From: a virus
Virus record (IMG/VR): IMGVR_UViG_3300043411_001170
Span: 64,001 to 128,000 of that record
Strand: one strand, 5' to 3'
Length of the DNA stretch: 64,000 nucleotides
Shown: piece after piece, positions 1-64,000 of the stretch
How positions within the stretch are numbered: position 1 is the first letter of the stretch
Layout: each line of letters opens with the position of its first letter
Notes under the pieces: generated by a model
What the model was told of the DNA's origin: nothing
The model's database searches: none
What the model saw: the letters and a program-made list of their open reading frames with translations, nothing else
Position numbers and translations under genes: made by a program

Positions 1-540
1 AGAGAATCTGACGATGAATGGGTCAAATTTTATGGAAAAAACGATAATAAAATATGTGATTTGAATTACGACGGTAAAGAAAGATGTGTTAAATGCCCAT
101 TTTTCTCTTGGGATTCTGAAAAAGACGACATAAAACAAGATTTTGATAAAGAGTTATTAGACTTATCTGCTGCACAACTTGCTTTTAAATATCCAGAGAT
201 AATGGCTTTATCATGGGTTCTTGATAATTCTCCTGATATAGATCCTCTTGTCATAAAAGAACCAGAGGTTTTTCCTGTTGTGGAAAAATTAGAAGATACT
301 AAAGTTAAAGGGTATGTTAGTTATGATGATTTTTTAAAGAACGCACCAGAAGAGGAAAAATTAAAACATTTTATAGAATATATGGAATACTGTAAGACAC
401 ATAATAAATTTTTATATTTATTTAATAAGACACAACTATTTTTATCAAATCATCATATAGCCATTTTTGTCGGGCTTTTGATATTGTTTGTTATTAATTT
501 ATTATTATATGCTTTCGATATTTATATATTTAATGCTTGA
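1..540 (+). CDS. Hypothetical protein, 5'-truncated; Cys-rich N-part and C-terminal transmembrane helix
   Basis: Frame is open from base 1 (RESDDEWVKFY...ICDLNY...CVKCPFF), so the true start lies upstream of the window; hydrophobic C-terminus IAIFVGLLILFVINLLLYAF. Confidence 0.7.
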   Translation, partial: RESDDEWVKFYGKNDNKICDLNYDGKERCVKCPFFSWDSEKDDIKQDFDKELLDLSAAQLAFKYPEIMALSWVLDNSPDIDPLVIKEPEVFPVVEKLEDTKVKGYVSYDDFLKNAPEEEKLKHFIEYMEYCKTHNKFLYLFNKTQLFLSNHHIAIFVGLLILFVINLLLYAFDIYIFNA

Positions 541-1322
541 TACAGAGAGGTTTTATGATTTCTGCGGATGTTCAAAAAATTCTACAAATTTATGGAAGCA
601 AAGTAAAAGACTACTTAAAGACTAAAACGTTGTCAGTAGAAGATAAAAAAGAGATAGGGAAAGAACTTTATAAGATATTATTTTTAAATAAAGACGAACC
701 GAAACAAGAGGCTAAAACAAAGCCTAATTTGATACCGAAAGTAAAGCCGTCCCTGCTAGATTATAAGCTTAATCTAATAAACGAAGTATTTAAAAATATC
801 CCCATTGGGATATCGGTATATGCAAACGAAGATTTATTACCTTATGTTATTTCGTCTTCTACACCTGCCAGGGGTGTACAATGGGTTCAGAGTCATGACA
901 AGGGAATGATCTGTTTAGGTGTCTTAAATAGAGAAGAAGTAAAAGAGGAGGATATATTCAATAAAATACTGAATGAAGTTATTGTATCAGAGGAGACATG
1001 TCATAGAGGAAATATATTTTTATATGAAAAAGATATTAGAGATAGTATCGTTGCAGGAATAAATTGCTGTATAGGTTATCTTGAATCATTTGATTTAACG
1101 GCTATACAGATAATACATAATATAGATGACAGTCTTATCTGTAATGTTCCTCATAAGATAACAAGGGCGGAATGGATGACGGAAGGCATGATTGCGGTTA
1201 TTCCAGAAAACTTATCTTATTTAGGAGATATTTTCCTATTAGGAAGGAATCATTTTGCAGTAAGCGTCCATAATATAAATAGAGGCATCTCTATTTGTAT
1301 TCCAGGAAAGAAAGTAGAGTAA
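537..1322 (+). CDS. Hypothetical phage protein
   Basis: 261-aa ORF coupled to neighbours; ATG at 555 after GAGG is a plausible alternative start; no motif recognised. Confidence 0.65.
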   Translation: MIQRGFMISADVQKILQIYGSKVKDYLKTKTLSVEDKKEIGKELYKILFLNKDEPKQEAKTKPNLIPKVKPSLLDYKLNLINEVFKNIPIGISVYANEDLLPYVISSSTPARGVQWVQSHDKGMICLGVLNREEVKEEDIFNKILNEVIVSEETCHRGNIFLYEKDIRDSIVAGINCCIGYLESFDLTAIQIIHNIDDSLICNVPHKITRAEWMTEGMIAVIPENLSYLGDIFLLGRNHFAVSVHNINRGISICIPGKKVE

Positions 1323-2008
1323 AAAAAGTGGAAGACATAAAGAAGTGCCTTAAAAGAGTAACAGAAGAAGACACTCTTTTATATGATTACTGTCTTGGTC
1401 GGGGATTTAAAGAAGAATGGTTCAGTGAATACTCTTTATTAAAATGGGAAATTCCCAAGAAAATAATAGAGAATGGGGATTTCTGTAATATATTTTCTCC
1501 AAAAGGGGAATTATTAGAAGATTGTATAATATTTCCGTTCTTCAATCATCTAGGAGAATTTGTAGGTTTTGAGTCCCGTAATGTAAAAGTAAAAACTCAG
1601 CGGAAATTTAAATTCAAAGACGATGAATTAATCATATTTGGGATGAGTACCAGTGTGCTAGACAAAATATGGAATGGCTGCAATATATGGGTTGTAGAGG
1701 GTATTTTCGACTTGATTGCCTTACGTTGGATAACTGATGATATTGTGCTATCAACAGGTACGGCAAGTTTTAGCAAAAAATTTATAGATCTATTAAATAG
1801 ATATTTTAATAGAGACTACATAGTTAATATTCTATATGATAATGATAAAGCAGGTAGGGAAGGATCGGAAAGATCTGTTAAAAAACTAGACAAAATTGAT
1901 ATTATTTCAAGGAGATACTTCGTACATGACTTTAAAGATCCTGGAGATCTTTGGGATAGGTACGGAGAGTTTTTAATTGGTTCTATAGGTAAGAGCAAAA
2001 TAAGATGA
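1295..2008 (+). CDS. DnaG-type primase catalytic core/TOPRIM domain lacking a zinc-binding domain
   Basis: YCLGRG, IIFPF..GEFVGFESR, VVEGIFD, LYDNDKAGREG and KDPGD motifs; the real start may be GTG 1328. Confidence 0.8.
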   Translation: MYSRKESRVKKVEDIKKCLKRVTEEDTLLYDYCLGRGFKEEWFSEYSLLKWEIPKKIIENGDFCNIFSPKGELLEDCIIFPFFNHLGEFVGFESRNVKVKTQRKFKFKDDELIIFGMSTSVLDKIWNGCNIWVVEGIFDLIALRWITDDIVLSTGTASFSKKFIDLLNRYFNRDYIVNILYDNDKAGREGSERSVKKLDKIDIISRRYFVHDFKDPGDLWDRYGEFLIGSIGKSKIR

Positions 2009-3027
2009 TAGAAAGCGTGCTTACACCTAGACTTATGTTGGAGTTGGAAGAAAAAGATTTTAATGCTTTAGTAGAAGCATATCATATAATATGTAGGCAC
2101 ACTGATAATTTTAATACTGTAGATAAAATGTTATCAGAATTATCTAATATGTATGAAGACCCAATACTGAACTTAATTTTCTCAACAAAGACGATTATAT
2201 TATTTGATAATTTTATATATAATATTGCAAAAATAAAAGGATGTAGTACGTATGAACTTATAAATGAAAAAGAATTATTTTCTAATGTTGTAGATAAGTA
2301 TGTTGTGTTTTTTAAACACCTATCTCATGAGATAGTGTCAGGTAATTATTTAATAAACAGTTATTCAGATATAACGGCATTCTTTATACAATCAGTCGTA
2401 AAGTCTGTAGAAATAAAATTTTTAGGTTTTATAAAAGATAGTAAAGAATTTTGCTTACCTAATGTGAGCGTACTAGACGTATTTAGTTTAGACTTTAATG
2501 TTCAAGATATATTGTATAAATTAGAGGCATATACACCTAATGCTACCATTCTTAATTTAAATCTACCTTATTCTAAAAGTTCTAATAGAAGAGACGAGAT
2601 TAGATTATTTTTCTTAGAAAAATATGTTGAAAGTATAAAGCAGATTCATATCCATGATTTATTCTTAACAGAGGCAGAGATTAAAGCATTGTTAGGAAGT
2701 AAGAGAATTAAAAATCTAGATATACTAGATTTATCTGACTGCTATTTATTTTATCGTGAAAGAGACATAGGATCTTTTTATCGCGCCTTTAATACAGAAT
2801 GTAATTTCACTGTTAAAAATTTCGTTCTATATGATCCCGTTGAGGGTAGTTCAAAAATCCTTAAAACCCTTTTAGGGCAATCATTTTTTAAAAATTGTAT
2901 AGAAAATCTAAGGTTCTATGAGCTATCTACTTCGGAATCAGACTTAAAAGAATTGCATTCATTACTTGCAAAAACAAGTATAAATAAAGTATATAATAAC
3001 GATGTAGTTGTCTACGAATGTCGATAG
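2005..3027 (+). CDS. Hypothetical protein with degenerate leucine-rich repeats
   Basis: LTEAEIKALLGSKRIKNLDILDLSDCYL and related LxxLxL segments in the C-terminal half. Confidence 0.5.
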   Translation: MIESVLTPRLMLELEEKDFNALVEAYHIICRHTDNFNTVDKMLSELSNMYEDPILNLIFSTKTIILFDNFIYNIAKIKGCSTYELINEKELFSNVVDKYVVFFKHLSHEIVSGNYLINSYSDITAFFIQSVVKSVEIKFLGFIKDSKEFCLPNVSVLDVFSLDFNVQDILYKLEAYTPNATILNLNLPYSKSSNRRDEIRLFFLEKYVESIKQIHIHDLFLTEAEIKALLGSKRIKNLDILDLSDCYLFYRERDIGSFYRAFNTECNFTVKNFVLYDPVEGSSKILKTLLGQSFFKNCIENLRFYELSTSESDLKELHSLLAKTSINKVYNNDVVVYECR

Positions 3028-3069
3028 ACAACTAACCTATAAACGGAAAGAAAGGAAAAAGAGGAACGT

Positions 3070-3654
3070 ATGTCGAAGCAACTTCTCCCAGCCATGACTA
3101 GCGAATACAACATGCTCAATGAACTCATCGGTAAATATCACCCAGAGGTTGCCGATATTTATAAAAATATCGGAATTGTTTTCAAAGAAGGTATCGGTAA
3201 GAGCGGTGGAAAATATGTTTTCTCAAAAGTTGCTAAAGCACCGCCCATTGTAAATGTTATGTGCAATAAGGATAAGCCAGAGGGAGAGGAAGAAAAAGAA
3301 TACATCTATATTATCTATATTTATGAAGAAGCTTGGGGATTGATGAATACCGAGCAACGAAAAGCCCTCATGGACAGATGCTTGTGTTCAATTAAACAAA
3401 AATACGATGAAAAGTCAGATAAGATTAAGTATCTCCTTGTTAAGGAAGACATTGTTGCTTATAAAGCGGAATTGTCTAGGCATGGATATTGGTGGGGAGA
3501 TATTGAAACTCAACTAGAAGAATTACATAAGAAGCCAGAAGATGATGAAGAAGGTGAGGAAGATAATCAGAGAATGAAAAGTTCAGGTCCAGCAATAGAC
3601 GAAGGTAAAGTTGAAGACATTTTATCTGATCTTGCAAACGAAGACTCTGAATAA
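3070..3654 (+). CDS. Phage metallopeptidase-like protein (metal-binding motif degenerate) with acidic tail
   Basis: YIIYIYEEAWGLMNTEQRKALMDRCLCSI matches the W..L...QR.AL.DHEL.H pattern but lacks HExxH; GAGG RBS. Confidence 0.55.
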   Translation: MSKQLLPAMTSEYNMLNELIGKYHPEVADIYKNIGIVFKEGIGKSGGKYVFSKVAKAPPIVNVMCNKDKPEGEEEKEYIYIIYIYEEAWGLMNTEQRKALMDRCLCSIKQKYDEKSDKIKYLLVKEDIVAYKAELSRHGYWWGDIETQLEELHKKPEDDEEGEEDNQRMKSSGPAIDEGKVEDILSDLANEDSE

Positions 3655-3684
3655 TAACAATTCAAATAGCCAATAAACAAAAAT

Positions 3685-3707
3685 CCCCTCCTCATGAGGG
3701 GTTTTTT
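3685..3707 (+). terminator. Intrinsic terminator
   Basis: CCCCTC-ctcat-GAGGGG followed by a T run. Confidence 0.8.
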
Positions 3708-3726
3708 AGTATAAGGGAGAATTTCT

Positions 3727-5238
3727 ATGGCTTTCGACACTAAATACAGACCTTTAAATTTTAATGACGTTATTGGACAGGACAGTATAGTAAGTACATT
3801 AAAAGGTTTTGTATTATCTAACACAGGATTTAATCAGTCCTATATCATATCGGGACCATATGGTACAGGTAAAACGACATTAGCGCGTATTTTTGCTAGA
3901 GCCTTGTTATGTGAAAGTCCTATTAATGGTGATTGTTGTAATAATTGCAAAAGTTGCAAAAACTTATTGGCTCTTAAAGACGATAGTATTATAGAGATAG
4001 ATGCAGCCACTAATTCTGGAAAAGACGATGTAAAGAAAATAGTAGAAGATTCAATGTATGCCTCGTTTGGAGGAAGAAGGAAAATATTTATTCTTGATGA
4101 GGCTCATCAGTTATCAAAATTTGCGCTTGATGCCCTATTAAAACCATTGGAAGAAGATATACAAGGGACGGAAAATAAAAAGCTCATTTGTATTTTTTGT
4201 ACTACGGAAAGGCAAAAAATAAAGAAAACTATCATGTCTCGGTGTGCGTTGTTTTCTTTGAATCCTGTGTCATGTGACGACATAGCACAGAGGTTATCCT
4301 TTGTTTGTGGGAAAGAAAACATTAACTACGAATTATCTGCTTTAAAATATATAGCTACTAGGTCTGATAAGCATGTTAGAGATGCATTAAAAACATTAGA
4401 AATAATATCAAGCTCTGGTGAGATAACCACCGAACGAGTGAATTTTTATTATGGTGTAGACAAAATTAGCTTGATTGTAGATCTATTGCTACAGATTAAA
4501 ACATCTGTGGATCTAGCGATGCTGAGTAATTTATTAGTCTATTTCTCACCGTTTGATCTATGTGTTCTTTTGTCAAGTATCTCACATCATTCATATATTT
4601 ATTCAAAAACAAAAACAAATCTATCAAAAGAATGCACTGAGAATATTCTTGAAACTATTAACAAAGCCTTTTCGGATAGTGAACTAAAATTCATAATGGA
4701 CTTTTTTAGTCGTAAGAGTAAGACACTTGACGAGACAATATTTATATGTGACTTGTTGACTCTAAAAGACGTTTTCAATGGGACACACGATATTACACCT
4801 GTTTTTCATCAGGTCGTTCCAAGTAAAAGATCAGAATCGGCTATGGTCACACCTTCTATAGCACCTTCTAAAAACACTACCGTTACAATAGCTTTTGATG
4901 ATGCTGATAAATTTAAGGAGCTTGAAGAACAAAAAAAGAATGAGATGATCGGACGCTTGGGTAATATAAAACATAAGGACGAATCATCTGTAGGTCCGAA
5001 TGGTTTGACTAAGAACGGTGTTTATCTCGTACCCGCAGCAGTTAAAAGTAAATCAACCCCCAATAGTTCTAGTATTCCAGTAAAAAAACCGATTATAAAC
5101 GAATCGGTAGGTACAGCTGATAATATAGTCACTAATGATACTAAAAAAACTATACTGAGTCCAGAAGATGTTGTTTCATTAATTAATGATAGGTTTTCGA
5201 AAATATGTCAACAAAAAAAGCCACCGCAAAAAGAGTAA
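3727..5238 (+). CDS. dnaX: DNA polymerase III subunit gamma/tau (clamp loader)
   Basis: KYRP..F.DVIGQ, Walker A GPYGTGKTT, Cys zinc module, IEIDAA, Walker B DEAH, SRC, RDA. Confidence 0.92.
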   Translation: MAFDTKYRPLNFNDVIGQDSIVSTLKGFVLSNTGFNQSYIISGPYGTGKTTLARIFARALLCESPINGDCCNNCKSCKNLLALKDDSIIEIDAATNSGKDDVKKIVEDSMYASFGGRRKIFILDEAHQLSKFALDALLKPLEEDIQGTENKKLICIFCTTERQKIKKTIMSRCALFSLNPVSCDDIAQRLSFVCGKENINYELSALKYIATRSDKHVRDALKTLEIISSSGEITTERVNFYYGVDKISLIVDLLLQIKTSVDLAMLSNLLVYFSPFDLCVLLSSISHHSYIYSKTKTNLSKECTENILETINKAFSDSELKFIMDFFSRKSKTLDETIFICDLLTLKDVFNGTHDITPVFHQVVPSKRSESAMVTPSIAPSKNTTVTIAFDDADKFKELEEQKKNEMIGRLGNIKHKDESSVGPNGLTKNGVYLVPAAVKSKSTPNSSSIPVKKPIINESVGTADNIVTNDTKKTILSPEDVVSLINDRFSKICQQKKPPQKE

Positions 5239-6362
5239 AGTTATCAAAAGATAAGAAAGGTGAGTTGGAGGATTTTTTAGTCAAAGTCGTCTATAAACTA
5301 TCGTCAGGGAAGGATGTGAGATGTAAAGATGTAATGGATGGGATTAAGGATAACCTTAGAAACGATCCCGACCATTTATTCTTACATATTAAAGAACACG
5401 TTGTAAGAACGACCATATTATCCTCTTCTTACTTTGATGCAACGAGAAGAGGGTTTTGGGGTCTTTCAAATACGGGAAAAACTCTTGCAGAAAGTTTAAT
5501 CTATGAAGAAGAATGTGTAGATATTACAGATAGTATTAAAAATTACGGTGTTAGTTCGGATATGGATCTTATTGAAAACACTATATTAAAAAGTATATAC
5601 GTTTTATCCAAACAAATAGAAGGACAGAAAGTAAGAAGTTCCAAAGTCATAAAAGAGGTACAACGTTATAGAGAGGTACTAGACTTAACAAATAAAGATT
5701 TCTGCTTAAATGATGCTTTTATAAAATATGTGGGGATAACGTCAAAGAAGGTGTGGAAACCTTCTTTTGGCTTTTGGGGCTTATCAGAAAGTACCTATAA
5801 AACAGCAGAAAAGAATTTTCCAGATGTTATAAAAGAAAAATATTGGGTTACAGTAGAATTATCTTCTCTTGGGGAGCAAAAATTAGAGGAAGGTGATTTA
5901 GAGAGAATTCTAAGAATTCAATTAAACTCACCAAAAGCAAACTTTTTTATACCATCTGCTAAGTATATGAAAAAGGATGCGTTGAAGTCCGAAATATTTC
6001 ACCTTATTCAAGGTTATATATTTGTATCGTCAGGATTGCCTTTAAGATCCTATTTAGATTTGGAAGATAGTCCTTATGTCAATAGTGTTTTTTACGAAAC
6101 GACTATGGACGGACAAATACACTTAAAGTTACTTCCTAATTCTAAAATAGAGGATATGAAAACTGACCTGGATAAAATGGTACAAGGAAGTATAAAAGAT
6201 GGAGAAACTGTACATATAAATGCAGGATTATATCAACATATAGAAGGAAAAGTACTTTCTATTTTTGAATCCGATGCTTATGTAGAAATAGTATTCAAAT
6301 CGATGATAATTGTAGTTAAGTTACCAAAAATATTTTTAGATCCTATTATGCCTGTTTATTAA
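5205..6362 (+). CDS. NusG/RfaH-family transcription factor (NGN+KOW) fused to two N-terminal winged-helix-like repeats
   Basis: C-half FFIP...IQGYIFV...YVNSV and KOW GETVHINAGLYQHIEGKV; N-half has two repeats ending RRGFWGLS / SFGFWGLS (Mrr_N/HARE-HTH-like). Confidence 0.75.
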   Translation: MSTKKATAKRVKLSKDKKGELEDFLVKVVYKLSSGKDVRCKDVMDGIKDNLRNDPDHLFLHIKEHVVRTTILSSSYFDATRRGFWGLSNTGKTLAESLIYEEECVDITDSIKNYGVSSDMDLIENTILKSIYVLSKQIEGQKVRSSKVIKEVQRYREVLDLTNKDFCLNDAFIKYVGITSKKVWKPSFGFWGLSESTYKTAEKNFPDVIKEKYWVTVELSSLGEQKLEEGDLERILRIQLNSPKANFFIPSAKYMKKDALKSEIFHLIQGYIFVSSGLPLRSYLDLEDSPYVNSVFYETTMDGQIHLKLLPNSKIEDMKTDLDKMVQGSIKDGETVHINAGLYQHIEGKVLSIFESDAYVEIVFKSMIIVVKLPKIFLDPIMPVY

Positions 6363-6374
6363 ATTTGAGGTTAT

Positions 6375-7037
6375 ATGACAAATATATCTAAATTACCATT
6401 AGCACAAATAAGTTCTTTAGAAGAGGTTCAGAATAAGTTTGATTCTGAACCTGGATTACCTGGAATGGCATTTGAAGATTTTGACTTGGAAAAAGAATTT
6501 AGTCTATTGGAACTTGAAATAGAAGGGGAGGAAAGAGAATATCTATTAGATAAAGAAAAAAAATTGGAGAAGTTAAAAGAAATTGTAAATAGACTCCCAA
6601 ATATAGAACACGATTTCATCGACCTTTACTACTTTAAAAGAGTACGACAAGTTAATATTGCAGAAATATTTAAAGTGTCTCAGCCTATGGTGTGTTACAG
6701 ATTAAAGAAAGCTATAGATAGAATAAAATTTCTTCTATCCATGCCTGAACTATCGGAATCTCAAGTAAGAAAAGATTTGCGCGATCATTTCAAGTCTGAA
6801 AAGGATTTAGATATTATAATTCTAATGTATAAGACAACATGTGAATCAAGAACAGCACAAATACTAGGGACCAGCCAGAGTTTTGTACGTCATAGATTTA
6901 TTAGAGCTATTCAGGTATTAGAAGAAGTTAATTCTTATTATCATAATCTCATGAGTAAGATTATGGATAATCTAAATATATTAAAGGATCAAGACGAAGA
7001 AATTATATATATGGTAGATAATAATCAATATTCATAA
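6375..7037 (+). CDS. Protein with two sigma70 region-4-like HTH domains
   Basis: LPNIEHDFIDLYYF...NIAEIFKVSQPMVCYRLKKA and DIIILMY...TAQILGTSQSFVRHRFIRA; no region 2 recognised. Confidence 0.7.
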   Translation: MTNISKLPLAQISSLEEVQNKFDSEPGLPGMAFEDFDLEKEFSLLELEIEGEEREYLLDKEKKLEKLKEIVNRLPNIEHDFIDLYYFKRVRQVNIAEIFKVSQPMVCYRLKKAIDRIKFLLSMPELSESQVRKDLRDHFKSEKDLDIIILMYKTTCESRTAQILGTSQSFVRHRFIRAIQVLEEVNSYYHNLMSKIMDNLNILKDQDEEIIYMVDNNQYS

Positions 7038-7053
7038 ATTATGAGTAACTATA

Positions 7054-8508
7054 ATGCTTGATGATATATTAACTTTAGAAGACTTAAAAAATCCACAGGT
7101 GCTACGTTTACTTTTTATGGAAGAGGGAAGGGATTTAGTAGATATCTTTAAGTTATCTTCTTATTTAGAAAACAACATACTAAAGAAAGAAGATAAAAAA
7201 GAACATGGTATTTATTTTACACCGAAGGTTTTAGTAGATCTCATGTTAACGACCATTGATCTTCCTTTAATGGAAGAAGTCTTTAGGGTCATTGACACAT
7301 CCTGTGGAATAGGAAATATCCTTATACCTTTTGCAAGACTCTATGCCAATCATAAGATGATCTATAGTAAGAAGAAAAAGAGAAAAGAGGATTTTCGATT
7401 TTTCTTGAGAAAGGTATATAGTGAATGTATCTTCGGGATTGACTTGAACAATGACTTTATTGACATTATGAAAACAGTAATGTCGGTAGACTGTGGGATT
7501 TCTACAGATAACCTAAATAATTTCATTGTAAACGACTTCTTTAAAGAGAAGAACCCTTTTGGCGGAATTAAATTTAACGTGTTACTAGCAAATCCGCCTT
7601 ATGTAACAGGAATTAAATCTACGGTTGATAGTGAATTAAAAGGCGTTTCCAATTTATCTTTTAACTATCTAATTAAATCAATAGACTTGTTAAAGTCTAA
7701 TTATCAGACAGCATTAGTAATGCCGTCTATATTTCTTAATTCGTTGTCTTTCCTAGAAAAAAGAAAATACTGGATAAAAAATAGAAACTTAAATAAATTA
7801 TGGCTATGCAGTCCAGAATCAAGATTTTTCGGTACGGCTTCTATTAATGTTTGTGTTATCTCACTTAACAGTAGAGTTAATTTAATACCTCAATTTATGA
7901 CTTTTCCTGATAATGGGACATTGGGAGTATTAGAGGGAGATTGTTCAGACTGGTCTACTGCATATTTTAAGAAAATAGATGTTATTAATAAATTGAAAAA
8001 TGAGTATCAAGTAACGGCAGGGATGGTTGTTTCAGAAGCATATCAATGTTTGCCCTATATCACCGATAGTGAGAGTGGTGAGGGGAAGAAAGTTATAACA
8101 TCAGGAATGGTGAAACCTTTTTATTGCTCTTGGGGACAGAAACAAAAGAATATCTTGAAGAAGTCATTTAAGTATCCAAGACTGGAAACAAACATATTAT
8201 TTTCAAAGAGTCTGAATGAAAAAATATTAAGTAAAAGACCTAAACTTGTTATTCCAGGATTAATAATGAAAATTAAAACATTTTTAGACCCTAATGGAGA
8301 ATATTTGCCTGCTGCGGGTACATATGTGATTTATCATAAAACAGATGACATTGATATTTTGAAAAAATTATGTGAATATTTAAATAATGATAAGCGAGTA
8401 CATGATTACTTGATTTCTATACTAGAGACAAAAAGAATAGGACAAGGAGGATACCCTATTACTAAATCCTTTCTGGAAGGAATACCTTTAGAGGGTTATG
8501 ATGACTGA
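7054..8508 (+). CDS. N6-adenine DNA methyltransferase (gamma class, TaqI/Eco57I-like)
   Basis: GIYFTP, IDTSCGIGNIL (motif I), FGIDL, NPPY (motif IV), TaqI-like C-terminal region ending LEGIP. Confidence 0.88.
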   Translation: MLDDILTLEDLKNPQVLRLLFMEEGRDLVDIFKLSSYLENNILKKEDKKEHGIYFTPKVLVDLMLTTIDLPLMEEVFRVIDTSCGIGNILIPFARLYANHKMIYSKKKKRKEDFRFFLRKVYSECIFGIDLNNDFIDIMKTVMSVDCGISTDNLNNFIVNDFFKEKNPFGGIKFNVLLANPPYVTGIKSTVDSELKGVSNLSFNYLIKSIDLLKSNYQTALVMPSIFLNSLSFLEKRKYWIKNRNLNKLWLCSPESRFFGTASINVCVISLNSRVNLIPQFMTFPDNGTLGVLEGDCSDWSTAYFKKIDVINKLKNEYQVTAGMVVSEAYQCLPYITDSESGEGKKVITSGMVKPFYCSWGQKQKNILKKSFKYPRLETNILFSKSLNEKILSKRPKLVIPGLIMKIKTFLDPNGEYLPAAGTYVIYHKTDDIDILKKLCEYLNNDKRVHDYLISILETKRIGQGGYPITKSFLEGIPLEGYDD

Positions 8509-8800
8509 AAACAAACCCTTAAAAGATTTAAGTACTATAAAAGAAATTGCGAAGAAGTGGATAGAGGACAATTCTGTCAATATTTATATTATTAAAATAT
8601 ATAATGATACTAGTAAAAGATCTGTAAACTTGTATACTTATTTATGGAAATTACAGATACAATTTAATAAGAAATATGGCCCCATAAATAGTTTTAGTTA
8701 CGAGTTAGAATTTGATTATGCTTTTATAAAAAGCACCAGTAGGGAAACCATATCTCATCTGAGTAACCTAATGAGTAAGAAAGGGTTTGAAATATCTTAA
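8498..8800 (+). CDS. Hypothetical protein
   Basis: 100-aa ORF overlapping the MTase stop; GAGGG RBS. Confidence 0.6.
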   Translation: MMTENKPLKDLSTIKEIAKKWIEDNSVNIYIIKIYNDTSKRSVNLYTYLWKLQIQFNKKYGPINSFSYELEFDYAFIKSTSRETISHLSNLMSKKGFEIS

Positions 8801-8827
8801 TACTTTTAACTATGAGACTATTTTGAA

Positions 8828-9259
8828 ATGGCTCTGACAAGAACACAATCTGACTACTATTTTACATCGGGAGGAGGAACACAGGTTTACTCCTTTGTGG
8901 TGTCTGTATCTACAACAGGTAGTGTTTTTGTTCGTGACATCCGAACACCTGTTGGTTACTTAGTTAACAGTATGTCTTCTTTACCTTCTTCTGTAGTAGA
9001 TGATATCAATACTGCTATAAACCAAGTGGGGAATTTAATTGTGAATACAAGTGCCATAAATGGAACTGCTAGTTTTGTTAATCAGACACAGGTTATTGTA
9101 TCTTTTCCAACCCCTGTAGCCAACGCAAATTATCGTGTGTTATTTTCCGTTGGTGATTTTGTGTTAGTTCGTTTTGTTCCCCCACTCACTGTAAATGGAT
9201 TTACTATAGAAACTAGCACTGCATTTACTGGAAGTGTTGGTTATGACGTATTATTTTAA
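8828..9259 (+). CDS. Putative virion protein with a C-terminal small beta domain
   Basis: T/S/V-rich; C-terminus VSFPTP..NYRVL...TVNGFTIE...TGSVGY is shared with the next gene. Confidence 0.6.
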   Translation: MALTRTQSDYYFTSGGGTQVYSFVVSVSTTGSVFVRDIRTPVGYLVNSMSSLPSSVVDDINTAINQVGNLIVNTSAINGTASFVNQTQVIVSFPTPVANANYRVLFSVGDFVLVRFVPPLTVNGFTIETSTAFTGSVGYDVLF

Positions 9260-9278
9260 TAATTAAAGAGATTTTAAA

Positions 9279-10454
9279 ATGCCACCACCTCTAAAGGTAG
9301 ATCAAATATCTATAAGTCCTGCTGTTGGTGAAACTTTACTAATAGGGAAAGCCACGGGGGGTAATCTATTATTCTCAGATCAATCTATTCTTTCAGGGAT
9401 TACTTTAAAATCTTTGTCTGGATTAAATTTAACTAATCTAATTACAGTAGGTGTGGGTTCAGGATCTAATTATACAACAATCCAAGCAGCTATAAATGCT
9501 GCACCTACAACGTCTACGGCCACAAATCCAACTCTTATCTGTATTTATTCTGGAACATACAACGAAATTTTAACCGTAGATAAAAATGGACTTGTTTTTG
9601 TCGGGATTGGGAGAGTAGTTATTAACGCTCCTTCTGATTCAGATACTATTTTGATTGAAGAGGGAGTATCTACGGTTCCTTTATTCTGTCATTTTGAAAA
9701 TATTATTTTTGCAAATTCATATGATGCAAGATCTTGTTTTAAGATTTTAGGGGTAGATGGTACAACATTAGGACAAGATATAATTACACTGTCTAATTGT
9801 TATTTTTTGGCAACAGGATTAGGAACTTATTGTCTTAATGCTTCTATCTTAAATTCTTTGAGACTTTTAAATTGTGACTGTTCTGGTAGTATTGTATCTA
9901 CCTCCATATTTATAAGTCAATGTGCTATGTTGGAGGTAATTGGATTATTAAGTGGAACTGATATAGCTCTTAGCTATAATAATACCTCTGATATTCCATC
10001 AATAATTACGTCAACGTATTCTCTATTGGATAGTAGATTCAATAATTTAACTTGTGTTCTTATAGGAGAAGGATTACTATATATGGAAAAACTAGTTACT
10101 AATAATGTGATCTTTGATGGAAATAGAGCATATACACTAATTGACTGTTATGGTGTATTATTACAGCCTAATGGGACAGTGACTGTAAACAGTAAAGGGA
10201 GTTCCTATACACTTAATAATGGAACACCTACAGCTACAGTTGATATTGATAATATTCAAGGATCGGTTTCATTTACCGCAGAGACAACAAAAATTGTAAG
10301 TTTTGAAGTTCCTACATCGAATACTGATTATATGGTTTTAACTTCACATCCTTTTGTCGGAGAAAAAGAAGGTGTCGTTAAAACAGTAAATGGTTTTACG
10401 GTTGAATTTTCTTCAAATCAAACTGGAACTGTTGACTATTTAGTTCGTAGATAA
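9279..10454 (+). CDS. Putative fibre/spike protein with a pectin-lyase-like beta-helix
   Basis: VGVGSGSNYTTIQAAINAA...IYSGTYNE beta-helix cap; same C-terminal domain as 8828-9259. Confidence 0.65.
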   Translation: MPPPLKVDQISISPAVGETLLIGKATGGNLLFSDQSILSGITLKSLSGLNLTNLITVGVGSGSNYTTIQAAINAAPTTSTATNPTLICIYSGTYNEILTVDKNGLVFVGIGRVVINAPSDSDTILIEEGVSTVPLFCHFENIIFANSYDARSCFKILGVDGTTLGQDIITLSNCYFLATGLGTYCLNASILNSLRLLNCDCSGSIVSTSIFISQCAMLEVIGLLSGTDIALSYNNTSDIPSIITSTYSLLDSRFNNLTCVLIGEGLLYMEKLVTNNVIFDGNRAYTLIDCYGVLLQPNGTVTVNSKGSSYTLNNGTPTATVDIDNIQGSVSFTAETTKIVSFEVPTSNTDYMVLTSHPFVGEKEGVVKTVNGFTVEFSSNQTGTVDYLVRR

Positions 10455-10477
10455 ATATAAAAATAATTAAATATATG

Positions 10478-10505
10478 ATCCCCTGATATTATCAGGGGAT
10501 TTTTT
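10478..10505 (+). terminator. Intrinsic terminator
   Basis: ATCCCCTGAT-att-ATCAGGGGAT-TTTTT. Confidence 0.85.
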
Positions 10506-10512
10506 CTATGAG

Positions 10513-11178
10513 GTGATAAAAATGGCTTTTGATATGAGTAAAATGAGTTTAGATGACGGTGCGATGGATGTATATTTTGATCCCAAAAATTATAAAGTAA
10601 ATGAGAACACAGCAGTATCGGATTTTTTCTATTCAGATCAATTTAAAAATGGCGATAAAGTAAGATATCTAGGAGGCATGGAAGGGAAGATATTATTAGG
10701 TCGTGATGAGCCTCAAGAAGGAGAAGTAGGGGTTATAATGAAAGTAAGAACTTCCTTGGGAAATGTTACACATTTCGCTGGTAAATTATTCGTATTTTGG
10801 GATTCGATGGATAAAATTGTACCTGTTCCACATGAGTTATTGGAAAATGCAGGTGAAGATATTGACGATGCCGATATGCAGTATGATGGCCCAATCTCTA
10901 TTGGACCTATATCGAAACAAGCGTTTTACTATTCTTCATCTGTAGAAGATCTGAGGAAACATTTTGTTGTTAAAGGCCCAACATCAAATCCTGATGAAGC
11001 TGAACTCATACATAAGTCGTCTCAAGAATTGTGGAGCCTAGAAAAATCTGGTTCTGGTTTTAAAATCCAAAGATTATTTAATCCGAATGGTGCCCCTATC
11101 AAAGAATATCAAACAAAAAAGACGGATAAGAAGCAGGCTCCTGGTAAGTCTGCAATCCGCAGAACTAAAAAGAAGTAA
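10513..11178 (+). CDS. Hypothetical virion-associated protein (SH3-like segment)
   Basis: FKNGDKVRY...GEVGVI...VFWD; carries KMA and KQA motifs. Confidence 0.6.
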   Translation: MIKMAFDMSKMSLDDGAMDVYFDPKNYKVNENTAVSDFFYSDQFKNGDKVRYLGGMEGKILLGRDEPQEGEVGVIMKVRTSLGNVTHFAGKLFVFWDSMDKIVPVPHELLENAGEDIDDADMQYDGPISIGPISKQAFYYSSSVEDLRKHFVVKGPTSNPDEAELIHKSSQELWSLEKSGSGFKIQRLFNPNGAPIKEYQTKKTDKKQAPGKSAIRRTKKK

Positions 11179-11255
11179 ATTATTAAATAATTTTTAACAA
11201 GTAGGTAAATCATTTTTTATGTATTTTCTTTTTAAGCGGGTTAGAGGATCTAAAA

Positions 11256-12749
11256 ATGTCTATAAAGTCAGATCCATTTTTAAATGATCTTATTCTTGCA
11301 TTTGCAAGAAGTGGGATGGCTGATCAAGATACACCTATTCAGAAGACGGCAGGTGAAGTTAGGTTTATTAAGGAAAATGCGAATGAGATGGGGTTATGGG
11401 CATATGGTAACTCTGCCCCGGCCAACCGTGAATTAACTCCTAAATTCGATTTTCAAGCTAAAAATCTAAAGCCCCTTGTCGAATGTCTTAAGTACTCTAC
11501 AGCAGCATTAAGTTATGCTATGGTTGCTTACGATATTTTTACTAAAATCCCAAGTTCATCTGTATCCCCCGATGGCCGCTTAGGTGGTAAGGGATATATT
11601 ATGAAAATACAGGATATTAGAAAAAACTTCATGAATATTGTAGAAGCATTGTCTTCTATGAGTGACACTATCTATGATGAGCTTCAAGCTCCCCATTGGG
11701 CAGCACAAACAAGAGAAATGGAGCCTGAATTAAAAGAAGAATTAAATGATGCTCTTGAGGAAACAGAGAAGATTCGGACAGATCCTGAAAATTGGGCATT
11801 GTCTCAGTTTGATTCTCTCGACGCTTCTCCTGCTATCTCTAAATCTGTAGATGGGTCGGATGACAAAATTGACAAGGCTCCATTAGTTATGGATGTACCT
11901 AAACCAGAAATTGTAGATCCAAGAGTAAAGAAAAGACCAGTATCCTCGTTAGATTCCGATACAGAAAATGATTTGAATGAATTGGACGCCCTAACCTCTC
12001 CCAGCCAGAAGAGTACGAATACTGAAGAATCTGAGTGGGTTGGTGATATGGCGGAAGACATAACCGCACCTATTAAGAGAAATGATGAAATTAAAGCGAT
12101 TAAAAAACAAACTCCTAAATTACCTCCTAAGCCAGTAACTCCTCCAGAGACTAAGAAAGAGCCAGAGAAGAAAGAGGTAGTGAAGCCAGAACCTGTAAAG
12201 AAAGAACCTATAAAAAAAGACGTTCCAAAACCTAAACCTGAGAAAAAAGAAGATAAATTAATTGCAAAGAAGCCCCCAGAACTACCAGAAGAACCTAAAG
12301 CTCAAGACACAGTAGAAGACGATGACTGGTTAGAAGACGCTAAAAAACCAGTAAAACCTCCTGTCAAAAAGGGTCCACCAAAGCCATCTGCAAGTACCTT
12401 TGATGATTTTCTTGAATTAGACACGCCAAAGAAAAAGACGGCTCCTGTTGTACAAGATAATTCAGAAGATGACGACTGGTTGGATGATACAACGGATATT
12501 AATCCGAAAAAGAACGTGACTATGGATAACCAAGATGAGCAGGATATATTTTCAGAAGAACCAGAGGAACAGCTAAATGAAGATGACTGGATTAATTCTG
12601 TTCCAGAAGAAGATAAGGAAGTGGAAGATGAAGAAACTGATTGGTTAACTTCTGTCGTTCCAGAACCTCCAAAACCTTCTCCCTCACCAACACAAAAGAC
12701 TGCTGGGAGAAATGATGATTGGAAAAAATACACAACATTAAAATTATAA
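11256..12749 (+). CDS. Putative internal head protein; folded N-domain and Pro/Lys/acidic disordered C-region
   Basis: 497 aa; QKTAG near both ends; repeated acidic-Trp motifs (EDDDW). Confidence 0.65.
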   Translation: MSIKSDPFLNDLILAFARSGMADQDTPIQKTAGEVRFIKENANEMGLWAYGNSAPANRELTPKFDFQAKNLKPLVECLKYSTAALSYAMVAYDIFTKIPSSSVSPDGRLGGKGYIMKIQDIRKNFMNIVEALSSMSDTIYDELQAPHWAAQTREMEPELKEELNDALEETEKIRTDPENWALSQFDSLDASPAISKSVDGSDDKIDKAPLVMDVPKPEIVDPRVKKRPVSSLDSDTENDLNELDALTSPSQKSTNTEESEWVGDMAEDITAPIKRNDEIKAIKKQTPKLPPKPVTPPETKKEPEKKEVVKPEPVKKEPIKKDVPKPKPEKKEDKLIAKKPPELPEEPKAQDTVEDDDWLEDAKKPVKPPVKKGPPKPSASTFDDFLELDTPKKKTAPVVQDNSEDDDWLDDTTDINPKKNVTMDNQDEQDIFSEEPEEQLNEDDWINSVPEEDKEVEDEETDWLTSVVPEPPKPSPSPTQKTAGRNDDWKKYTTLKL

Positions 12750-12764
12750 TTATAGAGGAACGAC

Positions 12765-15368
12765 ATGGCTAAAACACCAAAAAACCCATATTCATTTGAT
12801 GGTTTCGATATAGAATCTCTTGAATCTCCTACTCAAGAGAAAGTAGGAAATTTCACATTTAATAGTCCACAACAAACGGATTACCCGCAATTATATGAGC
12901 TAATAGATGACACCGGGGAAAGTCCAAAATTTAACATTGACGAAGCATTTGATGACGGAATAAACCTTAATGCTTTTTTGGAAGAACCAAAAGAAACGGT
13001 TAATGATTTAAGATGGCTTACTCATCCAGACGTAAAAGAGATACCCACAGAAACTGCCCATATACGAGATGAACTACATCGACAATGGGTAGATAAAAAA
13101 CCTTATAAACGTTTAGATTATTCGGAGCACCATAAAGAATCTCCAAAACCTGAGTTGCCTAAGCTTTCTTTAAGAACGGTATTACAAAAAGCCGTTAGAA
13201 TGGCATCTGATGGGATTCCTCATAGTGTTATTTATGAATACTTAAATCCTATTTCTTCGATGGATGCCGTTCAAAAAACTATATCTATCATAAATCGAGA
13301 AAAGGATGTGTTAGGAAGATTGTTCATCAGAGCTAGTGTTTACCCTGGATGCCATAAAGGTGAATGGAAAGATAAAGTAAGGTCGTGCAATAATTCGGCA
13401 CGCTATATTATTTCTGCAAAGAAATGCAGGGGTTGCTATCAAAATAGAGGTGGAAGGTGCGACATATTTAAAAAAGAAATTGTTGATCTCTTGCCTTGGT
13501 CAAAAGCTCTTGCATGGTATCAACCTATATTTGAAGAACATGGAATTAATGCTGTAGGTAATACAGTAGAGGAAAAAGTTATTTCCATGTTTAGGGCGGT
13601 TCCATCCACGCCAAAAACACCTGAAAATTATTTCCCTGTAGATTACCTTCCTACAGTCCCATTAGAGCAAGCTGTAGATGAAATTGTTTCTTATAAAGAT
13701 AAAAGAAAAGTTATAGACATTTCATATAGAAACGAAATGAAGGAATATGAAAATGCAGTAAGTTATTTAGATAACTTAAAAAGATGTATGCTTATTACTC
13801 CAAAAGACTACGAAAACATTTTGCGTTCAACTGATAGTCCTATTACTATTATGTTGAAAGCCAGAGACGTTTTATTAAAGACCAAGGAAGTCGGTCTATA
13901 TAGTGGACCTGGAATGGATGTCTTACTAAATCAATTTGGAGACGTAAGTGAAGAAGAAATGTTAGCGTACCTTGCTAACATTGATAATAAGCAAATTATA
14001 TTAGACAATAGCCATAAAATCATACAAGAGAATAAAAGAAGGGCTGTAGATCAAATTAATAAATGGGTTCAGAATAGAATGCTCACCCCAGAGCAAGGAA
14101 AGTCAATACTTGCATTAGATTTATCACCTACGGATATCATCTTACTAGGAAAAAATACAATACTAAGTAAGGGAGATACTCCTACTTATTATGGTTATGG
14201 GACGGACAAAGTTATAAATCCCGATAAAGTCGTGTCTTTGGATGACGCTTGGAGGGATATTGCTAATTTCAAGAATACACAGCAAGTAATTGATCTATCG
14301 TATAGAAATAAAGTAAGAGAAGAGTCTGAGATAAAAGAAAATCTACAAAGATGGATGCAGACAGGATTACTTAGTAAATTGGCGTTTGATTTCCTTTCTG
14401 ACAATATTGGGAAAAGGCCAAAACATGAGATCCTATCTAAAGCTGCTAAAATTATCCAAGGTAATGTGGTTAAAGTAAGAGATTACCAAGGTCCAGGTGT
14501 TGATCACGAAGTAAAGAAGGTTGCTTCTTCTAAAGAAATTGCTCAAGAATTGAAAAATATGGAAATTCAGAGCAAAAAGGAAGAACAGAGGTTTTCTAAA
14601 CTTATACAAGATAGAAAAAGATCTGGTCTGTTAAAATATATCGGGGATATGAAAAATAAAGGCATTTTGAAAGAGGCTTCTGCGGAAAAACTGTCTCAGT
14701 TATGTACGGTCACAAATGATTTAAAGAAAGCTTTTGATTTATCCATGTCTTTAATACGAATGGAAATGAATGGTCCTCATAGACCAGAAATGAAAGAGAT
14801 AACAAAAGAAGCTTACGATGGAGAGGGAATAGGTGCAGTTCCTCAATTAGATATGACGTTAGAAGATGCTGTGAATGAAGTTGAATATGCCGAAGAACTT
14901 CCAGGATTTAGTTTGCCAGAAATAGCTAAGGCGGGAGATAAGATCACCGATTTGATGAATAAAGGCTTATCAGGTAAAGCTCTTGCAGATGCGATAGGAC
15001 AAGCAGGTTTAGACCAAATTGTCGATTATGTCCCAATTTTATCTGCAAATTTACAAATGAATGATGGCGTCATAGGTGTTTTATTTTTAGATCCTGAAAT
15101 ATATTTTACTCAGAATCTAGATGGGTGTAAAGCAGCAGCTAAGAAATTAAAAAAATCACCTGTACAAAATATCTTGGAAAAGCCAAAATGCGTTAAGTGT
15201 ACTCAGAACAGGGGCGATTTTTGTAACGTTTACGGAAGAAAATTGGTTAAACCCGATTTTGAAGAAATTCTGAGATCCCGTAGTAAAAAATCCCCAGAGA
15301 AGCTAGTACCTTATGTGGCTGAATTAGATCCCTCTTTAGTTGATGACTGGAACACTGACTTAGATTAA
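12765..15368 (+). CDS. Large repeat protein with two Cys-rich domains; putative internal virion protein
   Basis: 867 aa; KCRGCYQNRGGRC and KCVKCTQNRGDFC duplicated domains flank ~100-aa repeats with Y.G.G. Confidence 0.7.
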   Translation: MAKTPKNPYSFDGFDIESLESPTQEKVGNFTFNSPQQTDYPQLYELIDDTGESPKFNIDEAFDDGINLNAFLEEPKETVNDLRWLTHPDVKEIPTETAHIRDELHRQWVDKKPYKRLDYSEHHKESPKPELPKLSLRTVLQKAVRMASDGIPHSVIYEYLNPISSMDAVQKTISIINREKDVLGRLFIRASVYPGCHKGEWKDKVRSCNNSARYIISAKKCRGCYQNRGGRCDIFKKEIVDLLPWSKALAWYQPIFEEHGINAVGNTVEEKVISMFRAVPSTPKTPENYFPVDYLPTVPLEQAVDEIVSYKDKRKVIDISYRNEMKEYENAVSYLDNLKRCMLITPKDYENILRSTDSPITIMLKARDVLLKTKEVGLYSGPGMDVLLNQFGDVSEEEMLAYLANIDNKQIILDNSHKIIQENKRRAVDQINKWVQNRMLTPEQGKSILALDLSPTDIILLGKNTILSKGDTPTYYGYGTDKVINPDKVVSLDDAWRDIANFKNTQQVIDLSYRNKVREESEIKENLQRWMQTGLLSKLAFDFLSDNIGKRPKHEILSKAAKIIQGNVVKVRDYQGPGVDHEVKKVASSKEIAQELKNMEIQSKKEEQRFSKLIQDRKRSGLLKYIGDMKNKGILKEASAEKLSQLCTVTNDLKKAFDLSMSLIRMEMNGPHRPEMKEITKEAYDGEGIGAVPQLDMTLEDAVNEVEYAEELPGFSLPEIAKAGDKITDLMNKGLSGKALADAIGQAGLDQIVDYVPILSANLQMNDGVIGVLFLDPEIYFTQNLDGCKAAAKKLKKSPVQNILEKPKCVKCTQNRGDFCNVYGRKLVKPDFEEILRSRSKKSPEKLVPYVAELDPSLVDDWNTDLD

Positions 15369-15395
15369 ATTTTACACCTAAATACACCTAAATAA

Positions 15396-17615
15396 TTGAG
15401 GCTAGTTTTTGATATGTCTAATCTTAAAGCAAAATATAGAAAGTTGATTCAACGTTTAGCTAAGGACGATGCCCCTAGTATAGATGAATTGACTAATCTA
15501 GCGAATAGTAAAAAGAAAAATACTCCTAAACCTCCTCCTGTTCCAGCACCAAAAGCTAAAACAGAGACTAAACCAGAGGCTAAAAAGCCACCTCCTATTC
15601 CAGAAGCAGCTAAGAAAAAACCTAAAAATCTTGACGACGTAAAAAGTATTAGTCTTTTTGAGGGATTACATCAAGAAAACGTACTTTTACGTTCTATTCA
15701 GGCAGACAATAAGTTTCCATTAGTTCCTGCTGAATATATTATATGGAGAATGATTCCGACAGAGAAATTTTTTGGTGGTTTAGCTGTTGCTCCCCATAAT
15801 AAAGAGGGAAAATCTTGGAGGGATTTACATACCCCAACGGGAATATATGTTCCTGAAGTAAAAAATATCAGAATGAAGAAATTTAAAAAGGCATGGGATA
15901 AATTACCTGACAGTGTCCAGTATCAATCCGTAAAAAAGATTATCATTAATAATGCGAAAACTTTTCAAAAATCTAAAGATATCCTAAAGAACTATATTAA
16001 TTCAAATTTAGGTGATGCTTTAAATGTGGAAAGTGCCTTTGTCGTTATGGATAAAAATCCTACAAAGTACGGTAAATTATCAGCAGCTTTGAAGCTGATG
16101 AATACTCCTGAGTTCATTGCTAATAAGTTGCTACCTGGAATCTCTAAAAAGAAAGATATTCCTACGAGTATTAATGAACTGATCTCTGCTAATTCTGACG
16201 TAGCTGAACAGTATGAATTATTAAAGAAGGCGAACCCGGTCTATGCCGAAGCTGTTATAAATAATCTTGTTAATGAAACAACGAAACAATTACAGAATAA
16301 AGAAAATGTAGATGCTCCCGAAGAACTTCCTCCAGTTGCTCCAAGTAAATCAGAGACTGATAGAGCTTTAGAGGAATCAAAACCTCCTGCACCTAAGTCT
16401 AAACCAGAGTTACCCCTAGCTGCACGGCCATTTTCTGACTTTGAAGCTGAATTTTCGGCCATTGTAACTAGAAAGAAAGCCAAATTAAAAGATGTAGATA
16501 CCATTGTAAATAACATCTTGAATGTCAAGGATGAGTATAGACAGTTAAATCCCAGAACAGCAGAGATGCTTAGACGTAAGCTAACAGATCACTTAAAGAA
16601 AGTATATATTACTAAGCATGCTTGGAATGTGATGTCTTCCAATAATCCGAATATGAAAGTAGATGTGGATGAAAGAATAAACTTGTCCAACACCCAAGGA
16701 CAACAACAAGCCTTGAGTATGGTTACTGGACCTATGACTCCAAATCAACAGGCTATCACAGGTGAATCGGTTATTAAAGTTCTTGGAAATTCGGCAGCAA
16801 TTAAAAACGCAATTAAAGATGCCATAAATCAACAAGATCAGAATAATCAAGATGCAGTTGCAGATGCTTTGAATCCTAGTACCTCTTTCTGCTCTGCATT
16901 CCAAAATGTAATGACAGATCCTCACCCTGATTTATCTAGAGTGGCTGTAAATGTTGATCCTAGTATACTATATAATTTGGCGTCGATCCCACAACCCACA
17001 ACAGTTAATTCCAATACTCTATTGCTTCCTAAAAATGAGCCTCCAGATCCAGGAGCTATTGCTATTCCTGCAAACCAACTACCTCAAATGGTTGGAAATC
17101 CAATGGCCTTGTTATCGATGCCTCCTCAAGGAATGCAAGGAATGATGCAGATGATGGCTTTAAATCAAGCTATGGGATCTGTTAATAGACAACAGGCATA
17201 TCAAAATAATTTAGCTAGTATGACACAACAAATTGAAGCCTTTAAAACAATGATGGAAACTTTAAAGGCAACTGTTGCCCCAATTTGGGGAGATGAGATA
17301 ACCAGAAGATTTGAACATGAAGCATATAATACATTCCTAAATAAATTTATGGAAATGTTTATGATGCAGGCTATTTCAAATCAATTTGGAATCCCAATGG
17401 AAAATATGAGCATCTTTACTCAACAACAAATGGCACAAATGTCAAATCCACAAGAGGGGGCAGCATTTGTAGAAAATCCACAAGGTGTGAGTAAGGTTGC
17501 TAAAAATCTAAATCCTATGCAGAAATTCGCTGTTTCTCTGGTCAAAGAATTGACCATGCCTACTAAAGCATCCATTGTCGGTCTAGCCCAAATTGTTGTA
17601 ACAACTGCTAAATAA
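15396..17615 (+). CDS. Putative internal/ejection protein with Q/M-rich low-complexity C-terminus
   Basis: 739 aa; likely start ATG 15414; Pro-rich N-region; MPPQGMQGMMQMM segment. Confidence 0.65.
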   Translation: MRLVFDMSNLKAKYRKLIQRLAKDDAPSIDELTNLANSKKKNTPKPPPVPAPKAKTETKPEAKKPPPIPEAAKKKPKNLDDVKSISLFEGLHQENVLLRSIQADNKFPLVPAEYIIWRMIPTEKFFGGLAVAPHNKEGKSWRDLHTPTGIYVPEVKNIRMKKFKKAWDKLPDSVQYQSVKKIIINNAKTFQKSKDILKNYINSNLGDALNVESAFVVMDKNPTKYGKLSAALKLMNTPEFIANKLLPGISKKKDIPTSINELISANSDVAEQYELLKKANPVYAEAVINNLVNETTKQLQNKENVDAPEELPPVAPSKSETDRALEESKPPAPKSKPELPLAARPFSDFEAEFSAIVTRKKAKLKDVDTIVNNILNVKDEYRQLNPRTAEMLRRKLTDHLKKVYITKHAWNVMSSNNPNMKVDVDERINLSNTQGQQQALSMVTGPMTPNQQAITGESVIKVLGNSAAIKNAIKDAINQQDQNNQDAVADALNPSTSFCSAFQNVMTDPHPDLSRVAVNVDPSILYNLASIPQPTTVNSNTLLLPKNEPPDPGAIAIPANQLPQMVGNPMALLSMPPQGMQGMMQMMALNQAMGSVNRQQAYQNNLASMTQQIEAFKTMMETLKATVAPIWGDEITRRFEHEAYNTFLNKFMEMFMMQAISNQFGIPMENMSIFTQQQMAQMSNPQEGAAFVENPQGVSKVAKNLNPMQKFAVSLVKELTMPTKASIVGLAQIVVTTAK

Positions 17616-17630
17616 ATTAGAGGTAAATAA

Positions 17631-18035
17631 ATGTCGAATTTAAAATTGGCTCATGCAATAATTAAATTAGCTCAGAAGATATTAGATAATAAACCCCCTA
17701 CAGAATTGGAATTACAGGTAGCCAAGGAAATAAAGAATCTTACTCGTAGCATGTTCTATAAAGATAACATGGTGCAGACTGACGTTGATTTTAATGAAAA
17801 TATGTATTATGTCAGATTTACCCTGCGAGAACTGTGGAATGGAGATATATTTGCTTTCTACGAATTTTCAGATCCAGACTATCCTAGAGAATGGACCCTA
17901 AAATTCGATACAAAGCCATACAAAGGAAATCCTAAAAAGATAGCTGAATCTTTGATCTCCGAAGTAAAGAAAAAATCTAAGAATATTTTAAGTAATGTTA
18001 CAGAAGATAACGGATTTTCTCAGAAACATGTTTAA
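17631..18035 (+). CDS. Hypothetical protein
   Basis: 134 aa, GAGGT RBS, N-terminal KLAH/KLAQ. Confidence 0.65.
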   Translation: MSNLKLAHAIIKLAQKILDNKPPTELELQVAKEIKNLTRSMFYKDNMVQTDVDFNENMYYVRFTLRELWNGDIFAFYEFSDPDYPREWTLKFDTKPYKGNPKKIAESLISEVKKKSKNILSNVTEDNGFSQKHV

Positions 18036-18052
18036 TAATTTGAGGTAATCAT

Positions 18053-18793
18053 ATGACAGCAACATCCAAAGAGTTTTCAGATATAGCAACCTTAATTAAA
18101 TCTACGGATAGACCTCTAGGATTAGATGTATCGACACATCAGCCTAAAATAGATTGGAAAGCTGTCTATGATTTTGGAATAAAATGGGTCTATATAAAAT
18201 CTACAGAAGGCTCTTATCATAAGGACGAACAGTTTTTAAATCATTGGAAGGGTGCTAAAGACGCTGGGTTACTTACTAGCGCGTATCATTACGCTATATT
18301 ATTTTGGAAGGGAAAGGCATCTACACCTGAAAAAGAAGCTAAAAATCTGCTCTCTACGGTGCCTACTGATTATGATTTGCCTTTGGCATTAGACTTGGAA
18401 CCGAAAGAAGTAAAGCCGATAGTAGATGCTTTAGGAAAGAAAGCAGGTGCTGATTGGATAAAAAGATTTATTAAAGTCATAGAAGATGAGACAGGAAAAT
18501 CTCCATGTCTATATACCCATCATAGAATTATGGGAAGTGAAATGTTAGGAGATGAAGCTTTACAATTTAAAGCCTACTATACGTGGTGGGCATATTACGT
18601 TAGCTCTATGGAGTCTATTATTAAAGGAAACCATAAATTACCCCCAGGTTGGGGATGGAATATGTGGCAATGTACGTCTAATGGATCTATCCCAGGAATT
18701 TCCAGTAGAGTAGATATAAATATATTCAATGGATCACTATTAGAATTTGAAATGTGGTCTAAAACATGGGGTATTGCGACGAGCGTTCCCTAA
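18053..18793 (+). CDS. GH25 muramidase (endolysin/lysozyme)
   Basis: GLDVSTHQ..IDW, YIKSTEG, SAYHY, LDLE, WQCTS.G.IPGI..RVDINIF. Confidence 0.92.
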   Translation: MTATSKEFSDIATLIKSTDRPLGLDVSTHQPKIDWKAVYDFGIKWVYIKSTEGSYHKDEQFLNHWKGAKDAGLLTSAYHYAILFWKGKASTPEKEAKNLLSTVPTDYDLPLALDLEPKEVKPIVDALGKKAGADWIKRFIKVIEDETGKSPCLYTHHRIMGSEMLGDEALQFKAYYTWWAYYVSSMESIIKGNHKLPPGWGWNMWQCTSNGSIPGISSRVDINIFNGSLLEFEMWSKTWGIATSVP

Positions 18794-18808
18794 TTTAAGA
18801 GATTAAAG

Positions 18809-19315
18809 ATGCCAATACCATTAAAATTTTCTAATGTTTTTGATTCATTTAAAGATCTAGTAGTTCATCCAGACCCTGTTACTGGTAATCTCGTACCAAA
18901 ATTAGTAAATCAATCTTTATTAGTTTTACCTGATGAGTCGGGAGTAAACTGTTCAATAGGTTGGGACACTGATAGCACTTTAGTAAATTCTATGCTTGAT
19001 ATTACAGTTGCTAATAATGATTTTACAGCTAGAGCAGTATTATATTTACATACCTATAAGCTAATTAGTGGCTTAGATTGGGTAGTAGGTGGAGGTGTTA
19101 ATGCCAGTGCTACTAATTTAGCTGCTGCAATAAATAATCTAGATGGATTTTCTGCAACAGCGGCGGGAGCCGTCATAACTGTATTAGGTCCAAAAGGTGC
19201 AGCAGGATTTGGGATTCCATTCAAGTCGTCATATGACGGGGCTATTGTTAATTTCACTTTCTCTACCGAAAACTACCTGACGCATGCTACTATTACGAAG
19301 CCCTATATAGAATAA
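18809..19315 (+). CDS. Putative virion structural protein with a sheath-type beta module
   Basis: ATNLAAAINNLDGFSATAAGAVITV resembles the module in 44653-45678 and in the sheath. Confidence 0.55.
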   Translation: MPIPLKFSNVFDSFKDLVVHPDPVTGNLVPKLVNQSLLVLPDESGVNCSIGWDTDSTLVNSMLDITVANNDFTARAVLYLHTYKLISGLDWVVGGGVNASATNLAAAINNLDGFSATAAGAVITVLGPKGAAGFGIPFKSSYDGAIVNFTFSTENYLTHATITKPYIE

Positions 19316-19332
19316 TTGATAGAAAGGTAAAT

Positions 19333-20094
19333 ATGCCAACTATAAAGACAACAACGAAGAATTTTAATGAATTACTTAAAGAAATACCAGATACGGCTAA
19401 AAGAATAAAAGTTATAGATGTATTTGGAAATGAGGTATGGAAGAAGCCCGTTGATTTAATGCCTACAGATAAGATAAATCTAGACGGTCAAGTAGTATTT
19501 ACAGAATTTGATAGGGCAGAAGAAGCGAAGAAAAAAGCTGCTGAAGCTAAAAAAGTCAAGGATGAGCCTAAGCCTGTAGAACCTTCTAAATCTTCATCTA
19601 AAACAGATGAAGAAAGTGAAGAGGTAAAGAAAATAAAAGATAAGATCAGTAGAAAAAAGAAATATATTCAGGAAGATAAACTTTATCAGATCATAAAGAA
19701 AAATCCAGATTCATTAGAAACTCTTCAGAATATTATGTTAGCATTTTCTGAAGAACAGTCATCCATAGACTTTGAGAAGAATTATTTAGAGGAGCAAGGG
19801 ATCTCTGCATCAAAATTAGCGATGCAGAGAGTACGTATTTTACAGGCATTAGGTGAAACTTGGTTAAGCCATAAAGAGCTACTACTTCAAGAAAAGACTG
19901 GAATAGTAGACTTAAATAGTGACTCTTTTGGTAGATTATTTAAATTTATTGGTGAGACTTTTACAGATGTCATGTTGGAATGTGGTGTAGATCCACAAAC
20001 TATTAAGATGATCACTGTAAAGACATCTAAACAAATCGATGAAACTTGGAAATCAAAAGCACTTCGTAAAATGCTTGGTGAAGATAATAATTAA
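19333..20094 (+). CDS. Helical protein, candidate terminase small subunit
   Basis: Immediately upstream of TerL; assignment is by position only. Confidence 0.4.
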   Translation: MPTIKTTTKNFNELLKEIPDTAKRIKVIDVFGNEVWKKPVDLMPTDKINLDGQVVFTEFDRAEEAKKKAAEAKKVKDEPKPVEPSKSSSKTDEESEEVKKIKDKISRKKKYIQEDKLYQIIKKNPDSLETLQNIMLAFSEEQSSIDFEKNYLEEQGISASKLAMQRVRILQALGETWLSHKELLLQEKTGIVDLNSDSFGRLFKFIGETFTDVMLECGVDPQTIKMITVKTSKQIDETWKSKALRKMLGEDNN

Positions 20095-20129
20095 CATATG
20101 TATTTATAAAGTGCTAAAAAGGTTAAAAT

Positions 20130-21938
20130 ATGGCTGTAGATTTATCGAATATAATGCTCAACATTGGTAGAGCAAGTAAATTTCAAACACAACGATATAC
20201 TATAATTGACTATATAGAGTCTGCTTGGGGTTTAGGCCGTACATTATTCCCTGTACAAAAAGCGATATTAAAAGCTTTTTATGGTCTTCCCTTGGAAAAA
20301 GTACAAAAGAATATACAAATCAGAACGTGGAGAGGGGAAGTAATAAGAAATGTAACTGAGATTGATTATTTTAAAATGCTCTATGACGAGAGAAGATGTA
20401 ATATAGAACATTTTGAGGAAGGAAAAGAAAGAAATCGTTTGATTCTGTCCATTGGTAGACGTTCAGGTAAGTCTACAATGGCATCTTGCATCATGTCTTA
20501 TTCAGTGGACTATTTGTTGGGATTAGAAAATCCACAAAAATATTATGGATTGACAGATTCAAACGTTATTAAAGTTACAGCTGTTGCTACAGATAAAGAT
20601 CAAGCTGCCATTCTATTTAAAGAAGCATCAGCCCACTTTGAATCCTGTCAGAGTTTTAGACCTTTTATAGCAAATGCTACTCAGAGCTTTGTTAACTTCC
20701 AAAGTCCAGAAGATATTAGGAAGTATGGATCTTATCAAGAAAATGGCGTAGGAAAGTCAACAATAGAAATCACTTTTAAATCCGCTGTTGCAAAGGGTTT
20801 ACGTGGATCTGGTAACTTCGTTGTTGTATTAGATGAGATCGCACACTTTTCTGATAATTCAGGAACAGCATCTGGTCAAGCGGTTTATGAAGCCGTCAGC
20901 TTTTCTCAAGCTGCTTTCACACCAAAAGTAGGTATAGAAGCAACTGGAGAACCTGAATATAAGATGGTTATGATTTCTTCTCCGTTAGGAAGAACGGGAT
21001 TTTTCTTTGAACAATTTACATCAGGTTTCTCTGACGAATTTAAAAATGATACTTTATGTATTCAAGCACCTACTTGGGAAGTAAACCCTTCTGTTCCTAC
21101 AACCTTCTTGGTTCAGAAATATAAAGAAGATCCCGTAGTCTTTATGACAGAATGCGGTGCTATATTTACAGATAAGACCCGTGGATTTATCTCAGACGAT
21201 AAAGATCTCCATTTATGTATTGATGCAGCATTAAGACCTACATTTATGGGAAATGCAAGAAGAACTTATTTTTGTGGTATTGACTTAGCATTACAGAAAG
21301 ACCCTTCAGCTATTTGTATCGGGCATCTTGAAGACGATCTTATTGTTGTTGACTTAGTAGAGAGTATCAAAGCAGGTGAAGGGGAATACGTAGATTTAGA
21401 TAGATTGGAAGTAGATATAGTTGCTGATTGGGTTAAAGGAATATTAAAAAAATTCAGATTAAAGAAAGGTGTATTTGACTCTCACATGGGGCCTCCGTTT
21501 GAAAAGGCTTTACATGATAGAGGACTGAGAGATTTGGAATGTAAACACTCTACACAAGCTTGGAACTCAGAAGTTTATAAGACATTTAAGCAGATGCTAT
21601 TAGCTCGTAAGATTAAATTTTATAATTATCCCTTAAATGGACCACAAGAATTTTGTGACTATTTAACAGAAATAAAAGAACTACAAGAGACAAGAGTTTC
21701 TGAAAACGTAATTAAAGTAAGAGCACCTGAAATGCGTGGGAAACATGATGACCGTGCAGACGCTGTTGCTCGTATGGTATGGGTAGCATCCGAATTTTAT
21801 AAAGATGGAAATTTTACTTCAGGATTAACATCAGGAAACGACGCAAGAGTAGATAGAGGACTAGCCAATTACAGAAGGGGGGTAACTGGATTTGGAAGCT
21901 CTCCACTAAGACAAGTAAAGAAACCTTCCAGAAGGTAA
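20130..21938 (+). CDS. terL: Terminase large subunit
   Basis: LFPVQ, Walker A IGRRSGKS, Walker B VVLDEIAH, ISSP coupling motif, RNase H-like GIDLA and HDDRAD. Confidence 0.93.
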   Translation: MAVDLSNIMLNIGRASKFQTQRYTIIDYIESAWGLGRTLFPVQKAILKAFYGLPLEKVQKNIQIRTWRGEVIRNVTEIDYFKMLYDERRCNIEHFEEGKERNRLILSIGRRSGKSTMASCIMSYSVDYLLGLENPQKYYGLTDSNVIKVTAVATDKDQAAILFKEASAHFESCQSFRPFIANATQSFVNFQSPEDIRKYGSYQENGVGKSTIEITFKSAVAKGLRGSGNFVVVLDEIAHFSDNSGTASGQAVYEAVSFSQAAFTPKVGIEATGEPEYKMVMISSPLGRTGFFFEQFTSGFSDEFKNDTLCIQAPTWEVNPSVPTTFLVQKYKEDPVVFMTECGAIFTDKTRGFISDDKDLHLCIDAALRPTFMGNARRTYFCGIDLALQKDPSAICIGHLEDDLIVVDLVESIKAGEGEYVDLDRLEVDIVADWVKGILKKFRLKKGVFDSHMGPPFEKALHDRGLRDLECKHSTQAWNSEVYKTFKQMLLARKIKFYNYPLNGPQEFCDYLTEIKELQETRVSENVIKVRAPEMRGKHDDRADAVARMVWVASEFYKDGNFTSGLTSGNDARVDRGLANYRRGVTGFGSSPLRQVKKPSRR

Positions 21939-21941
21939 AAA

Positions 21942-22196
21942 ATGTTAGATAATATTCGATCAGACTATATTATAATGTTAAAAATGATACGCTCCTCTTG
22001 CCCTAAACTTAAAGCAACTGACAAAGAACTCAATGGTCTTAGTGAGTTGTTCATGAGATTAGGAGGTTCTTGGGTACGTGTTTTTAATGGATCTAACGAA
22101 GATTTATACTATTTGCGAAAATTAATCAAAAACTATAGTAAAGTAAAGGGAGCTTTTATTAAAGGCATTCGCAAAAAAAGAAGATCCAGGATTTAA
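21942..22196 (+). CDS. Hypothetical basic protein
   Basis: 84-aa ORF between TerL and portal. Confidence 0.6.
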   Translation: MLDNIRSDYIIMLKMIRSSCPKLKATDKELNGLSELFMRLGGSWVRVFNGSNEDLYYLRKLIKNYSKVKGAFIKGIRKKRRSRI

Positions 22197-22218
22197 TGAT
22201 ATTTTATAAGGTTTATAT

Positions 22219-22686
22219 ATGGCCATAGGAAAAATAGAAAAAGTAGCTAAAACATTAGGTATTCGTGGTTTTATAAGACCTAAAAATATTAAAGTTTTGG
22301 ACGAGACTCAGTTATCCTTTTTTGATTCTTGTGTAAGACAATTAAAAGAATTAAATGCTCAGGTACTTATTAAAATAAGATCGTTAGACAACTATACAAG
22401 AGATAAAAAGTACGAAGTATTAAGAAAAATAAATAAATTTGAAAATATTTTCCGTGGTGTCCGTAGTTATGTAGAGCATTATAATAATGTAGAAAGTTCG
22501 CTAGAAGTTGTAAAGTCTATTAGTGCAAATTTTACAGAAATCTATAATTTATTAGAACAGTCTAAAAAGAAATTACTAGATATCCAGAAAACAGATATTA
22601 TACTTTATAAGAAAATTGAAAAAGACATAGAAATTTTAAATAAAATAATTAAAGATACTAAAAAAATTGATGGTGAGGAGCGTTAA
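22219..22686 (+). CDS. Hypothetical coiled-coil protein
   Basis: 155 aa, helical; N-terminal KVAK. Confidence 0.6.
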   Translation: MAIGKIEKVAKTLGIRGFIRPKNIKVLDETQLSFFDSCVRQLKELNAQVLIKIRSLDNYTRDKKYEVLRKINKFENIFRGVRSYVEHYNNVESSLEVVKSISANFTEIYNLLEQSKKKLLDIQKTDIILYKKIEKDIEILNKIIKDTKKIDGEER

Positions 22687-22688
22687 TT

Positions 22689-24494
22689 ATGACAGTTTTA
22701 CCTACAGGAACAGCGGGAGAAAGCAAGGTAGTTGCAACTATTAACGGTATAAGTAAAACTGCCAATACTAATGGTGTAGCTGGATCTGTTAGGGTAGGGA
22801 AGCCTGATAAAATATTAGAATCGAAGATGCATTCTAAATTTGCAACCATAGGAGCAGGTGGAGGAGGAAGTGGTTATGGTGGTATGTATGGTGCTGGATT
22901 CGGAAATTTATCAGGATCAGTGTCTTGGGGTAATGCAATTAATCCATATAGCCCAGAACTATCTACTGACTTTTTAGAATTACCAAACTCTCAGCAAGAA
23001 TTAAGAAATACTTGTAGATTTTTCTACGATAATGATGCCATTGTCGGACAAGCCATTGACTCCTTAACTGATATACCTCTCTTAAAGGTAAGAGTAGGGA
23101 TGCCAGAGGCTTTAAATGTAGAATTAGCGCGCAAAGCTATGAGATTTTGCGAGCGGTGGGTAAGATCCCAAAATTTATTAGAAAAATTAATTTGGATATT
23201 ACACGAAATTAACTTATTCGGTGAAGCTTTTATTTGGGTAGAAGATTCAGATAAAGAACTACCTCAAGATTTACTTTACGAAGAGATTGAAGAAATTCGT
23301 GAAAACGGTGAAAAAGTAACAATTAGGAATTTAAAGAATAACGCCAACGAGCTTCACGTTTCTTGGTTAAGAAAAAATTATAAGGGATGGACTAATCTTA
23401 CTGTATTACCTCCTCACCAAGTAAGAATGGAATCTTTTCCTTTTACGAGAAGAAGTCAGTTTGAATTTATTCCTGACTCAAAAGCAAGAAATGTAGTGTC
23501 ATTAGCTGAAAGCGGAGATACTTATGCCTCCAGAGTAGTTAATGATATGCCGAGAGAAATAGTAGAGTCCATAAGAAGTGGTAGGAACATACCTCTCAAT
23601 ACAGACCCTGATGCTGGGTCTTTCTGCTTTTATATGGCAAGAAAAAGAAGTGCCTATGCAGAAAGAGGAAAGTCAATAATCCAAAGAATTATTCGTCCTC
23701 TTACACATAGAGACAAATTAAGACAGGCTCAAGCATCTATTGCTTCAAGACATATGACTCCTATGCGTGTTATTCAAGCAGAAGGAGCAAGTGATGCTGA
23801 CTTAGATGTATTGAGAGAACACGTAGATCATGCTTTGTCTGATCCCGATTTTACAATTATTGTAAACTATGTAATAAATTGGGAGGAAATGAATTCAAAT
23901 GGAAGACTCCTAGATTTGGATTCTGAATATACGATGGCAGAAAGGCAGATGTACATTGGTCTGGGTGTTACTGAGTCTTTATTAAATGGAGAATCTTCTT
24001 ATCAAGAAAATAGTCTGTCCACACAATTATTATCTGCTAAATTTATGCATGTTCGGATGATGCTACAACACTTTGTAGAGCAGTATATCTTTCGTCCTAT
24101 GTGTGCTCGTATGGGATTTATTGAAGAAGATGAGGATGGACAAGAACATATTATCACACCAACACTTATGTTTAATCGTATGACTTGGAGAGATTCTCCT
24201 GATACAGCACAACAATTAATCACGTTATTTGAACGTGGTGCAGTAGATATTGACACCATACATGAATATTTCAATCTCGATACTCAAACAACGGTAGAGA
24301 GAATGAATAATAATATGTATACAATAAAAGATCCGTTCTTAGCTGAAGCATTGAGATCAATGGCATCTTCTATTGGATCTGTCATGGCCGAAAAGACAAA
24401 TGCTTTGGATAAATACTCTAAAGCAGCCCTATTGTCTATTCTTGCTGATAGCGTAGATCCACGATTTGCCCCACCACCGGGCGGCGGTCTATAA
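22689..24494 (+). CDS. Portal protein
   Basis: Between TerL and protease; RFFYDNDAIVGQAID, LFGEAF, RGKSII, LGVTESLL.G typical of portals. Confidence 0.8.
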   Translation: MTVLPTGTAGESKVVATINGISKTANTNGVAGSVRVGKPDKILESKMHSKFATIGAGGGGSGYGGMYGAGFGNLSGSVSWGNAINPYSPELSTDFLELPNSQQELRNTCRFFYDNDAIVGQAIDSLTDIPLLKVRVGMPEALNVELARKAMRFCERWVRSQNLLEKLIWILHEINLFGEAFIWVEDSDKELPQDLLYEEIEEIRENGEKVTIRNLKNNANELHVSWLRKNYKGWTNLTVLPPHQVRMESFPFTRRSQFEFIPDSKARNVVSLAESGDTYASRVVNDMPREIVESIRSGRNIPLNTDPDAGSFCFYMARKRSAYAERGKSIIQRIIRPLTHRDKLRQAQASIASRHMTPMRVIQAEGASDADLDVLREHVDHALSDPDFTIIVNYVINWEEMNSNGRLLDLDSEYTMAERQMYIGLGVTESLLNGESSYQENSLSTQLLSAKFMHVRMMLQHFVEQYIFRPMCARMGFIEEDEDGQEHIITPTLMFNRMTWRDSPDTAQQLITLFERGAVDIDTIHEYFNLDTQTTVERMNNNMYTIKDPFLAEALRSMASSIGSVMAEKTNALDKYSKAALLSILADSVDPRFAPPPGGGL

Positions 24495-24584
24495 AAATAA
24501 TGCGCTATTAGCTCTATAATACTTTAATATAGATACTATCTATTGTGAGATACCTTTATATTCAGCATCTAATGGTACTAAACT

Positions 24585-26012
24585 ATGATTATTAAAAGAG
24601 CTAGAGCGAAGGGGTTTTCGCCCGACGTACAAATAAAAAAATGGTCAGGAATCCCAAATGTAAAAACAGCTTCTGTTTCTACGAAGGATATTACTAGACA
24701 AGCCTCTGAGATTTTAAATGATTACTGTGATCCAGAGAATTATTTATTCTCGCACGTCACTGTAGTCTGTTCTGTAGATACTAATCCTATGGATGTTCAG
24801 ATTGGCCCCAATGTCGTAAATGAAGGGCTAGTTATAAATCGTAAGTATAAAGAATACGATATCCAAGCTAACTGTCAGAAATTTATAAATAATAATAAAG
24901 ATGCATGGGAACGAGATCTCCTATTACAATGCTATAAAACATTCGTTGGTGCCCATAATTTCTGCGAGCACCTGCAAATTGAAGAACAAAGCAAGGGTAA
25001 AATCGTAGATGCAGTAGCCAGAGATATCGGTGAAAGTGTTTATGTAGATATTTTAATTGCTACAGCGAAAAAACATACAGAACTTATTAAAGCTATCAAA
25101 GAAAGAAGAATTAATGCTGTCTCTATGGGATGCTCTGTATTAGAGACACAGTGTACAAAGTGTGGAAATACATCTCCTGATGAAGCCCATATGTGCCGAC
25201 ACATCACAATGATGAAAGGCCAGAAGTTTGAGGGTCCAGATGGAAAGGAGAGAATGATAGCTGAACTGTGTGGAAATAAGGCTATGGAGCCACATGGGGG
25301 AGTTAGATTTATAGAAGCATCTTGGGTAAAGGTTCCTGCATTTAAGGGTGCAGTTCTTCGTAATATTATAGATCTGTCAGAAATTAATGGAGACAGATTA
25401 AAGAAAGTAGCATCTGATTTAAAAATGTTGAAAAATCCGACATGGAATCCCGCAGATACTTCTAGAATTGTTAACTCATTAGTTTTGAATGGTATGATGA
25501 AATTAGCAGCAGCAGAGGATGAAGGTTTTTCACCTGCACAAACAGAAATTTCGGATGGTGAAGAAAATCCATTGGAATCATTAGAAAGAGAAATGATGAA
25601 GGTCGTTATTAAGAATGTAAAGTCAAAATTAATGGATGTTTTAAGTCCTCCAAAAGATACAAATTATTCTACTCTCGTCACTCCAATGGGGAGTAATAAT
25701 AATATCGTAAGAGTAGGATCTGAGATAGATGAATTAGAGTCATTGTATAATTCTGGATTATCAGCCATCACAAATTTATGCAAAACAAATAAATCTAGAA
25801 TCAGATACTCTAAAATCTACAATGACTATTTCGGAATACATATTCCAAAATGGATTTATGTTGCTTGTAATAAGCTGGGACCGTTAGTTCGTTATACAAG
25901 TCCTATGTCATATATCTCAGTATGCGAAAAAGTATTAAATAGGAGACTATCAATAGATGAAATTGATGCCCTGTTAAAAATATCGTCTATTCTTCGGGAA
26001 GACATCTATTAA
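24585..26012 (+). CDS. Prohead maturation protease (HK97/herpes-like fold) with inserted Zn-finger
   Basis: FCEH..SKGKIVDA, VSMGC..CTKCG..C.H, FIEASWVKVPAF. Confidence 0.8.
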   Translation: MIIKRARAKGFSPDVQIKKWSGIPNVKTASVSTKDITRQASEILNDYCDPENYLFSHVTVVCSVDTNPMDVQIGPNVVNEGLVINRKYKEYDIQANCQKFINNNKDAWERDLLLQCYKTFVGAHNFCEHLQIEEQSKGKIVDAVARDIGESVYVDILIATAKKHTELIKAIKERRINAVSMGCSVLETQCTKCGNTSPDEAHMCRHITMMKGQKFEGPDGKERMIAELCGNKAMEPHGGVRFIEASWVKVPAFKGAVLRNIIDLSEINGDRLKKVASDLKMLKNPTWNPADTSRIVNSLVLNGMMKLAAAEDEGFSPAQTEISDGEENPLESLEREMMKVVIKNVKSKLMDVLSPPKDTNYSTLVTPMGSNNNIVRVGSEIDELESLYNSGLSAITNLCKTNKSRIRYSKIYNDYFGIHIPKWIYVACNKLGPLVRYTSPMSYISVCEKVLNRRLSIDEIDALLKISSILREDIY

Positions 26013-26093
26013 TTTAATTAAGAGTTTAATATTTTGAGATTACTGAGGTCTACTTTTTAGTTTTATTACAAATTTCAGTTAGAGGTATACAAA

Positions 26094-27335
26094 ATGTCGA
26101 ATCCTAAGTTAGTCGCAATTCTAAAAAGAGCAGCTTTTTTGCACAAGGCTGCCAAGAGCATTTTAGGTGGTGATTCCGCAGAGAGAGATGAAGTTAAGGA
26201 TCTTGCTTATCGTCTATGGGAAGTTCCTAATGTTAAAATTGCATCTCTTGTAAAGAAAGCTTCTGAAATTAACGCAGAGGATTATGAAGATGAGGACGAA
26301 GATGAAGAAGCCTGTGGCTTGATGGCATCGGATGACGAGGATGAGGATTTCTTTGCCTCTGATGATGAAGATGATGACATGTTTGCAGGTGATGACAGTG
26401 AAGAGGATTGTGAAGATGATGAAGAAGACTGTGAGGACGATGAAGATACGGAAGCACTTGATGTTTATTCTATGCTAGACGAATTGGAAAATATGGATGA
26501 AGACGAACTATGTGCTTTATTGGAAGAAGAATTAGAGGCAGGTGATGACCGTTGTGCATCTGATGATGAAGATGAAGAGGATGATGAGGAAGAAGATAGT
26601 GAAGACGAAGAAGAGGAAGAAGACGAGGATGATAGTGAAGAAGATGAAGAGGAAGTAGATGAAGAGGAAGTAGATGAGGAAGAGGTTGACGAAGAAGATG
26701 AAGAAGATGAAAGCTCTAAAGAAGCATCTGAAGAAGAGATTTTCTCAAGAATTAGCTCTGATGACAGAGATATTTTATCTTTTATGGACCATGAAGATGT
26801 AGATGCTTTTGCAGAAGGTGAGCCTGATGAAGAGTTAGAACAGGCGTTAGCTTCTGGTTGTGGATCTAGAAATAAGAAAGCTTCCCAAGAAGATGATTTA
26901 TTTTTCGATGAAGAACAATTAGAAAAGGATATTACGTCATCCATTTCTAAGAAAGCTTCTCAAGAGACAGCAGAAAATCAATTCCACTTTGATAGTTCTT
27001 ATGAAGGTCAAGATTTCTATGGTGCTGAAAGTAACTCCATGATTGATGACTTTTTAAATGGGGATTTAGAAACAAAGATGGAAGTTCGTTCTGCAATTAA
27101 TAAATCAGCAAGTCAAAAAGATTATGTTGCCGAGTCTCCTATTACAATGGACGGTGTAGATGATCCTATGGCACCTATTGCTGTCACTGAAAGACCTCGT
27201 GTTAAGAAAGCTAGTGCAGGTGCAAAAAGTTTAGGAACTGTATTCTCTGGTTCGTCCGAACAAGAAGAAATTAAAATGTTAGAGAAACTATGGACCAAAA
27301 AACCTGATATTACCAAGCTAATCAATGGTGATTAA
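26094..27335 (+). CDS. Highly acidic putative scaffolding protein
   Basis: Long D/E tracts, repeated KKAS/KEAS/KSAS; lies between protease and capsid genes. Confidence 0.65.
   Translation: MSNPKLVAILKRAAFLHKAAKSILGGDSAERDEVKDLAYRLWEVPNVKIASLVKKASEINAEDYEDEDEDEEACGLMASDDEDEDFFASDDEDDDMFAGDDSEEDCEDDEEDCEDDEDTEALDVYSMLDELENMDEDELCALLEEELEAGDDRCASDDEDEEDDEEEDSEDEEEEEDEDDSEEDEEEVDEEEVDEEEVDEEDEEDESSKEASEEEIFSRISSDDRDILSFMDHEDVDAFAEGEPDEELEQALASGCGSRNKKASQEDDLFFDEEQLEKDITSSISKKASQETAENQFHFDSSYEGQDFYGAESNSMIDDFLNGDLETKMEVRSAINKSASQKDYVAESPITMDGVDDPMAPIAVTERPRVKKASAGAKSLGTVFSGSSEQEEIKMLEKLWTKKPDITKLINGD
26280..26712 (+). repeat. Low-complexity GAA/GAT repeats encoding ASDDEDE and EEEVD units
   Basis: e.g. 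gaagaggaagtagat tandem units at ~26646-26690. Confidence 0.75.
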
Positions 27336-27385
27336 TCGATATTAGGTGTAAAAATTAGGTTCTTAGGACATTATTAATAATTGAG

Positions 27386-27422
27386 AAAGGGAAGGCTAAA
27401 AACCTTCCCTTTTTTATTTTTT
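27386..27422 (+). terminator. Intrinsic terminator
   Basis: AAAGGGAAGG-ctaaaaa-CCTTCCCTTT plus T run. Confidence 0.85.
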
Positions 27423-27671
27423 ACACTTGGAAGCAAATATTTTTTGCAAAAACCCGAAAAAAGGCCATTTTTTCGTTTTATATTTTTTATAAAACATAAA
27501 CAATAGAAGATTCAGTTTTGTATTTTATAATATAAAACCAAAACAAGGATCAGGTCAATACTTTTTGAATAATAATATTAATTTGGTTCTACTGATTTTC
27601 TGCATAAACAATGGGCACGGGTTGCCTGGACAGTGTAGAAATGAAAGTTTTATCATATTAGAGGTTAAAAA

Positions 27672-28358
27672 ATGCCAGCACCAGGAAATGCAAGTGGTAA
27701 CTTCACCGAAGGCTCATCTGCCCTTCGCGTTCTCTATAAGGGAACAATCAATACTGCAAGTGCAACTTTAAGCACAGATGGTTTTACACAAACAAATCCT
27801 CCAGTCGTAACAACTACTTCCACCATCTCCCAAGCTGCGATGATGAATCGTAATCGTCTTGGTGTATTGGGTGGTTCGGTTTGCTTTGCTCGTCCTGATG
27901 CAGGAAACGGCTTAGTAGGCGGTCCAAAAGAAGGTGCATCTCCTGTGTATCTTCGTTCGGGTATCGTCCCCCTTGGTCTTTTCGTGAATGATGCAGTAGG
28001 CGTTCCCTACGAAAACCGTCCTGCGGTTGCATCAGGTCAAGCACCCTATACCTCTTCGATGGGTACATACGGTTCTCGTTTATACGAGACTCAAGTACTC
28101 GATGCAACAAACGTAGCTGGTCACTCAACTGGTGACGCTATTGTTTATGTTGCTGGTGTAGGCTTGATTGCTTCTCGTAACGGTTATTTGATGCCTCGTT
28201 TGATTCCAAACGGTGCCAACATGACCTCTCTCGACCAAGTTGAAACTGCTGCACAGTCTGCAAATCTTGCTGCTGCAAACAGTTCAACTGTGATCGGTAT
28301 CCTCAAACTTGTTGCTGACTCTGCATTTGCAGAAATCCTCTTGGACCAACGTATCTAA
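27672..28358 (+). CDS. Capsid decoration/minor capsid protein
   Basis: Directly before the MCP; PLGLFVNDA, VIGIL; biased, high-expression-type codon usage. Confidence 0.65.
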   Translation: MPAPGNASGNFTEGSSALRVLYKGTINTASATLSTDGFTQTNPPVVTTTSTISQAAMMNRNRLGVLGGSVCFARPDAGNGLVGGPKEGASPVYLRSGIVPLGLFVNDAVGVPYENRPAVASGQAPYTSSMGTYGSRLYETQVLDATNVAGHSTGDAIVYVAGVGLIASRNGYLMPRLIPNGANMTSLDQVETAAQSANLAAANSSTVIGILKLVADSAFAEILLDQRI

Positions 28359-28435
28359 TTAATTGTGATTAGAACATTTAACCAAGTAAACTAGTTATAA
28401 AGCAACTTAAAGAGATATAAGAGGTAAATATAGTC

Positions 28436-29317
28436 ATGGCACCAAATAATATCAGTACAGCATCAAAAGATCGTCTCCTCGGAGAATATCTTTACACTTC
28501 TCAGGGTCGTCAAAAAGTCGCTCAAAGCATGGGCACTTCTTTGCGTACCCAACGCGATTACACCTCCGTTGCACGTCGTGCCTTCTTAGTTGAGCAATTG
28601 CCTTCTGGTGCATTGCCCATCTACGACAAAGATCCCGATGTCACTGCCTATGTGGTTGGTGAAGAAGGCGATTCTATCGAAGCACGTGCCAAGAGCCGTC
28701 GTGTTCACTTCCCCATCTTTGAGATCGCAAGCGTTCCCGAAGTTTCGCTCTCTCAAGTACAAGAAAGACGTTATGACATCATCGAAAGATGCCAAACTCT
28801 TGCTGTAAGTGAGATCCAAGGAGCCGAAGACATTCGCGCTTTCGCAATCATGGACGCCATCGCCCTTCTTGGCTATGACTCCATTCCTGGTGGTGAAAAC
28901 CCCGACATCCCCGTCGTTGCACCTATTAACGTATCGGTTCTTGCTGATGCGTTCGGTCAAATTGGCCGCTTTGAATTGAACGTCACCAATATCTTTATCA
29001 ATCCTCGCGATTTTACAGATATTCGTAAGTTCGGTGAAGATTTCTTCTCTGACGAAATTCAGAGAGACATCGTTCGCTCTGGTCAAATCGGTAGCATCTG
29101 GGGTGCCAAGGTTATCCAATCCCGTAAGGTTCCTGAAGGTACTTGCTATCTTACTTGCGAACCTGAGTTCTTTGGTCGTATCCCCGTCCGTACTGAATTG
29201 ACAGTTATGGCCGCTGATACTCCTAAGTCCCGTATGGTTGGCTTCTCTTGCTTTGAAATGTTGGGAATCGGTGCTTACAACCCCCGTGGTTTAACCCGTA
29301 TCACCATCAGCCGCTAA
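28436..29317 (+). CDS. Major capsid protein (HK97 fold, encapsulin-like size)
   Basis: 293 aa; VEQLPSGALPIYDKD, FEIASVP, IFINPRDF.DIRK, GSIWGAKVIQS..VPEG; strong codon bias; GAGGT RBS; terminator follows. Confidence 0.85.
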   Translation: MAPNNISTASKDRLLGEYLYTSQGRQKVAQSMGTSLRTQRDYTSVARRAFLVEQLPSGALPIYDKDPDVTAYVVGEEGDSIEARAKSRRVHFPIFEIASVPEVSLSQVQERRYDIIERCQTLAVSEIQGAEDIRAFAIMDAIALLGYDSIPGGENPDIPVVAPINVSVLADAFGQIGRFELNVTNIFINPRDFTDIRKFGEDFFSDEIQRDIVRSGQIGSIWGAKVIQSRKVPEGTCYLTCEPEFFGRIPVRTELTVMAADTPKSRMVGFSCFEMLGIGAYNPRGLTRITISR

Positions 29318-29392
29318 TTCGTTGTAGCCTAGAATCTCAAGATTCTAGGATACTAAATCTAGCAGATAGATAGTCAAATACGAAGAGTTTAA

Positions 29393-29435
29393 AAAATACC
29401 GAAGATTCCGAAAGGATCTTCGGTATTTTATTTTT
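29393..29435 (+). terminator. Intrinsic terminator (with a separate hairpin at 29328-29349)
   Basis: AAAATACCGAAGATTCC-gaaa-GGATCTTCGGTATTTT; upstream CCTAGAATC-tcaa-GATTCTAGG. Confidence 0.85.
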
Positions 29436-29481
29436 GGCGTCCTGAAAAGGATATAAACCAAAAATAAAAGGGAACCATATT

Positions 29482-30078
29482 ATGACTACTGTAGAATTTC
29501 AGAAATTTGCACTGCGATTAGGAAAAACTGTAAACGAGTATCTTGATCAATTTCCTCTTAGAAGTTGGTTCTCGAAAAGAGAATTAACGAGAAAAGACTA
29601 CTTGGAAATAACCTATACTGAAAAAGTTCCATTATCAAGACTTATTGATAATAAATTGGAAAATGGGGGGACCGTTAATATGGATTTGTTTTATCAACAA
29701 ATCACAGAAGAAGTTTGCAATCAGATCGTGACTGATGAGTTACATTATTTAAAGTCTAAATTTGAACAAATTGCATCGAAAACAACACGAAAGAAACTCG
29801 CAGAGATATCTGATTTTTCTAAATACTATATTTTAGCAGGGAACGACGAAAGTATCCATAAATTCGGAGTATTAGATCAGAAATTCCATATTTATTATGG
29901 ATTACCTACAGAATCTATTTATTTGATCCCAACTGAGAATACAGGAGTATTGGAAATTCAGTCATTGTGTTCTACTTATAGTCCAGAACCTGCTAAGAGG
30001 ACTATGTGCTTTACATCTTACGAATTTGTTAATCTTATCTTAGAAAATCCAGAAGAAATAATCTGTCTATCTATTTAG
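29482..30078 (+). CDS. Degenerate major-capsid-protein paralog
   Basis: N-terminal QKFALRLG and C-terminal KRTMCFTSYEFVNLILENP parallel MCP QKVAQSMG and SRMVGFSCFEMLGIGAYNP. Confidence 0.55.
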   Translation: MTTVEFQKFALRLGKTVNEYLDQFPLRSWFSKRELTRKDYLEITYTEKVPLSRLIDNKLENGGTVNMDLFYQQITEEVCNQIVTDELHYLKSKFEQIASKTTRKKLAEISDFSKYYILAGNDESIHKFGVLDQKFHIYYGLPTESIYLIPTENTGVLEIQSLCSTYSPEPAKRTMCFTSYEFVNLILENPEEIICLSI

Positions 30079-30133
30079 TTTTTTGATAGGGTAATTTTTC
30101 CCCTATCTGGGTTTACAATATTTGTTCTGTGAT

Positions 30134-30170
30134 AAGACGTTGGATTTTAAAATCCAACGTCTTTTATTTT
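30134..30170 (+). terminator. Intrinsic terminator (30-bp perfect palindrome)
   Basis: AAGACGTTGGATTTTAAAATCCAACGTCTT followed by TTATTTT. Confidence 0.75.
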
Positions 30171-30270
30171 TGTATAAAAGAATTTTCGGCTGTATAGTTT
30201 ATTTAACATAATAATTTTAGAATACATTTTTTAGTGTAGTTATCTGTAATTTTTTAGAGGTGAGATCTGT

Positions 30271-31044
30271 ATGCCGAACGAAGGAAATTTTACAGCCTAT
30301 GTCTGTGTGAAAGCTGTTTATGTCGGATTAAACGGTTCAAAATTGTCGAGAAAATTAAATATAGGAATGAAAGCTTTATTTGACGGGTCAACCGTTAAAT
30401 TTCTTGATTCAGGTGGGGGTATGGCCCCCAATCAAAGTTGGGGTTACAATGCCGAATTCTTTTATCCTCAATTCCAATTAGCTATTGATAATGGATTTTT
30501 CGTTGAGGATACTAATTATAAATATGAATTAGAAGTCTCTAAAAACAGTGTCATTACAGGTAAAAGATTAAAAAGACTAAACTTTACAGGCACTGGAGTC
30601 TTTACTTCATTAGATCCTAATGACAATGAAATCGTAAATATTTCAATACCTGGAGGTGGAGGGGGTGGAGGTTCTGGAGATCAGATCGTAAGTCCAAGCG
30701 GATATTTTAATTGTACTATAGATGTATTAGTCGGTGATTTAGTATATATCGACGGACCAGATTCAGTAGAAGTCTCAGATAGAACAATTATTAATACTAC
30801 GCCGTGTGTAGGTATTGTAATAGATAAACCAGCAGCCACATCAGCAACTGTTCTATTTTCTGGTAGATGTGATATATTTGCTGGATTAAGTCCAGGATCT
30901 CAATACTATTTGGGACCATTTGGGGCATTAGCATCTTCTCCTCCTATAGAAAACGGTGAAGTTTTTCAGAAGATTGGGGTAGCTGTTAATACTACTACTC
31001 TATGGGTAATTATAGATCCACCAATAATAACAGAAAGCGTTTAA
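30271..31044 (+). CDS. Virion protein with a C-terminal capsid-cement (DUF2190-like) domain
   Basis: Poly-G linker, then VGDLVY...CVGIV...GLSPGSQYYL...QKIGVA. Confidence 0.6.
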   Translation: MPNEGNFTAYVCVKAVYVGLNGSKLSRKLNIGMKALFDGSTVKFLDSGGGMAPNQSWGYNAEFFYPQFQLAIDNGFFVEDTNYKYELEVSKNSVITGKRLKRLNFTGTGVFTSLDPNDNEIVNISIPGGGGGGGSGDQIVSPSGYFNCTIDVLVGDLVYIDGPDSVEVSDRTIINTTPCVGIVIDKPAATSATVLFSGRCDIFAGLSPGSQYYLGPFGALASSPPIENGEVFQKIGVAVNTTTLWVIIDPPIITESV

Positions 31045-31056
31045 GGGTTATTATAT

Positions 31057-31533
31057 ATGAAATCTGTTTTTAAAATAAAAAAATCAAATAAATCTTTGAA
31101 AGATAAAGATAATAAAAATCGCCGTCTATTAAATAAAGAAGATAAAGAAAATAAAAATGACGAGGAGTCAGATGATAAAGATAGTAGTTCTGACATCCTA
31201 GTAAAAAGATATAAATTAACAAAAGAAGCAATTAATTTTGCTAGAGGTCCAATATTTAGATTTAGGATTGCTTTTTCCGTACTTTTAGATACAGGAGAAA
31301 CAACCATAAGACCTCAGAAAAAATGCCCTGTTATTGAAGCTGACGAAAATTGTATCTTGGAAACAAGTAATACAATGGCTCAAATAAGTATTGAAAATTT
31401 TATTCTTCCATCTAGAACTACGAGAAATGGAGATGGTATTCAGGGTGGAAATGAACATGCTTTTGTTGAATTATTAATTGATGAGCCTACTATGAGAGTA
31501 ATGAATTTAGACGATTTATATTTTAATACTTAA
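31057..31533 (+). CDS. Hypothetical protein
   Basis: 158-aa ORF in the structural operon. Confidence 0.6.
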   Translation: MKSVFKIKKSNKSLKDKDNKNRRLLNKEDKENKNDEESDDKDSSSDILVKRYKLTKEAINFARGPIFRFRIAFSVLLDTGETTIRPQKKCPVIEADENCILETSNTMAQISIENFILPSRTTRNGDGIQGGNEHAFVELLIDEPTMRVMNLDDLYFNT

Positions 31534-31562
31534 AAAATATATAAATAATGAGGTGTTATTAA

Positions 31563-33383
31563 ATGGCTATTCCATTAAAATTAGACTCAACTACTTTAAA
31601 GCAAAGACAATTCACCACTACAGATGATTTACAGATTGATGATATAATCAGGCGTGCAGGCTCTGGTAATATGACTATCGGTGGCAACTTAGGTGCCGCC
31701 GAAGAACTTCAATTAGGTTCTGCAACATCTGATGTTCGTATTTTAGGAGATCTTATTGTAGATGGTTCTTCAACAATATCAGTTGACGAAACTGTAGTTG
31801 GTACATTTACTGTAGAAGGCGATGTTAATCTAGGTGACGGTACAGGAGATACCATTAATTTAGGCGGTGGAACTTCTGATATTGTAAATTTGGAAGCAGA
31901 CTTAGTTTTAGGAGCAGGTATTGTTGGAATTGGTTCTTCTGTTACCGATTATCTATCAGATTTATGGCTAATAGCTGTAAATAATAATGGACCTAATAAT
32001 GATGCCTATAATTTAAGAGCTTCTGGAGCAAACGCTGGTGCTTATTCTATTGGTGTTGATCCTACAGGGTTGACTTATATCACAGCTACGGATTTGCAAA
32101 CGGCTCTTGAGGAATTAGATGCAGGAATTTCTGCATCGTCTAGCACTTTGCAACAAGCCTATGTTGCTGGAAATACAATCTCTGTAACAACAGCCGAAGG
32201 TGCAATTCAATTTAGTAATACTACTGATGCCACAAACGTTTTAGAACTTAGTAAGTCTGGAGCATTTGGAGGTAACGTTCTTAACGTTTCAAATGCAGCG
32301 GCTTCTACAGGTGTCCTAGCATTTTTTAACAATGTAGGAACTGGAAGCGCCTTGCAAATTCAAGATGCAGGAGCAGACGTTCTTGTTATCAGTGCTGCTG
32401 GTGCAATTACAGCAACTCCTACATCTGGACAGAATTTGGTCGGAACCGTAGCAGGTGCTGGGGTTATTGATCTAAATACAGGTGCTGGTGGAGTTACGGT
32501 TGATGCCACTGGTGGCGGAATTTCATTGGATGCAGGAGCAGCATCAAATTTCACAACTTCTGCTGGTGCTCTAGTTTTAGAGTCTACAGCCGCTGATGTA
32601 GACATTAACGCTGGAACAGCCGTTACTATTGATGCTGCTGGTACAATTTCGTTAGATGCAGGTGCTTCTTCAAATTTCACAACGACTGTTGGAAACATTG
32701 TGCTTAATGCTGCTGCCATTATGGATATCGATGGTGGATCAGCAGTTAACATTGATGCTGTTACAGGCATGTCTCTTGATGCAGGAGCAGCATCTAATTT
32801 CAGCACATCAGCAGGAAATCTTACTTTTGATGCTGCTGCCGCAGAGTTAGTTTTTGACGATCAAGGTAATTCTGGAACGACTTTATCTCAAAATCTTGAT
32901 CGTGTATTTGACGAAACTGGTGCAGGGGAAGTATTAAACGGAGCAACATCTCTTTTAGGTGCTATCAATAGATTGGCAAGAAGAGTTAGTGTTGCTAATC
33001 TATTAGAAGTAGAGCTACCTATTGAAAATACTATCACCATTGCAGCAGGAAATTGTGTAGCTGCTTCTACTGTTACAGGAAGAGTTACAAACGCAACTTC
33101 TGCTGTTGGTGGGAATTTTAGATTTATCGGGATTTGTACGATTGGCGGAACAGGTAACGTTGGTGGAACTAATCTCGCTAGATTTGCTGTGTCTGGATAT
33201 ATCACAGATTCAGGTGCTGCGTTTACGGCAGGTGCAGCCCTTTATGTACCAGAAACAGCAGGTCGTCCAGTTGTGCAAGCAACTTTGACTCTTGACGAAG
33301 GAGATATGGCAAAACAAATTGCATATGCCATATCTGGTACTACTTATGTATTGGGTCACGGTCTGCCTGAAACAATTATCTAA
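31563..33383 (+). CDS. Fibre protein with beta-repeats and a C-terminal DUF2190-like domain
   Basis: G/A/T-rich; LQTALEEL; three ISLDAGAASNFTT repeats; C-terminal FIGI...AGAALYV...KQIAYA. Confidence 0.7.
   Translation: MAIPLKLDSTTLKQRQFTTTDDLQIDDIIRRAGSGNMTIGGNLGAAEELQLGSATSDVRILGDLIVDGSSTISVDETVVGTFTVEGDVNLGDGTGDTINLGGGTSDIVNLEADLVLGAGIVGIGSSVTDYLSDLWLIAVNNNGPNNDAYNLRASGANAGAYSIGVDPTGLTYITATDLQTALEELDAGISASSSTLQQAYVAGNTISVTTAEGAIQFSNTTDATNVLELSKSGAFGGNVLNVSNAAASTGVLAFFNNVGTGSALQIQDAGADVLVISAAGAITATPTSGQNLVGTVAGAGVIDLNTGAGGVTVDATGGGISLDAGAASNFTTSAGALVLESTAADVDINAGTAVTIDAAGTISLDAGASSNFTTTVGNIVLNAAAIMDIDGGSAVNIDAVTGMSLDAGAASNFSTSAGNLTFDAAAAELVFDDQGNSGTTLSQNLDRVFDETGAGEVLNGATSLLGAINRLARRVSVANLLEVELPIENTITIAAGNCVAASTVTGRVTNATSAVGGNFRFIGICTIGGTGNVGGTNLARFAVSGYITDSGAAFTAGAALYVPETAGRPVVQATLTLDEGDMAKQIAYAISGTTYVLGHGLPETII
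32440..32850 (+). repeat. Three ~41-aa coding repeats (SLDAGA[A/S]SNF[T/S]T)
   Basis: gatgcagg-containing repeat units beginning near 32520, 32646 and 32769. Confidence 0.75.
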
Positions 33384-33454
33384 TAATCTGAAAATAATAG
33401 GTAGTATTATTCATTTTTCCACGTTTTACTACCTATTGTTTTTTAGGATGAGTT

Positions 33455-34009
33455 ATGAAAAAACCTGTAAAATATAAATTTGGTTCTAAACTGAAGACAC
33501 CTGTAAAATCTAGTGTTGTTTTAAAGTCTGTTAATTTATCCAAAGAAACAAAACCTGATAAAACCACAAAATATATTGATGAACCTATAGAAATAGTAGA
33601 TTTAGAAATAGACAAAGAAACACATGAAAGCAGTAATAGTATAATTGACTATGACCCATCTATTAATTGGGACGAACCATTTAAATTAGAAATTGATGAT
33701 CTGGATAAATATAAAATATTAGCCCTAGCATCAAAAGAACAGAAAGAAAGGGATTTAATATCCGTTCCCATCATTAATAAATATAAAGAATTACTAAAAA
33801 TAGAGTTGGATAAGGCATTATCGAATTGTCCATCTTTTATAAAAGCCAGGGAACAAAAAGATCAAGCTATAAAAGACTTTTTAATAAAGAGCTATAAAGA
33901 TCTACCTAAAACCGTATTTGTATCCCGTTTATTTTTGGAAGAAGGATATGCAGAATGTGTCAATAATGAAGAAGAATCTGAAAAAGTTAGATTATTAATT
34001 GGGGTATAA
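33455..34009 (+). CDS. Hypothetical protein
   Basis: 184 aa between fibre genes; could be a chaperone. Confidence 0.6.
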   Translation: MKKPVKYKFGSKLKTPVKSSVVLKSVNLSKETKPDKTTKYIDEPIEIVDLEIDKETHESSNSIIDYDPSINWDEPFKLEIDDLDKYKILALASKEQKERDLISVPIINKYKELLKIELDKALSNCPSFIKAREQKDQAIKDFLIKSYKDLPKTVFVSRLFLEEGYAECVNNEEESEKVRLLIGV

Positions 34010-34012
34010 ATA

Positions 34013-36439
34013 ATGGCTATTACATTACCTGGATTAGCATCTTATCACCTAGTAGGAGATAAACTAGTACCAAGAGTTTCTTGTGAAGCACCTCTTACAG
34101 GTGAAATCCCTTATTATGACGGTGTTACGGGTAAATGGGTAAATTTAAGTACAAATACCACAGACTTTGTATTAACAACGCAAGGTGTGGGAAACGCCCC
34201 CCAATATAAAGACGTAAAATCCCTATATACAAATGTTTTTGGAAAAACAATTACAGTGGATGTAGGACATCAACGAGCAACAAATACAAGAGGATCTCTT
34301 TCTAAATATGATGCTAATTCTCCGTGGGCGGGGATAGCTGAAGCGATGGTGGCTGCTGCATCGGGAGATGCTATTCTTGTATACCCAGGAAATTATACCT
34401 TATCTGGGACACTTACTGTAAAAGACGGTATCTCTTTAATTGGTTTTGGTGAAATTTCTAGAATTACAGGAAGAATTGAATTTACAGCAGGTGCTACTGG
34501 AATCTACTTATATAATTTAAGTGTACAGAATACAAATGACCTATGCTTATTTGGTAACGTCGTTAATAGTATTAGAATAGAAAAATGTGATTTTCTATCG
34601 TCTTATACAACACAAGTTACAAAGTATACTGTGGAGTTTGCACAAGGCACTATTACGCTTTTAGGTTGTTTTGTTCGATTCAGTTCGACAGATACTGGAG
34701 TGACAATAAACAATGCAGGTCTTATCAGATTTTCAGGAACAGCAGCACTTACCGCTAATATTGAATTTTGTGATTTGATTTATACTTCCGCAGACGATGA
34801 TGATGAAACACGCCTTATATACGATACAAACACGTCAACATCTTCAACAGTAAGAGTAGTTAACTGTCGATCTGATTTCTCAAACACTTCGACAACGCCT
34901 ATATCCTTGCACCACTTTTATTATGCAGCAACCCACACGACAAGAAGATATGTAACACAAAATTTTTGTAGCTTTTCGTGGACAAATGCAGGAACAAACA
35001 ATTTTTTAGTGTATGCTGCTACTGTAGGTGGCTCTGCTGGTGGAAGTATTCATGTTTATGACAATACTGTAATATGGACTTCTACGATCCCAGATACATC
35101 TGTATTTTTAGGAAGATCATCAGGCTCCAATGACTCTTTTTATGGTATCGATAATAATTTAAAATACTTTAATGATTTCTTTATTGCTCAACGTTATTAT
35201 TTATCAGGTGATTTAGGATTATTTAATATCTTAAGTATAGCAAATTCAGATAGAGTTAGCATTGGTCGTCCTGATTCTAGGAAAGAATTCTCTAGTGGAG
35301 AAGGATATTTTTCAATAGACGGGATGGTTGTTCTAACAACAAATAATACAGCAAGTGGTGTGAGTGATGGTGGTGGTTTCGTAAATCAAACAGCACAAGC
35401 AATCTCCCCCACAGGTACATTTTCTTTTCAAGGAACGACTGCCAACCATACCATACTTTTCGGATCTGAATTACAAACGAGTGCTGGATATATTAAATAT
35501 TGGGGATATCTAATAGATCAGGTAACAGCAGCAGTTGAGGTTACAAAAAGAAGTTTTGCTTTCGAGATTTGGAACGGTGCTGCTTGGGTTGCTGTAGGCT
35601 CAATGGCTGTTCAAAAAGAAAATACCTATCGTTACGCAAATGAAGTTTTTATTCGTGCAAATAATATTGAGATGATAAGTTTAGGTATTGGGCCAGATAC
35701 AACGTGGGTAACAAAAACGATAAATGGTTTTACTGGTTTTTGGACAAGAGTACGTATAACAAATAACTTAACTACCGCACCGACTTTTAATTCCATTAGA
35801 CTGTCTAGATCTTCTTGCCATATTGATCAATACGGTATCCATTATTTTACAGGTATTTCAAGATATTTTGATTACCAACCCCATCACGGAGGGGCTTTTG
35901 GTATTTCTGGTACTGTAGATGGAAGTTTTACAGCAGGTACAGGAGCAGGAGCACAGACTTGGAGTCACCAAGTTCGTCAAGGGCGACATAATGGTGATGG
36001 TGATTTTTCAAATATGGCTCTAAGAATCCCAGCAGGTGTAGATACTTCACTGCCTGTGGAAGTCGTCGCTTTGTTTGAAACTTCAACAGCATCTGCGGCA
36101 ACAGTAACCTTAACAATGTCATTATTGCCTGTAGAGGCAGTAGGTGTGTTGGAAGCCGACCCAACAGGAGGTATTGTGCCTGTGGCAAGAACAGAAGCAA
36201 ATACTGAATTGGCTAATTCGAAAGCATCACCGAATACTGCGGTTACGTTAGACAATACACCTGCGGGGTATATTAGGCAGGCACGTTTTACAGGGTTTTC
36301 AATTGCAAATTATTATGAAGGAGATGCCATACTATTAAAATTTAATTTAACTACAAGAAATGGCGGCGTCATTGAATTATTAGCACTGACTGTCAGATTC
36401 GGTAAACTGATGTTGGGTGAAAACACACTACAAGTATAA
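34013..36439 (+). CDS. Tailspike/fibre protein with a right-handed beta-helix
   Basis: PWAGIAEAMVAAASGDAILVYPGNY cap, T/S/G-rich, FEIWNGAAW module. Confidence 0.7.
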   Translation: MAITLPGLASYHLVGDKLVPRVSCEAPLTGEIPYYDGVTGKWVNLSTNTTDFVLTTQGVGNAPQYKDVKSLYTNVFGKTITVDVGHQRATNTRGSLSKYDANSPWAGIAEAMVAAASGDAILVYPGNYTLSGTLTVKDGISLIGFGEISRITGRIEFTAGATGIYLYNLSVQNTNDLCLFGNVVNSIRIEKCDFLSSYTTQVTKYTVEFAQGTITLLGCFVRFSSTDTGVTINNAGLIRFSGTAALTANIEFCDLIYTSADDDDETRLIYDTNTSTSSTVRVVNCRSDFSNTSTTPISLHHFYYAATHTTRRYVTQNFCSFSWTNAGTNNFLVYAATVGGSAGGSIHVYDNTVIWTSTIPDTSVFLGRSSGSNDSFYGIDNNLKYFNDFFIAQRYYLSGDLGLFNILSIANSDRVSIGRPDSRKEFSSGEGYFSIDGMVVLTTNNTASGVSDGGGFVNQTAQAISPTGTFSFQGTTANHTILFGSELQTSAGYIKYWGYLIDQVTAAVEVTKRSFAFEIWNGAAWVAVGSMAVQKENTYRYANEVFIRANNIEMISLGIGPDTTWVTKTINGFTGFWTRVRITNNLTTAPTFNSIRLSRSSCHIDQYGIHYFTGISRYFDYQPHHGGAFGISGTVDGSFTAGTGAGAQTWSHQVRQGRHNGDGDFSNMALRIPAGVDTSLPVEVVALFETSTASAATVTLTMSLLPVEAVGVLEADPTGGIVPVARTEANTELANSKASPNTAVTLDNTPAGYIRQARFTGFSIANYYEGDAILLKFNLTTRNGGVIELLALTVRFGKLMLGENTLQV

Positions 36440-36456
36440 ATTATTGGAAATAGCTT

Positions 36457-37320
36457 ATGGCAACATCATTATCCGCGACAATTAGTGGTTTAACGACATA
36501 TACTTTTACACATAGTCTAAATCGCCTAGATCTAAGTGTTAGACTTATTGGTACTGACGGGGAAATAGTTAATAACTTTCTATCTCAAGTTATACCTGAC
36601 CCAGCAAATCCGAAAAATATATTAATTATTAATTTCACTTCCGCTTTTACGGGTCGTGTTCAAATTGTTACCTTGGATTTAGTACAGATTGCGGAACTTG
36701 TTAGAAATGCACCTACTGTTATCGGGATAAATAATTTATCAGCATCTACAAGTCCATCTACGTCAAATAATTTATTGCAGGGTTATACCATAGGCTCGCA
36801 ATGGTATAACACAGTTACGCAAGATTTGTTTATATGTACATTGTCCAATATTGCCACGGCTCAATGGACATGGCAATATAATAATATTAAGTATATAACC
36901 CTAGAAAAAACAGCAGCAAACCAGACTTTTACAACAACTCTCGCGGATGTGACTTGGCAAACCACATCTCAAAATGTTACTGATTACTACACTTTTGGAT
37001 CAAATAGAATTACCCTAAATCAAGCGGGAGAATATAGAATTAATTTTGGATTCACATCCCTAACAAGTCAAAGCCAAGCAGTAGTGCATCGTGTTGTTAT
37101 TACTAGAACGAGATCCGCAGTAGATAATGTGATTAATCGTAGCGAATCTTATCTATATTTCGAGCAGAGTAATATCCGAGCATCCACGAACAAATTGTTC
37201 GTGGATGCCTATTTAGCAAGTGATCAAATAAGAATGCAGGTACAGGTTTTTTCTGGCGGTGCAACAACACATACAATACAGACGCAAGGAACATTTCTAC
37301 AAATAGAAAGGGTAGGTTAA
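36457..37320 (+). CDS. Fibre protein with a C-terminal C1q/TNF-like jelly-roll
   Basis: GYTIGSQWYN...FIC...A.W shaft motif; RITLNQAGEYRINF...LASDQIRMQV...TFLQIERV. Confidence 0.65.
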   Translation: MATSLSATISGLTTYTFTHSLNRLDLSVRLIGTDGEIVNNFLSQVIPDPANPKNILIINFTSAFTGRVQIVTLDLVQIAELVRNAPTVIGINNLSASTSPSTSNNLLQGYTIGSQWYNTVTQDLFICTLSNIATAQWTWQYNNIKYITLEKTAANQTFTTTLADVTWQTTSQNVTDYYTFGSNRITLNQAGEYRINFGFTSLTSQSQAVVHRVVITRTRSAVDNVINRSESYLYFEQSNIRASTNKLFVDAYLASDQIRMQVQVFSGGATTHTIQTQGTFLQIERVG

Positions 37321-37321
37321 T

Positions 37322-38446
37322 ATGGATTATACATACGATATATCTCAGACGTTGCACGGTGTTGTTTCGCCTCAGGAAATGAAAAATACCATTGAACTAA
37401 GTGCTATTACAGTTGCTTTAGATAATCCCTTTCCAATTTCTGTTGGAGAAACAACTTTCACGATTACTTTCAAAGATGAACTAACTGTAGAAGAAGTCGC
37501 AATATTGGTATCGATAGTATCTCAACATACAGGTATCTATAATCCTGTAAAAGAGCCAAGAGAAGTAACATTTGCATCTACTATTGCACAAACATCAGAT
37601 GGAAGAATTAGAACCGTTGGTGAAAAGTCAGTTACTTCTAAGATAAATATCCATAGCCATGATTGGACTGATAAAACAACATGGTATGGTGATTCTGTTC
37701 GTGTTGTGGATGAAGTCGCTACAAGCGTCGATTATATTACTTATTCATTAACACATCAAAGTATCATAGACATTTATCATGGAAAACTCGTTAATGAGGA
37801 TGTGCTAGAAGATTCTGCAAATAATTCCTATCGGGTTGTTGTAAAAGTTAATGACGTTACTAAAATAGAAAAAGATCCACATTATGATATAATACCAAAT
37901 CTTGAATATGTCTGGCATTATCAAGTTAACTATGATGACGGAAAAATAATTTTTCAAAATGCTCTTACAGAAACAGACGTAGTTGAGGTGACGTACCATT
38001 ACGCTACTACCTCGACATTTTATGTCCGTCCTGCTCCTACGAAAACATTAGAGATAGATTATGTAGAGGGACAATTTTCGGACGATATAGAAATATATGA
38101 TACGATCACTTTTGAACCTTGGGGATATGCAGGAGTTTTTGCCCCTCAACTTGGATATCCTTTTTCGACTATGATCCCATTAGGCTCAAATTTCGTGTAT
38201 AAGGGAATCAGAGATTATGTAAGTGATTCAACACATGCTTATCCGAATTATGGAAATCTATCTTCATCTACAGGGTGGAGAGGACTTACCAATACTGTTA
38301 CCGTATTCTCATGGAATTATGTAAGAGCAACTCAGTTAATTTCAGAGTATGGTATGGAAATTAGAATAAAATTACAACATGAAGAACCTTTTGGAGGTTC
38401 ATTCTGCACAGTTTCATTTTACTGTGGGGTAGTAGACCCCCCTTGA
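37322..38446 (+). CDS. Virion structural protein
   Basis: YQVNYDDGKIIFQNAL...VEVTYHY module typical of tail/baseplate proteins. Confidence 0.6.
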   Translation: MDYTYDISQTLHGVVSPQEMKNTIELSAITVALDNPFPISVGETTFTITFKDELTVEEVAILVSIVSQHTGIYNPVKEPREVTFASTIAQTSDGRIRTVGEKSVTSKINIHSHDWTDKTTWYGDSVRVVDEVATSVDYITYSLTHQSIIDIYHGKLVNEDVLEDSANNSYRVVVKVNDVTKIEKDPHYDIIPNLEYVWHYQVNYDDGKIIFQNALTETDVVEVTYHYATTSTFYVRPAPTKTLEIDYVEGQFSDDIEIYDTITFEPWGYAGVFAPQLGYPFSTMIPLGSNFVYKGIRDYVSDSTHAYPNYGNLSSSTGWRGLTNTVTVFSWNYVRATQLISEYGMEIRIKLQHEEPFGGSFCTVSFYCGVVDPP

Positions 38447-38467
38447 TTTTAAAAGAGCGTTTATTAT

Positions 38468-38767
38468 ATGTCTTGGCTATATCCAATTGAAACAGGTAAA
38501 ACTTTATTTGATTTATGGTCTGTTGTTCATTTTGCAGGATGGATGGCTCTAGGTGCAAACTGTGTAGCTGGACATTTACCAAATTGGGCCGTGTGGAGTG
38601 TTCTAGTAGCCAGTACGATCCTTTGGGAAACGGTAGAAAGAACTTTACTAAAGCACATGATTCAGCATCCTGAAAGTATGATAAATAGTTTTATTGGAGA
38701 TCCAATCTCTAATAGTCTTGGTTTTTGTTTCGGTGTGTGGTTGGCTCATTATATATCAAAAACATAA
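38468..38767 (+). CDS. Small membrane protein (about 3 TM)
   Basis: DLWSVVHF..G, WETVE, ES.INS.GD...N..G. Confidence 0.65.
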   Translation: MSWLYPIETGKTLFDLWSVVHFAGWMALGANCVAGHLPNWAVWSVLVASTILWETVERTLLKHMIQHPESMINSFIGDPISNSLGFCFGVWLAHYISKT

Positions 38768-38776
38768 ATTCTCTGC

Positions 38777-39343
38777 TTGGAATCAGAGAATAAATTTCGC
38801 TTAACAAGCGGGATATTTAGTGTTATGAATATTTATTTTGGTTTTTCTACTAGCACTTTACCACTTTCTTACGTTGCCAGATGGTTGATGAGATCAAAGG
38901 CAAGCCACACTTTCCTTCTCATCGAACTCGGATTTATCAAAATTGTAATAGAAGCTACATTTGGAGGTGTTAAATTAACACCTTATGAAAAATGGAAGAA
39001 GCACAGTAAGCTAACACACCTATTTGCATTAGGAACTAAAAGACCAGAAGCAATGGTGAATGCTGCGTTATCTGAAGCATTTAGTACTATCGGAACTAAA
39101 TACGATTATGCAGGATATTTCGGATTTCTTCCATTATATATTTTGAGATGGTTTGGAAAGAAAATACGAAATCCTTTTGGATCTGCCAGAGCTATGGCAT
39201 GTTCCGAATTTGTTGTCCAGGTAAGAGAAGAACTACAAATTCGATCATGGATGCATTTCGATCCAGAATCTACATCACCTCAAGATATTATAGACGTTTG
39301 CGAAAAATCTGACGAATTTGTAAGTGTTCCTTTTCCAAAATAA
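38777..39343 (+). CDS. Permuted papain-like NlpC/P60 (YaeF/YiiX family) enzyme
   Basis: SH before IEAT..GV, G.KYD, and catalytic ACSEFV near the C-terminus; likely start ATG 38825. Confidence 0.8.
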   Translation: MESENKFRLTSGIFSVMNIYFGFSTSTLPLSYVARWLMRSKASHTFLLIELGFIKIVIEATFGGVKLTPYEKWKKHSKLTHLFALGTKRPEAMVNAALSEAFSTIGTKYDYAGYFGFLPLYILRWFGKKIRNPFGSARAMACSEFVVQVREELQIRSWMHFDPESTSPQDIIDVCEKSDEFVSVPFPK

Positions 39344-39355
39344 AAGAGAATTAAT

Positions 39356-40006
39356 ATGGATAAAAATACAAAAACAATAGAAATGATAAAGAAGGATATC
39401 CCTGATTTTGAAGTAGACTATAAAGACAGCAATAGTTTACAAAAATTTATAGGAATTCTATTGTTTTTTAACAAAAAATATATGAAGTCGTTCACAACTA
39501 CTTTATATCCAAAAGTGTATTTTCCTAATAAGGAATGGGAGAGTAGAGAATCGTTTTATAAAACATTATGCCATGAGTATGTTCATTTAAAAGATAGAAA
39601 AGATAACGGGGTGTGGTTTAGTATTTCCTACTTATTTCCACAGATACTAGCTTTACTATCTTTATTATCTATTCTTTCTTTTATCAGTCTACATTTTCTA
39701 TGGTGCCTTTTATTCTTAATATTCCTATGTCCCTTTCCATCGACGTTTAGAACTAAATGGGAATTAAGAGGGTACGCTTCAAATATTTTTATTGCCTATT
39801 TAGTTAATAAAAAATTCGATGATGAACAGATAAAATTTATTAAAGAAAATTTCTTGAACATGAGCTATTATAAAATGTCATGGTCGAAAGAAAAAATAGA
39901 TGAATCTATTGATTTAATAAAAAAGCAAATATTAGATGGTAGTATAACAGCAGGTAAAGAAGGTCATGTCTATAAGAACATAGAAGATCTTCATAAAACT
40001 TTCTAA
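39356..40006 (+). CDS. Membrane-anchored zinc metallopeptidase-like protein
   Basis: FTTT..P, HEYVH, two hydrophobic helices, downstream WELRGY glutamate. Confidence 0.7.
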   Translation: MDKNTKTIEMIKKDIPDFEVDYKDSNSLQKFIGILLFFNKKYMKSFTTTLYPKVYFPNKEWESRESFYKTLCHEYVHLKDRKDNGVWFSISYLFPQILALLSLLSILSFISLHFLWCLLFLIFLCPFPSTFRTKWELRGYASNIFIAYLVNKKFDDEQIKFIKENFLNMSYYKMSWSKEKIDESIDLIKKQILDGSITAGKEGHVYKNIEDLHKTF

Positions 40007-40650
40007 TGAGTTATGAAAAGGATAGTAATATGACTGGTTTTCAGCAAAGATTTAATAAAAATGCTCCTCAATCTGGACATTCTGGACAGGGAGATCCTTC
40101 CGTTAGACGTATGAGGGCAACGGTAACTTTCCATTTAGGGGCAGCTAACACAAAAATTAACAAGGATCAGATTGTTGGGTGGGACGGATATAGCTTGTAT
40201 ATGGGAAGTAGGGTTGTAGAAATGCAGGGTATTGACGGAGCCATTTTAAAGAAATGGCTAGTAGATCTTGATGACGATTATGAGTATTCTCCAGCCCCAG
40301 CAAAGATGTCTAAAGATAACCCAATCAAATTTGCAACTGAAGATAATATCGAAGCAGAAATGAAGATTGAGAAAAATGGATCTTTGACACCAAAGAAACT
40401 TCCTAACGGGATGACAATTCAACCCTCTCAACAAAGAACCTCTCAAATGTCTAAGGTTGCTTCTCAGCAACAACGTGTCGGAGGTTTTAGTATTGAACAG
40501 GAACATACCGTTCCTGTTATGCAGATTTCTAAAGACTCTAAGGGTGTGTCCTCTGCTACACCTTTACAAGCTCAAAAATCATCGGCACCTACATCGAAAG
40601 CTAAAAAGGGATTTCGTTTAGGTTCTGTCGGTATTGAGGATGAAGGTTAA
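40006..40650 (+). CDS. Hypothetical virion-associated protein
   Basis: Small beta domain then a disordered tail; KFAT and KVAS motifs. Confidence 0.6.
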   Translation: MSYEKDSNMTGFQQRFNKNAPQSGHSGQGDPSVRRMRATVTFHLGAANTKINKDQIVGWDGYSLYMGSRVVEMQGIDGAILKKWLVDLDDDYEYSPAPAKMSKDNPIKFATEDNIEAEMKIEKNGSLTPKKLPNGMTIQPSQQRTSQMSKVASQQQRVGGFSIEQEHTVPVMQISKDSKGVSSATPLQAQKSSAPTSKAKKGFRLGSVGIEDEG

Positions 40651-40701
40651 TACTCAGATATGAGTATCTAAGAGTTCTGTTAATTTATAAATAAATTCCC
40701 T

Positions 40702-40734
40702 ATAAGCCCGCTATTTTGAGCGGGCTTATTTTTT
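40702..40734 (+). terminator. Intrinsic terminator
   Basis: ATAAGCCCGCT-loop-AGCGGGCTTAT plus T run. Confidence 0.85.
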
Positions 40735-40740
40735 GAGGGA

Positions 40741-41133
40741 TTGTCTATGAAAAGTCAGTTAGAAATATTTAAGATTATATTAACAAAAGACGTAACACAG
40801 ATAATTACAGAGTTGTATAAATTACAATTATATGTAAAACGAATTTTACAACTCATAGAAAATTTAGACGAGAAAGAAAAAGAAAAAATATATCAAGTCG
40901 CAGGTGATCTTGTAGATGCCGTACCAAATTCCTTAAGGAAGATGGATATCTTACTTTCTAAGATACTATACGCCTTAAATATAATTTGGAGGAAAGAATT
41001 AAAAGTGTCTCTTCCGTTTGATGAAAGGTCAGAAGTTGAAAATTTAATCACTCCGTCCAAGGAAGTAGACATAGGAAAGATTAAGAAGACAGCGAAAAAA
41101 ATTGCGAACCTGTTAATTAATCGTGGCAAATAA
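40741..41133 (+). CDS. Hypothetical helical protein
   Basis: 130 aa; C-terminal KKTAKKIAN. Confidence 0.6.
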   Translation: MSMKSQLEIFKIILTKDVTQIITELYKLQLYVKRILQLIENLDEKEKEKIYQVAGDLVDAVPNSLRKMDILLSKILYALNIIWRKELKVSLPFDERSEVENLITPSKEVDIGKIKKTAKKIANLLINRGK

Positions 41134-41145
41134 GAGGATCGAGAG

Positions 41146-42435
41146 ATGAGAAATCCATTTGAATCCTTCTTATTAAGTATGTTGGTTGATCCTCGTATCA
41201 ATGACGGTACACTCGTACAGAACTACGATTTTAGTCATAATGAATTAAGAAACGAATTATTAATGACCAATGATTTATTTCCTTATGAATCGGAAACACC
41301 TCCAAATACTTATCAAAAGTCATACGGAAATTTAGCTTATAATTTTCCTATAGCTGGTGACGGTTTTCCAAATAAAAAAGAATATACAAATGATGAATAT
41401 CCTTCCAGAAGTTTTGCTGTTCCAGGTGACTTATATGGCCATCCTGTAAATTACAGTGCCGAATATAGCTCTGCCTCTTTATCTCCATTTCTTAGTGATC
41501 GATATGTTCCGTCTTTTACAAAAAAAGCTGCTATTAATTTAATTTCAAAATTAGCGATGAGAAACAGTGAGAATTTATTCTTTGAGAGAGTTGAATCTGG
41601 ATCTAGAAATGACTGGTGGACTGAGAGGTACTTTGGTAAAGGAAGTGATGGTCCTTTTATTAATGTAGACTACAATGATTATTATAATAAAAATGTTCCT
41701 GGTGGATCTGATTTAAGTTTACCTGATTTAATTATAGATTCATCACAAACAAGCAAAGTGATCCCAGATCATTACGATTATTTTATTAACAAACAAGCTG
41801 CTCAGGTTTTATACAGATCTCTTAATTTTATCCAAAACCCAAAAAGAAAATATTTAACAATGATGGATGTACTTAATTTTACCCAACAGAAGGTAAGATT
41901 AAGGGCAGTAGGTTATAGACCTCTATTTAGAAGATTTGATCCTATTTGGATGACACATCACTATACCGTTGGTGATTACGAAGTAATTCTTCAAGTAAAC
42001 TATAAAAATAGAGAAATTGAAAATCTTAATCCAGAACGCGATCCTTTTCGGGTATCATGTTCTTGTCCGTTCTGGAGATGGCAAGGACCAGAACATTGGG
42101 CTAGACGATTTCTTTATTTATATTCTGATCCAGTTGGTACGGCTTCCGTTCCTGTTATAAGAGATCCTATGAGAAGACATGGAATGTGTAAACATGTCTA
42201 TGCACTATTTAAAACAATAGTAAGTACATATAGAGCATCTAAAGGTTATAGAGAAAATAGAGGAAAAGGAAAGCCGATTGTCGATCTTGTTACTTCTCTT
42301 AATACTAGAAAAGTACCTACTATTACTAAAAAACCAACTGTAAAGAAAATTCCAAAATCAGATGTTAATAACGATAATAAAGAATTGGATAAGCCCTTTA
42401 ATAATTTAACTATTCCAGAAAAGAAAAAGAGATAA
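41146..42435 (+). CDS. SWIM-type zinc finger protein
   Basis: VSCSCPFW...MCKHV (CxC...CxH). Confidence 0.7.
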   Translation: MRNPFESFLLSMLVDPRINDGTLVQNYDFSHNELRNELLMTNDLFPYESETPPNTYQKSYGNLAYNFPIAGDGFPNKKEYTNDEYPSRSFAVPGDLYGHPVNYSAEYSSASLSPFLSDRYVPSFTKKAAINLISKLAMRNSENLFFERVESGSRNDWWTERYFGKGSDGPFINVDYNDYYNKNVPGGSDLSLPDLIIDSSQTSKVIPDHYDYFINKQAAQVLYRSLNFIQNPKRKYLTMMDVLNFTQQKVRLRAVGYRPLFRRFDPIWMTHHYTVGDYEVILQVNYKNREIENLNPERDPFRVSCSCPFWRWQGPEHWARRFLYLYSDPVGTASVPVIRDPMRRHGMCKHVYALFKTIVSTYRASKGYRENRGKGKPIVDLVTSLNTRKVPTITKKPTVKKIPKSDVNNDNKELDKPFNNLTIPEKKKR

Positions 42436-42440
42436 TTAGT

Positions 42441-42833
42441 ATGCCTACATATTCTTATAATTGTGATGTGTGTGAAATTGATTTTGATGCTGTCAATCGG
42501 ATTACGGAGTCAGATAAAAAAGAAAAATGTCCTAAATGTGGAAAGTTAGAATGTCCAAGAATTTTCACACCTAATGGAAATTTTATCTTAAAAGGTTCTG
42601 GATGGCCAAGTAAGGCTATGTCTATAAATAAGCAAATGACGACTGCAAATAATGAAAATAAATATAAACAACAGCAATATAAATCTATGGTTCCTACTTT
42701 AGTTCCAAATGTAGAGGGTGAAAGAGTAGAATCTTGGTCTGATGCTCAAAAATTAGCAAAAGAAAAGGGCCATGATACCTCTTCTTATGAGCCTGCCGTT
42801 CAAAAAGAACAATCTAAAAAAATCGTAACTTAA
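42441..42833 (+). CDS. FmdB-family zinc-ribbon protein
   Basis: MPTYSYNCDVC...CPKCG...FILKGSGW. Confidence 0.85.
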   Translation: MPTYSYNCDVCEIDFDAVNRITESDKKEKCPKCGKLECPRIFTPNGNFILKGSGWPSKAMSINKQMTTANNENKYKQQQYKSMVPTLVPNVEGERVESWSDAQKLAKEKGHDTSSYEPAVQKEQSKKIVT

Positions 42834-42859
42834 TATTTATTGGTATAGACGAGGTTTTT

Positions 42860-43552
42860 ATGCATTTACGAGAGAGAAAAAAGAATTATATTTACATTTT
42901 AGTCCCTGCAATGGAAAACGTTATAGGATGGAGAATATTAGCTCACCGAACTCTAACGTTATGCCATACTACTCCTGTTAATATTGGTGAATATCGGATA
43001 GATCAGGGATTTATTTCTAGCTCTATGCGTAAATATAGTCGGGGTTTTGAAGGTACAAACCTGACAAAAGGTTATTCAAGAATTCTTATTAATATAGAAG
43101 ATCCAGAAATTTCTCAAGGTAGAGCAGAAATTCCTCTCGATGACAAATACTTATTTTTAAAGTTACAACCATTAATGTCTACAACAGGAACATACGCTAC
43201 TTATTTTACAAATATCTTAATTATCCCTACGGTAGAAACTTTTAGTAGAGAATTACCTTATATTATGGTTGGTGGCTCGGCTCCAGGAATTACGGCAGTA
43301 GCAGATGTACCTCCTTCTGAAAGCTTTATGAAGGTGTCATTACCTAGACAATCTATTTTCTTTTCTGTGTCCAATTCATCAACAACAGAACCTCTTTTAG
43401 TTTCTTTTGATAAAGGTGCTCCAGCAGTATCTCTCCCTCCAGGGTATGAGTCCAGTACAACAGACGCTGGTGTATCTGATTTTTATGTTGCATCTACAAC
43501 AGGTAATACAGTTCCTTTCATTGTAAACGCTTCAATGAGAGGAGTTCGATAA
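42860..43552 (+). CDS. Putative virion structural protein
   Basis: 230 aa beta-rich, GAGGT RBS. Confidence 0.55.
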   Translation: MHLRERKKNYIYILVPAMENVIGWRILAHRTLTLCHTTPVNIGEYRIDQGFISSSMRKYSRGFEGTNLTKGYSRILINIEDPEISQGRAEIPLDDKYLFLKLQPLMSTTGTYATYFTNILIIPTVETFSRELPYIMVGGSAPGITAVADVPPSESFMKVSLPRQSIFFSVSNSSTTEPLLVSFDKGAPAVSLPPGYESSTTDAGVSDFYVASTTGNTVPFIVNASMRGVR

Positions 43553-43731
43553 ATAAACAATTAATAATTAACTATATTGTTGGGATTGTCCCCATAATTC
43601 TTTTATAAAAATTAAAAAAGAGCGAATACTTTTTTGAGGCTATTTGCTTCTCTAAACGATATCACCTTAAAAACTTGATAGATTGTCTTTATAGAGGCTA
43701 TAAAATAGCAGTCTACCAATGGAGCCATTAA

Positions 43732-44406
43732 ATGCCTACTTTAACACAGACCGCACACGTTCACATGAAAAGAACCGATATCCCAAATAAGGTTCTTCAA
43801 TTAACTGACTTGTTTCCTCACACCTCTCTAAGCAACACTGTAAACCTTCCTCCTGGCCAAACTCGTTATCTCAAGAGAGCATCGACAGTTTGGAGTACCG
43901 TAGCCACAAGTGGTGCCAATCCTATCGTTACTGTAAATGCTTATCAAGGATTGGCTGCCTATCTTCTTGATAATATCGAAGCTGGTGGTGGCACTTTGGC
44001 ATTTACGGCTGCTCAAGCAAATGCAGCAGCAACAGCATTGTTAGCGATTGCTGATGCAGGAACTGCTCTTACCCTTACAACAATCAATGCTGCTTTGGCA
44101 GTTGTAGTTGCAGCAACCACACTAACAACAAACGGATCTACAGGTACAGTTTTGGAAGTCCTACAGATTATTGGTGGACGTATCTACACTGTTCCTGCCG
44201 CTGCTGTTATTGAAGCTGCTGGTGCAAAGTCTACCAGAAAAGGATCTTTTGACGACACCTATTTCAAGCCTCTCGTTCGTGGTGGCGTTTTTGAAGATTC
44301 TTTGTTATCTGGACAAGTATCTAAATTGAAGTTAGCTACTTTTAGATACAAGAATACAAATGGTGCTGCTATCGTTGTTTATGACGACGAAGGTAATGTC
44401 ATTTAA
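43732..44406 (+). CDS. Abundant virion structural protein, paralog A
   Basis: Ala/Thr-rich; nearly colinear with 44653-45678. Confidence 0.75.
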   Translation: MPTLTQTAHVHMKRTDIPNKVLQLTDLFPHTSLSNTVNLPPGQTRYLKRASTVWSTVATSGANPIVTVNAYQGLAAYLLDNIEAGGGTLAFTAAQANAAATALLAIADAGTALTLTTINAALAVVVAATTLTTNGSTGTVLEVLQIIGGRIYTVPAAAVIEAAGAKSTRKGSFDDTYFKPLVRGGVFEDSLLSGQVSKLKLATFRYKNTNGAAIVVYDDEGNVI

Positions 44407-44516
44407 TGTCGAAATAACCTGCGTTGTTGGCCCGTGATTGGCCTAATTTAATAGGTTCTTTAAAAATTAAACAGTGATGTTCTCTCTCACATTGCCGTTT
44501 AATAATTACTAAAAAT

Positions 44517-44553
44517 AATAAGAAAAGCCCCCTGATCGGGGCTTTTCTTATTT
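44517..44553 (+). terminator. Intrinsic terminator (possibly bidirectional)
   Basis: AATAAGAAAAGCCCC-ctgatc-GGGGCTTTTCTTATT. Confidence 0.85.
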
Positions 44554-44652
44554 AAGGTCATTAATTTTTTAATATTATTTGAATTTTAGTTATAGTCTTT
44601 TGTCTATTTGTGTCTTGTCTTTTAACATCTAACTTGAAGATATAGAGAAAAT

Positions 44653-45678
44653 ATGCCTACTTTAACACAGACAGCCCACCTTCACGTCAAAAGAACAGAT
44701 ATTCCTGCTAAAGTTCTTCAATTAAATGATCTTTTCCCACACACTTCATTAAGTAACACTGTAAATCTCCCTCCCGGTCAAACACGTTACCTTAAAAGAG
44801 CGTCATCGGTTTGGAATACTGTAGCTACTACAGGTACAAACCCTATTATTACAGCCGCAGAGTATCAAGGTCTTGCAGCGTACCTAATTGATAATTTAGT
44901 TTCTGGTGGCGGTACTTCTCCAGTACAAGCAACAGCTACAATTACTGTTACTGCTGTCCCTGTTGTTGGAACAATCACCATTGGAGGTGTTGTTTTAACA
45001 GCAGCCGCAGGAGCCAGAACTCCTGGAAATGATGACTTTGATGGTACTTTAGGAACTACAGATCTAGTGGCTGCTGAAATTGTAGCAGCTATTAATGATG
45101 TTGCAAACGGATTTGACGCTATTGTTACTGCCGCCGCAGTCGGAAGCATCGTTACTATTACAGCCGTTCCTATCGGTGTTCTCGGTAATGCTATTACTTT
45201 AACTGAAACTTCTGGTCAAATCACAATTTCTGGTGCTTTATTGACAGGTGGCGTTAGCACAGGTACTGGAGCATTGACAGCAGCAAATGCAAATGCAGCA
45301 TCAGCAGCATTATTAGCGATTGCTGATGCAGGAACTGCCCTTACTTTATCTGCTGTAAATGCTGCTATTGCAGGTGTTGTAGCAGGTACTTCTTTAACAG
45401 GTGGCGGATCTACTGGATCTCTACTAACCCTTCTTCAAGTCATTGGCGGTAGAATCTATACTGTTCCTTCACAGTCTATTATTGAGGCTGCCAGCGCAAA
45501 ATCAACTGCTAAAGGAAGTTTGGATACTAGTTATTATAAACACACTGTTCGTGGCGGTGTTTTTGAAGCATCTTTACTTTACGGACAAGTATCCAAGTTA
45601 AAGTTATCTACTTTTAGATATAAGAATACAAATGGTGCAGCCCTTGTAGTATATGATGATGATGGCAATGTTATCTAA
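44653..45678 (+). CDS. Virion structural protein, paralog B with a 117-aa beta-domain insertion
   Basis: Identical start MPTLTQTAH and near-identical C-terminus to paralog A; insertion after GGGT. Confidence 0.8.
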   Translation: MPTLTQTAHLHVKRTDIPAKVLQLNDLFPHTSLSNTVNLPPGQTRYLKRASSVWNTVATTGTNPIITAAEYQGLAAYLIDNLVSGGGTSPVQATATITVTAVPVVGTITIGGVVLTAAAGARTPGNDDFDGTLGTTDLVAAEIVAAINDVANGFDAIVTAAAVGSIVTITAVPIGVLGNAITLTETSGQITISGALLTGGVSTGTGALTAANANAASAALLAIADAGTALTLSAVNAAIAGVVAGTSLTGGGSTGSLLTLLQVIGGRIYTVPSQSIIEAASAKSTAKGSLDTSYYKHTVRGGVFEASLLYGQVSKLKLSTFRYKNTNGAALVVYDDDGNVI

Positions 45679-45737
45679 TAGAAATAAAAGTATATTCTAT
45701 TAATAGAACACATTAATAGGGTACATTTAAATAGGAT

Positions 45738-45770
45738 AAAACCTCTAAGATAGACCTTAGAGGTTTTTTA
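45738..45770 (+). terminator. Intrinsic terminator
   Basis: AAAACCTCTAAG-atagac-CTTAGAGGTTTT. Confidence 0.85.
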
Positions 45771-45783
45771 TTATGGTGTTAAC

Positions 45784-46683
45784 ATGCCAATAAAATTCTT
45801 TCCCGGTAAAGTTGTTCAAGAAGGAGACTTAACCGTATCCTTTATGGACTCAGAGGGAAACTCTACAAATGTGTACAGTATAGTATACAATTTATATTAT
45901 GCCGATCCAGGTCCACCTATAACTTATGTCCAAATAGATCCTGTTGATAGGACACCTGCGAATCCATTTTTAGGTGATTATTACGCCTCTTTTATGATTC
46001 CTCCAGGAGCAACACTTGGAAATTATCAGATAAGATGGACATTTCAACAGAACTCATCAGACCCACCAGCAGAAATAATACAAGAATTTGAAGTAGTATC
46101 TTCAGACACTCAGTTAGTAACTTATACTACTTGTGAAGCCGATTTAATAAGACAACTAAGAATATTTCTACGAGATAATAACCCAGATAGAAATTATCAT
46201 TTTAGACCTCCCGAACACGAAGGTAGAATAGGTAACTATAATAGGGTATTTGGATATGTATGGGAAGATGAAGAATTGAAACAATACTTATTATGGGGAC
46301 TATATTGGTGGAATAGCCAGCCACCAAATACATCAGGTATTTGTTCGTTGGAAGCGATCTGTAATACACACCCCTATTGGATTACAAATATTTTATGGGC
46401 AGCATCAGTACATGCTCTATATGCTTTATCAATTAATTGGATGCACGATGAATTTGATTATTCTATTGGAGGTGTTTCTCTAAGTTTAGAAAAATCATCA
46501 AAATATCAGAGTGCAAGACAAGAAGCCGAGGCTATGTTAGATAAAGCTACTCAAGCTAAAAAAGATACTGTAAGATTTATTAGAGGACTTAAACAGCATA
46601 GATATTCTCAGGGCGTTAGAAGTTCTTTTGGACCTGCTCTTGGTAAGGGAATATTGAGTCCTAGAAGTTTTATCGGATATTAA
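45784..46683 (+). CDS. Putative head-tail adaptor (neck) protein with an N-terminal Ig-like domain
   Basis: GDYYA...GNYQIRW Ig-like; LIRQLRIFLRD, WEDEEL, FDYSIGGVSLS adaptor-like. Confidence 0.6.
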   Translation: MPIKFFPGKVVQEGDLTVSFMDSEGNSTNVYSIVYNLYYADPGPPITYVQIDPVDRTPANPFLGDYYASFMIPPGATLGNYQIRWTFQQNSSDPPAEIIQEFEVVSSDTQLVTYTTCEADLIRQLRIFLRDNNPDRNYHFRPPEHEGRIGNYNRVFGYVWEDEELKQYLLWGLYWWNSQPPNTSGICSLEAICNTHPYWITNILWAASVHALYALSINWMHDEFDYSIGGVSLSLEKSSKYQSARQEAEAMLDKATQAKKDTVRFIRGLKQHRYSQGVRSSFGPALGKGILSPRSFIGY

Positions 46684-46745
46684 ATTTAATAAAAAACAAT
46701 TATAGCCAATAACTATTTCTAAACTATAACATATAGGACTTATAT

Positions 46746-48224
46746 ATGACAGACAAATTCGCAAAAAGAAAAGAAACAGTGGACAGTGCTAGATATGAAA
46801 AAGATATCAGTGCAAGAGACTCTTACAGTAAAGAACAACTAGCTCTTTTTAGAGAACTTTATCCTATATTTAAAATTTCTAGTAAAAGCGTAGTAAATAT
46901 TAAAAATGATAAAGAAAAAGTTAAAATATTAAAAGAAGTATTAGTCACAGAATCTGAGGTCACAGATTTTCTTGAATCTTATCCAGAAACTAATAGAGAT
47001 AGCTTGCTGAAACTAGGTGTAGCTGTAGCATTGGGGAAAAATATAGCTAAAGTTGAGTCTCTTGCTATATCTGTTTTCAACGATATCTACGTAACAAAAG
47101 AAATCTCTTCTGATACTCAGCAGCTAAAAAATAAACTTCCTGAACAAGTATTGGAGTTTTTACCAGATAAAATAACAATAAAAACAGATCCAGATGGCGT
47201 CATTAACGAGATAACAAATAGATTTCAAGAACAGTATGAAACTATTGGAAAGAAAATAGATCTTCAGAAGAAGATCTTATCTAAATACAACGACATCTCA
47301 GCTAAAATTAAAAAAGACCTCAATAGTGAAGATGAACAGACGAAATTAGCTGCTCTCATAATGGCTATTATTATGGAGACTGGAATTAGACCAGGAAAAC
47401 CAGGAACGTCTTCAAAAAAGAAGAGTAAAGATGGTACGTCCATTGATACTTTTGGTGCTACCACTTTAACACCTGATCACATTTCTTTTTTGAAAGATAG
47501 TGAAGTGGAGTTAACATTTCCAGGTAAAAGTGGAACGATTAATGTAGCATCTATTCAAAATAAAGATTTGATTACTATCTTAAAAAGATATGTGGAACAT
47601 ACACAAAGTTTAATTACAGGAGAAGAAGGATCTGCCCCGAGATCTGTGTTTACAACAAGTGATGGAAAAACTCTTTCTCAAGATTTCTTAAGACGTTATG
47701 TAAAAAAACTCGGTGTACAGGGACTACGTCCTACAGATTTTAGAAAATTGAGATCTACACAGGCTGTTCTTAATAGTCTAAATTCTCAACTAGAGGGTTT
47801 ATATAATAGAATCTCTCAAGCAATTAGTAATCAGACTGAAAATCTCAAAGAAAGAATCGTGGAAGAAGTAATGTCTACTGTAAAACAGGCATATAAACAT
47901 GCCGAAAAAACATTATCACATGATAATGTGAGAACAACTATCGACCATTATGTCAATCCAAGCTTATTGTTAAATTTCCTCAGTACAGGAAAAGTAGCAG
48001 ACAATCTTAAATCTGCCATCGTAGACAGTAAAACTGTTCTCAGCTTTGATCCAGAAGTATTTGTACAACAGGCTATGGCTAGAAAATCTGCTCAACCAGA
48101 TCTTGTAAAAACATCTTCGGACGGAAATAAGCGGATGATTTCTATTCTTTATAAACTTGCAAAATTAGCAAGTTCTACGAAGAAATTAATTAATTCTTCA
48201 GATCATTATTCCTTCAGGTTTTAA
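46746..48224 (+). CDS. DNA topoisomerase IB (poxvirus/bacterial-type catalytic domain)
   Basis: ETGIRPG, TFGATTL..DHI, FPGKSG, RPTDFR, LSH...HYVNP. Confidence 0.82.
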   Translation: MTDKFAKRKETVDSARYEKDISARDSYSKEQLALFRELYPIFKISSKSVVNIKNDKEKVKILKEVLVTESEVTDFLESYPETNRDSLLKLGVAVALGKNIAKVESLAISVFNDIYVTKEISSDTQQLKNKLPEQVLEFLPDKITIKTDPDGVINEITNRFQEQYETIGKKIDLQKKILSKYNDISAKIKKDLNSEDEQTKLAALIMAIIMETGIRPGKPGTSSKKKSKDGTSIDTFGATTLTPDHISFLKDSEVELTFPGKSGTINVASIQNKDLITILKRYVEHTQSLITGEEGSAPRSVFTTSDGKTLSQDFLRRYVKKLGVQGLRPTDFRKLRSTQAVLNSLNSQLEGLYNRISQAISNQTENLKERIVEEVMSTVKQAYKHAEKTLSHDNVRTTIDHYVNPSLLLNFLSTGKVADNLKSAIVDSKTVLSFDPEVFVQQAMARKSAQPDLVKTSSDGNKRMISILYKLAKLASSTKKLINSSDHYSFRF

Positions 48225-48243
48225 AAACAATGGGTTAATATAA

Positions 48244-48957
48244 ATGTTACCAGAAAAATATATTCCAATAACTGATATCAAAAACTGGATATTTAATATT
48301 AACCCGGCATATTACTACATGCCATTTTTCACTGGGTTCTTAATTATAAAACCAAATAAAGGAAGTGAGCTATGTGAATTATTATTTTATCCGAAAAGAG
48401 GATTATTATTAAGTTTTGGAAGATACATAACAGCAAACCATTGTGCAAGAATGGCTGCTAAATGGTGTTTACAGACGGATCAAAATAGATTTTTACCGTC
48501 ATCCACTGATGAAACAGAAGATGCGAAGAAAAAGCGTAGAGAAAAAAGAAAAAGAAAGAAAATAGACTTGACTGAGAGTATAGAACCTAGAGATGAATAC
48601 TCTGTATTAGGTCCAGAGACACCAGCAGAAAATTCGGCCCCCATACCTAAAATGGCATCTTCTGGTGCTCAAAGCGGTACTTTAGCCATATTTGAGGAAA
48701 TGAGGCATGGTGTAGAAAAGAAAATGATTTTTCATGAGTCAAAGACGAGTTATATTCTCATATATAGAAAAATACGAGACGAAATTCAAGTAGTTATTTC
48801 TAAATTAGAGGGAGAGGGAAATCCTAAATTGGCTACAGGAACATACACAGGTAGTCCTGTATTTGTTGTTTCTATTTTAAAGGATATGCCGAAAGTACTG
48901 GAGACTATTTCATATAGTTATTTTAGACTTCCTGTAAAAACGATTTGGAACAGCTAG
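48244..48957 (+). CDS. Hypothetical protein
   Basis: 237 aa; basic central stretch; KMASS motif. Confidence 0.6.
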   Translation: MLPEKYIPITDIKNWIFNINPAYYYMPFFTGFLIIKPNKGSELCELLFYPKRGLLLSFGRYITANHCARMAAKWCLQTDQNRFLPSSTDETEDAKKKRREKRKRKKIDLTESIEPRDEYSVLGPETPAENSAPIPKMASSGAQSGTLAIFEEMRHGVEKKMIFHESKTSYILIYRKIRDEIQVVISKLEGEGNPKLATGTYTGSPVFVVSILKDMPKVLETISYSYFRLPVKTIWNS

Positions 48958-49034
48958 AATAACTGATTTATAATTTCTGTGGGTAGAACATCTATTTTAC
49001 TTGTTTCATATTTATACAAGAAAGAGAGATTTAC

Positions 49035-49451
49035 ATGTCTACCGAACAAAAAAGGTCTTTAACTCCAGATAGTTTGAAAGTAAAAATAGAAAGAGAAAAG
49101 TCAAAGAATGATATAATGCTGTCAGCGGCATCTTTGGCTACTGCCTTAGATGAATTAAGGACAGAAAGCAATTTTAAGAAATTTCTTGATTCATCGATGA
49201 TTATTGGAATGGCAGTCTGTGATATTAATTTGAGATATGTACACACAACAAAATTATGGGAACATTTTTTTATGGGAGGTGTAAAACCTCCTTATGTTCC
49301 ATTAGTAACGGGGCGTTCGTCTAGAGATTTGCAAGGTACTAAAGGTATTGAGCCAGTTGTTTCAACTGATACAGGTAAATTATTTTGTTATTGGGAAAGA
49401 TGGAAGGATGGACTAGAAGAAGGATACACATTTTATATTGTCCACTCTTAA
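49035..49451 (+). CDS. Hypothetical protein with a PAS-like segment
   Basis: FLDSS.IIGMAVCDINLRYV...W resembles PAS N-terminal strands. Confidence 0.45.
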   Translation: MSTEQKRSLTPDSLKVKIEREKSKNDIMLSAASLATALDELRTESNFKKFLDSSMIIGMAVCDINLRYVHTTKLWEHFFMGGVKPPYVPLVTGRSSRDLQGTKGIEPVVSTDTGKLFCYWERWKDGLEEGYTFYIVHS

Positions 49452-49499
49452 TTAATAAAAGTCTAAATAAAAAATCTAAATCTATCAATAAATGTATTA

Positions 49500-50030
49500 G
49501 TGAGGTTAAAAATGGCTCAACAAAATGAAAAGTACAACGAGATGTTAAACAGCTTTCTAAAACACGTTTTAGAGGGGATAGAGAGAGTAAATAACCAATT
49601 TGATAAGATTACTGAACAATTTCAAAACTATAGAACCTATGTTCAGAATACATTTCAAGAAATAAGTCACAGTTTAGCAGATCTAAGAAGTAAGGCAAAT
49701 GACATAGATAAATATAAGAGAGATTTGGAATCTTTAGATAAAGACGTAAGTGATATCACCAAAGATTTGGTAAATATCGATTTAACTATTAAAGATCTAA
49801 CTAGAAGACTTACTTTAGTAGAAAATCAAAACACTGAAGATAAAAAAGCAGATGATACCATAAATAAAGATTACGTAACGTTGGTAGCACAAGTCAGTAT
49901 CTTAAAGGATAAGATTAAGGAATTAGAAGAACATATTAAGACTTTAAATGCTAAAGGTGGAATCGGAGGAAGTATTGGAGGTAGTGTCGGTGGTATTATA
50001 ACAGGTATCATTGTTAAGTTTCTCGGATAA
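49500..50030 (+). CDS. Coiled-coil protein with a C-terminal glycine-zipper membrane segment
   Basis: Long heptads, then GGIGGSIGGSVGGIITGIIVKFLG; likely start ATG 49512. Confidence 0.65.
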   Translation: MRLKMAQQNEKYNEMLNSFLKHVLEGIERVNNQFDKITEQFQNYRTYVQNTFQEISHSLADLRSKANDIDKYKRDLESLDKDVSDITKDLVNIDLTIKDLTRRLTLVENQNTEDKKADDTINKDYVTLVAQVSILKDKIKELEEHIKTLNAKGGIGGSIGGSVGGIITGIIVKFLG

Positions 50031-50055
50031 TTCTTTTACGTGAGGAAGTAAATAA

Positions 50056-50310
50056 ATGGCTCAACAAGAGTTAGTAGGGACATTATCACAAGAAGATTTT
50101 AGCTTTCTTAGGGATTCTCATGAAACACTTGAGAATCTCCTTAAGGAGCTAGCACGATTAGACAGAGAAAAATTTAAAACCAATACTTATTTAAATAGTC
50201 TAGAAAAAGTAATAGAGGATCGTCTGGTTTCTATCAGAGAAGCTTTTAAGATACCAGATGATGTGAAATGCGAAATTATCGGAAATAAAATTTATACTAT
50301 AACTTTCTAA
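50056..50310 (+). CDS. Hypothetical protein
   Basis: 84 aa, GAGG RBS. Confidence 0.6.
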   Translation: MAQQELVGTLSQEDFSFLRDSHETLENLLKELARLDREKFKTNTYLNSLEKVIEDRLVSIREAFKIPDDVKCEIIGNKIYTITF

Positions 50311-50323
50311 ATCTAGGTTAAAT

Positions 50324-51748
50324 ATGGCTCTTACTGGATGGAATATAGATCCCACATCATTTCCTGCTGCACCTTTTAATGGTCAAGTATTGTCTCCGTT
50401 TAAGCAGGGAATGTTAGATATCCGTTGGGATAATCCAGCCATTTTAGCAAAAAATGCGATGTGGTCTGTTGTAGGTGTAAATGTTTATCGTTCAGATGTA
50501 GGAGAATACGGACCTTATTTCAGAATAAATAATGTTCCTATTAGTGGAACTTTTTACAGAGACTCGACAGATATTATTTCTGTGACAGAGGCAATGGATT
50601 GGAATGAATCTTGGAAATTTAAAGGAGACGAGCCGAGGACACGTAGATGGGTGTTGACTACCATGAAACCCATCTACAAACAAGATTCAGAGAAAGTTGT
50701 TTATGCCAATAGTCCTGAAGATGTCTTTATTACAATAAATGACCAGCAAGTAAGGGCTATTGAGGTAGATGGTGCTCTTTGTGAAATAGTCATAGACACC
50801 AATGAATATTTTGACATTGTATTAAATACGAAAATACCTCCTATCATCCCTGATGCCTCTTCTACTGTATTAGTTACATACCACACTTTAAGAAATGAAG
50901 TTAAATCCAGATTGGACGAAAAGGTATTCTATAGATTAACTACTGTTGCTCTATCTTCTTGGTCCCCCTCAGGTTATGTTGAGACACCCTTGGATTTTGC
51001 ACAACCTATTACATCCATAGCTATAGAATCTTTAGACTATATATGGAGAGAGGCTGTAAGAAGAAATAATTGGATACTAGAACAGGGTGGTGAAAGAGTA
51101 AAAATATTTATAAGAAAAACAGCAGGTATACCATGTACTTGCGGTTATCAACAGAGAGTTTTAGAATATAATAAGAAACCAAAAGTAAACTGTATTTATT
51201 GTTATGGCACTGGATTCATAGGTGGATATGAAGGTCCGTGGGAACAAGTTATAGTACCCGATGATGCTGAGAGAAGAATTTCTCAGAGATTAGGTGGACG
51301 AGATATTGAACATACTTATGAAGTATGGACAGGTCCGTCTCCTTTATTGACTCAAAGAGACTATATAGTAAAACAGACAAACGAAAGATATTCTATAGGG
51401 GCAATAAGAAAGCCTACTAATAGAGGAAATGTTTTACAACAGCATTTTAATATAAAGTATATATCGGAGAATGATATTCGTTATAAAGTCCCCATTGACG
51501 GAACAACGAATATGCCGTGGCCACAGTCTAGAATTACTATTGATAGTAGAGAAAGAATGCTTGTTTATCCGTTAGCCTCTTACGGACCTATGACACCTAT
51601 TAACGGCCCTTGTGAACATGGTCCTCAAGTATACCCTGTAGATTTAAGTAATTATATTACAACACCTTTGGAAACGGATAAGAAAAATATACCCGATACA
51701 AGAGAACATAGAGGAAGAACTCAAGTGTGGGAAAATCAGAATTATTAA
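50324..51748 (+). CDS. Putative neck/head-completion protein with FN3-like and Zn-finger domains
   Basis: IRWD...GVNVYRS FN3-like; CTC...CIYCYGTGFIGGY as in large-myovirus neck proteins. Confidence 0.6.
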   Translation: MALTGWNIDPTSFPAAPFNGQVLSPFKQGMLDIRWDNPAILAKNAMWSVVGVNVYRSDVGEYGPYFRINNVPISGTFYRDSTDIISVTEAMDWNESWKFKGDEPRTRRWVLTTMKPIYKQDSEKVVYANSPEDVFITINDQQVRAIEVDGALCEIVIDTNEYFDIVLNTKIPPIIPDASSTVLVTYHTLRNEVKSRLDEKVFYRLTTVALSSWSPSGYVETPLDFAQPITSIAIESLDYIWREAVRRNNWILEQGGERVKIFIRKTAGIPCTCGYQQRVLEYNKKPKVNCIYCYGTGFIGGYEGPWEQVIVPDDAERRISQRLGGRDIEHTYEVWTGPSPLLTQRDYIVKQTNERYSIGAIRKPTNRGNVLQQHFNIKYISENDIRYKVPIDGTTNMPWPQSRITIDSRERMLVYPLASYGPMTPINGPCEHGPQVYPVDLSNYITTPLETDKKNIPDTREHRGRTQVWENQNY

Positions 51749-51763
51749 TTATGTAGGTGTTAG

Positions 51764-52117
51764 ATGCCATCAATAGAAGCTATAGTAATGACTTCTTTAA
51801 AGAAGAGAATACAGAAGTCTCCTCTATTATCTAGAGACAAACCCTTCTTAGATTCTATCAAAATCAAAAATATTGGCGGTAAATTAGTTATAGAGTACGA
51901 AGATGAGGATGGTATAATAAAGGAGAGTACTTCTGAGGATTCATCAGAAGTCTCAGATGACAGTGATTCTGAATCATCTGAATCATCACAGGAAACATCA
52001 GTAAAAATAACTGTTGATCCTAAATTGAAATTATTTAAGAGCTTAAAAAAACAAGTGATAGAGGATGGTCTGAAAGACTCTATCCCGAAAATACTTGAAA
52101 AATTAATATTTAAATGA
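51764..52117 (+). CDS. Hypothetical protein
   Basis: 117 aa, AGGTG RBS, Ser/acidic centre. Confidence 0.55.
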   Translation: MPSIEAIVMTSLKKRIQKSPLLSRDKPFLDSIKIKNIGGKLVIEYEDEDGIIKESTSEDSSEVSDDSDSESSESSQETSVKITVDPKLKLFKSLKKQVIEDGLKDSIPKILEKLIFK

Positions 52118-53049
52118 GATTTAGGAACAAAAAAATGGAAGAGGTTACATTTATATGTCAAACCCTTTCTTTAAAGTTAACCGATTTCGGTCTTACTTTA
52201 GAAAGAGGATCAGTTGCTACAATTCCTAAAAATTTAGCGCAAAATTCAAAACAGTTTATGGATTCTTTAAAACAAGGACTCATAAAAGTTCTTTCTAATA
52301 GTAATTCAGCTAACGCTACAGTACCTCCTGTTGTAAAGCCACTTCCTCCTGTAGTAATTAGTCAAAATAAGAACAAAGATTACAAATTAAGACATAAACA
52401 GTCTAATAGAGAACCTGCTCCTACTAAATCATCTGTTACTATCGTTAATGAATCTAGTATCTCTGATAAACATATAACGGACTTGAAATATTGTATCTCT
52501 CAAGAGAATGAATCTGTAAAAGAACGATTAAATATGGTTGAAAACCTATTTTCTAATTTAACCCAGAAAATAGATAAATCATTAGCAGAGATACAATTTA
52601 TTAAAGAGTCTCTAAAGACAGATCTGAATGTAGAGATAAAAGATGTTATCAATGAGGTTATATTTCCTATCCAAAAAACTTTAAAGCAATTAAGCTCTGT
52701 TTTTGATATGGACGCTGTTGATGTTATAGATAAGAAAAAAGTATTTGAAACAGTTCAAGTAGTTGTTTCTGAATGTTTAAGAAGTATGAGTTCCATTGAC
52801 TATATCAAAATAGAAGATATTATAGATAAAACTATACAAAAGAATATGGAAAATTCTAATGTAAAGAAAACATTTTCTATTCCAGAAGAGATGAAATCTA
52901 CGGTGGCTCCTCTATCTGAACTTAAATTAGAGACTTTTATACCTGGAAATTTTAAAACCAGTGAGATGGTTTCTACAGGACTGGATTCAAATAGCGGAAA
53001 TGGAATCTCTAAGACAGTGAAAAAGAAACCGGGTAGACCCCAACAGTAA
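52114..53049 (+). CDS. Coiled-coil protein upstream of the actin-like gene
   Basis: 311 aa; small N-domain, Pro linker, helical core. Confidence 0.6.
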   Translation: MRFRNKKMEEVTFICQTLSLKLTDFGLTLERGSVATIPKNLAQNSKQFMDSLKQGLIKVLSNSNSANATVPPVVKPLPPVVISQNKNKDYKLRHKQSNREPAPTKSSVTIVNESSISDKHITDLKYCISQENESVKERLNMVENLFSNLTQKIDKSLAEIQFIKESLKTDLNVEIKDVINEVIFPIQKTLKQLSSVFDMDAVDVIDKKKVFETVQVVVSECLRSMSSIDYIKIEDIIDKTIQKNMENSNVKKTFSIPEEMKSTVAPLSELKLETFIPGNFKTSEMVSTGLDSNSGNGISKTVKKKPGRPQQ

Positions 53050-53065
53050 GTAAAAAAGGATTACA

Positions 53066-54085
53066 ATGTTAGAAGTAAAACATGGTGTTGGTATTGATAT
53101 CGGAACAATGAATATTGTGGCCTCTAGACAAAGAGGTGAAGACGTAGAAAACTCTCGTATTAGAGATGCTTTTATTATTCTTCCTTTATCATCTAAGAGA
53201 AGTCTAAAGATGATGAAGAATATTCCTTTTATAACCCGTTATGATGGAACGGAAGATAAACCTGTAGAAAAGGATATTATCGTAGTTGGTGATAAAGCAC
53301 TGGAACTTGCCTCTACATTTGATTACCCAATTCGTAGACCTTTGGCTGAAGGATTACTATCTTCAAAAGAGTTAGACTCTGTGGAGATCTTGCAAAAACT
53401 GATTTCCAGTGTTTTAGGAAAACCTGCTGTTCCTAATGAAGCATGTTATTTCTCTGTTCCATCCGAACCTGTAGATACGAATAGAGATGTCGTATACCAT
53501 ACAGAAATCCTAAGGAAAATTGTCGCAAATCTTGGATATAAACCATATCCTGCCAATGAAGCTATGGCAATTATCTATTCAGAAGCAGAGCAAGAAAACT
53601 ACAGTGCCATTGCGATTTCTTTCGGGTCAGGAATGACTAACGTAGCTCTTTCTTTTAATGCTATGTCAGGTCTTGAATTCTCTATTTCAAGAGGTGGTGA
53701 CTGGATTGATAATAGCTCTGCTTCTGCTTTAGGCCGACATGTTGCCTATATGTGTTCCCTAAAAGAAAAAGGTGTAGACCTTCTATCTCCCAAAAATCAA
53801 GAAGAAGAAGCTGTTGCATTCTATTATTCTGCTCTTATTCGATATGTTATTGAACATTTTAAGAGACAGTTTGTCAATAAATGCAAACTATCTATTTCAA
53901 GACCCATCCCTATTATTATCAGTGGTGGGACTTCAAAGGCAGGAAATTTCGTAAATCTTTTTAGGTCTACCTTTGAACAGTTGAAGTCTGATTTTCCCAT
54001 CCAGATTTCAGAAATTAAACATGCAAAAGATCCATTAAATGCTGTAGCTGATGGCATGTTGGTACAAGCCCTACAAGAAGAATAA
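53066..54085 (+). CDS. Actin-like ATPase (MreB/MamK/ParM superfamily)
   Basis: Phosphate-1 GIDIGTMN, VVGDKA, RRPLAEG, connect-1 NEAMA, phosphate-2 SFGSGMT, GGDWID, adenosine ISGGTS, DPLNAVADG. Confidence 0.85.
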   Translation: MLEVKHGVGIDIGTMNIVASRQRGEDVENSRIRDAFIILPLSSKRSLKMMKNIPFITRYDGTEDKPVEKDIIVVGDKALELASTFDYPIRRPLAEGLLSSKELDSVEILQKLISSVLGKPAVPNEACYFSVPSEPVDTNRDVVYHTEILRKIVANLGYKPYPANEAMAIIYSEAEQENYSAIAISFGSGMTNVALSFNAMSGLEFSISRGGDWIDNSSASALGRHVAYMCSLKEKGVDLLSPKNQEEEAVAFYYSALIRYVIEHFKRQFVNKCKLSISRPIPIIISGGTSKAGNFVNLFRSTFEQLKSDFPIQISEIKHAKDPLNAVADGMLVQALQEE

Positions 54086-54108
54086 GCATAAAATTAGATT
54101 GTTATTTA

Positions 54109-54141
54109 ATAAAGGCTCCTTTCGAGGGGCTTTTATTTTTT
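54109..54141 (+). terminator. Intrinsic terminator
   Basis: AAAGGCTCCT-ttcg-AGGGGCTTTT plus T run. Confidence 0.8.
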
Positions 54142-54155
54142 ATAGGTAACTAAAA

Positions 54156-55358
54156 ATGTTCCAATATCTAACAGAACCACTTACACAGTTCTTTATTAGA
54201 GAACTTAGAGAATTCTGGTCAACACACCCAAAGTACCCAGGACTTGTTGAGAATATACAAGGTAAATACTCATGGGAAACAGAACCCAATGAAGGAATTA
54301 TAGTAAAAAGTTCAGGGTCTTCTCATGTTCGTTACTCAGCAGATAACTATAAAGGTATTAGATATAGTTACGCTACATTGTTTAAACCAAAAGGTACAAG
54401 AGGTGTGTCTATAGAATGGCTGAAAGAAGATGCCTTAGCTATAAAAAATAATAATGGTTACTTTCCTTCTCCTCCAGGTTTTTATTTTGTAAAAATCCTT
54501 AGCGTTGATAATTTAAATGGAATACTAACATTTAATGTCACAAGATATTATGACATTACAGATGAGATATTGGCTCTTGATAGTTTATCCAATGGTACTC
54601 TATTACATGTTCCTCTACAGAATACAGTTTCTATTAGAGTAATGCCTAGTGACTATCAATTATTTGAAAATATAAATTACATCGTGAACTATACAACTGG
54701 AGAAATAACTTTTATACAACCTCTACCTCCTACACCTTCTTATGTCACAGTATCATATAGATATAGCGGTGGAGTCTCAGATCCCTATAAAGTACAGGAA
54801 GAGTCTTACCATAAAAATGCTATCCCTGGTGTTTTAATGGCTTTTGGAAGGAGATCATTTGTCAATGATATCATGGTAATAGCTGTAACCAAATTAAGAG
54901 AGCCTGCTTATAAAGTGTATGGTGGTAGGTGGAGTGGAACGATAGATCTAGACTGTTTTTCTAAAGACGAATACGGTCAGAGAGAGATAACGACCTGGAC
55001 CATGAATTTTGTTGAGGCAATGTTGCGACCTGCTGCAACTGCATTTGGTATAGAAATTACAGAAGTAAGTGGTGGTGATGCCACTGAAGAACCTTATGAT
55101 GATAATGCAGATGACTATAAATATAGTGCAACCGTATCTGTAACTGTCGATACAGAATGGGAGATGCATAATCCTATAGTCGGTAGAGTCTCTAGTATCG
55201 AGCCATTGACATTATTTGAACAGCAGCAATATGCAGGATTAACGGACGAACAAATAGCCCTTGTATCTAATAATATTAGATATACACAGTCTATAGGTCT
55301 TGTAAGTATCCAAGATCCATTTTTTAATGGACGTAGAACTTTTGAATCCATAAAATAA
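54156..55358 (+). CDS. Putative tail-completion/terminator protein
   Basis: IDLDCFSKD...REIT and YSATVSVTVDTEW; inserted YIVNYTTGEITF module; upstream of the sheath. Confidence 0.5.
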   Translation: MFQYLTEPLTQFFIRELREFWSTHPKYPGLVENIQGKYSWETEPNEGIIVKSSGSSHVRYSADNYKGIRYSYATLFKPKGTRGVSIEWLKEDALAIKNNNGYFPSPPGFYFVKILSVDNLNGILTFNVTRYYDITDEILALDSLSNGTLLHVPLQNTVSIRVMPSDYQLFENINYIVNYTTGEITFIQPLPPTPSYVTVSYRYSGGVSDPYKVQEESYHKNAIPGVLMAFGRRSFVNDIMVIAVTKLREPAYKVYGGRWSGTIDLDCFSKDEYGQREITTWTMNFVEAMLRPAATAFGIEITEVSGGDATEEPYDDNADDYKYSATVSVTVDTEWEMHNPIVGRVSSIEPLTLFEQQQYAGLTDEQIALVSNNIRYTQSIGLVSIQDPFFNGRRTFESIK

Positions 55359-55368
55359 AGGTTTAGAC

Positions 55369-55806
55369 ATGCCTAGTTATAATTATCTTTGTGATAGCTG
55401 TGGATTATTTTTTGATAAAGCGTTTAAATTAGGGAAAAATCCAGATAAATGTACATGTAGTTGTGGTTCTATAGCAGAAATCCAGCTATCGGAAGATATT
55501 GCATATGAGTTTGATATTAAAACGGAAGGTTTAAATATTCAAAATTCTGGTGTTGTTTCATTAGATTATGATTATGACACGATTATTGGAAATGATGCAA
55601 AGCAACGATGGAAAACAATAGAAGAAAGAGACTCCTATAAACGTTCCCTGATAAAAGATACTAATGGTGCTAGGGAAAGAGATTTAATGGTCATTTATAA
55701 TGACAAAGAGGATTCTGATTATAAACTTTGGAATATACAACAAAAAAGACGTGCAGGTAAATTACGATTACAAGTTGAAAAGTTAACTAAAATAAAATTA
55801 ACATAA
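55369..55806 (+). CDS. FmdB-family zinc-ribbon protein
   Basis: MPSYNYLCDSCG...CSCG. Confidence 0.8.
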   Translation: MPSYNYLCDSCGLFFDKAFKLGKNPDKCTCSCGSIAEIQLSEDIAYEFDIKTEGLNIQNSGVVSLDYDYDTIIGNDAKQRWKTIEERDSYKRSLIKDTNGARERDLMVIYNDKEDSDYKLWNIQQKRRAGKLRLQVEKLTKIKLT

Positions 55807-55815
55807 GGTATTAAA

Positions 55816-56673
55816 ATGTTTTATCGAACTCCCTATATAAAAAGGAAAGGTTTAAAAGGAAGAGGTACTTCTGTATATCTTCCTTTTGCTGCGGATATGG
55901 TATGGAAGCATACAAAAAACTATAAGGGAGGGATGAATATTGCTCGACGTAACAGTGATGGAAAAGAATTTCTTATAAAGGATCTAAAGAAAAATGGTCG
56001 ATATTTGCCGTTAGCTAATAATTATAGAAAACAATTTAAATTAAAATGGGATAAATTAACGGCTTTACAGAAATCTTCGGAAATAAGTAGAATTGTTCCT
56101 AGAGTGACTAATAGAAAGATGAAAGTGCTAGTGATGAGATATGCTAGAAATCTTCTACAGAAAAATCTGAAGTCTCCATATAGGAAAATGGAAAATAAAT
56201 ACAAGACTTTTAAGGTAAACCCCTATTCCTATAAATCTTCTTTTTCTCGTAATCCTTTTAAAAAGTGGTCATCTGCTATCAAAAAAGAAGCAATAGACTT
56301 GATGAGTAAGATTGCAGTTACTTTAGAGGATAGATTAAAAACACGTCGAAGATTAAATAAAGAATCTTTTTCTATGGTCAATGCAGAAGAAATAGCATGG
56401 GAAAATACAGATGATGAGGGTGGCGGATTAAATGATCTTTTGAATCCTTACACGAAAGAAAAAGTAGAATATCGTTACTATGTTTCGGATAAAGGAAAAT
56501 TTAATAATAAAGTCTTATCAGAGAGGAAAAAGTTCTATAATCATATTTCTGATTTAGACAATACTGCTAAGATAAAATTTTTTACAAAAATATTAAGTGA
56601 TATTTCTGATTCTAAAGAAAAAAAGATAGTTAAGGATTATATTAATACGCTAAAGACTTCAGATGAGGGCTGA
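55816..56673 (+). CDS. Highly basic hypothetical protein
   Basis: 285 aa, K/R-rich; KEAI and KIAV motifs. Confidence 0.6.
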   Translation: MFYRTPYIKRKGLKGRGTSVYLPFAADMVWKHTKNYKGGMNIARRNSDGKEFLIKDLKKNGRYLPLANNYRKQFKLKWDKLTALQKSSEISRIVPRVTNRKMKVLVMRYARNLLQKNLKSPYRKMENKYKTFKVNPYSYKSSFSRNPFKKWSSAIKKEAIDLMSKIAVTLEDRLKTRRRLNKESFSMVNAEEIAWENTDDEGGGLNDLLNPYTKEKVEYRYYVSDKGKFNNKVLSERKKFYNHISDLDNTAKIKFFTKILSDISDSKEKKIVKDYINTLKTSDEG

Positions 56674-58564
56674 TATGCAATTAAAAAGAGTTTTGGAAAT
56701 AATTAAGATGGCTAGTAGTGATCCTTTTTCGAGTGCCCCTGCATTAAAGAAATTTTTATCCATCTTTTTACGAAAATGGAATAAGAAATTCACTCAAATA
56801 CCATTTGATGTTGGTGAAGAAGTACTATGGAGATATTACGATAAAAAATGGGGGGGACAAACAACTGTAAAAACAAATGACGGGAAAGAAGTTCCCCTAG
56901 CTAACATATTGGCTGATTTCGATGCTTTTACTTCCCCTAATTACCCATTAAAAGACAAACTACGAGAAGCAGTAACTGCAAAAAAACAATTTCATACCTT
57001 ATTGGCCGCAACCCCATTAGACGGAAAAATCAAACTGGCCGAGTACACCATAAGCAAGACAAAAAGTCCTGTTATAGATAGTTTATTGAAGGAAGCTATT
57101 GAATCTTGGAAATCTGGTATGGCATATATAGATGAAGAACCTCAAGAACAGGAAGGAGGTTTGGAAATACCTCAACCAGATGAGTCTATTCCACCAGGAG
57201 AAGAAAATTTATCGGGTGATGATGTTTTGAGAGAAATAGAGAATAAAGGAAAAGACCAGCTAGATACTGTTCAAAAAGCACAAGAAAAAGATAAAACAAC
57301 GCGGCCAGAAGCTACTCAAGATGCAACAACACCACCCACAGAAGAAGCTTTAACTCCAGAACAAGAAAATTTACAGAAGAAATTTCCTGGAGAAGAGACA
57401 GCTAAGACCAATAAGTCTTTTAGAGAAAAATTGTCGGGTGTATTTAAAGGTATCAAATCAATACCTGCAAAAATAAAGAAAGAAGTATTAAATGCACCTA
57501 AAACAATGGTTCAATTTCTAACTGATCCTAAATTTAGGCAAGCACAATATAGTAAAGCCGCTGCTGCTATTAAGACTATGCCTGAACGTGCTTTTAAAGG
57601 AATTGCAAAAGGCATGGATTCATTGGTTACTAATATTGTAGCAAGTGCTAAAAATGAATTTGTTAATATGGGGAAACTTTATAAATTCCCTTCAAAGATG
57701 GCAAATAAATGGAGAACTAAAAGAGATCAAATTAGGGAACAGGAAGGGAGAGAACCGTCAGCATGGGAATTAGTCAAAGAAACAATCCCTAAATTAAGAA
57801 AAACCGATCCAGAAACAGGGAAAAAGGTATGGGATGATGACGGTATCGACGATTGGATGCTCTTATTGGGAACAGGCGGATATGTAGCAACTGCTGCTCT
57901 GACATTTGGTGCTAATGCTGTAGGTGGTCCAATAGGACAAGCGTTACTTGCAACTGGAACTGCTGTTGGAAAAAGCTTGGCAACCCACATTGCACTAAAC
58001 GCTGTCGGTGATTTTGCTGGTGATATGATTAAGCAGACTATGGGTGCTAGTGCTGATTTGCTTAAATGGTTAGCATCAGGAGGAAAGAAATTAAAAGAGT
58101 ACTTTGTTAAAAAATCTCCTGATACTGCATTTATGGGAACAGAGTGGGTTGAATGGTGGGGAAGTGTTGGTGCAGCAGCAGCTAAGGGAGATGCTGGTGC
58201 TGCTGCTTCAGAAAATGCAATATTTGAAACGTTTAGAACAAGCGACTTCTTTGATAAGACATCAGCTTATTTATCTGAAGTATTTGCAACAACTGGAAAC
58301 TTTGTTGAGATGGTCGGTTCTAAAATAATTACTTCATCGGTTGATGACTATCAACTTTCTGGCACTGCCAATAATATAATTAAAGGTGTCCAAAAGAGTT
58401 TGGTAGCTAAACTGGAGAAAGGTGTCACAACAGAAGAATTAAAATTTTCCCTCACATTTGACTCTGATAAGTACGGACCTTCTCCAGAACCCGTGCCAAG
58501 TCAGAAAACAGCAAAATATTTGGTAGATCGTCGGTCTATTGATATGACGAAATTTAGGTTTTAA
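56663..58564 (+). CDS. Putative ejection/membrane-interacting virion protein
   Basis: 633 aa; Gly/Ala-rich hydrophobic hairpin WMLLLGTGGYVATAALTFGANAVGG...; KMASS and KTAK at the termini. Confidence 0.55.
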   Translation: MRADMQLKRVLEIIKMASSDPFSSAPALKKFLSIFLRKWNKKFTQIPFDVGEEVLWRYYDKKWGGQTTVKTNDGKEVPLANILADFDAFTSPNYPLKDKLREAVTAKKQFHTLLAATPLDGKIKLAEYTISKTKSPVIDSLLKEAIESWKSGMAYIDEEPQEQEGGLEIPQPDESIPPGEENLSGDDVLREIENKGKDQLDTVQKAQEKDKTTRPEATQDATTPPTEEALTPEQENLQKKFPGEETAKTNKSFREKLSGVFKGIKSIPAKIKKEVLNAPKTMVQFLTDPKFRQAQYSKAAAAIKTMPERAFKGIAKGMDSLVTNIVASAKNEFVNMGKLYKFPSKMANKWRTKRDQIREQEGREPSAWELVKETIPKLRKTDPETGKKVWDDDGIDDWMLLLGTGGYVATAALTFGANAVGGPIGQALLATGTAVGKSLATHIALNAVGDFAGDMIKQTMGASADLLKWLASGGKKLKEYFVKKSPDTAFMGTEWVEWWGSVGAAAAKGDAGAAASENAIFETFRTSDFFDKTSAYLSEVFATTGNFVEMVGSKIITSSVDDYQLSGTANNIIKGVQKSLVAKLEKGVTTEELKFSLTFDSDKYGPSPEPVPSQKTAKYLVDRRSIDMTKFRF

Positions 58565-58701
58565 TTTAATAAAGAATAATAATGATAGGTGTGATTAATT
58601 TCAAATTATGCCTATCATTTTATAAAATCAATTTAATTGTATAATAAAAAATAAAATAGAGATTGTACTGATTCTTAATTATCTTTTTTGTAGGTGTTAC
58701 A

Positions 58702-61700
58702 ATGGCTGATAACCTTAATAACTTTCCTGGGAAAATTTATGCTCCTCCTGGACCATATACTCAGACATTTAGTCAACCAGCAACAGCCACAACTCCTGAT
58801 TTAAACCGAGTTCCCACATATATCGGAACAGGTAATGAAATTCTTTCAATCGAATCTCAAGAATTGGTTAGAGGTTCTTCTGCAAGAGTAGATCAAGAGA
58901 TTGTAGACGAAGATGTTTCTGGACGATTGGTTGTAGAAATAACCATCGGTGGTGAAATAATTCTTGGACCTTATGACGGTGTCGGGTCTAGAGTTCAAGT
59001 AAGACATTATCCTATCGTTAATGGCAACGGAACGGGAACCGTTAGCAACGATAGAAGCCGTGTAGCAGCTACTGTAAATGGTGAGCCTGTCGTTGTTCTA
59101 GCTGTGGAAGGATTGAGAGGTCTTGTAACTCTTGGAAATTCAATAGGCATTGATGATGAAGTAAGAATAACTTATTTCTTCAAAAGAAAAGATACACAAT
59201 TGACAGACGATGTCTCTGAACAAGTTACTTCAACTCCTGCAATTATTGAGGGGGAAATCGGACTAGCTTCTGGAGATACCTTTGAAATCATTGAGAATTT
59301 CAATGATACTCTTCTATTCTCTGTAGATAACATTGTAGAGACATCTATAGTTATTGCAGAGGGTGATTACACACCTTCACAAATTGCTGCTCTTATCACA
59401 GGTGCAGATTTAGGAACATTATCTTCAGCAGCGTTCACCAATAATGAAGGAAAAATTGCTGTTCGTTTGCAGTCTGACCACTCCTTACAAATAGGTAATG
59501 GATCGGCTAACGGCGTGTTTGGTTTTGTTTCTGGTGACAGAACTACAAGAGCCAACACCTTTTACACCTTTAATGGTCCTATCGTAGATGGAACCAATGG
59601 TGGTGTTACGACAACAGATCCTTCTAAAGTTACTGTAAAAGTAAATAATATCCCTGTAGTTGTTACAGCCGTTGACGGTACGAATAGAGCCGTGTCTATT
59701 GCTCTACCTCCTGCTGTTGGAGATACTGTAGAAATTACCTATTACATTAATACTTGGCAAGATACTTATGATTATTTGCCAGTTCCTAATGTTGTAGAAA
59801 TAACACGTTGCGGTTTAACACCTGGAAGAAAAGACTACGTCCAAGGTGTAGATTTCATTTTAAAAGATGATTTAATCATCTGGGGATCTGCTACCGTTGT
59901 ATCAACAGGTATAACAACGGAAAACTTTGCTGCTTTCGGTGCATCACAAGTAAGTTCAACACTTGTAGATCAAAGAGATTATTTATCTATTTGTGAACCA
60001 GTTGTTAATACTTCTACAAATCCTCCTACACAATCCAGAAAAGATTTCCAATTACAGTTTGTACCAACAACAGGTAATGGAAGAAACACTCCCCTTTCTG
60101 CAAACTTGTTTAATACTATTTCTAATAACAGACAAGACCTTGCTACTGCAAGACCTGATTTAATTTCTGCTTATTGGGGATACTCTTTACAAGATGCATT
60201 AGATCGTGGTCCTGTTCCAATCACTGTTGTAAATCCAAACACTAGAACAATTACCTTAAAAGATCCTGTTCCAACAAATGCCTTAGTATGGGCAACTCTA
60301 TACTATAATAATTTGTTAGACGGAACCTACACTCTATCGACTGTAATTCCTGGTGCTACTGGTGTAGGCGTATATACGGTTACAGACTCTCAAAATAATT
60401 CACTTTATAATGTGAATTTAGGAACAAAGTCTCCTGCTTTAACAGGGGTGACTCTTGTGTTCCCAAGAGGATCTGAATTTTATCCAGATGCTAGAATTGA
60501 ATCCAATAATTCTGCCGTTCTTGCTGGTCCTGTAGATGAGGTTGTAACAGTTACATTTGCAGAAACTGGTGATTCTCCTGCAAAGTATTCTGTAGATGGT
60601 CCTGGCTCTTACTACTTTGTAGACGCTGCATCTGATCGTCTTCGTTTAACGATTGATGGAGTATCCTTAGCTTCTGGTGCAGCAGGTCTTGATTTATCTA
60701 ATCCTACTGGAGTGGCTTCTGGATTCTTTGCTTCTCTGTTAGGATCTGAAGTAGTCTATGATGCTTCTACAGGTGGAGCAACATATACTATTGCCACAGA
60801 AGATAAAGATTTATCTGTAAATGTGGACGGAATTGTAATTAATTCTTCTGCAACTGTAGGTGCTGGTGCAACTGCCCAGGCTTATGTAGATGCATTAAAT
60901 ACAGCCGCTGTAGCTGGTGGAACAGTTGCACCTAAATATAAAGGTGCAACTCGATTTACCTCTGCATTTATAGTAGCAGCATCAGAATATGACAGACTGA
61001 ATTTCCACTTTACAGGAGATGTTGTTGGACTTTCTGGATTGCAAACACTTGTGTTAACTCCAGGAACTTACAACTCTGTAAACGCATTAATTACAGAAAT
61101 TAATACTCAGATTGGGTTATTAACTCCTCCGTCTAATGCAACAGGTAGCTATACTCTAGCCGTTCCCATTGTTGGAAATACAGTAACTATTGGAGGTACT
61201 GTATTTACGGGTGTAGCTTCCGTTAGAACTATCGGTGGTAATAACTTTGATGTGCGTCCTGCTGCACAAGCTACTGCAACTATTACAGTAACTGCACCCG
61301 TTTTAGCAGGTGAGATTATCTCGATCAATGGAATCGATCTTACTGCTGTTTCTGGTGCTCCCGGTGTTGATGAATTTGATATCTCTTCGGGTGTTTCAAA
61401 TACTATTGCTTCAAATATCAATACTGCTGTAAATGCTGGTGGAAACTCTTTTACAGGAACTGCAACTGGTGGTGTTCTTGGTAATGTTGTAACCTTAACA
61501 GCAGTTCCTGTAGGTGAACTCGGAAACGTACTTACCCTAACTACTACCGATGCGGTAGGATTGACTATTTCAGGTCCATTATTTACGGGCGGTATTGATG
61601 CAACAAATGATGCAGAATCATTAACTGCTGCAATCAATGATGCCTTAAACTGGACGGGTGATGCACCTGTTACTGCTTTACAAGCTGGTGCAGTGGTTAA

Positions 61701-64000
61701 CCTAACTGCTGTAGTTCCTGGGATCACTGGAAATACAATTACCATTACTTCAAACAGTGGTAATATCGTTCCCTCTGGTGCTACCTTAACAGGTGCTGTG
61801 GCAGGATTCTCTGGTGATTTAACAGTATCTGCTGATTCTTCTGGCAGATTAACCTTTGCATTAGAGAAGGGTACGTTTAATAATTCTGGTTTCTTAGAAT
61901 TTATCACAGATACTACAGCAACAAGAGATTTTGCAACATTAGCAGGTATTGATACTGCTGCTTCTGTAGGATCAACACAAACCAAATTATATGACGGTCC
62001 TATTGCAACTAGATTTACCGTAGGTTCTGCACCTCTCTTATATGATCGCATCATTTTGAGAAACAGACTTATGCCTGGATCTGGAAGTATTGCACCATAT
62101 CATAACGTTGCACAAACCCAATTAAAAGTTCTTGGATCTGGATCTTCAGATAAAATTGGATTTGTGTCTCAGCAAACAGGTATGGCTGGATATCAAGCTG
62201 TTATCCAAGCACCTACATTATTCGGTAGTGTAGGTTTTGCTGGGGGACAAGGAGCGTCAGGTCAACCTACTGTCGTATTCTATAATGGAACAGGTGTTAA
62301 TGCAGCTAACAATGTGTTCAAGTTTACAATGGACAACACATCTGTTACTGTTACTTTCACTTCTTCTACAAATGGTACAGCTACTGAGTTAGGTCCAGTA
62401 GCCACAGCAACTACAGTATTAAATCAGATTGCTGTAGCTATGGCTGCCGCAGGATTTGGTGGTGGTGTAACTGCTACTGTAATCTCTCAACTTCTTGTGA
62501 GACAAGAAGGCGCGGGTATTAGACTAAAAAGCCCAAGAGTAGATCAGATCGGATCTATTTTAATTGGAAATGGAAATGCTAATACTGTGCTTGGTTTTGT
62601 TGAAGGTGTTTCTTCCTTTAGAACTCCTGTAGACACAAAAGTAGTAGCATCTGCATTAATGTCTAATGCTCAAGCACCTGGAGATATTGCCGATTGGATC
62701 TTAGATCCATCTAATACTGCTGCTACCTATTTTGCTGCCGAAGCATTAGCAGGTGTTGTATTAGATGAAGTAAATGCAGAATATTTGTACTTACAATCTA
62801 GAACATTAGGTAGTAGCTCAAGTATTGCATTTGTAGATCCAACTCAACATAGTGCATTACTACCAGGAACTAGACTCATTGATAGTGTTGGTGATGGTTC
62901 AGTAGGTGAAGATGGTATTTCAGGATACTATGTAACATCTAATGACTCTAACGATGGGTCTGGAACCGTCAATGATTCTATCTTTAATTCTGGTGTTGGA
63001 CAAGACGGATTTGTCGGACAAACGTACAGAGATAAGATCACAGGATTAACATTTACTATCCTCCCAAGAGATAGTGGTGATTACCCTGTAGGTTCGTTCT
63101 TTACCTTTGTTGTTTCAAAAAATATTCTAACTAACGGTAATCTCCCAATCAGAGCTATTCCAGGTGTTGAAGTTCTCGTAACTTCTACAGCAGGAACAAA
63201 TGTTGGTGATACTGCATTAGTAGAAAATTTTGAAAAATCAGGTGAGGAGCCTGGAATTGGAGAGATCTATTATATCTCTCTCAACTACACTAAATCAGAT
63301 TACCAACACAGATTGTTTACAAGATTAGATACGATCCAAAACACCTATGGTGCTTTGTCTCCTAATAATCCTGTAACATTAGCCGCATATTTGGCCATTC
63401 TTAATGGTGCGACTGTTGTAGGTATTAAACAGATACCAAAAGGTGATACTGGATTTGGTACAACTCAAGACTATTTGGATGCTTTAGTTGAATTGGAGCA
63501 GCCTTTTGAGGGAGGAGTTTTACCAACAATCCTAACTCCTTTAACAGGTGGAGCAAGTAGCTTACCATTCTTTAGAGAGCTTTCTAAACACGTCGATCAA
63601 ATGTCGTCTATCCGATTTAAGAAAGAGCGTACTGCCATCATTGGTGTATCTCCTATTACTACGGCAGACGATGCAATCACTATTGCTACTGATTTAGAAA
63701 GTGCAAGAATTATCTTTGTTTATCCAGACTCTGTTCTTGTACTGGTTCCTAATAACACTGGTGGACAAGATGAATTCTTGGTTGAAGGTTTCTATTTAGC
63801 AGCAGCCCTAGCAGGTTCTGCAAGCTCTGGTCAAACGGACGTTGCTACACCTCTTACAAACCGAGTAATTAAGGGATTCAAAAAGCTTGGCCGTCGTCTG
63901 AACGACACACAAGCAAATAGAATCGCGCAAAATGGTGTGACTATAATGGTTGAGGATGGTGGGAACATTATTGTTCGCCATGAATTAACAACCAATATGG
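58702..64000 (+). CDS. Giant contractile tail sheath protein (>1766 aa, 3'-truncated; absent from the ORF track)
   Basis: ATG 58702 after AGGTG; N-terminal YAPPGPYT..F; C-terminal HVDQMS..KKERTAIIG, IFVYP, YLAAALAG, PLTNRVIKGF, NGVT...IVRHELTT; same frame at all points checked to the window end. Confidence 0.88.
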   Translation, partial: MADNLNNFPGKIYAPPGPYTQTFSQPATATTPDLNRVPTYIGTGNEILSIESQELVRGSSARVDQEIVDEDVSGRLVVEITIGGEIILGPYDGVGSRVQVRHYPIVNGNGTGTVSNDRSRVAATVNGEPVVVLAVEGLRGLVTLGNSIGIDDEVRITYFFKRKDTQLTDDVSEQVTSTPAIIEGEIGLASGDTFEIIENFNDTLLFSVDNIVETSIVIAEGDYTPSQIAALITGADLGTLSSAAFTNNEGKIAVRLQSDHSLQIGNGSANGVFGFVSGDRTTRANTFYTFNGPIVDGTNGGVTTTDPSKVTVKVNNIPVVVTAVDGTNRAVSIALPPAVGDTVEITYYINTWQDTYDYLPVPNVVEITRCGLTPGRKDYVQGVDFILKDDLIIWGSATVVSTGITTENFAAFGASQVSSTLVDQRDYLSICEPVVNTSTNPPTQSRKDFQLQFVPTTGNGRNTPLSANLFNTISNNRQDLATARPDLISAYWGYSLQDALDRGPVPITVVNPNTRTITLKDPVPTNALVWATLYYNNLLDGTYTLSTVIPGATGVGVYTVTDSQNNSLYNVNLGTKSPALTGVTLVFPRGSEFYPDARIESNNSAVLAGPVDEVVTVTFAETGDSPAKYSVDGPGSYYFVDAASDRLRLTIDGVSLASGAAGLDLSNPTGVASGFFASLLGSEVVYDASTGGATYTIATEDKDLSVNVDGIVINSSATVGAGATAQAYVDALNTAAVAGGTVAPKYKGATRFTSAFIVAASEYDRLNFHFTGDVVGLSGLQTLVLTPGTYNSVNALITEINTQIGLLTPPSNATGSYTLAVPIVGNTVTIGGTVFTGVASVRTIGGNNFDVRPAAQATATITVTAPVLAGEIISINGIDLTAVSGAPGVDEFDISSGVSNTIASNINTAVNAGGNSFTGTATGGVLGNVVTLTAVPVGELGNVLTLTTTDAVGLTISGPLFTGGIDATNDAESLTAAINDALNWTGDAPVTALQAGAVVNLTAVVPGITGNTITITSNSGNIVPSGATLTGAVAGFSGDLTVSADSSGRLTFALEKGTFNNSGFLEFITDTTATRDFATLAGIDTAASVGSTQTKLYDGPIATRFTVGSAPLLYDRIILRNRLMPGSGSIAPYHNVAQTQLKVLGSGSSDKIGFVSQQTGMAGYQAVIQAPTLFGSVGFAGGQGASGQPTVVFYNGTGVNAANNVFKFTMDNTSVTVTFTSSTNGTATELGPVATATTVLNQIAVAMAAAGFGGGVTATVISQLLVRQEGAGIRLKSPRVDQIGSILIGNGNANTVLGFVEGVSSFRTPVDTKVVASALMSNAQAPGDIADWILDPSNTAATYFAAEALAGVVLDEVNAEYLYLQSRTLGSSSSIAFVDPTQHSALLPGTRLIDSVGDGSVGEDGISGYYVTSNDSNDGSGTVNDSIFNSGVGQDGFVGQTYRDKITGLTFTILPRDSGDYPVGSFFTFVVSKNILTNGNLPIRAIPGVEVLVTSTAGTNVGDTALVENFEKSGEEPGIGEIYYISLNYTKSDYQHRLFTRLDTIQNTYGALSPNNPVTLAAYLAILNGATVVGIKQIPKGDTGFGTTQDYLDALVELEQPFEGGVLPTILTPLTGGASSLPFFRELSKHVDQMSSIRFKKERTAIIGVSPITTADDAITIATDLESARIIFVYPDSVLVLVPNNTGGQDEFLVEGFYLAAALAGSASSGQTDVATPLTNRVIKGFKKLGRRLNDTQANRIAQNGVTIMVEDGGNIIVRHELTTNM

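What the first reader, a model, noticed from the sequence alone, without database searches (positions are those of the whole stretch)
5205..7037. Candidate phage late-transcription/antitermination system: winged-helix-NusG fusion plus tandem sigma-4 protein
Seen: a NusG/RfaH NGN+KOW module preceded by two Mrr_N/HARE-like winged-helix repeats (..GFWGLS..), next to a protein made of two sigma70 region-4 HTHs with no region 2. These sit just upstream of a >55-kb co-oriented structural region that contains at least eight strong intrinsic terminators. Established: RfaH/LoaP-type NusG paralogs antiterminate long operons. Inference: the wHTH repeats recruit the NusG paralog by DNA binding and the sigma-4 protein redirects host RNAP to late promoters. 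I do not know this architecture as a described system.
Basis: partly seen in the sequence, partly recalled or inferred. Interest (0 to 1): 0.78.

Follow-up and report, generated by a model that had tools for sequence, protein, structure and literature searches.

The report
Huge-phage NusG-like plus tandem sigma-4 gene pair
Two neighbouring phage genes encode a NusG-type RNA polymerase elongation factor with extra winged-helix domains and a protein made of two sigma region-4 domains; this pair sits between the replication genes and the virion genes in every related huge-phage locus examined, so it probably helps switch the host polymerase to late genes.

Summary
ORF A (5205-6362, 385 aa) has two homologous winged-helix repeats followed by an NGN+KOW module of the NusG/Spt5 type. 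ORF B (6375-7037, 220 aa) has an acidic tail followed by two tandem sigma region-4 helix-turn-helix domains and no region 2. Terminase, portal and protease genes lie downstream. Nine intergenic terminator-like hairpins lie on the + strand.

- The conserved unit is clamp loader, then NGN-KOW protein, then tandem sigma-4 protein, then virion genes. It was found in 80 of 80 and 43 of 43 related viral loci.
- The double winged helix occurs only in the window's near relatives (0 of 80 loci). A single copy of the same domain recurs in other branches.
- The terminators are not conserved at the matching places in relatives.
- No phage RNA polymerase and no region-2 sigma was found in four large relatives.
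- A complex prediction for the two proteins gave only weak support (0.57, best control 0.09).

Best reading, confidence about 0.5: a factor pair that acts on host RNA polymerase to express late genes. Antitermination is plausible but untested. I found no paper describing it.

The parts
3685..3707 (+). Terminator-like hairpin (6 pairs, 5 G-C) with a T run. It ends about 20 bases before the clamp loader start codon.
3727..5238 (+). Clamp loader (AAA+, DNA_pol3_delta2). First gene of the packed unit. Its end overlaps the start of ORF A by 34 bases.
   Evidence: Pfam 8.5e-28, phrog_5846 2.3e-63. Lies upstream of the NGN gene in 80 of 80 and 43 of 43 loci.
5205..6362 (+). ORF A, 385 aa: winged helix, winged helix, NGN, KOW.
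5244..5525 (+). ORF A winged-helix repeat 1 (aa 14-107). Ends in RRGFWGLSNTG.
   Evidence: VIA-align Z 8-9.7 to MarR, PadR, F93 and ORC winged helices. Homologous to repeat 2.
5553..5822 (+). ORF A winged-helix repeat 2 (aa 117-206). Ends in SFGFWGLSES.
   Evidence: 2obp_B Z 7.8. hhalign against repeat 1: probability 86.6%, E 4.5e-6.
5835..6176 (+). ORF A NGN domain (aa 211-324), with W214, G223-E224 and the G270-Y271-x-F273 motif.
   Evidence: (E. coli NusG NGN 6vz7_AB Z 9.0; RfaH 8pen_P Z 8.5)
6186..6347 (+). ORF A KOW domain (aa 328-381), modelled as a beta barrel.
   Evidence: 2xhc_A Z 9.8, rmsd 1.2; 5ohq_A Z 9.4
6375..7037 (+). ORF B, 220 aa: acidic low-confidence N-terminus, two tandem sigma region-4 domains, short conserved C-terminal tail. 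GAGG lies 5 bases before the ATG.
6522..6746 (+). ORF B sigma-4 domain 1 (aa 50-124). Its recognition helix VSQPxVCYRL is almost invariant across the family.
   Evidence: Pfam Sigma70_r4 7e-8. FliA Z 9.6, SigF Z 8.9. Profile against SigF region 4: 4.5e-6. Invariant columns.
6756..6968 (+). ORF B sigma-4 domain 2 (aa 128-198).
   Evidence: hhalign against domain 1: probability 95.8%, E 7.3e-9. NCBIfam SigE-family region 4 at aa 147-184, 6.5e-5. Orthologues hit Sigma70_r4 twice in the same reading frame.
7054..8508 (+). N6-adenine DNA methyltransferase. An insertion specific to this lineage, between ORF B and the conserved downstream genes.
   Evidence: Pfam N6_Mtase 1.2e-10. Found in 0 of 80 related loci.
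8498..10454 (+). Three conserved downstream genes of unknown function: p100 (8498-8800), p143 (8828-9259) and p391 (9279-10454).
   Evidence: p143 and p391 homologues follow the sigma-4 gene in most related loci. No PHROG hit for p143 or p391; p100 was not scanned.
10477..10501 (+). Strong terminator-like hairpin (11 pairs) with a T run, 11 bases before the listed GTG start (10513) of the next gene; a later in-frame ATG, read by eye at about 10522, would make it about 20.
20130..26012 (+). Packaging and head genes: terminase large subunit 20130-21938, portal 22689-24494, head protease 24585-26012.
   Evidence: PHROGs 2.6e-24, 3.6e-25 and 1.8e-10
27382..27416 (+). Terminator-like hairpin (14 pairs) after the acidic-repeat gene 26094-27335.
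29393..29429 (+). Terminator-like hairpin (16 pairs).
30134..30163 (+). Terminator-like hairpin (13 pairs).
40702..54137 (+). Four further intergenic terminator-like hairpins: 40702-40729, 44522-44547, 45738-45767 and 54108-54137.
   Evidence: sequences visible

Best explanation
ORF A and ORF B are a conserved pair of phage transcription factors that act on the host RNA polymerase.

ORF A is a NusG/Spt5-family elongation factor. By analogy with NusG and RfaH (recalled knowledge), its NGN domain would sit on the beta-prime clamp helices of the elongating polymerase, and its KOW domain would be free to hold a partner.

ORF B is not a sigma factor. It has two sigma region-4 helix-turn-helix domains. 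In real sigma factors (recalled knowledge) this domain binds the beta flap tip and double-stranded promoter DNA.

The two genes are co-transcribed with the clamp loader, at the junction between the replication/recombination genes and the virion genes. This order held in every related huge-phage locus examined. These phages show no polymerase of their own and no region-2 sigma.

I infer that, once replication genes are expressed, the pair converts host polymerase into a form that transcribes the long virion gene block. ORF B would give promoter or flap contacts, and ORF A would give processivity: resistance to pausing, to Rho and possibly to hairpin terminators.

In the window's own branch, ORF A has gained two winged-helix domains that probably tether it to DNA or to another protein.

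Shown here: the domain identities, the strict synteny and the restriction to phages.
Inferred: polymerase binding, late-gene specificity, antitermination, and contact between the two proteins.
For: Domain identities.

Synteny.
- The order clamp loader, NGN-KOW, tandem sigma-4, p143/p391 holds in 80 of 80 viral loci found with the ORF B profile (67 are non-redundant).
- It also holds in 43 of 43 loci found with an NGN profile. By my reading of the two tables, 12 of these lie on contigs not in the first set.
- The same order is seen in LR745208.1.

Position: upstream in the same record lie a helicase, RuvC, UvsX, SbcD, exonucleases and the sliding clamp. Downstream lie terminase, portal and protease.

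No competing phage machinery.
- Pfam RNA polymerase families PF00562 and PF00623 were found in 0 of 5 records, including two that are at least 92% complete.
- Sigma70_r2 gave only three sub-cut-off hits. The three ORFs behind them give 0 Pfam families at E<=0.01.

Constraint: ORF B keeps 40-50% identity, with an almost invariant recognition helix, across phages whose loci range from 42 to 68% G+C (window about 33%).

Restriction to phages: only 5 matches, all on metagenome-assembled (MAG) contigs, in one genome for each of 185,579 prokaryote species.

Read-through in the window: the hairpins at 3685 and 10477 end about 11-25 bases before the next start codon. That leaves no room for a promoter behind them, so the downstream genes need read-through.

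Pair contact: complex prediction gave weak support. Score 0.57 (runs 0.57, 0.57, 0.60), best of 3 controls 0.09, partner pLDDT at least 82, runs agreeing in 100% of contacts. The mark was reached by 58 of 80 solved complexes and 2 of 110 mismatched pairs. At 0.60 or under it was reached by only 7 of the 80 solved complexes and by both mismatches that passed.
Against: - No experiment and no RNA data bear on this.
- ORF A is far below the NCBIfam cut-offs for NusG, UpxY and LoaP (16-22 bits against 100-136). RNA polymerase binding is inferred from fold only.
- Terminators are not conserved at the matching positions in relatives: 3 of 67 and 0 of 49. A strong hairpin upstream of the clamp loader occurs in only 11 of 67 loci, against 3 of 67 in a control stretch inside the gene.
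- No shared promoter-like or ops-like motif was found in the window's 21 intergenic regions above shuffled controls, and no intergenic repeat family was found.
- Some family members are fused to a 5'-3' exonuclease, and the gene is coupled to the clamp loader. Both could point to a role at replication forks rather than in transcription.
- The complex score is of the kind the tool itself calls more often wrong than right unless the guess was likely beforehand.
- The host is unknown.
Confidence: 0.5

Rival explanations
1. The winged-helix repeats bind phage DNA sites and load the NusG paralogue onto polymerase, as ops does for RfaH. This makes polymerase read through the intrinsic terminators at 10477, 27382, 29393 and others. 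The sigma-4 protein redirects polymerase to late promoters.
For: - The winged-helix fold is supported.
- The same winged-helix domain, with the G-x-W-G-L-T/S motif, recurs as a single N-terminal copy in other family members: P0012, P0022, P0027, P0121, P0125 and P0054. P0022 against repeat 1 gives probability 78.9%, E 1.6e-5, 77 columns. The combination has therefore been kept or gained more than once.
- There are nine intergenic + strand hairpin terminators. Two of them leave no room for a promoter before the next gene.
Against: - Most family members have no winged helix. By my reading of the list, 19 of 153 listed representatives have an NGN match that starts more than 50 residues in with a full NGN-KOW after it (23 rows in all; 4 are match fragments), 4 of them the window's own group. 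The double winged-helix profile was found in 0 of 80 loci. Recruitment by winged helices therefore cannot be the general mechanism.
- No repeated candidate binding site was found.
- Terminators are not conserved in relatives.
- Winged helices can also bind proteins. By recall, the HARE-type domain of the Gram-positive delta subunit binds polymerase.
Confidence: 0.2
2. Two independent factors that merely share an operon. ORF B would be an ordinary sequence-specific helix-turn-helix activator or repressor. ORF A would be a NusG competitor that shields phage transcripts from Rho-dependent silencing. They would form no joint complex.
For: - Sigma-4-like domains are closely related to the GerE/LuxR and KorA DNA-binding domains seen in the fold lists.
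- Relatives carry further tandem sigma-4 proteins elsewhere in their genomes. This looks like a family of regulators.
- By recall, RfaH works largely by excluding NusG and so blocking Rho.
- The complex prediction is only weak.
Against: - Strict adjacency in 80 of 80 and 43 of 43 loci, across very divergent phages, is more than operon sharing usually gives.
- The complex score of 0.57 stands well above the controls at 0.09.
Confidence: 0.17
3. A role in replication or repair rather than transcription. The NGN-KOW and sigma-4 proteins would be accessory subunits or clients of the clamp loader and sliding clamp machinery.
For: - The gene always follows the clamp loader and here overlaps its end.
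- One branch fuses NGN-KOW to a 5'-3' flap exonuclease. P0126 and P0138 carry Pfam 5_3_exonuc_N at 1.8e-27 and 3.2e-32. Six loci have an NGN reading frame (stop to stop) of about 600-670 codons.
- The sliding clamp gene lies about 4.6 kb upstream.
Against: - By recall, NGN and sigma-4 domains are known only as RNA polymerase partners.
- The family profile aligns over the full length of bacterial NusG.
- No known clamp loader uses such subunits.
Confidence: 0.08

Closest known systems
Specialised NusG paralogues (RfaH, LoaP, UpxY)
   Same: NGN+KOW architecture. The gene lies next to the long operon it would serve. Weak best NCBIfam similarity to UpxY (1.3e-4) and LoaP (4.9e-4). A foreign, mobile-element context. 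Expected action: riding with elongating polymerase to suppress pausing and termination.
   Different: Scores are far below the family cut-offs (22 against 100 bits; 20.3 against 125). It is phage-encoded. It is always paired with a tandem sigma-4 protein and a clamp loader. It carries N-terminal winged-helix domains in some branches and a flap exonuclease in another. No ops-like or leader element was found. The KOW domain is modelled as a beta barrel, not as an RfaH-type helical hairpin.
Housekeeping bacterial NusG
   Same: The family profile aligns end to end with B. subtilis and T. maritima NusG, including the W-x-V...G-x-E and G-Y-x-F motifs.
   Different: TIGR00922 gives 16.1 bits against a cut-off of 135.7. 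About 16-19% identity in the structural alignments. Extra domains are present.
Sigma-70 family factors (FliA, SigF, ECF)
   Same: Domain 1 of ORF B is a typical region 4.
   Different: No region 2 or region 3. Region 4 is duplicated in tandem and packed into one body (pLDDT above 90 for aa 60-200). It therefore cannot by itself melt a promoter as a sigma factor does.
T4 late transcription set: gp55, gp33, gp45 clamp and gp44/62 clamp loader
   Same: Phage-made small proteins take over the two main sigma docking sites on host core polymerase, and the genes lie beside clamp and clamp loader genes. According to passages of PMC7824862, gp33 is a helix-turn-helix protein that binds the flap domain as sigma does. 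The rest is recalled.
   Different: No sequence match to gp55 or gp33 was seen in the PHROG hits of ORF B. Here an NGN domain would stand where gp55 (region-2-like) stands. Clamp binding was not tested.
Lambdoid Q antiterminators and other flap-binding phage antiterminators
   Same: A weak, sub-threshold match of ORF B domain 1 to Phage_antitermQ (E 0.059) and to phrog_79 'Q-like' (0.0026). By recall, these are phage proteins that bind the flap region and make polymerase terminator-resistant.
   Different: The similarity is confined to the helix-turn-helix. There is no Q-family membership. The architecture differs.
Phage proteins annotated NusG or RfaH in sequence databases
   Same: In BFVD, 6 viral proteins match the model at E<=0.001. 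They include 'RfaH, transcriptional activator RfaH' and 'NusG Transcription antiterminator' from uncultured Caudovirales phages. JGI names P0003 'transcription antitermination factor NusG'. A Helicobacter prophage paper mentions a NusG-like gene (one passage of PMC11321410).
   Different: These are automatic names or passing mentions. None of the texts I searched describes the pairing, the fusions or a test of function.

Membership tests
NusG/Spt5 superfamily | N-terminal NGN domain (alpha/beta fold with the hydrophobic G-Y-x-F patch) | tested here: met
   Family profile against NusG chains, E 7.8e-9, full length. 30 of 61 members hit Pfam NusG. VIA-align: NusG NGN 6vz7_AB Z 9.0, RfaH 8pen_P Z 8.5. 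G270, Y271 and F273 are invariant or nearly invariant.
NusG/Spt5 superfamily | C-terminal KOW beta barrel | tested here: met
   23 of 61 members hit Pfam KOW. Spt5 KOW E 1.1e-13. 2xhc_A Z 9.8, rmsd 1.2 over 54 residues.
NusG/Spt5 superfamily | Binds the clamp helices of a multisubunit RNA polymerase | not testable with these tools
   The host is unknown and no polymerase sequence is at hand.
RfaH / LoaP / UpxY (specialised NusG paralogues) | Sequence membership (NCBIfam curated cut-off) | tested here: not met
   UpxY 22 bits against 100. LoaP 20.3 against 125. nusG 16.1 against 135.7.
RfaH / LoaP / UpxY (specialised NusG paralogues) | Encoded beside the long operon it controls | tested here: met
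   Lies immediately upstream of the virion gene block in the window and in all related loci. That this block is its target is an inference.
RfaH / LoaP / UpxY (specialised NusG paralogues) | A specific recruitment element (ops-type DNA or leader RNA) in the target operon | tested here: inconclusive
   No k-mer in the 21 intergenic regions exceeded shuffled controls. No intergenic repeat family was found. These are crude methods, and one site would be enough.
Sigma-70 family sigma factor | Region 4 (helix-turn-helix that binds the -35 element and the flap) | tested here: met
   Pfam Sigma70_r4 7e-8, 32.3 bits against a cut-off of 24.1. FliA Z 9.6.
Sigma-70 family sigma factor | Region 2 (core binding, -10 recognition and DNA melting) | tested here: not met
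   No Sigma70_r2 hit at E<=1. All NCBIfam sigma alignments cover only the C-terminal part of the models. The part before region 4 is about 50 acidic residues with pLDDT below 50.
HARE-HTH / Mrr_N winged helix | Winged helix-turn-helix fold | tested here: met
   Topology helix, helix, helix, beta hairpin in both repeats. Z 8-9.7 to many winged-helix proteins. Z in this range is called middling by the tool.
HARE-HTH / Mrr_N winged helix | Sequence membership in Pfam PF14338 or PF05066 | tested here: inconclusive
   No hit for the window protein or for either repeat alone at E<=10. One hit in P0003 to Mrr_N, E 0.039, 14.5 bits against a cut-off of 29.5, over the wing only. None in 8 other members with N-terminal extensions. 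I could not run a profile-to-profile comparison with these Pfam families.
Lambdoid Q antiterminator (PF06530) | Sequence membership | tested here: not met
   13.7 bits against a cut-off of 26, E 0.059, over the helix-turn-helix only.

The most novel reading that the evidence does not exclude
The pair is a split stand-in for sigma that ties late transcription to replication, with the logic of T4 but built from different parts.

- The NGN domain would take the beta-prime clamp-helix site that sigma region 2 (or T4 gp55) uses, and would hold the non-template strand.
- The tandem sigma-4 protein would take the flap site that sigma region 4 (or T4 gp33) uses.
- One of the conserved disordered tails of ORF B (family consensus F-x-S-I-F-T-x-P-D-E at the N-terminal side; a hydrophobic x-V-x-D tail at the very C-terminus) would bind the phage sliding clamp, which is loaded by the clamp loader encoded immediately upstream.

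This would make an elongation-factor fold act in initiation. It would also explain three observations: these huge phages have no region-2 sigma, the gene order is invariant, and one branch fuses the NGN-KOW protein to a flap exonuclease that works at clamp-loading sites.
Probability: 0.1. Interest if true: 0.9.

Novelty: new variant of a known kind. Interest (0 to 1): 0.66.

Why it matters
Most huge phages that lack their own RNA polymerase are assumed to steer the host enzyme with sigma factors. In the clade studied here I found no region-2 sigma in the large relatives searched. Instead there is an invariant pair: a NusG-type factor and a tandem sigma-4 protein, placed exactly where replication genes give way to virion genes.

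NusG/Spt5 is the only transcription factor shared by all cellular life. As far as my searches reach, phage-encoded versions have names in databases but no described function.

If the pair works as proposed, it gives a defined two-protein handle on late gene control in a large and ecologically widespread group of uncultured phages. It also gives natural examples of NGN-KOW modules joined to DNA-binding or nuclease domains.

Tried and rejected
- RNA evidence: the look-up of sequencing runs listed 6 runs from 5 studies, and no RNA holder was listed.
- Promoter search: sigma-70-like sites are not enriched. 80 were found against 86.3 +/- 8.9 in shuffles, and 64 against 73.5 +/- 9.5.
- k-mers of 8-10 bases with one mismatch, in 21 intergenic regions, did not exceed shuffles. 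Three long gaps that may hide small genes were left out of this count.
- Direct repeats in the window are coding repeats only.
- Upstream regions in relatives are mostly coding, so footprinting by eye gave nothing.
- The N-terminal half of ORF A found only its own 3 close homologues in the 5.8-billion-protein search.
- The protein Atlas search with aa 10-108 gave only unnamed clusters at 0.88 or below, which the tool rates as a lead at most.
- PDB sequence search with the single protein gave 0 matches.
- Pfam gave nothing for the N-terminal extensions of 8 other family members.
- The first attempt to fetch loci with the 61-sequence NGN alignment failed because no stretch was conserved enough. 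A 12-sequence alignment worked.
- PF00940 (single-subunit polymerase) matched nowhere, not even in the control genomes, so that search is uninformative.
- The three weak Sigma70_r2 places in relatives gave 0 Pfam families when the whole ORFs were scanned. I reject them as sigma factors.
- Host inference: the 5 matches in prokaryote genome bins come from unrelated phyla and look like mis-binned phage contigs. No host is proposed.
- Literature: 0 papers hold 'NusG' with 'huge phages', 0 hold 'NusG' with 'megaphage', and 0 hold 'phage-encoded NusG'. 'NusG homolog' with 'phage genome' gave only the NusG review.
- In the passages found, the jumbo-phage comparative paper PMC7824862 has no Spt5, KOW, antitermination or HARE term. 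The huge-phage paper PMC7162821 and the review PMC13282480 have no antitermination term.
- Supplementary tables were closed. Supplementary Table 6 of PMC7162821, which lists transcription and translation genes, may name such proteins.

Full report
**Setting.** The window is bases 64001-128000 of a 137,687-base viral record. CheckV rates the record 31% complete, which by my arithmetic implies a genome of roughly 440 kb. Related records are 372-618 kb. The window has about 30-42% G+C. Almost every gene of the record is on the + strand.

**The observation.** ORF A (5205-6362, 385 aa) and ORF B (6375-7037, 220 aa) are real open frames, 12 bases apart. GAGG lies 5 bases before the ORF B start.

*ORF A, C-terminal half.*
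- ORF A alone gives no Pfam or PDB sequence hit.
- An exhaustive HMMER search found 208 representative proteins at E<=0.001. Of the 150 listed, all but one match only aa ~185-385. Most are free-standing proteins of 170-190 aa.
- A profile of 61 of them aligns over its full length with B. subtilis NusG (E 7.8e-9) and T. maritima NusG, and with Spt5 KOW domains.
- 30 of 61 members hit Pfam NusG and 23 of 61 hit KOW.
- The AlphaFold model (pLDDT 89.5) has NusG, RfaH and Spt5 as its best PDB matches.

*ORF A, N-terminal half.*
- It folds as two helix-helix-helix-hairpin units.
- Unit 1 aligns with many winged-helix proteins at Z 8-9.7, and unit 2 at Z 7.8.
- The two units are homologous (probability 86.6%, E 4.5e-6).
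- The Mrr_N/HARE label has only one sub-threshold hit, in a homologue, behind it.

*ORF B.*
- Its first helix-turn-helix is a standard sigma region 4.
- Its second is a diverged copy of the first (probability 95.8%, E 7.3e-9). It also hits region 4 of a SigE model.
- There is no region 2.

**Surroundings.**
- Immediately upstream is a clamp loader gene, which ORF A overlaps by 34 bases.
- Further upstream in the record lie a helicase, RuvC, UvsX, SbcD, exonucleases and the sliding clamp.
- Downstream come a methyltransferase, three conserved genes of unknown function, and then terminase, portal and head protease.
- Terminator-like hairpins are about twice as frequent as in shuffles. My stricter scan gives 13 on the + strand, 9 of them intergenic.
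- The hairpins at 3685 and 10477 end about 11-25 bases before the next start codon. The genes behind them must therefore be reached by read-through.

**Comparison with relatives.**
- With the ORF B profile I fetched 80 viral loci. All 80 have the order clamp loader, NGN-KOW gene, tandem sigma-4 gene on one strand. Most continue with homologues of p143, p391, p221 and p497.
- With an NGN profile I fetched 43 loci. All 43 have the clamp loader before and the sigma-4 gene after.
- The 485-kb phage LR745208.1 has the same order.
- The double winged-helix profile and the methyltransferase were each found in 0 of 80 loci. Full-length homologues of ORF A number only four.
- A single copy of the same winged helix, with the same G-x-W-G-L-T/S wing motif, heads the NGN-KOW protein in several other family members.
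- Another branch carries a 5'-3' flap exonuclease at the C-terminus.
- The NGN-KOW core therefore accepts various nucleic-acid-handling add-ons, and the window's architecture is one lineage's version.

**What the relatives do not share.**
- Under my criteria, terminators occur upstream of the clamp loader in 3 of 67 non-redundant loci, and after the p391 homologue in 0 of 49.
- Strong hairpins upstream of the clamp loader occur in 11 of 67 loci, against 3 of 67 for a control stretch.
- The relatives are G+C-rich (42-68%), so T-tail criteria may under-call. Even so, the comparison gives no support for a fixed terminator partner.

**Machinery in the clade.**
- Five records were searched, including one 100% and one 92% complete.
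- None has Pfam matches to the large polymerase subunits.
- The Sigma70_r2 matches are all below cut-off, and the ORFs behind them show no Pfam family.
- Region 4 is found in all five. It occurs twice within the ORF B orthologues, and also in further tandem sigma-4 proteins elsewhere in the genomes.
- The ORF B family is nearly confined to viral contigs: 5 matches, all on MAG contigs, in one genome for each of 185,579 species.

**Mechanism.**
The following is recalled knowledge, not tested here:
- NGN domains bind the beta-prime clamp helices and compete there with sigma region 2.
- Sigma region 4 binds the flap tip.
- Phage proteins that hold the flap can make polymerase ignore hairpins.
- RfaH-type factors block Rho by excluding NusG.

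On that basis, and given the strict pairing, I propose that the two proteins act together on host polymerase to express the virion genes. The one complex prediction gave weak support: 0.57 against 0.09 for the best of 3 controls, partner pLDDT at least 82, and runs agreeing in 100% of contacts. The mark was reached by 58 of 80 solved complexes and 2 of 110 mismatched pairs. At 0.60 or under it was reached by only 7 of the 80 solved complexes and by both mismatches that passed. I give this reading 0.5.

The rivals:
- Two independent factors sharing an operon (0.17).
- A replication role (0.08).

The boldest reading not excluded is a split sigma surrogate coupled to the sliding clamp, as in T4 late transcription (0.1).

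**Novelty.**
- Phage proteins named NusG or RfaH exist in databases, and one prophage paper mentions one in passing.
- None of my searches found a description of the pair, the fusions or any test of function (passages read).
- Supplementary tables were closed and may list such genes.
- I rate this a new variant of a known kind: a NusG paralogue with new partners and add-ons.

Noticed in passing
L001:4212-6098 (LR745208.1); also L019, L021, L025, L033, L034, L065, L079, L049: The clamp loader of several relatives is interrupted or lengthened. In L001 about 125 extra residues sit right after the Walker B 'FDE', beginning with C and ending in HNFFV...SN-C. By eye this looks like an intein. Other loci give two separate clamp loader matches about 1 kb apart.
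   Followed up: partly
window:7054-8508: An N6-adenine DNA methyltransferase (N6_Mtase, Eco57I-like) is inserted between the sigma-4 gene and the conserved downstream genes. It is absent from all 80 related loci.
   Followed up: partly
L119, L121-L125; P0126, P0138, P0145, P0146: One branch fuses the NGN-KOW protein to a 5'-3' flap exonuclease, giving about 600-620 aa. It is still followed by the tandem sigma-4 gene.
   Followed up: partly
L135:495-1157 (G002) and L136:87-893 (LR745208.1): Relatives carry further sigma region-4 proteins far from the NusG-like gene: the G002 one has two region-4 matches in Pfam; the LR745208.1 one has a single match there and a second, weak one (E 0.009) only in the genome search. 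None was seen in the part of the window's own genome that is held.
   Followed up: partly
window:26094-27335: This gene encodes a long Asp/Glu-rich repeat region, seen as 20 overlapping GAT/GAA-rich repeat copies. It is followed by one of the strongest terminator hairpins. A scaffold-like protein is my guess.
   Followed up: no
window:43732-45679: Two neighbouring genes (43732-44406 and 44653-45678) share three stretches of 72-75% DNA identity, which indicates a local duplication.
   Followed up: no
window:8828-10454: The p143 and p391 proteins share a domain: p391 as a query also hits the p143 homologues in many loci. Neither has a PHROG match.
   Followed up: no
window:58702-63999: A very long open frame, at least 1766 aa, runs off the end of the window.
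   Followed up: no
whole window compared with L003-L082: The window has about 33% G+C, whereas the related loci have 42-68%. The window's lineage is a compositional outlier in its clade.
   Followed up: no
window:3070-3654: A 'putative phage metallopeptidase' gene (PF18894, 1.6e-16) precedes the clamp loader here and in most related loci.
   Followed up: no
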